DNA of 32,000 nucleotides from Candidatus Harpocratesius repetitus (GTDB lineage: Archaea > Asgardarchaeota > Lokiarchaeia > Sigyniarchaeales > Promethearchaeaceae): assembly GCA_021498095.1 (NCBI GenBank), contig JAIZWK010000001.1, forward strand, positions 570,001-602,000, read 5' to 3'. Below, piece after piece: positions 1 to 32,000 of the stretch. Positions within the stretch are counted from its first letter, which is position 1. The number at the start of each line of letters is the position of its first letter. The position numbers and the translations under genes are program-made. A model generated the notes under the pieces. The model did no database searches. It was not told the origin of the DNA and saw nothing but the letters and a program-made list of their open reading frames with translations.

Positions 1-3000
1 GCACAAGAGACAGAAAAATCCAAAATGGATGAAGAAATCACTTCTCAAAAATCAGAACTTTCAGCTAAAGAAGCAACTTTAAAAGCAACTGAAGAAAATT
101 TAAAACGGCTTCAGCAAAATATCGAGAAATTAGAAGATCTTCAGCAAAAACTGGAAGAAGGTCAAACTTATGATGATTTAATTAACAAAACAAAAGAAGA
201 AATTGAAAATCTTCAGCAAGCTTTAGATGAAAATTCAGGATTAATTGATGAAAATAAAGCGAAACAGAAAGAAGAAGAACAAATAATTGCACAAATAAAT
301 AATGAAAAAGCCCAAATTAATAAAGAAATCTCCAAAATCAAACAGGATGGTAAAGCTTTAACTACTGAAATCAAGCTTTTGGAAAAAACTATTAAAAAGA
401 ATGAGAAAAAGAGAGCTCAACTAGAAAAAGATTTGAAAAAGTTACAGAAAGACGCAGAAAGTGTAACTGAAGCGATGGAACAAGCAAAAAATGAAGCCAA
501 ATCCATTCAAGAAAAAATTTCAACATTGAAAAAGCAAATTACTGAGCAAAAATCACTACAAAAACAACTTGATGGAGAAATCCAAAAGCTAGAAGTAAAA
601 CGTGACAAATTTTCGAAATCACAAGCAGAAATTCAAGCTTCCATCTCTTCTGCAGGTGCAGAAATTAACATGCTTGAAACCCGTATACAAGAACTTGAAA
701 AGAAGAAAAAAGATTATAGAAACGAGTATGAAAAACTAACAAAAGGCCAAGCAGTTGAAGACCAAATCAAAACTTTAAAAGTCGAAGAAAAAGAAATCTC
801 ACAACAGTTAAAAAAGCTTAAAGAAAAACTTATTTCCGCAAATGATGAGCAAAAACGAAGTCAAAATAAACAAGAAACCTTGGAATTGAAACGACGAGCA
901 TTAGAAGGAGAATTGACCGACCTTGAAAAACGTCTTTCTGGATTACGTGTTGAACTAAAAACGGCAGAATCAGAACTTCATACTTCACAACGGGAAAAAC
1001 AACATAAAGATATTATCAAAGAAAATTTAATAAAAGAAATTACAATCCAAAAAGAACAAAAAGAGAAATTGCAAAATCAAGTTGAAAATTTTCAAGCTAA
1101 AATAAACCAAATGAAAAAAGAGCGCGCTAAACTTCAAGAAACAATTGATAAAAAGGAAGAAGAATATGGTCAAACTCAACTTGAATTAAACACAGTACTC
1201 GATAATCTAACGAATTTGATTCAAGATATTGATCGCTCTGCAGGTGATATCAAATCTGATATTCAAAATGTTAGTCAAGTTGCAATTGATGAATCAGGAA
1301 AAGTTTTCAAAGAATTTGTGCTCGATGTCACCGATATGTTGCGATCTATAGAAGAAATATCAGAAATGAATCCTGAAGATCCAAAAGAAATCCAGGAACA
1401 ACTGAATTTTGCAGTAAATACTTTAAAATTATTAATTGAAAATGCAGAACAACCACTAATTCAACTTAATGAAGTCGTTCAAGATGCTAGTGATGAAGCA
1501 TTAAAAGAATCTACTGGTAATTTCGATGGATTTATACAAGATTTTACAGATAAATTCGATTCAATTCGTGTTGCTTTACAAGCTGTCGCAGTAGCAGATA
1601 CATCAGAACATTATCGAGCATTAGAGGATCTGAATTCTGCTATTAGTTCCCAATCTGAAGAGCTCTCGAAAATATCAGTTCAGCTAACTCGAATCACAGC
1701 TCAACTGGAACAAAAAGAACGTGAATTATCACAAATCAATTCGGAATTAAAACAGTTACAAACAAAAATTGATGAAGCAGAGAAGAAATCTAAAATAGGT
1801 AAAAAAGAAAATGAAGAAAAAACCAAAAAATCTGAAGAAATAAAAGAAGAAATCGCAAAAATAACCTCCACAATTTTAGATATAAAAAAATCTTCTGAAA
1901 ATTTTTGGAAACATACAAAATCCCTACAAAATGAAATCGATAAAAAAGCAGAAATTCTTTCACAAATTACTGAAGATCTAAATAAATTGAGCAATGTAAA
2001 GCGATTGCTCGATGATATTGAAACAGCAGAACAAGATCAAACCCGATTACGAGATGAAATCAAAAATAAAAAACAGACAATTAAAGATCTTACTGAAAAA
2101 AGTAAAAATATCCAAAAGGATATTGATGCAAATCTTGAAGAAATTGCTAAAATTAAAACTAAACGAGAAAAAGCTGAAGATACTCGTAATGATATTCAAA
2201 CTCAAATCGATGAAGAAAATGAAAGACTTTCTGAAGTTAATGGAAGAATTAAAGATCTAGAAAATGTTCAAAAATTAATAACTGATATCGAAAACTTAAC
2301 AACAGAAATTGAAGAAAATACTGAAAAGATTGCAGAGAATACTAAACAGAATGAAATCTTGGAAGAAGATATTGCAAAACTTGAAAAAGATATTGAAAGT
2401 AAAAATAAATTGATTGAAGAGCACCAAACATCCAGACAATCATTGGAATCTGAAGAAAAAGAACTTCGCACTAAAACTAAAGAATTATCCACACAAATGA
2501 ATAATGTTGAAAAAATACTAGATAAACAACAACAGATGAAAGCACGGGAAGAAGAGATAGAAAATCTTAAGGATGAACAAGGTGAATTGGGCGATTTAAT
2601 AGCAGATTATCAAGAAGATATTCAAAAAATTACCGAAAATTTGATTTCTTTGGAAGAGACTCGTTCAAAACAAATTGAATCATTAAACGAATTACAATCG
2701 CAAAAAAATGAATCTTGGGAAAAACAAAAAGCACTTCGAGACGAGTTGGGCGATTTAAATGCAGACTTCTCCCGAAATACTGCTAAATTTAATGGATTAG
2801 AAACCCGGAAAATTGTAGTTGAAGAGAAAATTGATGAATTATTTGAAAAATCAAAGGATTACGGAACACTTCCACCAGTTACTGATGATCTTTCTGAAGA
2901 ATCCTTAAATCAAAAAATTGGTAAAGCCACAACAGAGAAAAAAGCATTAGAACCAGTAAATCTTAAATCAATTGAAGAATACGACCAAGTTAAGGAACGA

Positions 3001-3603
3001 TGGGACGAAATCGATATGCGCAGGCAAACATTGCAACGCGAAAGAAAAGCAATATTAGATTCAATCGATCGTATTGAATTAGAAAAAACTCGCAATTTTA
3101 TGAAAGCGTATCATGAAATTAATCGAGTATTTAGCTCTATCTTTCAAAAACTCTCTCCAGGTGGCTCAGCAAAGATGATTCTCGAAAATCCTGCACATCC
3201 ATTTGAAGGAGGGATTAGCATTGAAGCTCGTCCGCGTGGTAAGAAGATTTCTTCACTGGATATTCTTTCAGGGGGAGAAAAAACATTAGTTGCACTTTCT
3301 TTCATCTTTGCTATCCAAAACTTCTATCCTGCCCCATTTTATATTATGGACGAGATAGATGCTGCTCTTGATGGTCCAAATGTTTATCGCACTTCAATGG
3401 TTATCAAAGAATATGCTAGAACATCGCAATTCTTAGTAATTAGTCATCGTGAAGAAAATATTACAAACGCTGATAGAATTTATGGTGTCGCCATGAATGA
3501 TGGAATTACCGATATCTTTACCGTAAATTTGGAGGATGAAAAGAAGCGAGACGATTTTGAGACAGAAGTTGAAGTTGTTAAAGATGTTTCAGAATCACAA
3601 TAA
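1..3603 (+). CDS. smc: Chromosome segregation ATPase SMC, 5'-truncated by the window edge
   Basis: Frame is open from base 1 (AQETEKSK precedes the M at 25), so the true start is upstream. Long heptad-rich coiled coil, then PVNLKSIEEY (from 2953), ABC signature LSGGE (3265-3279), Walker B/D-loop DEIDAALD (from 3349) and H-loop SHR (3442). Followed directly by scpA and scpB. Walker A is not in the window. Confidence 0.93.
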   Translation, partial: AQETEKSKMDEEITSQKSELSAKEATLKATEENLKRLQQNIEKLEDLQQKLEEGQTYDDLINKTKEEIENLQQALDENSGLIDENKAKQKEEEQIIAQINNEKAQINKEISKIKQDGKALTTEIKLLEKTIKKNEKKRAQLEKDLKKLQKDAESVTEAMEQAKNEAKSIQEKISTLKKQITEQKSLQKQLDGEIQKLEVKRDKFSKSQAEIQASISSAGAEINMLETRIQELEKKKKDYRNEYEKLTKGQAVEDQIKTLKVEEKEISQQLKKLKEKLISANDEQKRSQNKQETLELKRRALEGELTDLEKRLSGLRVELKTAESELHTSQREKQHKDIIKENLIKEITIQKEQKEKLQNQVENFQAKINQMKKERAKLQETIDKKEEEYGQTQLELNTVLDNLTNLIQDIDRSAGDIKSDIQNVSQVAIDESGKVFKEFVLDVTDMLRSIEEISEMNPEDPKEIQEQLNFAVNTLKLLIENAEQPLIQLNEVVQDASDEALKESTGNFDGFIQDFTDKFDSIRVALQAVAVADTSEHYRALEDLNSAISSQSEELSKISVQLTRITAQLEQKERELSQINSELKQLQTKIDEAEKKSKIGKKENEEKTKKSEEIKEEIAKITSTILDIKKSSENFWKHTKSLQNEIDKKAEILSQITEDLNKLSNVKRLLDDIETAEQDQTRLRDEIKNKKQTIKDLTEKSKNIQKDIDANLEEIAKIKTKREKAEDTRNDIQTQIDEENERLSEVNGRIKDLENVQKLITDIENLTTEIEENTEKIAENTKQNEILEEDIAKLEKDIESKNKLIEEHQTSRQSLESEEKELRTKTKELSTQMNNVEKILDKQQQMKAREEEIENLKDEQGELGDLIADYQEDIQKITENLISLEETRSKQIESLNELQSQKNESWEKQKALRDELGDLNADFSRNTAKFNGLETRKIVVEEKIDELFEKSKDYGTLPPVTDDLSEESLNQKIGKATTEKKALEPVNLKSIEEYDQVKERWDEIDMRRQTLQRERKAILDSIDRIELEKTRNFMKAYHEINRVFSSIFQKLSPGGSAKMILENPAHPFEGGISIEARPRGKKISSLDILSGGEKTLVALSFIFAIQNFYPAPFYIMDEIDAALDGPNVYRTSMVIKEYARTSQFLVISHREENITNADRIYGVAMNDGITDIFTVNLEDEKKRDDFETEVEVVKDVSESQ

Positions 3604-3654
3604 GAATCGAAATAAAGAACGATATAAATAAGATCAATTTAAAAGGGGAGAAAA

Positions 3655-4755
3655 ATGCCAGAAAAAAAAACTGCAGCGAAAAAATCTTCTAGAAAGAAGA
3701 CTACAAAAAGGAAAGGTTCAACAAAAAAAAAATCAAAGAAGACAACTAATTCAAAAAAAAAAAAAAAACAAGCAACTTTATCAACTCCAAAAGCACCAAA
3801 ATCGACTTCAAAGAAAACTTCAACAAAAAAGCCAAGGAAAAAAACATCAAAGAAGGTAAAAAATAGCACAACGAAAAAGAAAAAATCTTCATCTATTCCA
3901 AAAGAACCTGTGATAAAAGAAGTTATTTCGATTGGTGATGATATAGAAGAACAAGAGGTGAATAAGGGAGAAATACTAGAAGATGAACCCCAGATAAAGA
4001 AATGGTGGTTGGAGGAACCTTATCGCAGTCTGTTAGATCCCGATTTAGCAAAAACGGTAGATTTTACCAAATTTGATTTATCTTCGCTAATTGAAGATTT
4101 TACAGCGAAGATGGTGGCTGAAGAATTAATAGATTTTCGTATCTCTGGATTAGCAATATATTCTTCTGCTCAATTATATCATACGAAGATTACAGGAGTG
4201 ATAAAGCAAGAAGAGGAAATTCAAAAAGCAGAAATGCGTGAACGAATTCGTCGTCAAATTCCGAAAGCAATTGCACAGCCACTAAGAGAAGCACGTAAAA
4301 TTGCAACTTCTGAAGAACTTTTTGGTGCTATGCGTAGAGCTATTATAGAAACCATGCAAAAACGAGAAAAGCTAAGAATTCGCCGAGAGCAGCAAAAAGC
4401 AAAAAGAGAGAAGGAAGTAAAAAAAAGAGGTAAAGGAAGGCTTCCTGCGGAAATTCTCAAACATATAACAGGAAGTGAAGAAACTATTGAAGAACGACTT
4501 AAGAAACGGCATCGTCAATTAGTCGAAATTGTACGTATGGAAAATCCGCCTGATCGCACAATTTCAATGAATTATTTTAAAAAAATGATATATAGTGATC
4601 CAGAAAAGAAGTTATTGGAAAAGAAAGTTAAATATATTCAAACATTTGAGGAAATGCTATTTTTAGCATCACTGGGGAAAGTGGTTCTTCATCAAGATGA
4701 CACTGAATCACCATTATATATCAAATTAGTTGATCAAACCAGTATTGAATTCTAA
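3655..4755 (+). CDS. scpA: Kleisin ScpA with an 80-aa Lys-rich N-terminal extension
   Basis: IDFRISGLAIYSSAQLYHTK matches the archaeal ScpA N-domain; TFEEMLFLASLGKVVLHQ...PLYIKL matches the C-terminal winged helix. Lies between smc and scpB. SD-like GGGGAG upstream of the ATG. Confidence 0.85.
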   Translation: MPEKKTAAKKSSRKKTTKRKGSTKKKSKKTTNSKKKKKQATLSTPKAPKSTSKKTSTKKPRKKTSKKVKNSTTKKKKSSSIPKEPVIKEVISIGDDIEEQEVNKGEILEDEPQIKKWWLEEPYRSLLDPDLAKTVDFTKFDLSSLIEDFTAKMVAEELIDFRISGLAIYSSAQLYHTKITGVIKQEEEIQKAEMRERIRRQIPKAIAQPLREARKIATSEELFGAMRRAIIETMQKREKLRIRREQQKAKREKEVKKRGKGRLPAEILKHITGSEETIEERLKKRHRQLVEIVRMENPPDRTISMNYFKKMIYSDPEKKLLEKKVKYIQTFEEMLFLASLGKVVLHQDDTESPLYIKLVDQTSIEF

Positions 4756-4781
4756 AATATGAGACTTAAGAGGTAATCAAG

Positions 4782-5777
4782 ATGTCAGAAAAAGAAGAGA
4801 ATAAGAATGAAGATAAAGAAATATCTGAAAAATCAGAAGAAAAATCAAGTGAAATCCAAAACACAAATCAAAATGCGAGTTTAAATGATAATCAGAAGCC
4901 AGAAAGTAATAATAACTTAGAAGTATCTTTGGATAATGACAACGAATTCGATGATGAAATACTCTCAGACTTAGAAGAACTAGATGAAAGTTTAGATTTA
5001 CCCACAGAGAAAGAGGATAATGAAGAGATTGTTGAAGAAGAAGAGAAATTAGACACGATTGATGAAAATGTTCAATTAGAAAAAGATGAAAAAGTGGGAG
5101 AAGAAATAGATACTGAAGAAAAAATAGGAGAAGAAATAGATACTGAAGAAAGAATAGGAGAAAAAATAGATACTGAAGAAAGAATAGGAGAAAAAATAGA
5201 AGGAGAAGATGATGCTTTTCTAGATGAATCAAAAATTGCCCCAATGAGTGACGAAGAAGAAGCACATATCCATTTAAAAAATGTAGTCGAAGGTGCATTA
5301 TTTGTTGCGGGGCGCCCAGTCTCGTTAGAAGAGTTAAATGTGAAAACGGATATTAAAAAGCGGGATTTAGAAGCATTGTTGGATGAGTTAGCTATGGATT
5401 ATTTAATGCGTTCAACTGCTTTGGAAATAATTCGAATTCAAGATAAATACAGTCTGCAAATTAAACCTGAATATACTCCGCGAGTGAAAAAATTTGCCAG
5501 CGGTGGTTTAATTCCAGATGCAATACTGAAGACTTTGACCATCATAGCGCTAAAGCAACCTTTAATGAAATCTACTTTGGTAAAACTTCGCGGTTCTACT
5601 GCTTATGAACATGTGAAGTTTTTAATTGATAGAGGATATATTGAAGCAAGAAAAAAGGGACGTTCATCTGAATTATGTACAACAGATCAATTTGCAGATA
5701 CATTTGGTTTGTCAAGAGATATTGAAACTCAAAAAAAGCAATTAATTGCACAATTAGGTGTCCAAGATGGGAAATAA
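4782..5777 (+). CDS. scpB: SMC-Scp complex subunit ScpB with a ~160-aa acidic N-terminal extension
   Basis: VEGALFVAGRPVSLEEL, YSLQIKPEY, TLTIIALKQP, KLRGSTAYEHVKFLIDRGYI and TTDQFADTFGL are typical ScpB tandem winged-helix motifs. SD GAGGT upstream. Confidence 0.93.
   Translation: MSEKEENKNEDKEISEKSEEKSSEIQNTNQNASLNDNQKPESNNNLEVSLDNDNEFDDEILSDLEELDESLDLPTEKEDNEEIVEEEEKLDTIDENVQLEKDEKVGEEIDTEEKIGEEIDTEERIGEKIDTEERIGEKIEGEDDAFLDESKIAPMSDEEEAHIHLKNVVEGALFVAGRPVSLEELNVKTDIKKRDLEALLDELAMDYLMRSTALEIIRIQDKYSLQIKPEYTPRVKKFASGGLIPDAILKTLTIIALKQPLMKSTLVKLRGSTAYEHVKFLIDRGYIEARKKGRSSELCTTDQFADTFGLSRDIETQKKQLIAQLGVQDGK
5088..5200 (+). repeat. In-frame 30-bp tandem repeat (~3.8 copies) encoding GE(E/K)IDTEE(K/R)I
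   Basis: Unit ggagaagaaatagatactgaagaaaaaata at 5097-5126, with near-identical copies at 5127-5156 and 5157-5186 and partial copies on both sides. No spacers. Confidence 0.95.
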
Positions 5778-5848
5778 ATCATTTTACGGCTAAATCTCTA
5801 TCTTCTTTCTTTCGTTTTTTCTATTTAGTTTTTTCTATTTAGCTTTTT

Positions 5849-6994
5849 CTATCTCCCTTCATCGAGATTTAGATTTTTCCAGTAATCAGGTATGAAAATT
5901 GCACGATTTTGCTCAAAACTATCCACAATACCACGTGTAATAGCGAATGATTTAATTGCATCTTTAAAATTGGTTTGAGGTTGTAATTTCCCACAAGATT
6001 CAATTCCTTGATAAAATTCTTCTAAAAGGAATAGTTCTGAGGAATAATTTTGTGCATTGTATTCCACATCTGAAGTAATGGGAATCTCAGTCGTGTGATA
6101 TTTAAATCCTTCAGGATCCTCAAATTCAGTTAACGAGAGCTGTTTTTCTTTGTTTTTCTCAAATAAATTGATTTCGCCCTCCTCACAATTAAGATCTAAA
6201 CGATGATATAATTCTCCTTTCTTTTGCCAATCGCCTCTATATGTTGCGTAAATCCAGTTATCAGGATTATAATAATCTTCTGGGCGCGCTAAGGCAAGAA
6301 TCGCAAACGTGGTTGAAGATCCTTTAAAGTACGAAAAGCTTGGTTTAAAGTTCACTCCACCTTGAACTTGTACCACATCCATCTCTGTAAGATATCTAAT
6401 TAAGTCTAAATGGTGGGGTGCCATATCTTCTAAAAATAGATCGCGTAGCCATCGGCGCCACCCTTGACGTGTTTTTCCCCAATTGTACAGATAAGTAAGA
6501 TTCAATGATGTGATAGATTTTAGCGAATCTTTGCGTTCAAGGTAAGTTTTCTTTACAGACCAATTATGGGGAAAGAAACGAGTTTGAGTTCCGACAGCAG
6601 TGCATAATTCTGGATATTTTGCTGCAGTTTTTACCATTTCACGCGCTTGAGAAATTGTACTTGCCATATTTTTTTCGCTTAACACATTTAAGCCGAGATC
6701 CAGAGCTTCCATGGATAATACATGATGAGTATAAGTAGGAGTAACTAAAATTGCGAGATCATAAGGCCCTTTGCCGAATTGGATTGCTTCTTCCATGGAA
6801 GTAAAACATTCACCTTTTGGAATCCCCCATATTTTCGGAGCATGCTCCAATTTATCGGTATTTGTATCAACAACGGCCCCGATTTCCCACCGTGGATGGG
6901 TTTCTATTGCTTTTCGCCAAACATGGGCATGTCCGCCAATTCCAACAATTAACGCACGTTTTTTTCTGGATTTTGCAGAATGATTCAGATTCAT
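5849..6994 (-). CDS. Gfo/Idh/MocA-family NAD(P)-dependent oxidoreductase
   Basis: N-terminal Rossmann motif ALIVGIGGHA; LNVLSEKNMA (EKP-type motif); DMAPHHLDL (D-x3-H-x2-D). Substrate unknown. Confidence 0.88.
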   Translation of the reverse strand: MNLNHSAKSRKKRALIVGIGGHAHVWRKAIETHPRWEIGAVVDTNTDKLEHAPKIWGIPKGECFTSMEEAIQFGKGPYDLAILVTPTYTHHVLSMEALDLGLNVLSEKNMASTISQAREMVKTAAKYPELCTAVGTQTRFFPHNWSVKKTYLERKDSLKSITSLNLTYLYNWGKTRQGWRRWLRDLFLEDMAPHHLDLIRYLTEMDVVQVQGGVNFKPSFSYFKGSSTTFAILALARPEDYYNPDNWIYATYRGDWQKKGELYHRLDLNCEEGEINLFEKNKEKQLSLTEFEDPEGFKYHTTEIPITSDVEYNAQNYSSELFLLEEFYQGIESCGKLQPQTNFKDAIKSFAITRGIVDSFEQNRAIFIPDYWKNLNLDEGR

Positions 6995-7096
6995 ATTCTA
7001 TATACGAAAAAAACAGTGAACATAAAAAAATGTTGTCTTCTCTGGCTTTTTTCTTAAAATCGGAATTTCCAAAAAGAAGCAAATATTTAAGCACCT

Positions 7097-8995
7097 ATGG
7101 GGAAGAATATTTCTTCAGCGCCGTTCTTTCGCATTTTACTAATAGATGGATATATCGATGAACCCGGATGTTTAGGTGTTCCTCCGTTTTTAGCACCTCT
7201 ACCTAGATATATTGCAGGAGCGATCCATACAGCTGAAGAAATGGGAAATATTCAATCTGAATTCTTATATCGAACAATTGATCAATTTCGCAGTCAGAAA
7301 ATTGAATTACTACAATCTCAGATAGATATTGTAATATTTTTATCCGGAGTAACCGTTCCTGGAAAATATTTAGGAGGAACGCCAATCAGTTTTCGAGAAT
7401 TACGAGATTTTTCAAAATTATTTCAGAATTCATTTTCTATATTGTGTGGTCCTGCCGCCAAATATGGGATTGGTGAAGGTGGTGGGCGAGCTAGTCGGCA
7501 AACGGAGAATTTACGGTTAAATTTCAATTTAATTCTCTATAATGATGCAGAATGGGCAGTATTCAAATTGTTTTCACAATATTTAGAAACCCTAACTAAG
7601 ATAATTCAAGAAATAAGAAATAATCAAAATAATAGAGACAATCAAAGAAAACAAAACGAGCAGTCTTTAGTGCGATTTCAAGGCGATCAAACCTTTAGAA
7701 CTTCTCAGATACTTCAACCACTTCAAACACTTGAAAAACTAAGGCGTCCTTCTATTCATTCAATTCAATCTTTTGCAATAAGAGCTCCATCACAGTTAAT
7801 TCATCAACATCCAAATTTCAAACAGGAACCGAAAGGAAATCTTATTTGTGAGATCGAAACATTTCAAGGTTGTCCACGCTATCGAACCGGAGGATGTAGA
7901 TTTTGCATTGAACCCTTAAAAGGTCAGACACAACACCGAAAAATTGATGATGTTGTGGAAGAAATATATGAATTATATAAAACAGGTGTTAGGCATTTTC
8001 GCCTTGGCGCCCAAACAGATTTTTATGCATTTCATCATGGAAAGTATCTTCATCCTAAATATCCTAAACCCAATCCAGCAGCTATTCGGAAATTACTGAG
8101 TCAAATTTGGGAAAAATGCCCAGATCTTAAGACACTGCATATCGATAATGTAAATGCATTAAATTTCTCATTATATCCTAATGAAGCAGTTGAAATTACT
8201 AAATTAATTGTTGAGTTCTGTACTGAAGGTAATATTGCAGCAATTGGAGTTGAATCAGTAGATCCCACAGTTATTCGCGCCAATAATCTAAAAGCAACTG
8301 CGGATGAAATTGAAAATGCAATTGCTGTAATTAATCAATTTGGTTCTAAAGTAGGAAAGAATGGAAATGCATTATTTCTTCCTGGATTAAACTTCATTAT
8401 GGGTCTTCCTGGAGAATCGATCGAAAGTTTGCAGCAAAATTATGAATTCTTGCAAAAAATTTTAAAAAAAGGTTATTTGGTTCGACGGATAAATTTAAGA
8501 AAATTCCTGGTTCCCTCCACTATGAATCCTTCTACTCAAAAGTGGGTTCTTAAGCATATAAAAAAATTTCAAAGCAAATATTTCCATTGGAAAGCAGATA
8601 TTCGAATTAATATTGATCTCCCATTATTAAAAGGATTATATCCCTTTGGACGCATTTTAAAGCAAGTTTATGCCGAAAAGCACGATGGAAATGGAACTTT
8701 AGCACGGCAAGTTGGAACTTATCCAATTAGATGTTTTATTCCAAAAAAAATACATTTATATCGATTCTATGATTTAGTGGTGGTAAATCATGGTTCTCGC
8801 TCACTAATTTGCTTAGTATTACCTGTAGATCTTACTAATTTAAGTAGAAAAGAATTAGAAGCAATTGATGGCATTGGAAAGAACCGTGCTCAAGCGATTC
8901 AATTAAAAAATCCAAAAACAGAAAAGGATTGGTCTCAAATGGATGAGAAAATCCGCGAAATTCGTCGTATATTGAAAAATAATAACGAAATATGA
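7097..8995 (+). CDS. Radical SAM protein with C-terminal helix-hairpin-helix (COG1031-like)
   Basis: N-terminal IDGYIDEPGCLGVPP; cluster motif CPRYRTGGCRFC (Cx7Cx2C); FRLG, GVES and NFIMGLPGES core motifs; LEAIDGIGKNRAQAI HhH near the C-terminus. Confidence 0.85.
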   Translation: MGKNISSAPFFRILLIDGYIDEPGCLGVPPFLAPLPRYIAGAIHTAEEMGNIQSEFLYRTIDQFRSQKIELLQSQIDIVIFLSGVTVPGKYLGGTPISFRELRDFSKLFQNSFSILCGPAAKYGIGEGGGRASRQTENLRLNFNLILYNDAEWAVFKLFSQYLETLTKIIQEIRNNQNNRDNQRKQNEQSLVRFQGDQTFRTSQILQPLQTLEKLRRPSIHSIQSFAIRAPSQLIHQHPNFKQEPKGNLICEIETFQGCPRYRTGGCRFCIEPLKGQTQHRKIDDVVEEIYELYKTGVRHFRLGAQTDFYAFHHGKYLHPKYPKPNPAAIRKLLSQIWEKCPDLKTLHIDNVNALNFSLYPNEAVEITKLIVEFCTEGNIAAIGVESVDPTVIRANNLKATADEIENAIAVINQFGSKVGKNGNALFLPGLNFIMGLPGESIESLQQNYEFLQKILKKGYLVRRINLRKFLVPSTMNPSTQKWVLKHIKKFQSKYFHWKADIRINIDLPLLKGLYPFGRILKQVYAEKHDGNGTLARQVGTYPIRCFIPKKIHLYRFYDLVVVNHGSRSLICLVLPVDLTNLSRKELEAIDGIGKNRAQAIQLKNPKTEKDWSQMDEKIREIRRILKNNNEI

Positions 8996-9036
8996 GAAGA
9001 TTGAGAAAAAAGGATTATTCTAAAAGGATTTTGAAT

Positions 9037-9276
9037 TTATTTCTTTTTTTTACTTTTTGGTTTTGCTTTTGTTTTTCCTGCATTTGCACACCATTTTTCT
9101 TTACATGAACGACTGCAAAACTTATGTTCTGGAGGATCTTGTTGTAAATTTATATGGCTTATATACCTCTTAGGTAAAGGTTTATTACACCATTCACATC
9201 GAGGCATATTATGATAGCTTTGAGGAAGTTGAATTTCTGAAAACGATTTTAAATCTTGATTATAATCTGGGCTCAT
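9037..9276 (-). CDS. Small zinc-finger protein (TRASH/MYM-FCS-like) with a basic C-tail
   Basis: CEWC...FCSRSC four-Cys pattern and C-terminal KTKAKPKSKKKK. SD-like CGTGAT before the ATG at 9276; alternative start at 9207. Confidence 0.7.
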   Translation of the reverse strand: MSPDYNQDLKSFSEIQLPQSYHNMPRCEWCNKPLPKRYISHINLQQDPPEHKFCSRSCKEKWCANAGKTKAKPKSKKKK

Positions 9277-9496
9277 GAAATCACGTATTATTTATGAATA
9301 AAATAGTACATTTTTAGAACCTATTTAATTTTATCATTATAATATTTAAGAAGTACTTCACCAAATTTCTAAAAAAGTAAAGATAATTCTTCTAAATTTT
9401 GAAATTAGCGTTAAATATCTTTTAAAATTGAAGAATGATGAAAAATTTAGAAAAAATAAAATAAAACACAATTCTATTTGACAGTTCTTATAATAT

Positions 9497-11029
9497 TTAA
9501 AAATTGTTTCTTGCTTCTTCTACTAAATTAGTCACTTTTTCATCTAAACCAGAAAGAATTGAAGATAATTCAGCTTTAACTTCATTCTTAAATTTTTCAT
9601 CTTTAATTGCAGGTAAATTAATTTCCACGTTCAAAGCTGCTGATTTTAAACCGGTTAAAGCATTCATAGCACCAACAGCTATATCTGAAAGTGCATTTTT
9701 ATTTCCTTTTAATCCAATGTCTAAAAGGATATTTAAAACGGATTTACATGTTTTCACAGTCTCTAATGGGACCAAAGCAGCATTCTTATATTCTTCTTGG
9801 ATTTTTGCAGAACGGAGTGATTTTTCTTCTTCAGTTTCCTTTGGTAATTTAAAGGCTTTCATTACACCATTAAAAGCATTAGCATCTTTATCAATAAGCA
9901 AAGTCAGTTGATGATGTAATTGATCTAATTCTTTTACTTTTTCTGAGAAATAATCAGAAACATCTTCATATCCTTTCTTTCCAATGGTTAAGCGAGAGAC
10001 CATTGCTCCAAGAGCCGCTCCCATCGAACCTGCAACACAAGCAACTGAACCTCCACCTGGTGCGGGTGAATCTGATGCAAGTTCTTTGATAAATCCTTGA
10101 ACAGACAAGTTTTTCAATTCTGCTTTTTCATTTCGAGATACTTCTTCTAATTTTTTCTCGATAACTTGATTTCGCTCCCACTTATCATTTAGTTGAAGAT
10201 AAAATTCAGAAGCATCTAAAAGAGCATCAACTGGAATCATACCATAAACTTCTGTCTCAGTAATCATTACACCATAACGTGCAGCTTCTCTCCGGACAGT
10301 TTCAACAACCATGTGCATTGGCGTTTCTTTATAATTGGTTAAATTCATGGAAACTTGAACATACGGTTTGGTTTCAAAGCCCATTGATTTTACATATCGA
10401 AATCCACCATTTTTGTGGCGAATATTAACTCCGATCCTTTTTGCAATTTCAACATTGTCTGTATTCAAATAGATATTATAAGCAATTAAAAATTCTCGGG
10501 CACCGATTACGGTAGCACCAGCCTTGGGTAATTCTGAAGGGCCAAAATCGGGTTTACGATCAGGATTTGTTTTAATTTCTTCCTTCAGGCCTTCATATTG
10601 ACCTTTTCGAATATTAGCTAAATTCACCCTATCAGGTCGAGTAGCTGCAGCTTCATAAAGATAAGTTGGAATCCCCAGTTCAGATGAGACTTTTTCAGCT
10701 AATTTTCGGGCTAATTCCGCACATTCTTCTAAAGTTATGCCAGAAACAGGTACAAAAGGCACAACATCAGTGGCACCAATTCGTGGATGTTCTCCAGAAT
10801 GCTTATCCATATTAATTAATTCAGCAGCGATCTTTATTCCTGCAAATGCTGCATTAAAACAAGCATCCGGTTCACCCACCATGGTAACAACCAGGCGATT
10901 ATGGTCAGGATCTGCACGAGCGTCGAGTACTTTAGCCGAACCTGCAGATTTTAAGGCATTTAAAATTTTATCAATAACTTCTTGATTTCGCCCTTCACTA
11001 AAATTAGGTACTAATTCAACTAATGGCAT
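9497..11029 (-). CDS. ftcD: Bifunctional glutamate formimidoyltransferase / formimidoyl-THF cyclodeaminase
   Basis: VPNFSEGR, DPDHNRLVVT and HPRIGATDVVPF (transferase); ELASDSPAPGGGSVA and NALSDIAVG (cyclodeaminase). Adjacent to hutH and hutU. Confidence 0.94.
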   Translation of the reverse strand: MPLVELVPNFSEGRNQEVIDKILNALKSAGSAKVLDARADPDHNRLVVTMVGEPDACFNAAFAGIKIAAELINMDKHSGEHPRIGATDVVPFVPVSGITLEECAELARKLAEKVSSELGIPTYLYEAAATRPDRVNLANIRKGQYEGLKEEIKTNPDRKPDFGPSELPKAGATVIGAREFLIAYNIYLNTDNVEIAKRIGVNIRHKNGGFRYVKSMGFETKPYVQVSMNLTNYKETPMHMVVETVRREAARYGVMITETEVYGMIPVDALLDASEFYLQLNDKWERNQVIEKKLEEVSRNEKAELKNLSVQGFIKELASDSPAPGGGSVACVAGSMGAALGAMVSRLTIGKKGYEDVSDYFSEKVKELDQLHHQLTLLIDKDANAFNGVMKAFKLPKETEEEKSLRSAKIQEEYKNAALVPLETVKTCKSVLNILLDIGLKGNKNALSDIAVGAMNALTGLKSAALNVEINLPAIKDEKFKNEVKAELSSILSGLDEKVTNLVEEARNNF

Positions 11030-11197
11030 AATAGATCACACAATAAGCATAAAGTGATTGGTATCATTATGAATTTGAGATGAAATTAAAATGATCCGCC
11101 CACATTAATGGAGACTTTTAGGCAAAATTTTCACCTTTAATTTAGTGATGAAATTTTAAATTCAGATATATCTCTAAATAAAAAAAGGGGATTAAAA

Positions 11198-12736
11198 TTA
11201 ATCAAATTGAGCAATTTCCAAAAGTTTTTTCGAGCGAACGATTTCTGCACCTTTCTGTAAATGATAAGAAAGAATTTCATCATTCTCAATAAATGGAATA
11301 AAATTTCGAACATATGCATAACATTTTTCTACTTTTTCAGTACTTTTTAATGGGCGACGTAAATCAATAGCTTGGCAGGCGCTCACTAATTCAATTCCAA
11401 GAATTTGTTCTAAATTGTTAATAATGCGCAAAGTTTTACGAGCGGCAATTGATCCCATCGAAACTAAATCTTCCACTCCATTACTGGTAGGAATTGAATC
11501 AGCACTAGCTGGAAAACACATTGTTTTATTCTCACTTGCAAGAGCTGCTGTACAATACTGTGCAATCATGAAACCTGAATTCAAGCCAGATCCTTTTATT
11601 AAATAAAGAGGGAGTCCATATTCTCCAGTTTCTCCTAAAAGAAGATAAACACGCCGATCTGAGATATTGCCTAATTCTGATGCAGCTAACCCTGCATAAT
11701 CTAAGGGTAGAGCTAAAGGTTCTCCATGAAATCCACCGCCAGAAATAGCAATTGGCTCATCTCCATCCGTAAATACATTTGGATTATCTGTTACGGAATT
11801 AATTTCTCGAATTACAATTTTTTTAAGGTGTTGTAATGCATCATGGCAAGCACCATGAATTTGCGGCATACATCTAAAGGAATAGGGATCCTGCACTCGA
11901 GTACATTCTTTGTGAGACTCTACAAATCCAGAACCTGTAAGTAATTCACGAAGGTGTCGTGCTACTATCTGAGCCCCTGGATGAGGTCTAACTTCGTGTA
12001 ATCGTGGATCGAATGGTGCAATAGAGCCAAGATATCCTTCTAAACTTAATGCTCCTATAAGATCTGCATGATTGACACAATTTTCCAACCGCTCAACGAC
12101 TTTTATAGCATGTGCAGCAATAAATTGAGTACCATTTATTAAACCCAATCCTTCTTTTGCACCTAGTGATATTGGTTTCATCCCATGCTCTTGAAGTACA
12201 TTCCCCGCAGGGATGTATGTCTTACCACCATCTTTTGTGATTTCCCCCAATCCAATTAAAGGAAGGAATAAATGAGCCAATGGACATAAATCTCCCGATG
12301 CTCCCACAGATCCTTGTTCAGGGACCTTTGAAATATAATCCATATCAATATGCCACATGATTCGCTCAATTAAATCGAGGGACACTCCACTATATCCTTG
12401 AGACAAGGCATGAACCTTTAGAATCATCATTAATTTGGCAATATCAGTATCGATTGGTTTCCCTACTCCTACACTATGAGACTTTAGTAAGTTTTCTTGT
12501 AATGTTCCTGCATCTTCTTTTGAAATTTTTGTTGTACATAATGAACCGAAACCTGTATTTATAGAATAAATAGGTTTATTTCCCTGTGCCAATTTTTGAA
12601 CAGCATCATAACATCGAGTTATTTTAAGTTTTGCTTCATCACTCAAAACTCCTTTTATTTCACCTGAACAAATTTTCAAAGCTTTTGTGATATCCATTTG
12701 ATCTATTCCATATTGAAAAATTTGCAGTTTTACCAA
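11198..12736 (-). CDS. hutH: Histidine ammonia-lyase
   Basis: INTGFG, MIO-forming GSVGASGDL, KEGLGLING, RVQDPYSFRCMPQIHGA, NSVTDNP, GGGFHGEP and NSGFMIAQY. TTG start at 12736. Confidence 0.97.
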   Translation of the reverse strand: MVKLQIFQYGIDQMDITKALKICSGEIKGVLSDEAKLKITRCYDAVQKLAQGNKPIYSINTGFGSLCTTKISKEDAGTLQENLLKSHSVGVGKPIDTDIAKLMMILKVHALSQGYSGVSLDLIERIMWHIDMDYISKVPEQGSVGASGDLCPLAHLFLPLIGLGEITKDGGKTYIPAGNVLQEHGMKPISLGAKEGLGLINGTQFIAAHAIKVVERLENCVNHADLIGALSLEGYLGSIAPFDPRLHEVRPHPGAQIVARHLRELLTGSGFVESHKECTRVQDPYSFRCMPQIHGACHDALQHLKKIVIREINSVTDNPNVFTDGDEPIAISGGGFHGEPLALPLDYAGLAASELGNISDRRVYLLLGETGEYGLPLYLIKGSGLNSGFMIAQYCTAALASENKTMCFPASADSIPTSNGVEDLVSMGSIAARKTLRIINNLEQILGIELVSACQAIDLRRPLKSTEKVEKCYAYVRNFIPFIENDEILSYHLQKGAEIVRSKKLLEIAQFD

Positions 12737-12858
12737 CCCCGTTTATTTTGTACTTTCCTCAAAATTAAAATTTATTTAAATGGGTTCAAATGGGGAAGAT
12801 TTATTTCATCGAGCCCAAACTTTTTATGGAGATATACCTTCTTTTCTAAACGAGAATC

Positions 12859-14859
12859 ATGTCAAACGAGATTATTAATGTTCAATTATCATCAGAATTA
12901 CCACCAGATCCTGAATTTGATCCTCAATATCGAAGAGCTCCTAATCGAGGGTATAATTTAAATAAAGAAGAAACGAAAATTGCTTTAAAAAATGCACTTC
13001 GTTACATTCCAGAGAATTTACACGAAAAATTGGCACCAGAGTTTTTAGAAGAATTAAAAACACGGGGAAGAATTTATGGATACAGATATCGCCCACAAGG
13101 ATCGATAAAAGGTAAACCTATCGATGAATATAAAGGAATTTTAGAAGCAAGAGCAATTCAAGTTATGATTGATAACAATTTGGATTTTGATATTGCACTT
13201 TATCCTTATGAATTAGTTACATATGGAGAATCCGGTCAAGTCTGTCAAAATTGGATGCAATATAGACTAATCAAGAAATACTTGGAAATCATGAAGGAAG
13301 ATCAAACACTTGTGGTTATGTCTGGCCATCCTCTTGGTTTATTTCCAACTAAAAGAGATGCACCTAGAGTAATTTTCTCAAATGGATTAATGATTGGAAT
13401 GTATGACAACCCAGAGGATTTTCATCGTGCTCAAGCATTAGGCATAGCAAATTATGGACAAATGACTGCAGGTGGTTGGATGTATATTGGACCTCAAGGA
13501 ATTGTACATGGAACCTATATCACCTTGTTAAATGCAGGAAGATTGTATCTTGGTAAAAAGGCTGATGAAGATCTGACAGGTGTGTTATACATTAGCTCAG
13601 GATTAGGGGGAATGAGTGGAGCACAACCAAAAGCCGCTGATATTTCAGGAGCGATCAGCATTGTTGCTGAAGTTGATAAATCTCGTATTGATACCCGATA
13701 TGAGCAGGGATGGGTTTCGCGAGTCTCAAGCAATTTAGAGGAAATATTCCAATGGGTTGAAGAATATCGAACTAAAAAGGAACACTTATCAATTGCATAT
13801 CACGGCAATATCGTAGATTTATGGCAATATGTAGTAGATCATGATATTAAGGTTGAATTGGCTTCAGATCAGACCAGCTGTCATGCAGTATATGAAGGTG
13901 GATACACTCCAGTAGGAATCACTTTTGAAGAAGGTAGAGAATTACTTAAATCAAATCGTGCTAAATTTAAGCAATTAGTGGATGAATCTTTAAAGAAACA
14001 GTTTGAATTAATTCAAATTATGAGTAATCGGGGAACTAAATTTTGGGATTATGGTAATTCATTTTTAAAAGCTGTTTTTGATGCTGGTGCAAAAAATATT
14101 GCCAAAAATGAAGATGCTCGAAATGGTTTTATATTTCCATCCTATGTAGAAGATATAATGGGTCCTATCTGTTTTGATTATGGATATGGCCCATTTCGCT
14201 GGGTTTGTCTTAGCGGAAAACACAGCGATTTAATTTTAACAGATCAGACTGCCATGAAATGCATTAATCCTAACCGCCGGGCTCAAGATCGAGATAATTA
14301 TGTCTGGATTCGCGATGCAGAGAAAAACAAATTAGTTGTTGGAACTCAAGCCAGAATATTATATGCTGACGGCCCAGGCAGAGTAAAAATAGCGAAAGCA
14401 TTTAATCAATTAGTTCGGGAAGGTAAAATCGGTCCTGTCATGCTAGGTCGTGATCACCATGATGTCTCTGGAACCGATAGCCCATTCCGTGAAACATCCA
14501 ATATTAAGGATGGGAGTAATATTATGTCAGAAATGGCACATCATTCTTGGGCAGGAAACGTTGCGCGAGGAATGACCATGTGTGTTTTATCTAACGGAGG
14601 AGGAGTGGGTACTGGAAAAGTAATAAATGGAGGATTCGGTTTAGTGCTAGATGGGAGTTCACGTGTCGATACAATTATTGAGATGGCTTTAGATTGGGAT
14701 GTTCATTCAGGAATAGCGCGTCGCGCATGGGCTCGTAATCCACATGCAATAGAAACAGCAAAGGAATGGAATGAACGTAATAAAAGAAAAGGGCATATCA
14801 CAATGCCATTTTTAGCAAGCGATAAATTGATTGAAGAAATTATAGAAAAATCTTTGTAA
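12859..14859 (+). CDS. hutU: Urocanate hydratase, long (~670 aa) form
   Basis: YGQMTAGGWMYIGPQGIVHGT, GLGGMSGAQP, SDQTSCH, FWDYGN, GRDHHDVSGTDSP and SNGGGVG. N-terminal RRAP...ALKNALRY extension. Confidence 0.97.
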   Translation: MSNEIINVQLSSELPPDPEFDPQYRRAPNRGYNLNKEETKIALKNALRYIPENLHEKLAPEFLEELKTRGRIYGYRYRPQGSIKGKPIDEYKGILEARAIQVMIDNNLDFDIALYPYELVTYGESGQVCQNWMQYRLIKKYLEIMKEDQTLVVMSGHPLGLFPTKRDAPRVIFSNGLMIGMYDNPEDFHRAQALGIANYGQMTAGGWMYIGPQGIVHGTYITLLNAGRLYLGKKADEDLTGVLYISSGLGGMSGAQPKAADISGAISIVAEVDKSRIDTRYEQGWVSRVSSNLEEIFQWVEEYRTKKEHLSIAYHGNIVDLWQYVVDHDIKVELASDQTSCHAVYEGGYTPVGITFEEGRELLKSNRAKFKQLVDESLKKQFELIQIMSNRGTKFWDYGNSFLKAVFDAGAKNIAKNEDARNGFIFPSYVEDIMGPICFDYGYGPFRWVCLSGKHSDLILTDQTAMKCINPNRRAQDRDNYVWIRDAEKNKLVVGTQARILYADGPGRVKIAKAFNQLVREGKIGPVMLGRDHHDVSGTDSPFRETSNIKDGSNIMSEMAHHSWAGNVARGMTMCVLSNGGGVGTGKVINGGFGLVLDGSSRVDTIIEMALDWDVHSGIARRAWARNPHAIETAKEWNERNKRKGHITMPFLASDKLIEEIIEKSL

Positions 14860-14982
14860 TTAAAGATTTCTTTCAATTTTTCTCAATTCTTTTCAAATCT
14901 ATCTTTTTTTTTATTTTGTCTTCTCTTTTTCAATATGTACTTAATAATCTATGATTATAACTTGTGATTTCAAGATAAAATA

Positions 14983-15531
14983 TCAATTTATAACACAATT
15001 TCGGGTAGAAGGATAATACTTTTTTAGAGTTGAAAAAACTTCATCAATTCCAATATTCTGTTTTGATGAAATAAACAAATGAGCCACTATATTGGAATAA
15101 TGTGGGAATGAATATTCCATTTTTTTCCATAGCTTTTGATAATATATAAGATCTTCAGGTTGTGCAAGATCTATTTTTGATCCAGCTAGAATAATAGGGA
15201 TTTCTTCATTTTCACTCATTAAAAGCTCTACCCAATGTGATATATTTTCAAAAGTCTTTGGACGAGTAATATCGTACAAAATAATTCCACCTTTGGTTCC
15301 TTTTAAATAGGCATCATGTAAGAAATGAAATCGCTGTTGGCCTCCTAAGTCATAAACCAAAAACGAAATGGGGTGACGAGCATTTTCAACTAATACACAC
15401 GAAAAATCAATACCAATGGTAATTTTCGAACTATAACTAAATTTCCCTTTTGTTTTAGTCGCTAAAAAGCTTGATTTTCCGACACCTCCATCCCCTGCAA
15501 GAATGATCTTCTTAATCGCTTTTTTATCCAT
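14983..15531 (-). CDS. Ras-superfamily (Rab-like) small GTPase
   Basis: G1 GDGGVGKS, G2 TIGIDF, G3 DLGGQ, G4 SKID, G5 SSK; YLKGTKGGIILYDIT. No C-terminal CaaX or CC motif. Confidence 0.93.
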   Translation of the reverse strand: MDKKAIKKIILAGDGGVGKSSFLATKTKGKFSYSSKITIGIDFSCVLVENARHPISFLVYDLGGQQRFHFLHDAYLKGTKGGIILYDITRPKTFENISHWVELLMSENEEIPIILAGSKIDLAQPEDLIYYQKLWKKMEYSFPHYSNIVAHLFISSKQNIGIDEVFSTLKKYYPSTRNCVIN

Positions 15532-15668
15532 ATCATTAAATTAATTATATCTATAAAAAAACCGAAATAGCAACTCACTTAAATTCTTAAAGAATAATTT
15601 TATTAATTATTCAATTGCGATAACGAATTATTTATGTAAAAACTTTAACCATTAATGAAGTGAGACTA

Positions 15669-17669
15669 ATGCCTAAAAATATCTTTTCTTTCTTAATGAA
15701 AATGATTAGAATTGGTTCTAAAGAAATTAGTTCGGAATTAGAAAGTCAACTAAGAAATATTGAAAAATTAATCCAACAGGAAAAGATAGATGATGCTAAA
15801 GTTAATTTAAAGATCATTGAAGAGAATTATCATAAAGAATTTAAAAATCCAATAGTAGATATACAAATAAAATTATTAAATGCGAGAATTTATGAACAAA
15901 TAGGGAATTATTCTGAAGCTTTAGTAATTGTTGAAAATCAACTCAAAAATGAAAAAATTTCAAATTCTTCTTTTCTTCATGTTCAAGCTTTGATCTTAAA
16001 AGCAACAATATTGAATAAGTTGAGGAAAAACACTCAAGGACTTAACATCATAGAAAATGCAGAAACAATTCTTGATTCAATTAAAGACAATGAACAAACA
16101 AGTATTGCACAATTGAAAGGTAAGATTGCAAATCTAAAAGGAGATTTTCTTTTAAAGCAAGGTGAATTAGAAAAAGCGCGCAAATGTTTTTTAAAAAGCC
16201 TTAAAATAAGCGAAGAATTTAAAGATTATCCTTTAGTTTCCTTAAATTTAAATAACATTGGAGTCACTTGGGGTTATTCTGGAGAATTAGATAAAGCATT
16301 AGATTATTATAAAAAAAATGTAGAATTATGTATTGAAAAGGGATTAGAATCAAAAATTTCATCATCCTTTAATAATATTGGAGAATGTTACCGAACAAAA
16401 GGAGATTTGACACTTGCTTTAGAATATTATCAAAAAAGTTTTTATCTCACTCAAAAATATGAAGATAAAATTGGTATGGCGGTAACATTGCATAACATCG
16501 CTTTAATTCATCAAGCTAAAGGCCAATATGATGATGCAGAAAAATTCTTTTTCGATAGCCTTGTTTTAGGTGAAGAGATCGATTTTTACCCATTGATTGC
16601 AGAGACCATCTTTAATTTGATAAAATTATATTTGGAAGCGGGTAAAAAATCAGATGAAGAGATCCAAAAATACCTACTAAAACTAAAAAAATTAGATCAA
16701 AAAAAGAAAAATAAAATTATTAATCAGCAATATAGATTATCAGAGGCATTTATTTTAAAAAAGAGCGAAAGATTAATAAATAAGGCAAAAGCTCAAGAAA
16801 TTCTTCAACAAATAACTGAAGAAGAAATAGTTGAACATGAATTAACAGTCTGTGCTATGTTAAATTTATGTGAATTACTAATTCTTGAGTTAAAATCAAC
16901 AGGAAAGGAGGAAATATTAAAAGAAATTAAAAAAATTATTGGAAAACTTTATAATATCGCAAAAAGTCAAAATTCTTATGTTTTATTGGGAGAAATATAT
17001 CTTCTTGAAGCAAAAATATCCTTATTAGAATTAAATCACAAAAAAGCGCGCGATTTGTTAAACCAAGCGCAAAATTTGGCAGAAGAACGAGGGCTGAATC
17101 TTTTAAATATTAAAGTTTCTCAAGAATATGATTCAATGTTAAAGTTTTTAAAAGATTTAAGTAATTTAATGCGAGGCGAAATTTCTTTTAAAGACAGAAT
17201 AAACTTTTCACAAATAGACCAACTTTTAAGTTTTGTAATACAGAAAAAAGAACTACCTAAACCTAATGAAGAAACCCCAGTTCTTTTGATGCTTATTGAT
17301 AAAGGGGGATTAAACATTTATTCCAAGAGTTTTGTTAATCAAAATGATCCTTCAAATGAGCAATTAATTAGTGGTTTCATTACTGCGATCAACTCATTCA
17401 TGAAAGAAGTTTTCAAAATTCAAGGCTCTATTGAACGCATTAGGCATCAAGAATATACGATAATTATTCATCAACTAAAACAATTCCTTATTTGTTATGT
17501 ATTTCGTGGAGAATCATATTTTGCAGTTAAAAAGATCAACACATTTGTTGATGCACTTAAACAAGATGAAAAATTAATGAATTACTTAGAAAATGATTTT
17601 CAAATGACATCTCAATTAATTAACGCAAAAGAATTTGATTCAATGGTTGATTCAATATTTATTAAATAA
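15669..17669 (+). CDS. TPR-repeat protein with C-terminal longin-like domain
   Basis: TPRs such as LNNIGVTWGYSGELDKALDYY, FNNIGECYRTKGDLTLALEYY and LHNIALIHQAKGQYDDAEKFF. C-terminal LLMLIDKGGLNIYSKSF...EQLISGFITAINSF pattern. ATG 15669 preferred over GTG 15660 because GAAGTGA fits as its SD. Confidence 0.8.
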   Translation: MPKNIFSFLMKMIRIGSKEISSELESQLRNIEKLIQQEKIDDAKVNLKIIEENYHKEFKNPIVDIQIKLLNARIYEQIGNYSEALVIVENQLKNEKISNSSFLHVQALILKATILNKLRKNTQGLNIIENAETILDSIKDNEQTSIAQLKGKIANLKGDFLLKQGELEKARKCFLKSLKISEEFKDYPLVSLNLNNIGVTWGYSGELDKALDYYKKNVELCIEKGLESKISSSFNNIGECYRTKGDLTLALEYYQKSFYLTQKYEDKIGMAVTLHNIALIHQAKGQYDDAEKFFFDSLVLGEEIDFYPLIAETIFNLIKLYLEAGKKSDEEIQKYLLKLKKLDQKKKNKIINQQYRLSEAFILKKSERLINKAKAQEILQQITEEEIVEHELTVCAMLNLCELLILELKSTGKEEILKEIKKIIGKLYNIAKSQNSYVLLGEIYLLEAKISLLELNHKKARDLLNQAQNLAEERGLNLLNIKVSQEYDSMLKFLKDLSNLMRGEISFKDRINFSQIDQLLSFVIQKKELPKPNEETPVLLMLIDKGGLNIYSKSFVNQNDPSNEQLISGFITAINSFMKEVFKIQGSIERIRHQEYTIIIHQLKQFLICYVFRGESYFAVKKINTFVDALKQDEKLMNYLENDFQMTSQLINAKEFDSMVDSIFIK

Positions 17670-17807
17670 TTTAAAAGAAGACTTAGATATTCCCCAAAAA
17701 AAAATTAACAAGAAATTATATTGATAATATTATTAGCAAAATTTCAACTAAGAAATCTTACTAAATTTAGTTATAATAAACACAACACTAAAAGTTGAGG
17801 GATTATT

Positions 17808-18782
17808 TTGGAATTAGAGAAGAAAAAAATAACGCATTGGAAAATTAGGAATGAAAAATTATCTCCAATAGAAATAATTACCATTGAAAAGGAAGGAGAA
17901 GAACCAAAATTCCAACTAAAACAAGCAGATGTTTGTCTTAATTTTGCTGACTTTCAAGATTATTTAAAATATCTTTCATATATTCGCTCTCTATTTCCAG
18001 TAAATAATCTCAACGAACCATTAGATACTCAAATCTCACCCCAGCTTCCCAATCTAAAATCTAAAACTCCTTCTAAACCATCAATCGAAGAAACTCTTCC
18101 TCTAATTCTTCCTGATTCAATTGAAATTCCCGAGATCTATATTTTTTCTCCTTCAGGATTGTGCTTATATCATTTTGAATTCTATGGAAAACCTGATCAA
18201 GAAATAATTAATCAAAACTTAGTATCTGGGTTGTTCAGCGCAATAAATTTATTTGTTGAAAAAATGGGATGGAAAAAAGGATTGAATCTTATCCGAGCAG
18301 AAAATATTGAAGTCCGTTTTCACAAAGGTAAAAAAATTATTATCGCTTTGCTTTCAAACACAAATATGAAAATAAATTACTTAATTGAACCAATATTAGA
18401 AGACTTAGCCGTAGAATTATCCGTTTCTTTTGAAAAAGAGTTTGATGATGAAATTGCAGCAACATTCAATAATGGTGTTTCCAATCCCAATAAGTTTTCA
18501 GCCTTTTCTAAAGCGGTGGATCGTATTTTCATTAAATTCCGAAAACAAACCTTTGAACTTTATCAAAAACTGATTTTAAATGAAGCAATGTACTTTGATG
18601 TTCCAGAAGATTTATGTACTGGCTTGATTCACCTACTTTCTGAAGGTCGAAGTGTTGTAAATGAACTAAATACAATTATGAAAAAATATCCAAATATTAA
18701 ACAAGCGATCAAAAAAGTCAATTACGAACAGCGTGCTTTATGGGATTTGTTTAAAACTCCGATTTATGAAATAAAAGGATAA
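17808..18782 (+). CDS. Hypothetical protein with central longin-like domain
   Basis: EIYIFSPSGLCLYHFEF...NQNLVSGLFSAINLF...IIIALLS parallels the longin pattern of its neighbours. Pro-rich linker before it. TTG start after GAGGGA. Confidence 0.7.
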   Translation: MELEKKKITHWKIRNEKLSPIEIITIEKEGEEPKFQLKQADVCLNFADFQDYLKYLSYIRSLFPVNNLNEPLDTQISPQLPNLKSKTPSKPSIEETLPLILPDSIEIPEIYIFSPSGLCLYHFEFYGKPDQEIINQNLVSGLFSAINLFVEKMGWKKGLNLIRAENIEVRFHKGKKIIIALLSNTNMKINYLIEPILEDLAVELSVSFEKEFDDEIAATFNNGVSNPNKFSAFSKAVDRIFIKFRKQTFELYQKLILNEAMYFDVPEDLCTGLIHLLSEGRSVVNELNTIMKKYPNIKQAIKKVNYEQRALWDLFKTPIYEIKG

Positions 18783-18817
18783 ATTCTTTTTTTGATTCTA
18801 TAATTATTACATCTAGC

Positions 18818-19162
18818 ATGGAATATAAAATTACTAATGATATTATACCTGGATTACCATGGACTTTAGAGCAATCAACAAAAAATATTAACCATAAGAC
18901 TGAAATATTCTATTTTAGTTTAACTACTTGTGCTCATTGTAGAAAGGGTTTAAACTGGCTTCGTAATCATGGTGTAAAATTTAAATGGTTATATTTAGAT
19001 AAACTCGATCCGGAAGAAAAAAAGAAAATAAAAAATTGGATTCAAGATCACTATAAGCTCAGAACCCGTATGGGATCTCCATTTGTAATATTCCGTACTC
19101 AGAACCAAGATTTTATCTCTAATGGATTCGATCCTGAATATTGGAAAACCAAAATCCGTTAA
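18818..19162 (+). CDS. Glutaredoxin-family protein
   Basis: FSLTTCAHCRKGLNWL (CxxC after the first strand), then GSPFVIF and ISNGFDPE; 114 aa. Confidence 0.85.
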   Translation: MEYKITNDIIPGLPWTLEQSTKNINHKTEIFYFSLTTCAHCRKGLNWLRNHGVKFKWLYLDKLDPEEKKKIKNWIQDHYKLRTRMGSPFVIFRTQNQDFISNGFDPEYWKTKIR

Positions 19163-19199
19163 TTTTAATCCTCCTATATTTTTCCTTAATTCACTATAT

Positions 19200-20654
19200 T
19201 TAAATAAAATTTGATTTTCTAGCGATATTAGTTTGACTTAAAAATCGTTTTGCAGCTTGCTGAAGGTAAAGTAATTCCTCTCGCTCTTTTCTTGGAACTT
19301 TATCAGGAGAAATGGCCAAAATTTTCTCTGCTTCTCGTCTTTGTCGTTCTATTGTTTCATATTCTGTCAATTTATACTCATCTTCGCTAACATATTTCAA
19401 ACCCATATCATATAACCGCCATTTAACTAAAAATGGAGAGAGCTCCTTTTTGGATAAGAAATTTCCTTTTTTTTTTTCTTGAACTTCGTAGGAATAAAAT
19501 TCAGGGATGATATCTTCCATAAGAACATTATCTAATTCTTGAGCAAATTCATTTTTAAATTCAAGAAAGGTGCGATATGTACCTTGAATTGGGTTTTCTT
19601 CTTGTAAATTAGAATGAGTATGGATAACTTTCAAATCAGAGTTTGTTGGGACTAAAATGGTTCTAGAAATTCGAGGACGAAGAAAATATTTAAAATTTAT
19701 TGGTGTATTTGGAGGAATATCTTTTAGATGAAACGTAAATTCAAGCCCTTGTTGACGTAGTACTTTTTTATAAGATATTTTAGCTTTTATTTTTGAAACT
19801 ATTTTTGGAGCAATGTTGGATACTATTTTTAAAAATACTTTGGAAAAACGATTGGGAGAAGATTTTTTCGATTCTCCATTAATTTCCACCTCTAAAACTT
19901 CAAAATTATATGGAATGATGTCTTGAATAAAGGCATTTTCAATTGGATCATCATCTGTTGCCTTAAAATTGAGTGAAAATTCTGCTGTATACTCTGCTTT
20001 CATTGAATTATAAGAATCTTTCTCAGTAATTTTATTCAGAATAATATTTGATTGATTGTGTAACGGAAAAGTTTTACCTGATTGAAGTTGAATAACCCCT
20101 GAACGCGAAATTTCTCTACTTTGCATAACTCGATGAGTTTCAAAGAGTTTATCTGAATCAATGATTATATTTTCTAGTTGTAAACCATCTATCTCTAGTT
20201 CTTCCAAGGGAATTGTAGTCATGTATGGCGCAATATCTTCATCAATATTGATTTTTTTTTCTAATTCTAAAATAATCTGATTTACTTTTTTGATTTCGGC
20301 CCATTTTTGTTTATTTATTCGTTGTTGGGTCTTTTGAAGTTGTTGTAATAAAATAGAATATTTATTATCTACTTTGGAATTCTTGAATTGTGATTGCAGT
20401 GAAATTAAAGCTTTACAATTCATCAAAGCGGCGAGATATTCTTCATTGTTAATACAATCGTGGAGTAAATGATCAAGTTCAGTAATAAGTTGTTCTTGAT
20501 TTAAACGATAAAATTCTTTTTCAAGCTTGCTCAATCTGTCAAAAAATGGTTTATTTATGAGAGAATTCCCAGAATTTGAATCATCCTTAAACATCTTTGA
20601 AATTTTTGATTTATTATTAAGAGAAATTCTAGGTTGTTCTGACATTTGATTCAT
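19200..20654 (-). CDS. Hypothetical protein: helical N-region plus two DUF11-like beta-sandwich repeats
   Basis: 484-aa ORF with two similar segments, FSLNFKATDDDPIENAFIQDIIPYNFEV and FLEFKNEFAQELDNVLMEDIIPEFYSYEV. Starts 11 bp after the upstream stop; ATG 20645 is an alternative start. The fold call is an inference. Confidence 0.65.
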   Translation of the reverse strand: MNQMSEQPRISLNNKSKISKMFKDDSNSGNSLINKPFFDRLSKLEKEFYRLNQEQLITELDHLLHDCINNEEYLAALMNCKALISLQSQFKNSKVDNKYSILLQQLQKTQQRINKQKWAEIKKVNQIILELEKKINIDEDIAPYMTTIPLEELEIDGLQLENIIIDSDKLFETHRVMQSREISRSGVIQLQSGKTFPLHNQSNIILNKITEKDSYNSMKAEYTAEFSLNFKATDDDPIENAFIQDIIPYNFEVLEVEINGESKKSSPNRFSKVFLKIVSNIAPKIVSKIKAKISYKKVLRQQGLEFTFHLKDIPPNTPINFKYFLRPRISRTILVPTNSDLKVIHTHSNLQEENPIQGTYRTFLEFKNEFAQELDNVLMEDIIPEFYSYEVQEKKKGNFLSKKELSPFLVKWRLYDMGLKYVSEDEYKLTEYETIERQRREAEKILAISPDKVPRKEREELLYLQQAAKRFLSQTNIARKSNFI

Positions 20655-20665
20655 TCCTGTTAATA

Positions 20666-22360
20666 TTATTGAAGATTTACGTCAACGGAACTAAAATCGA
20701 GATTTGCAAGAATCTGGGAGAAATTTGAAAATATTGATACATTTCCGCTAAAATTCTCAATATATACCTCATATGTTTCATAAAATTTTTGATTTATGAT
20801 TTTCAAAATTTGCTGAATTTGCTTTTCAGGAGTTGAATATAATGAACGTCCTAAAATGTAAAGATTTTCCCGAGGTTCTACATATATAGTATAACGGTTA
20901 TTACCAATTACAAATGAATTTAATGAATCTTCTGCAATTTCTTGTGAAATTGACTGGAGAGCACTCACAAATCCTCCAAACAGTGAAGGATTTATATCCA
21001 TATCGGGATGGAAGGAAAAGAGTTCAATCCCTGTTTGCGTAAAAATCCACAAATCTTTTAAGGGCCCTGTTGACTTAGTCGATATAAGATTAGGCGATTG
21101 AATATTTATTTTAGCTTCTTCAAATTTTTTCTGATAATATTCTTGGTTATCCTTATCTTGAATTTGAGCATATATTTGTACGATAAGTGAAAGAGTATTT
21201 AATTCTTCTTGAATAGTAATTTCTTTTTTTTGGTATGTATTTAGCGCAGTAAATAACTGTTTTAATGCTGAATCATATTCTTCCAAATGAAATAGGGCAT
21301 TTCCAAGCGAATATTGAAATTCTGCAATCACATCTTGATCTATATATACGTACTGGCTGAATAATTCAAGCGTATGGAAAAGAAGGGAGATAATTTCTTG
21401 ATAACGATTTAAGGATTCATAGTAATGCACCAAATTGCGAATAAGAGATATCATTTTTGGAAAATCATGTAATTCTTCAGTTATTTCTATTGCTTTTTGC
21501 AAATAATGTATTTGTAAAGTTGAATCTCGGAGAAATCCATAAATATTGGCAATTATCCGGAATATCTCAACTTGATTGGCTTTTTCTTCCAATCTTTCCC
21601 ATATTTCGATAGACTTAAGATAATATTCTATTGATTGATTAATTCTATGATTAAATTGATCTCTGTGAAAAATCTCAAATCCTTGCTGTTTAATTTCTTG
21701 GAGATTAAACGAAAAAAATCCATTCCCAATTTCTGCATAAATCTGGGCTAATTGGGCAAAATCACTTCGTTTTTTCTGACTATTCACATTATTTTGCCCC
21801 ATGCTCTGATTTGAATGAAGAATTGCCTTAGTAGCTTGAATTAATAAAATTATTCCATCTTCATAATTCTTTAGGTGAATTAATGAACGACCTGTAAAAA
21901 TAATCAAATGGATCGAGTTAATATATTGAGAATTTTCAGGGGTTAACTTTTTAAAAAATTCTACAGCATCTGAATAGTGTTCAAGTTTATACTGGAGAAA
22001 TCCCATATTAAAGATCGCTTGCTGCCAATATTGGGGGCTATTTAACTTACTAGCCATAAATTCAACTGTTTGAAAATGAAGGAATGCTTCACTGTAGCGG
22101 TTCATCTGCATGTAAATATTTCCAAGTAAATATTCACATTCTAAAACTAATTTGGCTTGATTTTCAGATTGGAATTTTGATAGGGCATGTTGAATAGGGT
22201 TAAGTGCGAGCTTCCATTTCTTACTCTTATAATATGCAATTCCTCGCTTTAAATCAGATACCGCTGTAGTTAATGAATAATGGGGATCTAATTGAATAGG
22301 GGCATTTTGTAGGTTCATTTTCGATTGTTGATAAGGAAGAGATTGTTCTGAATTTTCCAT
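20666..22360 (-). CDS. TPR-repeat protein with C-terminal longin-like domain
   Basis: TPRs such as EYLLGNIYMQMNRYSEAFLHF and QYSLGNALFHLEEYDSALKQL. C-terminal DLWIFTQTGIELFSF...PSLFGGFVSALQSIS...FSGNVSIFSNF. Confidence 0.82.
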   Translation of the reverse strand: MENSEQSLPYQQSKMNLQNAPIQLDPHYSLTTAVSDLKRGIAYYKSKKWKLALNPIQHALSKFQSENQAKLVLECEYLLGNIYMQMNRYSEAFLHFQTVEFMASKLNSPQYWQQAIFNMGFLQYKLEHYSDAVEFFKKLTPENSQYINSIHLIIFTGRSLIHLKNYEDGIILLIQATKAILHSNQSMGQNNVNSQKKRSDFAQLAQIYAEIGNGFFSFNLQEIKQQGFEIFHRDQFNHRINQSIEYYLKSIEIWERLEEKANQVEIFRIIANIYGFLRDSTLQIHYLQKAIEITEELHDFPKMISLIRNLVHYYESLNRYQEIISLLFHTLELFSQYVYIDQDVIAEFQYSLGNALFHLEEYDSALKQLFTALNTYQKKEITIQEELNTLSLIVQIYAQIQDKDNQEYYQKKFEEAKINIQSPNLISTKSTGPLKDLWIFTQTGIELFSFHPDMDINPSLFGGFVSALQSISQEIAEDSLNSFVIGNNRYTIYVEPRENLYILGRSLYSTPEKQIQQILKIINQKFYETYEVYIENFSGNVSIFSNFSQILANLDFSSVDVNLQ

Positions 22361-22554
22361 TTTTTACACTACGTTGTTGAATATAGGAATATTTTTTATT
22401 CAAATTAAATATTCAAACAAATTATTCCATAATTATTATCATTTGATGAGTACCCATCTGATTATTAATAATTATTGGGCATCAGTAATTGTAAGGTTTA
22501 ATTGTAAAAAAGAATAGTAAAAATTTATTTAGCGATCCATACCAACTATCTTAT

Positions 22555-24063
22555 ATGACTGATTTAAGTAGTTTTAAAGAATTAGAAGCGCGCATTTCAG
22601 ATATTTTGCATCTTGGATATGCCACTTCAATTCTTGCATGGGATATGCGTACCTATATGCCTAAGCAAGGGATTATGCAACGTGGAACAGCACTATCTAT
22701 TTTACAAAAATTAATTCATGACAAATTCACAAATCCTAAAATGGGAGAATTGCTAAAAGCAAGTAAATCCATTCCAAATTTGACACCAGCTCAAATTCGT
22801 GAATTAGAATTATTTGAACGCGATTATCTTCGCGAAACAAAAGTACCCACTGATTTAGTTGGAGAAATATCCAAAAAATCTAGCACAATGGAACGTATAT
22901 GGGTTACCGCTAAACAAAAAAGCGATTTTTCAATGATAAAGAAGGACTTGCAAGAAATGGTTAATTTATTAAAGAAAAGAGCGGAATTTATTGATCCTTC
23001 CCGTGCTGCTTGGGATGTGCTTGCAGATGAATATGAACCAAATGTATCTGCTGATCAAATTACTGCGTTTTTTAACCCTGTTCGTGATGGAACCATTAAA
23101 TTAATTAAAAAATATCGTGTAGCCATTGAAGATTGTCATGATGTTCCAAATCCTTCTCTTTTGGATGCTCCTGCTACTAAGGCTCAATTAATGCAGGTTA
23201 ACGATTTAATTCTTGATTTCTTACAATTGGATCGGAATCGAATACGTGTAGATGAAACTGAACATCCTTTTACTTCTGGAATGCTTGATGACGTGCGGAT
23301 TACAACTCATTATCTGACTGGACAGCCCATGGCTTCTTTTACATCGCTTATGCATGAAGCAGGTCATGGAATGTACGATATGAATCTCCCACGTGATGCA
23401 AAATTTACTCTGCGAGGGCAGCATATGTCAATGGGTATTCATGAATCTCAAAGCAGATTTGTGGAAAATATCATAGGAAAAAACCCTGTGTTCTTGAAAT
23501 ATATTTTCCCCAAACTTCAAAAAATTATCCCTCCATTTGCTGCTTTTAACACAACGGAATTTATTCGTGCTTTAAATTCAATTCAACCCACAAAAATACG
23601 AATTTATGCAGATGAGGTAACCTACAGTTTGCATATTATTCTACGATTTGAAATGGAGCGCGATTTGTTTTCTGGTAAAATTACAGTTGATGAACTTCCT
23701 CAAGTATGGAATGAAAAAATGGAAAAATACTTGCAACAAGAGATACAATCTGATGCTGAAGGGGTTCTGCAAGATACACATTGGTACGCTGGGTTATTCG
23801 GTTATTTTCCTGATTATGCATTAGGTAACTTGTATAACAGTCAAATGCTACATATTATGGAACATCAAATTCCAGATTGGGAAGAACAGTTAAGTCAAGG
23901 AAAATTTGGAGCCATCAAGCAGTGGTTAATAAAAAATGTGCACCAAGTGGGAAATATGTATGATCCCTTACCGTTTATCGAAAAACTCTCAGGAGAACCA
24001 CTTAATCCTCATTATTTCTTGGATTATGCAGAAATGAAATTCGGAAAAATATTTGAATTTTAG
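22555..24063 (+). CDS. M32-family (thermostable) metallocarboxypeptidase
   Basis: HPF, zinc motif HEAGH, GIHESQSRF, IRIYADE, QDTHW and GYFPDYALG. Confidence 0.95.
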   Translation: MTDLSSFKELEARISDILHLGYATSILAWDMRTYMPKQGIMQRGTALSILQKLIHDKFTNPKMGELLKASKSIPNLTPAQIRELELFERDYLRETKVPTDLVGEISKKSSTMERIWVTAKQKSDFSMIKKDLQEMVNLLKKRAEFIDPSRAAWDVLADEYEPNVSADQITAFFNPVRDGTIKLIKKYRVAIEDCHDVPNPSLLDAPATKAQLMQVNDLILDFLQLDRNRIRVDETEHPFTSGMLDDVRITTHYLTGQPMASFTSLMHEAGHGMYDMNLPRDAKFTLRGQHMSMGIHESQSRFVENIIGKNPVFLKYIFPKLQKIIPPFAAFNTTEFIRALNSIQPTKIRIYADEVTYSLHIILRFEMERDLFSGKITVDELPQVWNEKMEKYLQQEIQSDAEGVLQDTHWYAGLFGYFPDYALGNLYNSQMLHIMEHQIPDWEEQLSQGKFGAIKQWLIKNVHQVGNMYDPLPFIEKLSGEPLNPHYFLDYAEMKFGKIFEF

Positions 24064-24517
24064 ATTCAGAAAAAAAAAAGCAGAAACAAAAAGAAGAAGT
24101 GGTTAATAATAAGGTGTTTTTGTTCGAATTCCAGGAGTTTTACTATTAATATCTCGCAAATGATTTTCTAAATCATTTTACAATTGTTTATTTTTTTGCA
24201 ATTGTTTTATGCACTAATTGCAATTAACCCCAACATAAAGATGAATTCGGAGAATGGGTAAAGCATCCATCGCTATATAGTCGCTGTGATGGTGAAATCT
24301 CCACTTCATTTCAGAACGAAAATTTAATTAAATTATTAGATTTGAATATTTCACCATAGATTTTAATTTTCTTGACAGTTGAGAAAAATTTAGTTGCGCT
24401 TTTCAGAGAAATAGGGATTATATGAAATTTTTAATTAATTTTCCAAATTTTCCCCGAATTTGCCTAAAACACATTAACAGATCCTTTTTCTTCATTTCTT
24501 CATTATCGTTACACAAT

Positions 24518-24539
24518 ATTGCGATCATTTTTTCGCAAT
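24518..24539. promoter_or_regulatory. Candidate operator: inverted repeat ATTGCGA-N8-TCGCAAT
   Basis: Perfect 7-bp arms ending 40 bp before the oxidoreductase operon ATG. Function unproven. Confidence 0.35.
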
Positions 24540-24578
24540 TATTTCCTACCAAAACTTGCATTTTGTAAGTGATTTGCT

Positions 24579-25559
24579 ATGTCTGATGATATTAAAAAAG
24601 CGCCCCGTTATTTAATCCGTTTTCATGGACGTGGAGGACAAGGGGCAGTAACGGCAGCACAATTGTGTGCCATGGCATTCAATGGACCTGCAACGTGTAT
24701 GCCTACGTTCGGCGCAGAACGCATGGGTTCGCCAGTTGCATCGTTTGTAAAACTCTCAAAAGACTTTGAAAAGGTCAGAACTAACGAGCAAGTGTATTCG
24801 CCACAATATGTTGCAGTTTTAGATGACACACTGCTATCTGACGTAGATTGCACGGCAGGAATGGTTCCTGGAGGCTATCTAGTAATTAATACCTGCCGCC
24901 CAATCGAAGAAGTAAGGGAAATTATCTCAAAAAATAATCCACCAGCAATTAACATTGCATTAATTGATGCAACCAATATTGCTCTGGAATACTTAGGCCG
25001 AAATATAACCAACACATTAATTTTAGGTGCTTTATTGAAAGTTGCTCCCGAATTATTTACTATCGAACAGCTCTCTGATGCAATTGCAGATCAATTTAAT
25101 CCTAAAATTGCTCAAAAGAATATGGATGCAATAAAAGTTGTTCCTGATGCAACAACTGTTTACCCAGCAGATGGAGATGTTAAAATCTCATATGAAACTG
25201 ACTATAAGAAACAATGGAGTCATGTTAAACCAGATTTAATCGGAGTAAAAGAATGGGATCTTGCAGGAGTATGGTATGTAGATAAAGTGGATGGAGGATC
25301 TAAACGGGTAAACACTGGGGCATGGGGTGTTTCTGTTGCTCAGTATCATCCTGAATACTGCATTCAATGTGGAAATTGTGTATTTGTTTGTCCAGATTTC
25401 TGCATCCTTCGGGAAGAAGTTGACGGAAAATGGCAAGTTGTAGGTGTTGATGAATTCCACTGTAAAGGCTGTGGTAATTGCGTTGCTGTCTGTCCTGGTA
25501 AAAAGGATAAGGAAACTGGTGAAAAGCATAAGGCTTTAACCATGGTGATGAAATGTTAA
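24579..25559 (+). CDS. 2-oxoacid:ferredoxin oxidoreductase (POR/VOR type), fused gamma-delta subunit
   Basis: Gamma motifs IRFHGRGGQGAVTAA and FGAERMGSPV; C-terminal ferredoxin motifs CIQCGNCVFVCP and CKGCGNCVAVCP. Confidence 0.93.
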   Translation: MSDDIKKAPRYLIRFHGRGGQGAVTAAQLCAMAFNGPATCMPTFGAERMGSPVASFVKLSKDFEKVRTNEQVYSPQYVAVLDDTLLSDVDCTAGMVPGGYLVINTCRPIEEVREIISKNNPPAINIALIDATNIALEYLGRNITNTLILGALLKVAPELFTIEQLSDAIADQFNPKIAQKNMDAIKVVPDATTVYPADGDVKISYETDYKKQWSHVKPDLIGVKEWDLAGVWYVDKVDGGSKRVNTGAWGVSVAQYHPEYCIQCGNCVFVCPDFCILREEVDGKWQVVGVDEFHCKGCGNCVAVCPGKKDKETGEKHKALTMVMKC

Positions 25560-25572
25560 GGAGTGAAAAAAA

Positions 25573-26799
25573 ATGTCAGTACAACCAATGAATCCTTTCT
25601 TTAGGGAAATAAAAGAACCAGTCGAATTAACCATGACTGGGAATTATGCTGTTGCTGGGGGCGTTACACAAACCGATCCAGATGTAATTTGTGCTTTTCC
25701 TATCACACCACAGACTCAATCAGTTGAAGGATTATCTGATGTGGTTAATCATGGTAGATTAAAAGCTGCATTTGTAAATGTAGAATCAGAATTAGCTGCA
25801 TGTGCATATAGTACTGCCGCTTGCGCCGCAGGAGCTCGAACCTTTACCGCCACAGCGTCTCAAGGTTTATTGCTTATGACTGAAGCACTTCCTATGGCAC
25901 CCGGTTGGCGAGTACCACTAACAATGTTGATTTCAGCTCGTGCATTTAATTCTCCAAACTTATCAATTTGGAATTCGTGGGAATTTACACTCTTATCAAG
26001 TTTTGGATGGAATTGCATTGTATCGGAAAATGTACAAGAAACATATGATGCATCTATTATTGCCAGTCGAATTGCTGAAGATACTCTCTTTCCGACCCAA
26101 TTTGTACATGATGGATTTATCATTTCCCATAGCGCGCAAAAATTCTTCGCAATCCCAGATGAAGATGTATTAAAGTACACACCGAAAAAACCAAGGCATC
26201 ATGTTAATACTAAACGACCTGGTACATGGGGAAGTATTATTACACCAGATTATTTCATGGAAGCACGACTTGCTTTAGAATTAGAAAAACGCACTGTATT
26301 GGATAAAATGGAAGCTGCTTTTCGTGAGTTTGAAAAAATAACTGGTCGTGCTTATCATTTAATAGAAACATACAATCTTGATAATCCATCTAAGACTGTT
26401 TGTATAACCATGGGTTCAATGGCAGGAAACATTCTTACTTGGATGCAAAACAATAAAGACATCGGGTTAATAAAACTTCGAGCTTGGCGTCCTTTCCCAG
26501 CAGAACAACTACGCAAAATTATAGAAGAACATAACATTGAGAAAATTTTCGTCTTAGAAAAAGATGATGATCTTTCTGGACAATTACCACCAGTAGCTTC
26601 TTCAATAAGTTCTTCTTTGATGGGTTTACCTGTAATTCTTCGCTCTTTTATTGTTGGATTAGGTGGACGAGATGTGACCAAAGATGAGATTGAATTTGCA
26701 GCAAAGAAGATGAAAGATGTGAAAGATAATCAAGGTCGGCTATATGATTATCTCGGAGTTCGAGAATCTAAAGGGAAATTATGGGAGGCGAAGTTTTAA
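25573..26799 (+). CDS. porA: 2-oxoacid:ferredoxin oxidoreductase alpha subunit (PorA-like)
   Basis: TGNYAVA, AFPITPQT (YPITP variant), VESE, TATASQGLLLM, IKLRAWRPFP and GLGGRDVT. SD GGAGTGA. Substrate specificity not determinable. Confidence 0.92.
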   Translation: MSVQPMNPFFREIKEPVELTMTGNYAVAGGVTQTDPDVICAFPITPQTQSVEGLSDVVNHGRLKAAFVNVESELAACAYSTAACAAGARTFTATASQGLLLMTEALPMAPGWRVPLTMLISARAFNSPNLSIWNSWEFTLLSSFGWNCIVSENVQETYDASIIASRIAEDTLFPTQFVHDGFIISHSAQKFFAIPDEDVLKYTPKKPRHHVNTKRPGTWGSIITPDYFMEARLALELEKRTVLDKMEAAFREFEKITGRAYHLIETYNLDNPSKTVCITMGSMAGNILTWMQNNKDIGLIKLRAWRPFPAEQLRKIIEEHNIEKIFVLEKDDDLSGQLPPVASSISSSLMGLPVILRSFIVGLGGRDVTKDEIEFAAKKMKDVKDNQGRLYDYLGVRESKGKLWEAKF

Positions 26800-26814
26800 T
26801 TCGAGGTGATTATT

Positions 26815-27921
26815 ATGACTTTGATAATAAAAATGGATGAATTATTAGCTCGGAAGGAGCGAAATACAGTATTATACATCGGGTACGATAACGAAGCATT
26901 CATGAATACAGGTATTCAAGAAAGTGGAACTACACCTTTTGGTGCATCAACTACAACAGGACCTGGTGGAGAAAAAATTAAAGGAAAAATTGGAATTAAA
27001 GAAGATTATCTTCCGGGATTTACCTTATTAGGTCATAAAAGTGCATACTTTGCTACAGCAAGTGTTGCTTATCCATTAGATTTTATAGGAAAAGTAATGG
27101 ATGCTATGAAAACTCCAGGAGGTGGGTTTATTCAAGTATACGCGCCGTGTCCTCGAGGTTGGCGTCATGATGGTGGCGACACGAATCGTATTGCTAAAAT
27201 CGCGGTTGAATCTGGATATTGGCCACTAATAACTGTTAAAGTTAAGAATGGACAACCAACATATTACTATACAACTGTACCTGGAATGGCAAAACCTGAA
27301 AATGAAGAAGATTTTATTGGAACTGATGATGAAAAATTATTGGAGTTGCTGAAATCTCAAGGAAAATTCCGCCATTTATTAAAACCTGAATTTTTAGAGA
27401 AGAACATTGACGAATTATTCGGACAAATCAAAGCCCGTAATGCGAATTTAAATAATTTACTCCGTCAATTTGGAACGGATGATAGAAAAATTCGTTATTC
27501 AATAATCCACTCCAAAATTCCACCTCAAAAGCATATTAATCCAGGACACGGATTGTGTGGTGGTTGTGGAGCAGGGTTTATGTTGAATCAATTAACTTCA
27601 GCAGCATATATGATTGCAAAAGAGAATATAATCTATGTAAATAACACTTGCTGCGTGGAAGTTTCAACCAGTAAAGATGATGTAACCAGCTGGAATGTTT
27701 CATGGATACATCAACTTTTCGAATCAGGAGCTACAGTCGCAGATGCAATTTCAACTGCCTACCGAATTATGTATAATAAAGGAATTGAAAAAGAAGTTCC
27801 ATATGTAATACATATTGGCGGGGATGGATCTACTGTCAATATTGGGTATCAATTCCTAAAATCTGCCATTGTTCGGGCTTCTGGTTATCAAATTATGAAT
27901 GAAGATTTAAAAATTGAATAA
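26815..27921 (+). CDS. porB: 2-oxoacid:ferredoxin oxidoreductase beta subunit (PorB-like), circularly permuted
   Basis: All PorB motifs present but in swapped order: YDNEAFMNTG and APCPRGW come first; PGHGLCGGCG, TCCVEV and GGDG come last. ATG 26815 follows SD GAGGTGA. Confidence 0.9.
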   Translation: MTLIIKMDELLARKERNTVLYIGYDNEAFMNTGIQESGTTPFGASTTTGPGGEKIKGKIGIKEDYLPGFTLLGHKSAYFATASVAYPLDFIGKVMDAMKTPGGGFIQVYAPCPRGWRHDGGDTNRIAKIAVESGYWPLITVKVKNGQPTYYYTTVPGMAKPENEEDFIGTDDEKLLELLKSQGKFRHLLKPEFLEKNIDELFGQIKARNANLNNLLRQFGTDDRKIRYSIIHSKIPPQKHINPGHGLCGGCGAGFMLNQLTSAAYMIAKENIIYVNNTCCVEVSTSKDDVTSWNVSWIHQLFESGATVADAISTAYRIMYNKGIEKEVPYVIHIGGDGSTVNIGYQFLKSAIVRASGYQIMNEDLKIE

Positions 27922-28108
27922 TTCAAGCAAATAGAATTGAGGATGTTATTTCTTTTTTGCTTTTTTTTATGGTTTTTGTCTTTAAATGTAAATGAATGAT
28001 TTTTCTTTTTCTTCATTTTTTTTACATTCCATACTCTCAATCATAATTTCACCAAAACCTTAAAAATGAAATAATCCATAAATATCCTATCAAGTAAATT
28101 TGCTATAG

Positions 28109-28204
28109 ATGAGAACTATGAGAGAATACCAGCGATTAGTGTACAAATCCAAAAGTTCATTGTTCTTTCTATGGTGCAAATTCATGGCTTGGCATTCGCT
28201 CTAA
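28109..28204 (+). CDS. Putative 31-aa (or 28-aa from 28118) leader ORF with two Trp codons
   Basis: Translates as MRTMREYQRLVYKSKSSLFFLWCKFMAWHSL*; TGG at 28172 and 28190. Below the ORF-track cutoff; may be non-coding. Confidence 0.3.
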   Translation: MRTMREYQRLVYKSKSSLFFLWCKFMAWHSL

Positions 28205-28248
28205 GAGAGCTTAGGATTAAAATTTAAAGTAGAAGCTATCTTAGAGCG
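28197..28248. other. 16-bp inverted repeat (one mismatch, 20-nt loop)
   Basis: CGCTCTAAGAGAGCTT (28197-28212) pairs with AAGCTATCTTAGAGCG (28233-28248) at 15 of 16 positions. Confidence 0.8.
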
Positions 28249-28603
28249 CCTGGTTTTGTCTGAATTAACTTATAAATTTTCAGAATCCATTAAGATTTTC
28301 TATTTATTTAATTTGAAATCGGAAAATACTCCTGCAAAATAGTTATGAAGGCAGGATATAGTTGATTCCATTAATGGACAAAAGGTGACTTGGTGACTCA
28401 GCTTAGATGCTTTTGCTTAATAATTTATCTTAAGTTTTATTTGGATGCGCTATGAGTGCACAATTGCCGAATTTGGAAAATTATTCGATTTACTTGATGA
28501 AACAAACCATAAATATCTTAATAGAGAAAGAATCTCAAAAAGAAAATATCTTGAAGAGAAAAAATCTTGAAAAAAAAAATATATTAAAAAGGTGAAAGAA
28601 ATA

Positions 28604-30055
28604 ATGTTATTTAAAAAAGCTGAGCAAAAACAAAGTTTAGAACAACCAATTACTTTGGAATCTGTTTCTGAACTAAGTAATCGAGTTTTACTCGACAATA
28701 ACCAAATTCCTAAAGCATGGTTTAATATTGTACCATATCTTCCTGAGAAACCCTATCCAGCAGTATTAGCTGACAATACACCTGCAACATTCGAAATGTT
28801 AAGTCAATTGTTTCCGATAGAATGTGTAAAACAAGCAGGATCACAAGAAGAATTTGTTCTAATTCCTCAAAAAATTCGGGAATTATATGCACTTTGTAAT
28901 CGACCTACACCCCTTCAAAGAGCTTTTCAATTAGAAAAGGCAATTGGGGTAGATAGTGATCGCATCAAAATTTTCTTTAAATGTGAATTTGTAAGCCCTA
29001 CAGGATCTCATAAAACGAATACTGCAATAGCGCAGTCATATTATGGGAAACAAGAAGGAATAAAAGGTTTTACTACCGAAACTGGAGCAGGTCAATGGGG
29101 ATCAGCATTATCAATGGCAAATTCAATGATGGGATTAGAAACAAAAGTGTTTCAAGTTCGAGCTTCGTATAATGATAAACCAGGGCGACGAGTAATGATG
29201 CAGAATTTTGGTGCAGAATTACATCCTTCGCCATCAGACATTACAAAAACAGGTCAAAAATTCTATCAAAAAAATCCTAAGCATCCTGGTAGTCTTGGAA
29301 TTGCAATTGCAGAAGCAGTTGAAATGGCAATGACAAATCCTGGTTATAAGTATTCCTTAGGATCGGTTTTAGATTTCGTGTTACTGCATCAAACAGTAAT
29401 TGGTTTGGAAGCTCAGCTGCAAATGGAAAAGATTGGGGAGCAACCATCTGTAATCATGGGATCGATTGGAGGGGGAAGTAATTTTGCTGGATTAAGCTTT
29501 CCATTCTTTAAAGAAAAGCTCACAGGTGAACGAGATGAACTTGAATTTATTGGAGTAGAACCTTGTGCTTGCCCATCATTAACAAAAGGAAAGTATACTT
29601 GGGATTATGGAGATTCGGCAAAAATGGCACCTATTATTAAAATGTACTCTCTAGGAGCTAATTTCATTCCACCAACGGTTCATGCAGGTGGTCTTCGTTA
29701 CCATGGAGCCGCACCTTTGGTTTCTATGTTAAAAAATCATAGTTTTATGAAATCTGTGATGGTACATCAGACTAAAACCATAGAAGCGGGTATTTTAATG
29801 GCAAAAACGGAGGGAATATTACCTGCAGTGGAGACTAATCATGTAATTGCAGCAGTAATTGATAGAGCCCTTGAAGCTCAAGAAAATCATCAAAAATGTA
29901 CGATATTATTTAATTTCTCTGGGCATGGATATTTTGATACACATGCATATCAAATATATCATGAAGGTAAAATGATAGATTATGAATACCCTGATAAGGA
30001 TATTCAAAAAGCCATGGAGGATTTTCCACCCATTGATGAAAATAAATTCTTATAA
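28604..30055 (+). CDS. trpB2: Tryptophan synthase beta chain, stand-alone type 2 (TrpB2)
   Basis: IPKAWFNI N-terminus, PLP-lysine motif SPTGSHKTNTA, TETGAGQWGSAL, GGGSNFAG, HAGGLRYHG and FSGHG. No trpA adjacent. ATG 28604 follows AGGTGA; GTG 28592 is the alternative. Confidence 0.95.
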   Translation: MLFKKAEQKQSLEQPITLESVSELSNRVLLDNNQIPKAWFNIVPYLPEKPYPAVLADNTPATFEMLSQLFPIECVKQAGSQEEFVLIPQKIRELYALCNRPTPLQRAFQLEKAIGVDSDRIKIFFKCEFVSPTGSHKTNTAIAQSYYGKQEGIKGFTTETGAGQWGSALSMANSMMGLETKVFQVRASYNDKPGRRVMMQNFGAELHPSPSDITKTGQKFYQKNPKHPGSLGIAIAEAVEMAMTNPGYKYSLGSVLDFVLLHQTVIGLEAQLQMEKIGEQPSVIMGSIGGGSNFAGLSFPFFKEKLTGERDELEFIGVEPCACPSLTKGKYTWDYGDSAKMAPIIKMYSLGANFIPPTVHAGGLRYHGAAPLVSMLKNHSFMKSVMVHQTKTIEAGILMAKTEGILPAVETNHVIAAVIDRALEAQENHQKCTILFNFSGHGYFDTHAYQIYHEGKMIDYEYPDKDIQKAMEDFPPIDENKFL

Positions 30056-30457
30056 TTTTTCATTGATCTTTACCAAGATTTATACCCAATTATACTGCTT
30101 TTTTTTCATTTATACTTTTTTATCAAAATTTTTTCATTGATTTTTCTCACTAAAAGCAATTTAATAAGAAGATTATTAGAAATATTCTAATAAAATATTC
30201 CAAAGTTTTTATCTATTCTTCAAAATAGAGAAAATCCAAGATGAAAATGTGATCCCGACAAAATATCTTTGCTAAAATTGTGGGAAAAAATCCAGTATCG
30301 AATTTTAACTATCTTTATTTAACTGAAAAATATTTGAAGAGAGGAGAGCAAAGATTTTTTTCTTGATACCCTTCATTTATTTTTTGTGGGAAAAAAATTT
30401 ATGATAGCATGAATTCGGCAGAAGAGATGACCCAAATTGTAGGATTTATCCAAAACA

Positions 30458-30465
30458 TTTAAATA
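30458..30465 (+). promoter_or_regulatory. Putative TATA box of the histone gene
   Basis: TTTAAATA preceded by an A-rich BRE-like stretch, about 60 bp upstream of the ATG. A 10-bp palindrome ATAACGTTAT follows at 30469-30478. Confidence 0.4.
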
Positions 30466-30525
30466 AGGATAACGTTATTATTACAATATATCCGCGGAGG
30501 ATATAGAGTTTTTGACGTGATTATT

Positions 30526-30780
30526 ATGGCTAAGAAAAAATCAAAGAAACCAGCTCCAAAGAAAAAGAAACCCGCTAGTCGCGCTTCTTATATCGCGAAG
30601 GCACCTATTCGACGTTTAATGAAAGATGAAGGCGCATCTTTAGTTGCGGAAGATGCACTAGAATTGTTAATTGATGTTTTAACCAAAGCCGCTCAAAATA
30701 AAACCAAAGCTGCTATTAAATTGGTTAAAGCAGATAAACGCAAGCGCGTCACTGCCGCCGATATTAGCGCTGCAGAATAA
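30526..30780 (+). CDS. Archaeal histone (HMf-type fold) with Lys-rich N-terminal tail
   Basis: IAKAPIRRLMKDEGASLVAEDA...AIKLVKADKRKRVTAADI aligns without gaps with the HMfB fold as recalled. ATG 30526 follows SD-like GACGTGA; GTG 30517 is the alternative. Confidence 0.92.
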   Translation: MAKKKSKKPAPKKKKPASRASYIAKAPIRRLMKDEGASLVAEDALELLIDVLTKAAQNKTKAAIKLVKADKRKRVTAADISAAE

Positions 30781-30830
30781 TTCTTTTTATTCTGCCTTTT
30801 TTTCTCTATCTTATTAAATACCACAATTTT
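30781..30830 (+). terminator. Oligo-T archaeal terminator region after the histone gene
   Basis: TTCTTTTTATTCTGCCTTTTTTTCTC immediately follows the stop codon. Confidence 0.5.
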
Positions 30831-30951
30831 TATTCTATTACATTCCACTTTTTTTAAAAAATAACTTAATTATTTGAAGATTTAACTTTGCCATTAACCC
30901 TTTAACGAGATGATTTTTTAAAAACCATGTTCCTTTATTACTTGAACTGAG

Positions 30952-31761
30952 TTGATTAATGTACAAAATGCTTTTTTTTATCACCAAGGATTAGAATATA
31001 AACTGTCATGGGCGGAACCCCGATTCCACCATCCAGTCATTTATCACAATTTTGGTCGTAAATTACTTCAATATATACGATTTACTCAATCATCTGAATT
31101 TCCTAATAATCTTTTTAATAATCGATATGGGCTTCGTTGCTCATCATTTCGAATAAGAAATTTAGTTAAAGATGCCCAGAAAAAAATCAGTTTGGCTTTA
31201 GTAAGTCAAAAACATGTAAGTTTAATTAAAATAAATGATGTTCGTGCATCTAAAGCAGAGGGTATTGAAGTTTTACCAAAAATGGCCAAGATTTGGTATG
31301 AAATCAATTGCCAATTGCATGACAAGAATCCTGGTCACGAACCTATTTTACAAAAAATTATGGAGTTACATCAACAAGCCTTAGCTTCAGAAGTTCCAGT
31401 GTGGACTTCTACTTTTGACAGCATTACAAGTCATAGGATCCGTCCATCTCCCTATAATTGTATAGCTTCTGAAGAATTTACAGGTCATATTGACTTATTG
31501 TTATTTGATGAAAAAGATCAGTCTCTTATCGTAGCGGATTATAAGCCCGAAGAGAAATTCTTGAGATCTCTTCCACAAGTGGCGATTTATGGTTTGATTA
31601 TGAAACAGATACTGAATTATCCAAAAGTAAAATGTGTTTCGTTTAGTAGAGAGAAAGCATGGATCTACAATCCTGAAATAATTCGAACGGTTGTTATTGA
31701 ATATATTAAAAGTTATGGTGATCCCCAATTGGAATGGCGGGATCTTGTTTATTCGTTGTAA
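30952..31761 (+). CDS. PD-(D/E)XK (RecB-like) nuclease family protein
   Basis: SEVPVW, GHIDLLLF, VADYKP and PQVAIYG give the E...D...D-x-K...Q-x3-Y pattern. TTG start, with an in-frame TGA just upstream. Confidence 0.82.
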   Translation: MINVQNAFFYHQGLEYKLSWAEPRFHHPVIYHNFGRKLLQYIRFTQSSEFPNNLFNNRYGLRCSSFRIRNLVKDAQKKISLALVSQKHVSLIKINDVRASKAEGIEVLPKMAKIWYEINCQLHDKNPGHEPILQKIMELHQQALASEVPVWTSTFDSITSHRIRPSPYNCIASEEFTGHIDLLLFDEKDQSLIVADYKPEEKFLRSLPQVAIYGLIMKQILNYPKVKCVSFSREKAWIYNPEIIRTVVIEYIKSYGDPQLEWRDLVYSL

Positions 31762-31777
31762 AAAAATTAGATTTCGG

Positions 31778-32000
31778 ATGAAAAAAGTGGTAAATAGAAA
31801 ACTTACAAAAAAAGATATTCAAGATTTCAAGCAAAAACGTTTTATTCATAATGGAATGGAATATATATTTAAATGGGCAAAAAAGCAATTTGTTTTAGAG
31901 CAAATGCCTCCAGATATTGGTATAAAAATTACAAATTACTTTAATATTATCACACAAGGTATTGTACCTATTGATCTTTTCAATAATCCCTTTATTTTGC
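31778..32000 (+). CDS. Tandem paralog of the preceding nuclease, 3'-truncated by the window edge
   Basis: Open frame MKKVVNRKLTKKDIQDFKQKRFIHNGMEYIFKWAKKQF...DIGIKITNYFNIITQGIVPIDLFNNPFIL runs to base 32000. It aligns with FFYHQGLEYKLSWAEPRF...NFGRKLLQY...FPNNLFNN of the upstream gene. Confidence 0.78.
   Translation, partial: MKKVVNRKLTKKDIQDFKQKRFIHNGMEYIFKWAKKQFVLEQMPPDIGIKITNYFNIITQGIVPIDLFNNPFIL

Follow-up and report, generated by a model that had tools for sequence, protein, structure and literature searches.

A long smc gene precedes kleisin and ScpB genes

We analyzed a 32,000-nt stretch of the Candidatus Harpocratesius repetitus genome, referred to here as the window (GCA_021498095.1, contig JAIZWK010000001.1, positions 570,001 to 602,000 of the forward strand). 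The open reading frame (ORF) listing and translation place the 5′-truncated gene of a long SMC protein at nt 1 to 3603 (+), in a frame that is open from the first base and encodes 1200 aa, namely, aa 288 to 1487 of the full protein. The complete ORF is 1487 aa long and starts 861 nt 5′ of the window (G000:C1:569140; L002:7140). The 287 aa that the window cuts off comprise the N-terminal head, with its Walker A motif, and the initial ~115 aa of the coiled-coil arm. A first-pass annotation of the window had described a long coiled coil lacking a Walker A or CxxC motif in this frame, and the translation confirmed it. The annotation had also proposed, as the first of two alternatives, that the hinge lies upstream; the upstream sequence supplied the Walker A motif at aa 33 to 40 and otherwise head and coiled coil, with no hinge (PF06470), which disproved this alternative.

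An assembly duplication, which had been raised as a possible source of the extra length, was ruled out by recurrence. The H. repetitus ORF is free of stops, and ORFs of ~1480 to 1515 aa with the same apex block (see below) were present in >100 genomes of the order, closed genomes included. A shorter form of the long SMC, of ~1300 aa (1296 aa), occurs in one family of the order (f4). The architecture of the long SMC is thus not an assembly artifact.

Two further genes follow on the same strand. The first (nt 3655 to 4755, +) encodes a 366-aa protein that was assigned as a ScpA-like kleisin based on an ortholog profile, gene order, and its atlas neighbors. Its product had no match in Pfam; a profile of six orthologs matched PDB entry 6ivh_A, “Segregation and condensation protein A” (E = 3.4e-4), and PF02616 was found on 25 to 89% of the members of the atlas neighbors. 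The kleisin begins with a Lys-rich N-terminal tail of ~85 aa. The second gene (nt 4782 to 5777, +) encodes a 331-aa ScpB kite subunit (PF04079, 116 bits; TIGR00281, 100.6 bits, above the cut-off) that carries an acidic N-terminal extension of ~160 aa. The order long smc, kleisin, ScpB was kept in five of the six genomes checked, and no kleisin or ScpB match was obtained at E 1e-5 downstream of the long smc gene of genome G178. This gene neighborhood suggests that the operon kleisin and ScpB are the putative partners of the long SMC.

The ATPase heads group with those of canonical SMCs

Both halves of an SMC-type ATPase head were found in the long SMC. The N-terminal half contains the Walker A sequence GPNGNGKS and the Q-loop residue Q146. 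The C-terminal half, delimited by translation (nt 2902 to 3603, +; aa 1255 to 1487, stop codon included), contains the signature LSGGEK (nt 3265 to 3282, +; aa 1376 to 1381), the Walker B motif (nt 3337 to 3360, +; aa 1400 to 1407), and the H-loop residue H1436. The columns of all five elements were invariant across 12 homologs.

SMC_N (PF02463) was the only Pfam family matched by the long SMC (172.7 bits). The protein scored above the cut-off of TIGR02168 (592 versus 567 bits) and below that of the archaeal-type model TIGR02169 (633 versus 729 bits), and both matches were broken into four to five pieces that skipped the hinge. Its C-terminal head is 43% identical, over 201 aa, to that of the genome's own canonical SMC, and a longer BLASTP alignment, which runs into the arm, showed 31% identity over 504 aa. 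In a tree of the heads, the long forms made up one short-branched clade (support of 100) that fell within the canonical Asgard SMCs, and the genome's 1188-aa SMC5/6-like paralog was placed in the other clade, apart from the long SMC. Since the tree was based on 405 columns and a single-matrix model, its deep placements are provisional. We rejected an identity as an archaeal SMC5/6-related SMC, given that the long SMC heads sit in the canonical clade.

The combination of SMC-like heads, a long antiparallel coiled coil, and a small non-globular apex is also seen in Rad50/SbcC, and partial matches to Rad50, RecN, and the archaea-specific SMC-related protein ASRP (NF045487) could be traced to the heads and coiled coil that these proteins have in common; a globular hinge is missing from the long SMC, as it is from Rad50. 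However, these scores were far under the respective cut-offs (115 versus 1087 for the best-scoring Rad50 model and 44 versus 408 for RecN), and ASRP was rejected as an identity at 149 bits versus a cut-off of 300. The full-length protein contains no CxxC hook, its only cysteines being C30 and C47 in the N-terminal head, and a kleisin and ScpB adjoin it instead of Mre11. Given also the nesting of its heads within canonical Asgard SMCs and the stop-free ORF of conserved length, we consider it very improbable that the gene encodes a repair ATPase related to SMC, whether Rad50/SbcC-like or of another kind, or that it reflects an assembly or annotation artifact.

A duplicated helical hairpin is predicted in place of the hinge

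The hinge is regarded as a defining part of SMC complexes, important for dimerization and DNA binding and perhaps as a gate for DNA; in canonical prokaryotic Smc, a protein of ~1200 aa, it has an α/β fold. The first-pass annotation had recognized no hinge in this frame, and neither Pfam nor hhalign produced a hinge profile match in the middle part of the long SMC. PF06470 gave no match there even at E ≤ 10, and comparison of this part with an Asgard canonical SMC hinge profile by hhalign returned a probability of 0.4%. When the SMC5/6-like paralog was used as a positive control, the same profile returned a probability of 98.5% (E = 4e-15). Across the genome, PF06470 was found only in two other genes. 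The matches that Pfam listed for the middle part at E ≤ 10 were coiled-coil noise (e.g., ATG17 and BLOC1_2). PF24161, which appears in precomputed annotations of homologs, corresponds to CCDC39, a generic coiled-coil family, and had no match in this genome.

The middle is instead occupied by a block previously described as non-heptad and helical and located at roughly aa 390 to 540 of the window frame (nt 1186 to 1650). This block proved to be real and spans window aa 398 to 548 (nt 1192 to 1644, +; aa 685 to 835 of the full protein). It is acidic, with 11 K/R versus 32 D/E and a net charge of −21, is all-helical in AF2 predictions, and is the most conserved region of the protein outside the heads. 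Its hydrophobic content is 41 to 42%, versus 27 to 31% in the arms, with conserved a/d/e-type hydrophobic stripes, and the E/K/Q/R fraction drops within it from 0.4–0.57 to 0.17–0.29. The sole prolines between aa 157 and 1245 (P745, P748, and P772) all lie in this block, and no conserved Gly-rich motif was found in it.

The block is an internal duplication of one helix. Repeat A (nt 1195 to 1359, +; aa 686 to 740) and repeat B (nt 1411 to 1575, +; aa 758 to 812) aligned in hhalign with a probability of 97.7% (E = 1.7e-12, 55 columns), and their pairwise score of 57 compares with 27 ± 5 for shuffled sequences, none of 2000 reaching 57. Repeat B has a predicted kink near P772. A predicted tip loop containing P745 and P748 (nt 1366 to 1383, +; aa 743 to 748) separates the repeats; it is a loop in both AF2 models and marks the exact midpoint of the 1487-aa protein. 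Since the apex block is centered on the protein in this way, it takes the place of the hinge, and this position, along with the lack of a hinge upstream, supports the second alternative of the first-pass annotation, i.e., that a central helical block replaces the hinge.

Structure prediction was consistent with this arrangement. AF2 modeled aa 560 to 960 as helices only, folded back into an antiparallel hairpin (pLDDT, 83.7) whose flanks exceeded 90; aa 561 to 741 formed one helix, with pLDDT >90 up to about aa 670. The tip alone, modeled from a 37-sequence alignment, was likewise a long helical hairpin (pLDDT, 76). Confidence in the tip was moderate (pLDDT, 62 to 76), and the two models disagreed on where the helices break; neither predicted a β-strand in aa 560 to 960. 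The longer model matched antiparallel hairpins (the MukB elbow, dynein stalk, Rad50, and chemoreceptors), and Foldseek PDB/VIA-align searches with the tip model returned generic helical hairpins only (the Smc5/6 arm, YscO, cohesin elbow, Rad50 hook coiled coil, and chemoreceptors). Superposition of the AF2 models on Rad50 coiled-coil and hook fragments was at background level. Since the tip matches, at Z ~11, lie within the background of helical models, no specific fold relative can be named. Modeling of two copies of the tip (aa 640 to 870) without an alignment scored 0.03, a value that carries no verdict for or against binding.

PF06470 detects SMC5/6-type hinges weakly, the paralog in this genome scoring just 23.9 bits, so a canonical hinge might have diverged far enough in the long SMC to be missed by sequence profiles. 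Profile-profile comparison nevertheless recovered the weak hinge of the paralog and not the middle of the long SMC, and the strand-free models, the lack of a conserved Gly-rich motif, and the duplication of a single helix are all at odds with an α/β hinge. We therefore find a highly divergent canonical hinge scarcely credible. Taken together, these sequence comparisons and models indicate that the globular hinge is absent and that an all-helical, duplicated hairpin tip is predicted in its place. The tip, being strongly acidic, cannot stand in for the surface with which canonical hinges are described as binding DNA.

The coiled-coil arms are probably lengthened in modules

The N-arm of the long SMC (about aa 175 to 685) measures 510 aa and the C-arm measures 420 aa, compared with ~350 and ~320 aa in the genome's own canonical SMC. 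The arms are thus ~1.3 to 1.5 times as long as those of the canonical protein, and not ~3 times the normal length as had been proposed. The distal N-arm (nt 1 to 1191, +; aa 288 to 684) was delimited by heptad contrast, charge profile, and AF2, and the C-terminal coiled-coil arm (nt 1645 to 2901, +; aa 836 to 1254) was delimited by the heptad profile and an AF2 helix at aa 822 to 959. The long antiparallel coiled coil is predicted by AF2 for aa 560 to 960, and heptad and charge profiles suggest that it continues through the remaining arm.

Two C-arm modules of ~90 aa (nt 1816 to 2334, +; aa 893 to 975 and 983 to 1065) are duplicates: hhalign aligned them at an offset of 90 aa with a probability of 97.2% (E = 3.6e-11, 83 columns), with reversed controls at ≤36 bits. 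Two ~97-aa modules in the N-arm (nt 388 to 972, +; aa 417 to 514 and 515 to 611) may be a tandem duplication, the evidence being weak (hhalign score, 42.8, versus up to 36 for reversed controls). Module pairs other than the two in the C-arm scored 38 to 46, slightly over the reversed controls (≤36), and we count them as weak. When compared with the 1296-aa protein of family f4, the long SMC has an extra ~96 aa that map to aa 505 to 685 in the N-arm and an extra ~90 aa that map to aa 835 to 968 in the C-arm. As one element of the explanation that we prefer, it is on balance probable that the arms were lengthened by modules of ~90 to 98 aa, roughly one superhelical period of the coiled coil. Natural and engineered SMC arm lengths have been reported to be quantized in steps of ~91 to 99 aa, with a natural mode of 515 aa (PMC5344682).

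The long SMC is widespread in its order

Asgard archaea are the closest prokaryotic relatives of eukaryotes. Among the 153 genomes of the order that we searched, 130 encode the long SMC, in ORFs of ~1300 to 1500 aa, including that of the cultured Lokiarchaeum ossiferum; by family, the carriers numbered 13 of 13, 1 of 1, 114 of 135, and 2 of 4. Outside the order, the tip profile matched in 3 of 246 genomes (G063, G039, and G011). The G063 match is probably mis-binned, since it lies on an 8.6-kb contig and its heads are identical to those of a long-clade protein.

A strong canonical hinge was detected in 13 of the 94 order genomes that are ≥90% complete. The other 81 had only the weak hinge of a ~1150-aa SMC5/6-like paralog or no hinge; since no strong canonical hinge was found in them, the long SMC is apparently their only condensin-type SMC. 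The H. repetitus genome encodes three smc-kleisin-kite sets: a hinge-bearing canonical set with ScpB, an SMC5/6-like set, and the long hinge-less set. Given that the canonical SMC is retained in this genome, the long SMC could be specialized here rather than housekeeping.

The tip module recurs in a family with an H1-like tail

The tip module was also found twice, in tandem, in a separate non-SMC family of ~925 to 1180 aa whose members have a β-rich middle and a Lys-rich, H1-like tail. The member in this genome is 1041 aa long (G000:C1:3819996-3823121, minus strand). This second occurrence is equally compatible with docking of a partner and with self-association. With the architecture unchanged, the long SMC could also be read in another way, its tip presenting an acidic surface on which basic partners dock and its dimer being held only by arm-arm contacts, heads, and kleisin. 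Candidate partners would be the Lys-rich N-terminal tail of the operon kleisin, histones, and the H1-tailed family. The net charge of the tip, the kleisin tail, the acidic extension of ScpB, and the tandem modules in the H1-tailed family are all in keeping with such a role. In contrast, the conserved hydrophobic stripes suggest buried helix-helix packing over a purely electrostatic surface. Moreover, the tandem-module proteins were detected in family f1 alone, whereas the hinge-less SMC is order-wide, so they cannot be the general partner of the tip. We regard a docking tip that does not self-dimerize as unlikely, though clearly deserving of consideration.

Discussion

We favor, with modest confidence, the explanation that the long SMC serves as the SMC subunit of a condensin-type Smc-ScpA-ScpB complex that is functional, with a helical hairpin in place of the hinge, tips that dimerize, and lengthened arms. 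According to this model, each chain would turn back at aa 743 to 748, and its N- and C-arms would run antiparallel in a shared coiled coil of ~80 nm, as estimated from residue counts. The terminal halves would build a normal ABC-type SMC head, to which the kleisin and ScpB would bind. The hydrophobic, acidic tip would do the structural job of the hinge, two tips associating hairpin against hairpin in a four-helix bundle that closes the dimer at the apex. The complex would then load onto DNA and translocate at the expense of ATP, as ordinary Smc-ScpAB does. We infer both the tip-tip dimerization and the DNA-motor activity.

The long SMC resembles the canonical Smc-ScpAB systems of B. subtilis and Pyrococcus (TIGR02168/TIGR02169) in its head halves with all motifs, its long antiparallel arms, the ScpA-like kleisin and ScpB in its operon, and the nesting of its heads among canonical Asgard SMCs. 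It differs in lacking PF06470, in having an apex made of two duplicated helices that form an acidic hairpin, and in its dimensions (arms of 510/420 versus ~350/320 aa; total of 1487 versus ~1200 aa). Another parallel is B. subtilis Smc(Zh), a chimera described as functional in which the zinc hook of Pyrococcus Rad50 takes over from the hinge (Buermann et al. 2017, PMC5344682). Both are SMCs in which an unrelated apex stands in for the hinge, and the ~90- to 98-aa arm modules fit the rule reported in the same work that only arm lengths differing by steps of ~91 to 99 aa are tolerated. Unlike Smc(Zh), the long SMC is natural, has no zinc hook and no arm cysteines, and carries a different, duplicated helical apex.

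We found no description of a hinge-less SMC in the literature on Asgard archaea or Lokiarchaeia, the only case encountered being the “hinge-less” variants of marine Actinobacteria, which were recovered from metagenomes and have SMC-type heads, an antiparallel coiled coil, and no CxxC (Environ Microbiome 2025, PMC12153180). Going by their description, those variants belong to another domain and have no reported lengthened arms, duplicated tip, or kleisin-kite operon. “Three SMC complexes” have been noted in some Asgard archaea, the third being ascribed to an SMC5/6-related duplication (van Hooff et al., bioRxiv 10.1101/2024.01.07.573240). A count of three smc-kleisin-kite sets, including an SMC5/6-like one, also holds for H. 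repetitus, whereas the extra complex described here belongs to the canonical, condensin-type branch. Hinge loss is not mentioned in the searchable text of that preprint or of Yoshinaga & Inagaki 2021 (PMC8665677).

A bolder extension of the favored model, which we consider quite doubtful, is that in most Lokiarchaeales the hinge-less SMC is the main chromosome-organizing motor and its acidic, duplicated tip is a new kind of SMC apex that both closes the dimer and couples the complex to basic chromatin proteins. The H1-like tail of the kleisin and, in this family, the H1-tailed tandem-module protein would be candidate couplers. If true, this would tie an SMC motor to linker-histone-like proteins in a way specific to Asgard archaea. 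In any event, the occurrence of the tip module in an H1-tailed protein offers a fresh clue to what the tip binds.

The long hinge-less SMC is a natural counterpart of engineered hinge swaps, and its ~90- to 98-aa arm modules are a natural case of quantized arm length, in which the ~1300-aa proteins of one family and the ~1487-aa proteins of the remaining families represent two steps of the series. The coexistence of canonical, SMC5/6-like, and hinge-less complexes in H. repetitus makes their division of labor open to study. Since most members of the order show no sign of a hinge-bearing canonical SMC, the hinge-less SMC presumably suffices by itself, and a whole Asgard order with a strongly conserved condensin-type SMC that lacks a hinge offers a natural test of hinge function.

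The long smc gene and its operon

The reading frame at window positions 1-3603 is already open where the window begins, and the whole window (G000:C1:570001-602000) lies within one 4.36-Mb contig. When the upstream DNA was fetched (L002), the start of the ORF was found 861 nt upstream of the window, at L002:7140, giving a product of 1,487 aa. The 287 aa encoded outside the window comprise the head half at the N-terminus and ~115 aa from the start of the coiled coil; this head half carries the Q-loop (Q146) and the Walker A motif (GPNGNGKS, aa 33-40), which the first-pass annotation had rightly found missing from the window. The C-terminal head carries the LSGGEK signature, Walker B, and the H-loop. 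Pfam assigned SMC_N (172.7 bits) and no hinge to the protein, TIGR02168 scored above its cut-off (592 bits), TIGR02169, at 633 bits, fell short of its cut-off (729), and the Rad50, RecN, and ASRP models scored far under theirs. The nearest named homologue, from Candidatus Harpocratesius sp., is 95% identical over aa 600-900 and 96% identical over the full length, and the Lokiarchaeum ossiferum orthologue (1,505 aa) is encoded on a 6,035,313-bp chromosome.

The next gene (window 3655-4755) encodes a 366-aa ScpA-like kleisin. It had no Pfam match; a profile of six orthologues matched the N-domain of an archaeal ScpA (6ivh_A, E 3.4e-4), and PF02616 occurs in its atlas neighbours. The gene after it encodes ScpB (window 4782-5777; PF04079, 116 bits). 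The Smc-ScpAB-type operon is intact and conserved, with the order smc-kleisin-scpB retained in five of the six genomes compared. The N-terminal tails of the two partners have opposite charges inside one complex: that of the kleisin (~85 aa, window 3655-3909) is basic and Lys/Ser/Thr-rich, and the ~160-aa extension of ScpB (window 4782-5261) is acidic with short repeats.

The operon is flanked by genes for several large proteins with TPR repeats and for one protein of 914 aa without a Pfam family (window 15660-17669 and 20666-22360; upstream, L002:2099-4180 and L002:4256-7000). The window also holds a gene for a GFO/IDH/MocA-type oxidoreductase (5849-6994), followed on the opposite strand by one for a 632-aa radical SAM protein (7097-8995), and a histidine-utilisation cluster (9497-14859) of formiminotransferase-cyclodeaminase (9497-11029, minus), a histidine ammonia-lyase-type aromatic amino acid lyase (11198-12736, minus), and urocanase (12859-14859, plus).

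A duplicated helical hairpin occupies the hinge position

The suspicion that this SMC has no recognisable hinge was confirmed. PF06470 had no match in the middle part of the protein even at E ≤ 10, and a six-frame hinge search of the genome found matches only in two other genes. When aa 600-900 of the long family were compared by hhalign with a hinge profile built from 20 canonical Asgard SMCs, the probability was 0.4%, versus 98.5% (E 4e-15, 150 columns) for the positive control, the weak hinge of SMC5/6-like paralogues. Since the only two cysteines of the long SMC both lie within the N-head, a zinc hook is also absent, in keeping with the lack of a CxxC motif reported from the window.

The long SMC instead ends in a duplicated helical hairpin. 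This tip block (aa 685-835, window nt 1192-1644) differs sharply in composition from the arms: its E/K/Q/R content falls to 0.17-0.29, its hydrophobic content is 41% versus 27 to 31% in the arms, and all prolines of the stretch from aa 157 to 1245 (P745, P748, and P772) fall inside it. Apart from the heads, it is the best conserved region of the protein. Repeat A (aa 686-740) aligned with repeat B (aa 758-812) with a probability of 97.7% (E 1.7e-12), and their pairwise score was matched by 0 of 2,000 shuffles; the block is an internal duplication. An AlphaFold2 model of aa 560-960 (12 sequences; pLDDT 83.7) contained only helices, with a loop at aa 742-747 and further breaks close to aa 768 and aa 820, and Foldseek matched it to hairpins of antiparallel coiled coil (MukB elbow, dynein stalk, Rad50, and chemoreceptors). 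The region aa 670-850, modelled separately (37-sequence alignment; pLDDT 76), was again a long helical hairpin, with no specific structural relatives above the helical background. With a turn exactly halfway along the chain (aa 743-748), repeat A is predicted to pack antiparallel onto repeat B. The first-pass proposal that a central helical block replaces the hinge thus holds, the all-helical segment lying at the chain midpoint and being free of hinge matches.

Because the tip is strongly conserved, carries hydrophobic stripes that are themselves conserved, and resembles globular proteins in hydrophobicity, we infer that it may shut the SMC dimer through hairpin-hairpin packing. The main rival reading is that the acidic tip, which has a net charge of -21, docks basic partners rather than closing the dimer.

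Dimer closure by paired hairpins has a possible parallel in a second family. Seven representative proteins and a 1,041-aa protein of this genome (G000:C1:3819996-3823121, L009:5996-9121, minus strand; modules at aa 73-223 and 329-475) carry two tip modules in tandem near the N-terminus, followed by a beta-rich region, coiled coil, and an H1-like tail rich in Lys. All lack an SMC head, and homologues (920-1180 aa) were seen only in this genome's family. By analogy with the proposed pair of SMC tips, the two hairpins of one such chain might form a four-helix bundle.

The arms are extended in modules

With head boundaries set by alignment to head queries, the N-arm spans aa 175-685 (510 aa) and the C-arm aa 835-1255 (420 aa), or ~570 and ~510 aa up to the turn; at 0.15 nm per residue, an arm up to the turn would measure roughly 80 nm. 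Against ~350 and ~320 aa in the canonical SMC of this genome (1,206 aa), and with only 287 aa upstream of the window, the suggestion of an arm about three times normal length with its hinge upstream can be dismissed. In another family of the order (f4), a shorter hinge-less SMC with an identical type of tip (~1,296-1,300 aa; P0044, G280, and G281) has arms of 414 and 330 aa, each shorter by one 90- to 96-aa step, and the difference maps adjacent to the tip. Within the long SMC, aa 893-975 are repeated at aa 983-1065 (probability 97.2%, E 3.6e-11), and a weaker pair lies in the N-arm (aa 417-514 and 515-611). This stepwise pattern fits that of B. subtilis Smc, whose arms function only at lengths in ~91- to 99-aa steps; natural Smc arms have modal lengths of 238, 341, and 515 aa, and a B. 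subtilis chimera with a zinc hook in place of the hinge is functional (PMC5344682).

Origin and distribution of the hinge-less SMC

The two head halves were concatenated (49 sequences, 405 columns) for a maximum-likelihood tree (LG+F+G4) that has the SMC5/6-like clade as its root. In this tree all long forms fall into a single clade (support 100), whose internal branches are short and in which the f4-type 1,296-aa protein branches first. The clade nests among canonical Asgard SMCs, adjoining that of family f16 (support 95) and, next, the order's own (support 90). From this tree we read the long SMC as a probable duplicate of canonical SMC that lost the hinge and afterwards gained arm modules; the deep placements need better models.

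The tip profile had 40 matches in all among 1.84 billion representative proteins. Among 400 genomes of the phylum, the tip was present in 13/13 genomes of this family (f1), 1/1 of f2, 114/135 of f3, and 2/4 of f4, versus 3/246 outside the order, where at least one of the three matches looks mis-binned. Two or three SMC complexes have been described in Asgard archaea (bioRxiv 10.1101/2024.01.07.573240; PMC8665677) and hinge-less SMCs in marine Actinobacteria (PMC12153180); the searchable literature on Asgard SMC complexes and hinge-less SMCs does not describe the long-armed hinge-less Asgard architecture.

The genome under study is among the minority of the order keeping three SMC sets: the hinge-less one; the canonical one (G000:C1:1712176-1715796, L005:6176-9796; TIGR02169, 828 bits; hinge, 111 bits), followed by a gene for a 196-aa ScpB; and an SMC5/6-like one (1,188 aa; G000:C1:1238999-1242565, L006:5999-9565), downstream of which lie genes for a 268-aa protein and a 186-aa kite-like protein. 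A strong canonical hinge (90 to 121 bits) was found in 13 of 94 genomes of the order with completeness ≥90%, 11 times within SMC-length ORFs (about 1,000-1,207 aa). The other two, in genus g14, are in ORFs of 238 to 247 aa (90 to 100 bits; G161:C72:87110-87448 and G162:C96:12793-13134) that may represent either what is left of a canonical smc gene in decay or hinge proteins that stand alone. Since the remaining 81 genomes have only the 23- to 43-bit hinge of a ~1,150- to 1,170-aa SMC5/6-like paralogue, or none, the hinge-less SMC is the sole condensin-type SMC found in most of the order. Its complex would act as a DNA-loading, translocating motor like other Smc-ScpAB complexes.

Follow-up and report, generated by a model that had tools for sequence, protein, structure and literature searches.

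An ORF lying between smc and scpB in Harpocratesius (Lokiarchaeia) encodes a divergent ScpA-type kleisin that begins with 80 residues of extreme positive charge. The tail is conserved across the kleisins of related Lokiarchaeia and, in some clades, is replaced at the same position by small folded modules of the HeH/SAP, (HhH)2 or zinc-knuckle-like type. Its complex is an SMC module peculiar to Lokiarchaeia, long-armed and without a hinge, and the N-tail of the kleisin probably serves there as an arm next to the SMC neck that binds DNA non-specifically. In what follows, the window is the whole stretch of DNA that was analysed (32,000 nucleotides); the genome from which it comes is a single contig of 4.36 Mb with a G+C content of 33%.

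A divergent kleisin is encoded between smc and scpB

All three genes are on the + strand, in the order smc, kleisin ORF and scpB (Table 1); of 26 related loci that we examined, 24 have scpB after the kleisin gene. Only the 3′ part of smc falls within the window; the full ORF, taken from the genome, starts 861 nt further upstream and encodes 1,487 aa. No SMC_hinge match was detected in the window's smc by the Pfam/NCBIfam scan.

Scans of Pfam and NCBIfam with the whole kleisin and with its core gave no ScpA match, PF02616 being absent even at E <= 10. Low-complexity noise was all that these scans returned (Pneumo_att_G, DNA pol III tau, fibronectin-binding). Related members match PF02616 at E 0.0045-0.008, with scores of 16.7-17.4 bits vs. 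a cut-off of 24.6 bits. Since the family scans do not report ScpA, we established the identity of the protein from profile, fold and synteny. Positions 117-216 of a 55-homologue profile aligned to residues 22-120 of the N-domain of Thermococcus onnurineus ScpA (6ivh_A, E 8.7e-4), a weak but correctly placed match that puts an N-terminal helical domain where a kleisin should have one, and the C-terminal end of the same profile matched the C-domains of ScpA and Scc1 (5h66_C and 5xg3_C). The AlphaFold2 (AF2) model is confident from about aa 115, with a pLDDT of ~90 at aa 277-366. Its C-domain has a winged-helix fold, superimposing in VIA-align on the C-terminal winged-helix domain of Pyrococcus ScpA (4i99_C; Z 10.6, rmsd 1.7 Å, 70/70 residues) and on the Scc1 C-domains 6qpq_B (Z 10.6) and 1w1w_E (Z 9.6), and the RAD21 chain 6wge_C aligned at both the N and C ends of the kleisin model (Z 10.9). 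The VIA-align fold matches also included the C-domains of JetA and MukF. A Foldseek search with the whole model gave nothing at E <= 0.001; kleisin C-domains ranked top, weakly.

A core-only profile (A2) reached P0121, itself a PF02616 protein (1.3e-10), at E 3e-13. Because the PF02616 scores are sub-threshold and the bridge through P0121 is indirect, we treat these proteins as a divergent subfamily. Taken together, profile, fold and synteny identify the ORF as a divergent ScpA-type kleisin. By analogy with the known architecture of ScpA, the central region (~aa 217-276) is presumed to be the ScpB-binding part.

Table 1. Features of the smc-kleisin-scpB locus (positions in the window; aa numbering of the kleisin unless stated otherwise).
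Feature	Position	Strand	Basis or remark
smc, 3′ part	1..3603	+	matches to Pfam SMC_N and, at the C-terminal head, to NCBIfam SMC_prok_A/B; stop at 3603
Shine-Dalgarno-like GGGGAG	3645..3650	+	sequence read directly; 4 nt before ATG 3655
kleisin ORF, 366 aa	3655-4755	+	stop codon included; translated part 3655-4752
basic block 1 of tail, aa 1-38, MPEKK...SKKKKK	3655..3768	+	final A16 homopolymer at 3753-3768
Q-A-T-L-S-T-P-K motif, aa 39-46	3769..3792	+	K-Q-x-x-L type, TPK included
basic block 2 of tail, aa 47-80	3793..3894	+	AlphaFold2 pLDDT ~40, without secondary structure
junction motif I-P-K-E-P-V-I-K-E-V-I-S-I-G, aa 81-94	3895..3936	+	conserved; alternative GTG 3910 lies inside
acidic linker, aa 95-114	3937..3996	+	acidic character kept across homologues
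kleisin N-terminal helical domain, ~aa 115-216	3997..4302	+	first residues are the invariant KWW; AF2 helices confident
central helical/linker region, ~aa 217-276	4303..4482	+	AF2 helix 219-252
kleisin C-terminal winged-helix domain, aa 277-366, and stop	4483..4755	+	fold and profile matches
scpB	4782-5777	+	Pfam SMC_ScpB (PF04079) 1.2e-33; ScpB domain is aa 168-312 of ScpB

The kleisin tail is the most positively charged 80-aa window among the ORFs of the genome

A preliminary description of this DNA had counted 36 basic residues and a single acidic one in the first 80 aa of the kleisin. The count is exact (33 K and 3 R, with E3 as the one acidic residue), as are the coordinates (3655-3894), and gives a net charge of +35. 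The same description was right in calling the tail rich in S and T, with 14 of each (35% together) and a single TPK at aa 44-46, and in placing an acidic patch after it (15 D/E among the 50 residues 81-130). The tail also holds four P and four A (5% each). Lysine makes up 41% of its residues vs. 8.0% of the crude proteome. The whole genome has 3,287 non-overlapping ORFs of 100 aa or more, and a ranking of their 80-aa windows by net charge put the kleisin tail first (+37 vs. +33 for the next window and a median of +7). AlphaFold2 gave a pLDDT of ~40, without secondary structure, across aa 1-113, and the helical domain follows from about aa 117; an unstructured positive segment thus lies N-terminal to the neck-binding helices.

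A tail rich in K, S and T, resembling that of the kleisin, is also found on aIF2-gamma of the same genome, and several further proteins carry similar tails; searches of Pfam and NCBIfam identified none of these proteins except aIF2-gamma. The aIF2-gamma case is a warning that K/S/T tails are not DNA-specific and bind polyanions in general.

The first basic block closes with the A16 run; homopolymers of 16 nt or more number only five in the genome, this one included. We considered the run as a conserved frameshift or attenuation signal and found no support for this: a sister strain has KKTTK where the Harpocratesius tail has KKKKK, and the run is therefore strain-specific.

The tail is almost certainly translated from ATG 3655

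A different start would remove the tail from the protein altogether. Translation could begin at GTG 3910, GTG 3958 or TTG 4009, the A-rich stretch then being an open but untranslated leader that was annotated as coding by mistake. Such a leader is not implausible at first sight: the +2 frame of the tail stretch is equally open for ~80 codons, and some gene callers give short forms of close homologues (P0004, 266 aa; P0006, 256 aa). The openness of the +2 frame is, however, explained by the scarcity of T in this stretch. The tail DNA is 58% A, and AAA accounts for 25 of its 34 Lys codons; nonetheless, the tail frame stayed open across 84 codons in just 70 of 20,000 mononucleotide shuffles of this DNA (0.35%), so that A-rich composition alone does not explain it.

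The signals at the two candidate starts also differ. A Shine-Dalgarno-like site precedes ATG 3655 and none precedes GTG 3910, the downstream start that the preliminary description had named as fatal to the tail. In 20 related loci the frame is open up to a distal ATG, usually with a GGAGG-like site, and the protein begins in the manner of MAKKK or MPKKK. Relatives have V, E or K at residue 86, which means that GTG 3910 is not a conserved start. In a sister clade, the equivalent upstream region encodes a folded HeH domain, and folded domains upstream in relatives imply that those regions must be translated. A downstream start would, in addition, leave 306 nt of non-coding DNA within an otherwise tight operon. 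We conclude that the tail is almost certainly translated from ATG 3655, and consider a mis-annotated start very improbable.

The tail is kept, or replaced by small folded modules, in related kleisins

The kleisin core is present in 39 of 41 related genomes. The closest protein matches bear the names Candidatus Harpocratesius sp. and Promethearchaeota. The 98 homologues are mostly 320-440 aa long and include DSAG12_00819 of Promethearchaeum syntrophicum (P0024), as well as one from a 6.0-Mb genome that belongs to the same family and consists of a single contig. Two cultured relatives, P. syntrophicum and Lokiarchaeum ossiferum, carry the kleisin tail. A tree built from the cores unites the Loki-type kleisins in one clade (97% SH-aLRT), separate from the short ScpAs; nearly every subclade within it, the basal ones included, has members with basic tails. 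The cores have diverged to ~40% identity across the order, with the tail still kept. At the other end of the scale, the tail of a sister strain is ~80% identical vs. 98% for the core, and both its length and its composition are preserved. Absence of the tail from close relatives, which would have spoken against it, is thus not what is seen; it is present in close and distant relatives alike. The idea that the tail might be conserved in Asgard ScpA holds for nearly all subclades of the Loki-type kleisin, but does not extend to other Asgard families.

Other modules occupy the position of the tail in some of these kleisins. One nested clade (100%) has an HeH/SAP-like domain at residues 13-47 instead (PF10281, 2.2e-8; PF12949; PF07498), of near-neutral charge and of a class also given as HeH/SAP/Rho_N-type. 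Two proteins (P0097 and P0098) have an N-terminal (HhH)2 domain (PF14520, ~1e-14). In one genus (g13), the N-terminus contains a putative zinc knuckle, CPYCG...HKC (CxxC...HxC, Cys2-His-Cys), whose zf-C2H2 match (E 0.022) is sub-threshold, so that the assignment is suggestive; one f1 genome combines a putative knuckle with a K-rich tail.

The strength of the charge varies widely. The net charge of the best 40-aa window in orthologues runs from 0 to +20, with Harpocratesius at the extreme, and some orthologues keep only MA(K/R)KKK followed by acidic sequence. This range indicates that a strong polycation is not universally required. Tails can grow by in-frame tandem duplication, as seen in a congener where a 21-nt unit is repeated 5.4 times.

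Two short motifs accompany the tail

A Q-x-x-L motif, typically K-Q-x-x-L-(T/D), was found in 47 of 87 homologous tails vs. 8.0 +/- 2.6 (maximum 15) in 500 shuffles. It closes the first basic block in several divergent subclades; in Harpocratesius it reads QATL (aa 39-42). We inspected KQxxL as a possible PCNA-binding PIP box and rejected it, as the aromatic pair at +7 and +8 is lacking. A second motif, P-x-IKEVI-x-x-G, lies between the tail and the acidic linker. It is present in nearly all homologues, and its E89 is invariant in the 55 sequences of alignment A1. Both KQxxL and IKEVI look like short docking sites.

The partner ScpB carries an acidic extension

The first 165 aa of ScpB form an acidic extension (65 D/E, 16 K/R), which contains a 30-nt tandem repeat of 3.5 copies. 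An acidic N-extension of 59-229 aa is found on ScpB in every locus of the order examined, whatever the N-terminal module of the kleisin, and is absent from the other ScpB paralogues of the genome. We considered whether the charges of the ScpA tail and the ScpB extension co-vary, and discarded this as a rule: there is a loose trend alone, with clear exceptions and among kin that are not independent. One locus (L009) has almost no basic kleisin tail, yet a strongly acidic ScpB. This locus, and the acidic ScpB found beside near-neutral HeH kleisins, indicate that the two tails are not tightly matched.

The tailed kleisin belongs to one of three SMC modules

It had been stated that typical prokaryotic ScpA starts close to its N-terminal helical domain, and this is borne out by 40 more distant ScpA clusters, whose N-termini lie 2-36 residues before the core. 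Among Asgard archaea, 75 genomes from outside the order have ScpA open frames of 203-311 aa vs. a core of 245 positions.

The genome itself holds three SMC modules. The first is that of the window, with its hinge-less 1,487-aa SMC. At 1.71 Mb lies a canonical module, whose 1,206-aa SMC has a strong hinge and whose ScpB, next in order, is short (196 aa). The third module, SMC-like and located at 1.24 Mb, consists of a 1,188-aa gene, a 268-aa ORF and a 186-aa ScpB-like gene. There is also a kleisin-like gene of 367 aa at 2.88 Mb (PF02616, 1.6e-4). No charged tails were found on the other kleisin-like and ScpB paralogues of this genome. The earlier notion of a tail on 'the condensin ring' therefore needs qualification: an SMC-ScpB operon does encode this protein as its kleisin, but the complex in question is the Lokiarchaeia-specific hinge-less module, which stands beside a canonical hinge-bearing SMC and a third module. 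A pairing of hinge loss with the gain of kleisin modules was not borne out by a genome-level contrast; PF06470 matches occur in most genomes of the order, this one included, because other SMC paralogues carry hinges.

Discussion

SMC complexes organise chromosomes universally, and it is still debated how they first grip DNA and then hold it. In Smc-ScpAB, cohesin and condensin, the N-domain of the kleisin attaches to the SMC neck, close to the heads, and it is there that DNA is clamped. In the arrangement that we propose as probable, a disordered polycation tail, in which two K/S/T blocks flank a small K-Q-x-x-L motif, would be connected through the P-x-IKEVI motif and the flexible acidic linker to the neck-binding helical domain. 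This tail would bind DNA, or nucleic acid generally, non-specifically by charge. Since it would be held close to the neck and heads of the SMC, DNA would become locally more concentrated at the place where it is clamped, and the tail could in this way aid recruitment or loading, or serve as an anchor during translocation or loop extrusion. It would thereby be a functional analogue of the short, positive N-tail on the kleisin of cohesin. Going by its charge and by the modules that replace it, DNA binding is the most likely function of the tail, and we infer a role in loading or anchoring. The DNA- or chromatin-binding tail of the preliminary description thus survives as a tail whose nucleic-acid binding is the best-supported reading, given the nature of its replacements (HeH/SAP, (HhH)2 and knuckle-like), with the binding itself put forward as probable. 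Searches of the tail against DNA-binding families in Pfam and NCBIfam gave no match, and a search of the ESM Atlas with aa 1-95 gave no usable match.

The activity of the tail may be regulated, possibly by the acidic linker, by the acidic ScpB extension, or by modification of its lysine, serine and threonine residues. Lysine-rich N-tails are found on histones of Loki archaea, which also possess SIR2 deacetylases and an acetyltransferase able to use tails of this kind (bioRxiv 10.64898/2026.07.02.735847). These make modification of the kleisin tail plausible.

That protein-protein contacts matter too is suggested by the two conserved motifs, KQxxL and IKEVI, and by the acidic extension that ScpB always carries. 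One could go further and suppose that the tail chiefly contacts acidic segments of its own complex (the linker, the 165-aa ScpB extension or the SMC) as an electrostatic latch, controlling the assembly or opening of the SMC-kleisin neck gate in the manner of the CAP-H N-tail, with DNA binding secondary or competitive. The acidic linker does always follow the tail, the ScpB extension occurs in all loci of the order examined while the other ScpB paralogues of the genome go without, the two motifs (E89 being invariant) resemble docking sites, and the CAP-H N-tail, which has a conserved basic helix and is phosphoregulated, offers a precedent (PMC9797191). However, the acidic ScpB is equally present beside kleisins with a near-neutral HeH module, locus L009 breaks the pattern, and the exchange of the tail for HeH, HhH and zinc-knuckle modules favours nucleic acid over an acidic protein partner. 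We therefore hold it to be rather unlikely that the tail works mainly as a latch; contacts of this kind and the binding of DNA are not mutually exclusive.

It is also conceivable that the tail has no specific function, being a disordered and tolerated low-complexity segment that arose because the DNA is AT-rich and replication slips in repeats of A-rich codons. A genome with this G+C content, the preponderance of AAA among the lysine codons, the in-frame tandem repeats in both the tail of the congener and the ScpB extension described here, the wide variation in tail length and charge between relatives, and the similar tails on several other proteins of the genome would all fit such an origin. 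A neutral expansion is harder to reconcile with a tail that is the most extreme case in its genome, is kept across the order despite the low identity of the cores, and occupies a constant terminus, always followed by a constant conserved motif and acidic linker. Nor would it account for the fact that, in some clades, what replaces the tail is not nothing, but a folded nucleic-acid-binding domain, or for the paralogous kleisin and ScpB genes of the same genome, which lack such tails. We consider neutral expansion improbable. Were the tail nevertheless irrelevant, the finding would shrink to an ordinary low-complexity extension.

An appendage that is exchanged, from lineage to lineage, among a polycation tail and three kinds of small nucleic-acid-binding domain amounts to a natural domain-swap experiment, and speaks for DNA binding at the N-terminus of the kleisin as the selected property. 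This kleisin, which always has an N-terminal appendage, is found order-wide in the closest prokaryotic relatives of eukaryotes, in which short or regulatory kleisin N-tails of cohesin and condensin have recently been implicated in DNA entry and gate control. The canonical SMC module of the same genome, which has neither the tail, nor the hinge loss, nor the acidic ScpB extension, provides an internal control. A more far-reaching and, in our estimation, unlikely proposal would be that all Lokiarchaeia-type kleisins need an N-terminal nucleic-acid-binding module, be it tail, HeH/SAP, (HhH)2 or zinc knuckle. In this hinge-less, long-armed complex, DNA capture or anchoring would then have moved to the kleisin near the neck gate, the module being the prokaryotic counterpart, and possibly the evolutionary forerunner, of the DNA-guiding N-tail of eukaryotic kleisins, tunable by the acidic ScpB and by the lysine acetylation machinery that acts on Loki histone tails.

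We found no description of the kleisin tail or of module swapping in the literature searched. What appears to be new here is an ScpA-type kleisin with an obligatory, exchangeable N-terminal appendage that probably binds nucleic acid.

The tail had been called 'histone-H1-like'. In charge and composition this is apt: the C-terminal domain of H1, chlamydial Hc1/Hc2 (PF07382) and the Loki/Hod histone N-tails are, like the kleisin tail, ~40% lysine, disordered and of high pI. The likeness goes no further: the globular domain of H1 is missing, Pfam gives no match, S/T rather than A/P abound in the tail, and TPK occurs once. A Pfam search at E <= 10 found no linker histone globular domain (GH1/GH5, PF00538), the sole winged helix of the protein being the kleisin C-domain, and the repeated S/TPKK or (S/T)PxK motifs of K/A/P-rich tails of the H1 type are absent from the tail. 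Homology to H1 or Hc2 was rejected for want of any match; the only HC2 match in the genome falls on the aIF2-gamma tail. Unlike the lysine-rich H1-like tails, moreover, this one is carried by a subunit of an SMC complex, and not by a histone or an HU fold.

With prokaryotic ScpA (PF02616; 6ivh, 4i99, 5h66, 3zgx), the protein shares the order of a helical N-domain and a C-terminal winged helix, and the position of its gene between smc and scpB. It differs in having a 114-aa N-extension made of polybasic tail, motif and acidic linker (vs. 2-36 aa in other clusters), in scoring below the Pfam and NCBIfam thresholds, and in its partners, a hinge-less 1,487-aa SMC and an acidic-extended ScpB. The MukF and JetA kleisins, which belong to a different kleisin branch, have N-terminal folded winged-helix domains for dimerisation and DNA binding. 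They resemble the Lokiarchaeia kleisins in carrying an extra N-terminal module of their own, which is here a disordered polycation or, in relatives, HeH, HhH or a zinc knuckle.

Among eukaryotic kleisins, the N-tail of CAP-H (~80 aa) in condensin I has been proposed to act as gatekeeper at the gate between SMC2 and kleisin (Tane et al. 2022, PMC9797191). Both tails are disordered kleisin N-extensions of about 80 aa with basic residues and many S/T; the CAP-H tail, however, is inhibitory, regulated by mitotic phosphorylation and no polycation, whereas the tail described here is a polycation. In cohesin, the positively charged N-tail of Schizosaccharomyces pombe Rad21 (aa 1-17) crosslinks to DNA and is required for topological loading (Higashi et al. 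2020, PMC7507959). The Rad21 tail is short (~12-17 residues with a few conserved lysines vs. 80 residues with 36 K/R in the kleisin described here) and there is no detectable sequence homology between the two, but each places a positive, unstructured stretch directly before the helix that binds the SMC neck.

Additional SMC modules in the genome

The operon of the window, whose SMC has no detectable hinge, is not the sole SMC system of the organism, since a second, hinge-bearing SMC is encoded at 1.71 Mb of the same contig. The hinge of this canonical protein gives a strong match to PF06470 (5e-32); its gene is directly followed by a short scpB lacking the acidic extension, and no scpA adjoins the pair. 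A kleisin-like gene located at 2.88 Mb might provide the absent partner. Its product matches PF02616 below threshold (E 1.6e-4) and A2, our core-only kleisin profile, with an E of 2.9e-5, and is extended at its N-terminus by about 85 aa that are not basic. The gene is flanked by large ORFs of 802 and 1,343 aa, both without a Pfam match, and has a PARP-like ORF close by.

In a third module, at 1.24 Mb, the SMC-like gene (1,188 aa; weak hinge match, E 1.2e-3) is followed by a 268-aa ORF and then by the ScpB-like gene (186 aa; PF04079, 1.2e-6). No family match was found for the 268-aa ORF, which may encode a kleisin. The module as a whole may be of an SMC5/6-related archaeal type.

Features of the SMC modules and of lysine-rich tails (G000:C1, the single contig of the genome)
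Feature	Position	Strand	Basis or remark
A16 homopolymer, kleisin coding tail	window 3753-3768		encodes KKKKK
K-Q-x-x-L, mid-tail of kleisin	window 3769-3780		conserved
P-x-IKEVI-x-x-G, N-terminal to kleisin acidic linker	window 3895-3936		conserved; E89 invariant
ScpB acidic extension, aa 1-165	window 4782-5276		composition
Canonical SMC (1,206 aa) + ScpB (196 aa)	G000:C1:1712176-1716392 (L062:5176-9392)		outside window; family matches
SMC-like gene + 268-aa ORF + ScpB-like gene	G000:C1:1238999-1243949 (L063:4999-9949)		outside window; family matches
Second kleisin-like gene, 367 aa	G000:C1:2880016-2881116 (L061:7016-8116)	minus	PF02616 + A2 profile
aIF2-gamma (GTP_EFTU plus eIF2_C)	G000:C1:3806503-3808089 (L022)	plus	domain matches
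ORF, KKTTKK-style terminal tail	G000:C1:890430-891692	plus	
ORF, KKTTKK-style terminal tail	G000:C1:4357204-4357944	plus	
ORF, KKTTKK-style terminal tail	G000:C1:3819996-3823121	minus	
ORF, KKTTKK-style terminal tail	G000:C1:2230313-2231182	minus	

Charged extensions of ScpB, the kleisin and other proteins

The extension of the window's ScpB contains 65 D/E vs. 16 K/R and includes a nearly perfect tandem repeat (30 nt x 3.5, 5097-5200). All related loci examined encode such an acidic extension (59-229 aa), regardless of the module preceding the kleisin core.

Apart from two short conserved motifs, the N-terminal region of the kleisin is of low complexity. Five homopolymers in the genome reach 16 nt or more, among them the A16 run in this tail. 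The run is not kept in the sister strain, and slippage, ribosome sliding and sequencing errors are likely to be frequent there.

KKTTKK-style tails, which may be a recurring appendage within this lineage, are found on four further ORFs (two N-terminal, two C-terminal), to which neither Pfam nor NCBIfam gives an identity. A K/S/T-rich tail of about 110 aa, similar in style to that of the kleisin, was also seen at the N-terminus of aIF2-gamma. This tail gives a weak match (E 3.7e-4) to HC2, an H1-like family of chlamydiae, and is reminiscent of the lysine boxes of eukaryotic eIF2-beta.

Follow-up and report, generated by a model that had tools for sequence, protein, structure and literature searches.

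The window, the whole 32,000-nucleotide stretch of DNA that was analysed, contains an operon with the gene order smc-scpA-scpB. All three genes are on the forward strand and scpA and scpB are located directly 3′ of smc (Table 1). Chromosomes are folded by SMC complexes throughout life, and both their grip on DNA and the control of their loading remain open questions.

Table 1. Features of the smc-scpA-scpB operon (positions in the window; aa, residues of the encoded protein)
Feature	Position	Strand	Basis or remark
smc, 3′ portion (1200 aa), 5′-open	1..3603	+	SMC_N head PF02463 2.7e-21; long coiled coil
Shine-Dalgarno-like GGGGAG	3645..3650	+	4 nt 5′ of scpA ATG; sequence read directly
scpA, 366-aa kleisin	3655..4755	+	Profile, fold matches and gene order
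ScpA polybasic K/S/T-rich tract, aa 1-83, net +36	3655..3903	+	Composition; predicted disordered
A16 homopolymer within lysine run of ScpA tail	3753..3768	+	Slippage-prone; frame intact here
ScpA linker, aa 84-113	3904..3993	+	Conserved motif K-E-V-I-S-I-G, then acidic patch net -9
ScpA folded kleisin core, aa 114-366	3994..4752	+	AlphaFold2, charge profile, PDB matches
Shine-Dalgarno-like GAGGT	4770..4774	+	7 nt 5′ of scpB ATG; sequence read directly
scpB, 331-aa kite subunit	4782..5777	+	PF04079, TIGR00281
ScpB acidic N-terminal tail, aa 1-156	4782..5249	+	~41% D/E; predicted disordered
ScpB amphipathic acidic helix motif D-D-E-I-L-S-D-L-E-E-L-D, aa 57-68	4950..4985	+	Candidate docking motif
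30-bp tandem repeat, 3.5 copies, 97% matches, encodes 10-aa acidic repeat	5097..5200	+	Within ScpB tail
Internal Met155 codon of scpB	5244..5246	+	Alternative start; no Shine-Dalgarno-like site 5′ of codon
ScpB core, two tandem winged-helix domains, aa 157-325	5250..5756	+	AlphaFold2 pLDDT ~95

ScpA and ScpB cores and their N-terminal tails

When ScpA is searched as a single sequence, no Pfam match is obtained at E ≤ 0.01 and the NCBIfam scan likewise gives nothing useful, so its identification as a kleisin is based on profile and fold comparison. A profile made from 58 ScpA homologues matches the N-domain of a solved ScpA (6ivh_A) with an E-value of 6.8e-5, and PF02616 is matched by 13 of the 58. 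The best Foldseek matches of the ScpA model are kleisins, including the C-domains of Scc1 and RAD21, with E-values that are weak (0.009-0.06) due to the long, extended query; the C-terminal winged helix, a domain of the type by which kleisins bind the SMC head cap, resembles that of ScpA 4i99_C/D (TMt 0.77-0.80, probability 1.00). The core is made up of an N-terminal helical domain, a basic central helix (residues 219-255, with a charge of +7 to +9 per 30 residues) and the C-terminal winged helix (residues 278-358).

The folded N-domain of ScpA starts around residue 115 and is directly preceded by a disordered N-terminal extension of 113 residues. AlphaFold2 assigns pLDDT values below 50 to residues 1-112 and predicts no helix there. 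Residues 1-82 contain 36 K/R, a single D/E, 14 serines and 14 threonines, a basic content with a binomial tail probability of 3.3e-13. Among the 28 serines and threonines of this segment there is only one TP site (T44-P45). In the linker that follows, E89 is conserved in at least 90% of the aligned homologues. Tails of a similar K/S/T-rich kind are found in the same genome on aIF2-gamma and on several unknown proteins.

ScpB is recognised by PF04079 over residues 168-312 (116.4 bits, cut-off 27.4) and by TIGR00281 (100.6 bits, cut-off 89.2), while the NCBIfam model for the long form of ScpB (NF001106) gives 46.6 bits, far under its cut-off of 300. The first 160 residues contain 65 D/E and 16 K/R, with a net charge of -49 and a binomial tail probability of 1.7e-20 for the acidic content. 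AlphaFold2 confidence is low for residues 1-150, with the sole exception of a short helix formed by residues 57-65. The corresponding helix motif recurs at varying positions in homologues, in 23 of 120 when a strict pattern is used and in about 35 of 60 by alignment. The tandem repeat shows that the tail has grown recently.

For these binomial tests, residue frequencies of the proteome were used (D+E 11.8%, K+R 11.8%). In the 4.36 Mb genome, which yields 3045 crude open reading frames of at least 120 residues (an approximate total), the first 82 residues of ScpA rank first in net positive charge and the first 160 of ScpB rank first in net negative charge. A scan of the genome returned scpA-scpB as the sole adjacent same-strand pair that joins a strongly basic to a strongly acidic segment. 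The coordinates and the manual D/E and K/R counts given for ScpB in the initial annotation are exact, and both tails are predicted to be disordered and are opposite in sign.

Both tails are translated additions to the proteins. The extended scpA and scpB frames are kept open in all relatives of the taxonomic order that could be scored, and an open frame of 154 codons is not expected by chance in DNA of 33% G+C. A search for RNA sequencing runs over positions 3400-5900 yielded none. Translation of ScpB from Met155, a codon just ahead of the first core helix, would place the 154 upstream codons outside the protein and was seen at the outset as fatal to the acidic tail, but it is hardly credible: a Shine-Dalgarno-like site precedes the first ATG and none precedes Met155, the long acidic frame is open in every scorable operon of the order, and 39 of 60 homologues have no methionine near the start of the core, this lack of conservation making internal initiation very unlikely.

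Distribution of the tails and the accompanying SMC protein

The survey covered Asgard operons, 28 of them complete and from the order to which the window belongs (Loki-type Asgard archaea) and 18 from other Asgard families. Each core was taken to begin with the domain whose profile start was lowest, and GTG, TTG, ATA and ATT were among the allowed start codons. Both extensions are present in all 28 operons of the order, the ScpA extension containing 76-163 residues and the ScpB tail 68-199 residues with a net charge of -13 to -90. In the 18 operons of the other families, the ScpA extension does not exceed 34 residues and the ScpB extension does not exceed 22, with no acidic N-terminal tail; the exception is locus L036, where ScpB has a basic open frame of 57 residues that is probably an artefact of start choice. 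In these families both proteins are short (224-262 residues for ScpA and 178-242 for ScpB). One ScpB that appeared to be tail-less beside a basic ScpA (P0184, in the pair P0058/P0184) turned out to be split by a frameshift, its tail surviving as a separate open reading frame of 89 residues.

When 54 ScpA/ScpB pairs with a scorable tail are compared, the ScpB tails range from 68 to 224 residues and from -13 to -98 in net charge. The tails all remain acidic, with D/E making up a fraction of 0.25-0.59, while length and sequence drift via repeat expansion. The ScpA extension varies in kind. Closer relatives have a basic tract with a charge of +20 to +41, while in other relatives a SAP/HeH-like domain, a helix-hairpin-helix or a zinc-ribbon-like element is located in its place. 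The Ish1/SAP/HeH matches are borderline (26.9-28.1 bits, cut-off 26.6) and the HHH_5 matches reach 54-56 bits (cut-off 27). In the tailed clade the ScpA core also has a more basic charge, with a median of +7 against -5.5. Kites encoded at two other SMC loci of the same genome (196 and 186 residues) are untailed, which indicates that the tails belong to this complex and not to kites generally.

The PF06470 hinge gives no match in residues 1-800 of the SMC protein encoded in the window, nor in the central 700 residues of the SMC proteins of four tailed relatives, while it is matched at around 1e-32 in those of four untailed Asgard families. Where checked, the operon SMC of the tailed clade has about 1480-1500 residues, around 1.25 times the length of the hinge-bearing Asgard SMC proteins (1173-1209 residues). 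In the five operons checked (that of the window and those of the four relatives), the long SMC without detectable hinge goes together with both tails.

The co-occurrence of the two tails, which the initial annotation had offered as a check, therefore extends over the whole order. Its suggestion of an undescribed condensin variant holds at the level of the clade, as the tails co-occur across the order and are accompanied by a hinge-less SMC in the five operons checked; a literature search on tails of ScpB or kleisins from Asgard archaea or Lokiarchaeota returned no description. The complex is a lineage-specific variant of prokaryotic Smc-ScpAB that occurs within a single order of Loki-type Asgard archaea. 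The comparative signals stem from essentially one clade and one origin, and as the co-occurrence is essentially one evolutionary event, it does not count as independent statistical evidence.

Putative roles of the charged tails

In solved Smc-ScpAB structures, the N-domain of the kleisin clamps the SMC neck, and in bacterial Smc-ScpAB a dimer of ScpB is bound to one ScpA. Binding of ScpB to the central region of ScpA would be consistent with the smc-scpA-scpB gene order seen here. The reading we favour, tentatively and with a little under an even chance of being right, is that the ScpA extension acts as an exchangeable appendage for DNA binding, with the ScpB tail serving as a tethered polyanion that competes with DNA, both mounted on a Smc-ScpAB variant with a hinge-less SMC. 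The appendage would be placed directly upstream of the neck-clamping domain, as a polybasic K/S/T tract here and as a SAP/HeH-like, helix-hairpin-helix or zinc-ribbon-like module at the equivalent position in relatives. The polyanion, with its conserved amphipathic helix motif, would be present twice per complex if ScpB is dimeric as in bacteria, and would compete with DNA for the ScpA tail, for the kleisin core with its unusually basic charge, and possibly for the DNA-capture surface of kite or heads. As a DNA mimic in cis, it would guard the complex against unproductive attachment to DNA before it is loaded. As the most basic and the most acidic N-termini of the genome, accompanied by a hinge-less SMC where checked, the tails probably serve as regulators of DNA binding that are built into the complex.

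Several observations point in this direction. The tails are the most extreme of the genome and are encoded by adjacent genes; they are universal in the 28 operons of the order and lacking in the 18 others; PF06470 has no match in the operon SMC of the window and of four tailed relatives and a strong one in four untailed families; and the other kites of the genome do without a tail. Folded Ish1/SAP/HeH and HHH_5 modules take the place of the basic tract in relatives, the ScpA core of the tailed clade is the more basic one, the sign, D/E fraction and helical motif of the ScpB tail persist despite its drift, and the charges of the two tails covary weakly in the expected direction. Published precedents exist as well. 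Loading of MukBEF is stopped by an acidic DNA-mimic protein that blocks the cleft with which the kite MukE captures DNA (PMC7617805). Disordered regions rich in D/E make DNA-binding proteins autoinhibited and accelerate their target search (PMC10250230), and a disordered N-terminal tail of the condensin I kleisin CAP-H, immediately N-terminal to the neck-binding motif, gates loading (PMC9797191). Against the favoured reading stand the single clade behind the comparative signals and the borderline SAP/HeH scores. The similar K/S/T tails on aIF2-gamma and unknown proteins mean that the basic tract may be a general nucleic-acid or solubility appendage, and the acidic patch beside it could provide self-inhibition of ScpA without ScpB. 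Other histone-bearing Asgard lineages manage with neither tail.

A stricter form, proposed in the initial annotation alongside putative histone chaperoning and condensate formation, is an electrostatic switch within the complex, in which the basic ScpA tail is the main partner of the ScpB tail and is shielded by it until DNA displaces it. The opposite signs and genomic extremity of two tails on neighbouring genes are as such a switch would have them, and among the surveyed pairs there is no credible polybasic ScpA without an acidic ScpB tail. Charge covariation has the predicted direction, with a Spearman coefficient of -0.58 when uncorrected, but is weak after independent contrasts (r = -0.28, p = 0.04), and the expected covariation of tail lengths is not significant (contrast r = 0.19). 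The charges do not balance either: if ScpB is a dimer, two tails of -49 (about -98) face about +36 on one ScpA. The acidic tail is moreover kept where its supposed partner is absent or weakly charged. In the sister family it still has a net charge of -13 to -54, though ScpA contains a SAP/HeH-like domain and an acidic linker, with net charges of -3 to -16 for the ScpA extension at 16 SAP-type loci of family f2; and it amounts to -45 to -69 in lineages with a ScpA basic tract of only +4 to +8. Because it persists without the polybasic tract, the acidic tail does not require the basic tail of ScpA. Prediction of a complex between ScpA residues 1-116 and ScpB residues 1-158, with alignments, gave a score of 0.00, which counts neither for nor against the switch, fuzzy electrostatic complexes being beyond the method. 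The switch is supported in part, and in its strict form it is unlikely.

Still less likely is that the tails have no specific regulatory role, and are low-complexity growth that is tolerated or kept for solubility or spacing, as entropic bristles, in line with a general propensity of these genomes for expanding charged repeats. Growth of the ScpB tail by recent tandem repeats, the spread of its length among relatives (68-224 residues) and the K/S/T tails on unrelated proteins of the genome are all compatible with this. Yet the sign and density of charge have been retained in an order whose cores share only about 45-60% identity, the otherwise drifting ScpB tail contains a conserved short helical motif, and folded DNA-binding domains occur at the position of the ScpA tail. 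The untailed kites at the two other SMC loci and the extreme rank of these N-termini in the genome also argue against inert growth.

The least likely of these three is a chaperone-like action of the ScpB tail on basic chromatin proteins, by which the complex would pass or displace DNA-bound histones. The window does encode a candidate client, a histone-fold protein at 30526 with a lysine-rich N-terminal tail of about 20 residues, but its gene is 25 kb away and unlinked to the operon. Histone chaperones of eukaryotes typically have long D/E tails, and the surplus of negative charge that two ScpB tails have over the ScpA tract would leave capacity for other partners. On the other hand, Asgard archaea in general encode histones, and the other Asgard families surveyed have no ScpB tail.

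The favoured reading of a DNA anchor and a competing polyanion can be carried one step further, to a version that is improbable as a whole. The SMC hinge is a site of DNA binding and dimerisation. In this order condensin may have been rebuilt, with the hinge lost and a swappable kleisin DNA anchor and a kite DNA mimic with a docking helix giving disorder-based on/off control of loading, perhaps tuned by phosphorylation of the Ser/Thr-rich tract, in parallel to the control by the kleisin tail in eukaryotic condensin I. The lineage is in any case a natural experiment near the eukaryotic stem, with a hinge-less SMC, interchangeable kleisin modules that are predicted to bind DNA, and a polyanionic kite. 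Should the tails prove to regulate DNA loading, disorder-based control of condensin was not invented by eukaryotes, and a compact three-protein complex would be available in which the roles of hinge, second DNA anchor and built-in DNA mimic can be separated. If they are inert, the growth of charged low-complexity sequence in Asgard proteomes has to be interpreted with care.

Comparison with known SMC complexes

Canonical Smc-ScpAB complexes are those of Bacillus subtilis, Streptococcus pneumoniae and Pyrococcus/Thermococcus, with PDB entries 3W6J, 4I98, 4I99 and 6IVH used for reference. The operon described here shares with them the smc-scpA-scpB order, a ScpB that passes the PF04079 and TIGR00281 models, and a ScpA with a kleisin N-domain and a C-terminal winged helix. 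It differs in the 113-residue disordered extension of ScpA, in the acidic N-terminal tail of about 156 residues on ScpB, and in a longer SMC without detectable PF06470 hinge. Elaboration of the kite is also seen in the paired ScpB paralogues of other Asgard lineages, which like ours are encoded in SMC operons, and in eukaryotic Nse1-Nse3. Some of the Asgard paralogues (L048-L050) have mildly acidic N-terminal extensions of 59-131 residues, while in our operon there is a single scpB with no paralogue and its tail is far more acidic.

The N-terminal tail of CAP-H in vertebrate condensin I is similar in its placement, as a Ser/Thr-rich disordered extension of about 80 residues before the neck-binding segment of the kleisin, and it gates loading negatively (Tane et al. 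2022, PMC9797191). There is no sequence relationship, and as the CAP-H tail is confined to vertebrates (PMC9797191), any likeness to the ScpA tail would be convergent. In CAP-H, moreover, a central helix is conserved and SP/TP sites are numerous, whereas in the ScpA tract no helix is predicted and there is a single TP site.

The ScpB tail is comparable to T7 gp5.9, which targets the DNA-capture cleft of the kite MukE (PMC7617805), and to D/E-repeat regions (PMC10250230), in that a dense polyanion is placed beside the DNA-binding surfaces of an SMC complex. While gp5.9 is a separate, folded viral protein, the polyanion here is part of the kite itself, and its target and effect are putative. In ScpB, a long D/E-dense segment that is predicted to be disordered is tethered to a DNA-handling complex, as is characteristic of acidic tails acting in cis.

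Genes of the operon and charge of the tails

The genome containing the window (G000:C1:570001-602000) is a single contig of 4.36 Mb, in which the smc, scpA and scpB genes, the first of the window, follow each other as listed in the table. The closest named relatives of ScpA and ScpB are those of Candidatus Harpocratesius and other Promethearchaeota (Loki-type Asgard archaea). Residues 168–312 of the scpB product match PF04079 with 116.4 bits (cut-off 27.4), and it also matches TIGR00281 (100.6 bits, cut-off 89.2); by these profiles the protein is ScpB. A Pfam scan of the ScpA sequence alone gave no matches. A profile made from 58 homologues matches the solved ScpA N-terminal domain 6ivh_A (E = 6.8e-5) and, more weakly, the C-terminal domains of ScpA and Scc1, while PF02616 is matched by 13 of these homologues. 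The best structural matches of the AlphaFold2 model of ScpA are RAD21, Scc1, Nse4, Brn1 and the ScpA C-terminal winged helix (4i99_C/D, TMt 0.77–0.80). These profile and structural matches, together with the position of the gene between smc and scpB, identify the protein as the kleisin. The SMC protein has a short acidic stretch after its head domain, at its end (window 3530–3603).

Location of the operon genes, of features in the two tails and of two other SMC-type loci in the same genome
Feature	Location	Remarks
SMC gene, 5'-open	1–3603	same strand as next two genes
ScpA gene, 366 aa	3655–4755	same strand as SMC gene
ScpB gene, 331 aa	4782–5777	same strand as SMC gene
Polybasic K/S/T tract	ScpA residues 1–83	net +36
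Acidic patch	ScpA residues 84–113	net −9
Short conserved motif K-E-V-I-S-I-G	ScpA, around E89	E89 at least 90% conserved in alignment
30-bp repeat, 3.5 copies, 97% identity	5097–5200	ScpB tail
SMC_N, then directly ScpB-like gene (L002)	G000:C1:1714365-1717847	ScpB-like gene 196 aa, untailed
SMC_N, 268-aa gene (possibly kleisin), ScpB-like gene (L003)	G000:C1:1241979-1245341	ScpB-like gene 186 aa, untailed

The first 160 residues of ScpB contain 65 D/E and 16 K/R, exactly as counted in the initial annotation, and residues 1–82 of ScpA contain 36 K/R, one D/E and 28 S/T. With each charge class making up 11.8% of the proteome, these counts have binomial probabilities of 1.7e-20 (ScpB) and 3.3e-13 (ScpA). 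In a crude set of 3045 open reading frames from the whole genome, each of at least 120 amino acids, the most basic first 82 residues are those of ScpA (+35, the runner-up having +27) and the most acidic first 160 those of ScpB (−49); scpA and scpB are the only adjacent same-strand pair in the genome combining such extremes. AlphaFold2, run with alignments, predicts residues 1–112 of ScpA to be disordered, with the kleisin well folded from around residue 115. Residues 1–150 of ScpB are modelled with low confidence, except for one short helix (residues 57–65), and residues 157–325 form two confident winged-helix domains. An uninterrupted A16 run (3753–3768) within the lysine codons of this ScpA tail is slippage-prone and could switch the frame; it is in frame here.

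Distribution and variation in the Asgard phylum

The ScpB core was searched in 301 genomes of the Asgard phylum, to which the whole survey was confined, and 55 operon regions were retrieved. Extensions were scored upstream of profile-defined cores, the start codons of relatives being inferred rather than annotated. Both features are present in all 28 complete scored operons of the window's order (families f1 and f2), with ScpA N-extensions of 76–163 residues and acidic ScpB N-tails of 68–199 residues (net −13 to −90). Families f5, f8, f9, f10, f14, f15, f21, f22, f23 and f28, with 18 operons, differ from this: ScpA (224–262 residues) has an extension of 4–34 residues and that of ScpB (178–242 residues) is essentially absent (0–22 residues), except at locus L036, where a 57-residue basic open frame at the ScpB N-terminus is probably an artefact of the chosen start. 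Family f4, of the same class as the window, has a 41-residue tail (net −10), f29 ScpB has a C-terminal tail only (81 residues), and f24 and f30 encode ScpB as a tandem pair of paralogues whose N-extensions, of 59–131 residues, are mildly acidic. At loci L048 (genome G119), L049 (G268) and L050 (G289), two adjacent divergent scpB genes follow scpA, some with such 59–131-residue mildly acidic N-extensions or a 98-residue C-tail. In some relatives ScpB also ends in an acidic tail, its second, of 60–92 residues and net about −25 to −34; C-terminal tails of this kind or of the f29 kind were noted at loci L013, L032 and L045 and in proteins P0174, P0175, P0179 and P0192.

The ScpA extension differs in kind between lineages. 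The polybasic tract (+20 to +41) occurs in f1 and several deeper branches; in f2 its place is taken by an element of about 35 residues (W-T-V-K-E-L-R-E-F...), followed by an acidic linker. This element matches the Ish1, SAP and HeH/LEM models with 26.9–28.1 bits (Ish1 cut-off 26.6), the 27.9 bits against HeH lying below the cut-off of 28.9. Other relatives have a helix-hairpin-helix domain at this position (HHH_5, 54–56 bits, cut-off 27), and further ones a C-x2-C zinc-ribbon-like start. Because different nucleic-acid-binding modules share one position, we infer DNA binding by the extension. In the concatenated core tree the SAP-type clade branches from within the polybasic lineages, which suggests that the polybasic tract came first. 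In the tailed clade the median charge of the kleisin core is +7, versus −5.5 otherwise, with a contribution from a basic central helix. In seven f2 scpA genes (L010, L011, L012, L014, L022, L023 and L028), the SAP-like N-terminus lies in a conserved open frame without a nearby ATG, GTG or TTG, the first plausible start being ATA or ATT; probably these genes use isoleucine-codon starts, or gene callers mis-start them.

The ScpB tail, scorable in 54 ScpA/ScpB pairs, measures 68–224 residues, with a net charge of −13 to −98 and 25–59% D/E, and changes fast through repeat expansion. One amphipathic acidic motif, E-I-[LM]-[AS]-D-L-E-[ED]-L-D, is conserved in it at variable distance from the N-terminus. 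Of 120 homologues, 23 contain it as a strict pattern, and it can be seen in about 35 of the 60 sequences aligned. The motif, with which the only predicted helix of the tail coincides, looks like a candidate docking motif.

The SMC of the operon has about 1475–1500 residues in four tailed lineages versus 1173–1209 in four untailed ones. The hinge model PF06470 is matched at about 1e-32 by all four short SMCs; it has no match in the central 700 residues of the four long SMCs, nor in the first 800 of the window's SMC. The survey shows the two tails and hinge loss, as judged from these profiles, in the same clade. At two further SMC-type loci of the genome the kites are untailed (196 and 186 residues), so that tails characterise this complex and not kites in general. 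Asgard archaea are described as having multiple SMC complexes in bioRxiv 10.1101/2024.01.07.573240, where tails are not mentioned, and no description of these ScpA/ScpB tails was found in the literature searched. The complex is classed as an Smc-ScpAB whose accessory tails are disordered and opposite in charge, and which goes with a hinge-less SMC.

Relation between the two tails

The initial annotation proposed that the acidic ScpB tails shield the basic ScpA tail until DNA is engaged, and named co-occurrence and length covariation of the tails as a check. Co-occurrence holds at clade level, where it represents essentially one evolutionary event. Weak covariation is seen in charge: the ScpA polybasic charge and ScpB tail charge give a Spearman coefficient of −0.58 (n = 55), and independent contrasts on the core tree, with 54 pairs after dropping one duplicate, give r = −0.28 (p = 0.04). 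It does not extend to length (contrast r = 0.19, not significant). In the SAP-type f2, which lacks the basic tract, ScpB tails have net charges of −13 to −47, and in four pairs (P0046/P0137, P0048/P0162, P0037/P0151 and P0038/P0150) a ScpA charge of +4 to +8 accompanies a ScpB charge of −45 to −69. Judged from sequence, the dependence is one-sided, since ScpB is acidic without a basic tract, yet the pairs surveyed yielded no credible case of a polybasic ScpA whose ScpB lacks the acidic tail. This bears on a strict tail-to-tail switch between ScpA and ScpB, in which, if ScpB is dimeric as in solved bacterial complexes, tails of about −98 would face +36 on ScpA: the basic tail may well be one partner of the ScpB tail, but cannot be the only reason for it.

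The single candidate for such a case, protein P0184, was considered as a tail-less ScpB and rejected, as it is split by a frameshift and the tail is kept as a separate 89-residue open reading frame. Such a separate acidic-tail frame of 89 residues, at L079:2164-3091 in one relative, is followed by a shift of frame before the ScpB core begins; either the assembly is wrong here or tail and core are naturally split.

Alternatively, the ScpB tail could act on further basic proteins of chromatin, for example the lysine-tailed histone at 30526. This histone-fold protein (window 30517–30780, forward strand, probable start 30526) has a lysine/proline-rich N-terminal tail of about 20 residues and matches the NCBIfam archaeal histone model with 44.1 bits, below the cut-off of 50. 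The tails could also be an inert low-complexity bristle, a reading favoured by similar K/S/T-rich polybasic tails on other proteins of the genome (L069–L073): one of about 110 residues at the N-terminus of translation initiation factor aIF2-gamma (GTP_EFTU and eIF2_C; L071, G000:C1:3806503-3808089) and those of four proteins without a Pfam match. Initiation at the internal Met155 as the only ScpB start, which the initial annotation had raised, is very unlikely, because Shine-Dalgarno-like sites precede the annotated ATG codons of scpA (GGGGAG, 4 nt upstream) and scpB (GAGGT, 7 nt upstream) with none comparable upstream of the Met155 codon, conservation is lacking in the Met155 column (in 39 of 60 homologues no Met lies 28 residues or less from the start of the core), and the acidic frame is open in every scorable operon of the window's order. 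A search for RNA sequencing runs covering 3400–5900 listed none.

Proposed mechanism and known systems

All that is said here on the function of the tails is inferred. Most likely, the ScpA extension is a DNA-binding appendage beside the SMC-neck-binding domain of the kleisin. The ScpB tails would be tethered polyanions competing with DNA for basic parts of the complex, namely the ScpA tail, the basic kleisin core and, perhaps, the capture surface of the kite or head. Such competition would lessen non-productive sticking of DNA and gate loading. This is plausible in view of three precedents. Loading of MukBEF is stopped by gp5.9, an acidic DNA mimic that occupies the DNA cleft in the kite MukE (PMC7617805). 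In DNA-binding proteins, disordered regions rich in D/E are autoinhibitory and speed up target search (PMC10250230). The N-tail of the condensin I kleisin CAP-H, about 80 residues long, disordered and S/T-rich, negatively gates loading and sits just upstream of the CAP-H neck-binding motif (PMC9797191). It is restricted to vertebrates and unrelated in sequence to the ScpA extension, which it resembles in function and position only.

Follow-up and report, generated by a model that had tools for sequence, protein, structure and literature searches.

The third gene of a porGD-porA-porB operon in the window (the whole stretch of 32,000 nucleotides of Candidatus Harpocratesius repetitus DNA analysed here) encodes a natural, conserved circular permutant of PorB, cut inside the helix-strand loop of the GDG...DNE motif. 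The GDG-X(24-27)-N motif is a signature common to ThDP enzymes. We put the probability at about 85% that the gene product is a genuine and functional beta subunit (ThDP, [4Fe-4S]), in circularly permuted form, of a three-gene 2-oxoacid:ferredoxin oxidoreductase (OFOR), porGD-porA-porB(permuted). Its features and those of the operon are listed in Table 1.

Table 1. Coordinates in the window of the operon genes and of the parts of the permuted porB gene; residue numbers are those of the permuted protein.
Feature	Position	Strand	Description and evidence
porGD	24579..25559	+	Gamma (POR domain) fused to delta (2x[4Fe-4S] ferredoxin); opens the operon; Pfam POR 88 bits, Fer4 families
porA	25573..26799	+	Alpha subunit (PYR domain and domain II); Pfam POR_N 168 bits, PFOR_II 46 bits
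Shine-Dalgarno-like GAGGTGA	26803..26809	+	5 nt 5' of the start ATG; read from the sequence
Circularly permuted porB	26815..27921	+	368 aa plus stop; swapped PorB blocks, homologues, selection
New N-terminal tail, residues 1-16	26815..26862	+	Family-conserved; predicted short strand 3-6 and helix 7-12 (alignments, AF2)
Residues 17-206	26863..27432	+	Canonical PorB C-terminal part, positions 116-297; PorB alignments
Linker, residues 207-232	27433..27510	+	Old C-terminus to old N-terminus; between the two PorB blocks
Residues 233-355	27511..27879	+	Canonical PorB N-terminal part, positions 4-118; PorB alignments
New C-terminal tail, residues 356-368 (ASGYQIMNEDLKIE region)	27880..27918	+	Family-conserved; predicted contact with the alpha subunit

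The halves of the protein align to PorB in swapped order, unambiguously and far in excess of chance. A phmmer comparison with Methanosarcina-type PorB of known structure (M. acetivorans, 9bt4_C) gave an E-value of 9.7e-48 in two blocks, query residues 233-355 matching chain residues 2-116 and query residues 17-150 matching chain residues 117-246. With the NCBIfam PorB model NF008819 (300 positions), residues 15-206 fall on positions 116-297 and residues 231-355 on positions 4-118, and the alignment with the beta subunit of oxalate oxidoreductase (OOR; 5c4i_C) displays the same swapped two-block pattern (E 1.1e-43). PorB homology therefore covers the whole PP domain, as both halves find their match, and it is the colinear N-to-C order of the PorB family that is lost. 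Both blocks meet at canonical PorB position 116/117, in the loop between the motif helix and the DNE strand, a region across which 56 aligned canonical beta subunits are free of gaps. The original prediction, of two swapped halves with new termini in the helix-strand loop of the diphosphate-binding motif, is thus borne out.

The first block (residues 17-206) carries the strand, the sequence YDNEAFMNTG and the fourth cluster cysteine, C112, and the second (residues 233-355) carries the CxxC pair (C248, C251), C280, GDG (336-338) and the motif helix. In the DNA, V19-G33 (VLYIGYDNEAFMNTG) occupies 26869-26913, the codon of C112 (within APCP) is at 27148, P243-G252 (PGHGLCGGCG) is at 27541-27570, T278-C280 (TCC) at 27646-27654 and G335-G338 (GGDG) at 27817-27828, all at the places originally given for them. 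After the last of these come the helix GYQFLKSAIVR and a tail of 13 residues, and the chain terminates in ...STVNIGYQFLKSAIVRASGYQIMNEDLKIE. GDG (336-338) and DNE (25-27) lie at opposite ends of the chain, and a contiguous GDG-X(24-27)-N(N) motif is absent. The four cysteines C248, C251, C280 and C112 align with the proximal [4Fe-4S] cluster cysteines of PorB and OOR. Together with G336-D337-G338 and Y24/N26-G33 they are invariant in alignments of 53 and 26 sequences, which agrees with the expected retention of the four cluster cysteines and of both motif halves. Residues N26, A28 and N31 we take, from the sequence alignment, to be the equivalents of the Mg ligand Thr991, of Val993 and of Asn996 in D. 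africanus PFOR (numbering offset by one from the chain index). N26 is a predicted Mg ligand and D337 of GDG would be the other, so that the metal site would be formed by residues that are 12 positions from one chain-end region and 32 from the other.

The reading frame (26815-27921) is intact and is preceded by a Shine-Dalgarno-like sequence (Table 1), both as originally proposed. ATG at 26815 is favoured as the start codon because all close homologues in the alignment begin with MT..; the same observation disfavours the GTG at 26806. The linker region is predicted by AF2 to consist of the end of a long helix (195-219) and a strand (220-229), with pLDDT values of about 86-91.

An artefact of assembly or gene calling, such as a chimeric join or a collapsed tandem duplicate, is hardly conceivable as the source of the swapped order. 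The genome is closed as a single 4.36-Mb contig. The phylum was searched in 400 species-level genomes. Of the 161 that belong to the same class, 130 have either a colinear match or what is clearly a fragment of one; these were assembled independently and several are closed, and the order is accordingly not unique to this assembly. Full-length colinear homologues, including those from closed genomes, are 49-91% identical to the permuted protein. In a protein-database search, more than 120 clusters were 52-88% identical and covered to 92-100% (two partial records apart, to 98-100%), a coverage which implies that they are colinear with the permuted PorB; one of these clusters derives from a 6.27-Mb contig named Ca. 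Lokiarchaeum ossiferum. Moreover, a 56.6-kb Logan contig that stems from another study aligns gap-free to 26400-27927, at 105 substitutions; it spans the whole gene and bridges both its ends and the internal junction. The substitutions among relatives are mostly synonymous (see below). The sole caution on the side of an artefact is that the assembly may derive from the runs X1 and X2, which would then not be independent of it.

Outside this class, only one of 239 genomes has a permuted-type match, which is partial, and the others contain only canonically ordered relatives (E 1e-15 to 1e-35). The single match (G075:C23:2023-2799, query residues 4-274, 53% identity) is located in a MAG with 8% contamination, and may be a binning contaminant or the result of horizontal transfer. 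A HMMER search of 1.84 billion representatives at 50% identity gave 1353 matches, and the order was read in the best 150. The canonical N-then-C order was found in 116 of these 150, a single permuted cluster was present at full length, plus fragments, and no C-then-N order was seen outside the permuted family among the same best 150.

The family is not universal within the class. The whole porGD-porA-porB(permuted) operon is missing in three relatives that are 99-100% complete (G178, G199 and G267), where the best alpha subunit is 35-37% identical, implying that the operon is dispensable there. Two other relatives (G206, locus L049; G270, locus L050) contain an alpha orthologue with a beta gene that is truncated or cut off. 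The alpha orthologue of G206 is situated at the contig start and the beta gene is thereby cut off. In G270 (L050:2733-3160 on G270:C54; a relative from the same taxonomic order) the permuted porB starts normally 4 nt after porA (MSKPERNVISFEDILARKEKSNVF), and after about 24 codons it gives way to DNA that is AT-rich and free of ORFs as far as the contig end; the remainder of the gene was not found elsewhere in this 100%-complete MAG. A truncation, an insertion or a break in the assembly could each explain the interruption.

Both halves of the gene are under strong purifying selection. Nei-Gojobori dN/dS values are 0.05-0.11 for 13 pairs with unsaturated dS (0.14-0.91), dS being near saturation for the gene of the window compared with its nearest relatives. 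The linker and both tails have omega values of about 0.07-0.38 where computable, with no sign of decay. This selection, the synteny with porGD and porA and the predicted alpha-beta interface described below together indicate that the permuted PorB is very probably functional, as had been claimed. The alternative, that it is a degenerate paralogue which has lost ThDP binding and serves a structural, regulatory or other non-catalytic role while canonical OFORs elsewhere do the chemistry, might draw on the two canonical POR/VOR-type operons in the same genome, on the long stem of the permuted clade (1.35 substitutions per site) and on the absence of the operon from some complete relatives. We nevertheless rate it as very unlikely, because all Mg-ThDP and proximal-cluster residue classes are invariant across the family, the cognate alpha subunit retains its substrate residues, and the selection on both halves is as strong as that on a working enzyme. 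The canonical beta genes of the genome, furthermore, adjoin alpha genes of their own, and a situation in which a canonical porB elsewhere serves this operon was therefore not encountered.

The AF2 model of the permuted protein, built from the 53-sequence alignment, has a pLDDT of 80.8 and a pTM of 0.87, and is poor only at residues 29-61, in the loop after DNE..NTG. Top matches in Foldseek are PorB, OOR beta and PFOR (E 3e-11 to 1e-5, TM 0.33-0.42), and in VIA-align the Z values for PFOR domain VI, OOR beta and PorB are 11-12, with alignments of some 180 residues. Superposition on PFOR, which had been suggested as a check, succeeded for one half: residues 15-217 of the model match chain residues 984-1170 of PFOR domain VI with a Z of 12.2. 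The other half was left uncovered, as sequential aligners such as these take only one half of a permutant.

For the complex of the permuted beta with the alpha subunit, the predicted ipSAE was 0.79, and the best of three controls reached 0.00; the ipSAE mark used is reached by 58 of 80 solved complexes and by 2 of 110 mismatched pairs. The prediction runs agreed in at least 98% of the contacts, with a pLDDT of at least 85 for the partner. As PFOR complexes have already been solved, this pass may reflect likeness or memory, and the score by itself does not demonstrate binding. The predicted interface on the beta side consists of positions 346, 347, 350 and 354 of the motif helix and of positions 358, 362 and 364-365 of the new tail.

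The permuted beta subunit is hence encoded together with alpha, gamma and delta subunits, and is predicted to bind alpha. The porGD product scores 152.5 bits with the NCBIfam model PorC_KorC, exceeding its cut-off of 81.1, and 49.6 bits with PorD_KorD, and its residues 47-310 align with the fused delta subunit of oxalate oxidoreductase. The porA product scores 290 bits with PorA_Arch (cut-off 550) and matches 9bt4_B with an E-value of 3.6e-55. Residues T45 (in FPITPQT) and R123 (in SARA) of alpha are equivalent to Thr31 and Arg114 of PFOR, and both are invariant in 26 orthologues. In the relatives, the delta-alpha-beta gene order is retained in every locus with enough flank, and the alpha-beta spacing is often 4 nt, as in one large family. 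Upstream of the operon lies a 502-aa ORF (22555-24063, +) with a metalloprotease-like HEAGH (HEXXH) motif, for which no NCBIfam match was found at E <= 1e-5. About 670 nt downstream of the operon a TrpB-like PLP enzyme is encoded (28592-30055, +), scoring 602 bits with NCBIfam PRK12391, above the cut-off.

We propose the following working of the enzyme. The chain would start with the second half of the PP domain, comprising the strand, DNE..NTG and the C-terminal part with the fourth cluster cysteine; a linker of about 26 residues would then lead to the old N-terminus, and the chain would end with CxxC, the third cysteine, GDG and the motif helix. Once the protein is folded, the Asp of the C-terminal GDG and the Asn of the N-terminal DNE would jointly hold Mg-ThDP, and the PYR domain of alpha would complete the active site, as in canonical PFOR. 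We infer cofactor binding, catalysis and a pyruvate-like 2-oxo-monocarboxylate as substrate.

The substrate assignment is weak because all family models stay below their curated cut-offs. The permuted beta scores 218 bits with the PorB model and 198 bits with the VorB model. The genome contains two more POR/VOR-type operons, both canonical and each with its own alpha; as their PorB-like genes adjoin these alphas, the permuted operon has no other beta gene at its disposal. Unlike the permuted protein, the two canonical betas score better with the VorB than with the PorB model (396 versus 362 bits, and 349 versus 333 bits), which gives a weak hint that the permuted enzyme may be the pyruvate enzyme of this genome. 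The two canonical operons could also cover pyruvate oxidation. Quite possibly, though at somewhat less than even odds, the enzyme is an active OFOR that acts on another substrate, for instance 2-oxobutyrate, the branched-chain or aromatic 2-oxoacids that amino-acid degradation yields, or acids of the glyoxylate/oxalate type. Such a role would fit with the failure of every model to reach its equivalog cut-off, the gamma-delta fusion resembling the delta subunit of oxalate oxidoreductase, the flanking genes for the 502-aa HEXXH protein and the TrpB-like enzyme, and the life of cultured relatives on amino acids via 2-oxoacids (10.1101/726976). It fits less well with the PITPQT sequence of alpha, which has a Thr in place of the Arg of OOR, with the best scores of beta and alpha being those on the PorB and PorA models, and with the leaning of the canonical betas to VorB, which leaves the permuted operon as the most Por-like of the genome. 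Identity as an oxalate oxidoreductase itself was rejected, as alpha does not have the Arg of P-I-R-P and the scores with the three OOR models (alpha, beta and delta) fall far short of the cut-offs.

For family tree analysis, 14 permuted proteins were restored computationally to the canonical order and combined with 56 representatives of canonical order and with 12 canonical betas from Asgard archaea (310 columns, LG+C20 PMSF, quick search, unrooted). The permuted proteins form one clade (SH-aLRT 100), on the long stem mentioned above, which attaches near canonical betas of other Asgard classes, and the two canonical betas of the genome itself are far away. The nearest canonical relatives are the betas of canonical operons in these other classes, with 40-44% identity. 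The alphas of those classes are only 22-30% identical to the alpha of the permuted operon and no closer than the paralogous alphas of the genome (30-33%). Orthology with the operons of other Asgard classes was therefore dropped, since the alphas do not mirror the closeness of the betas. With an unrooted tree and alphas that do not follow the betas, only a single origin is claimed: judging from the one clade and the one full-length permuted cluster, the swap happened once, in the ancestry of the Lokiarchaeia-type class of the source genome.

The proposal that the permutation probably came about by duplication and truncation found no support in these tests. In comparisons with 1000 shuffles each, similarity of the C-terminal tail (13-17 residues) to the canonical strand/DNE columns was not significant (p 0.08-0.76), and neither was that of the N-terminal tail to the motif helix of canonical proteins (p 0.01-0.67; 2 of the 11 sequences gave values below 0.05). 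No tandem double PorB was present among the best 150 of the 1353 representative matches. The breakpoint is where several representatives of 180-240 aa begin. In the two that were looked up, the start lies 8 and 26 nt, respectively, from a contig end; these C-half-only proteins are thus fragments and were discarded as split-gene intermediates. A route by gene fission, in which the gene was split at the motif loop and its halves were then fused again in the other order, would account for the lack of a significant duplicated helix or strand remnant at the termini and of tandem double genes among those 150 matches. This route is nonetheless rather unlikely, as no split PorB genes were found, the C-half-only proteins looked up being at contig edges, and as the NCBIfam VorB/PorB blocks overlap by 3-12 positions in the way that duplication and truncation predict, an overlap which extension of local alignments could also produce.

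Motif-based annotation was expected to fail on a protein of this kind, and NCBI/Pfam-type annotation does miss it. Pfam TPP_enzyme_C (PF02775) matches only residues 14-59 and scores 19.4 bits, below the cut-off of 21.9, and the NCBIfam PorB equivalog scores 217.9 bits against a cut-off of 405. Many permuted homologues are labelled 'hypothetical protein' by NCBI, and OFOR beta subunit by JGI. With these thresholds and names, metabolic reconstructions of Lokiarchaeia can overlook the beta subunit and score the OFOR as incomplete.

The best or near-best structural match of the permuted protein is M. acetivorans PorB (9bt4 chain C), with which it shares the homology over the PP domain, the four cluster cysteines, GDG, DNExxMNTG and the type of alpha partner (9bt4_B). 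It differs from this protein in the swap of the halves at 116/117, inside the ThDP motif, and in being some 60-70 residues longer (16-residue N-tail, 26-residue linker and 13-residue C-tail), and whereas the M. acetivorans PFOR has four subunits, gamma and delta are here fused in one gene. The oxalate oxidoreductase of Moorella thermoacetica (5c4i/5exd/5exe) likewise has three genes with a fused gamma-delta, and its beta is homologous in both halves (Z 11.4), but is in canonical order, and its alpha has Arg in PIRPYT where Thr is found here in PITPQT. The canonical betas of the genome (G000:C1:1053783-1054646 and 953848-954732) belong to the same family and each adjoin an alpha gene, but they are canonically ordered, only 31-35% identical in the C-half, lean to VorB and are distant in the tree.

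A 'circular permutation' of domain order has been described across ThDP families, PP-PYR-x in transketolase and E1 versus PYR-x-PP in decarboxylases and PFOR, which the ThDP site tolerates (10.1101/2021.03.21.436335). In those cases whole domains move and the motif stays contiguous, whereas in the permuted PorB the cut is inside both the PP domain and the motif. No description of a permuted OFOR, PorB or ThDP subunit was found in the full texts searched, which lie outside the subscription journals, and a November 2026 review on PFOR diversity (PMC13768988) has neither 'permut' nor 'Asgard' in its text. In the literature covered, a permutation inside the ThDP motif of PorB is thus undescribed, as the original prediction had it.

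With the halves of the ThDP motif at opposite chain ends and under strong selection, the family offers a natural test of the chain connectivity that is needed by a ThDP/Mg site, and provides protein engineers with a ready-made design. Its presence in cultured Asgard archaea makes biochemical and structural work feasible. The energy metabolism of these organisms has been proposed to run through 2-oxoacid:ferredoxin oxidoreductases (10.1101/726976). A more far-reaching and doubtful reading joins these points: the permuted PorB would be the first natural case in which the PP domain of a ThDP enzyme has itself been circularly permuted, the cut would not be merely neutral, the conserved tails would form an assembly or cofactor-loading element or a gate that is absent from canonical PFORs, and the enzyme would be the main pyruvate:ferredoxin oxidoreductase of Lokiarchaeia. 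It builds on the location of the new chain ends, at the Mg-diphosphate site and the alpha-beta interface, with the C-tail predicted to touch alpha. If this were true, the syntrophic energy metabolism based on 2-oxoacids that has been proposed for the archaeal ancestor of eukaryotes would have the permuted enzyme as its point of entry.

Downstream of porB, T-rich runs (tttcttttttgctttttttta) are present at 27940-27970 of the window, about 20 nt 3' of the stop codon, and possibly represent an archaeal terminator. Farther along, at 30517-30780 (+), the window encodes a histone-fold protein of archaeal type whose N-terminal tail is rich in Lys (MIIMAKKKSKKPAPKKKKPASR...).
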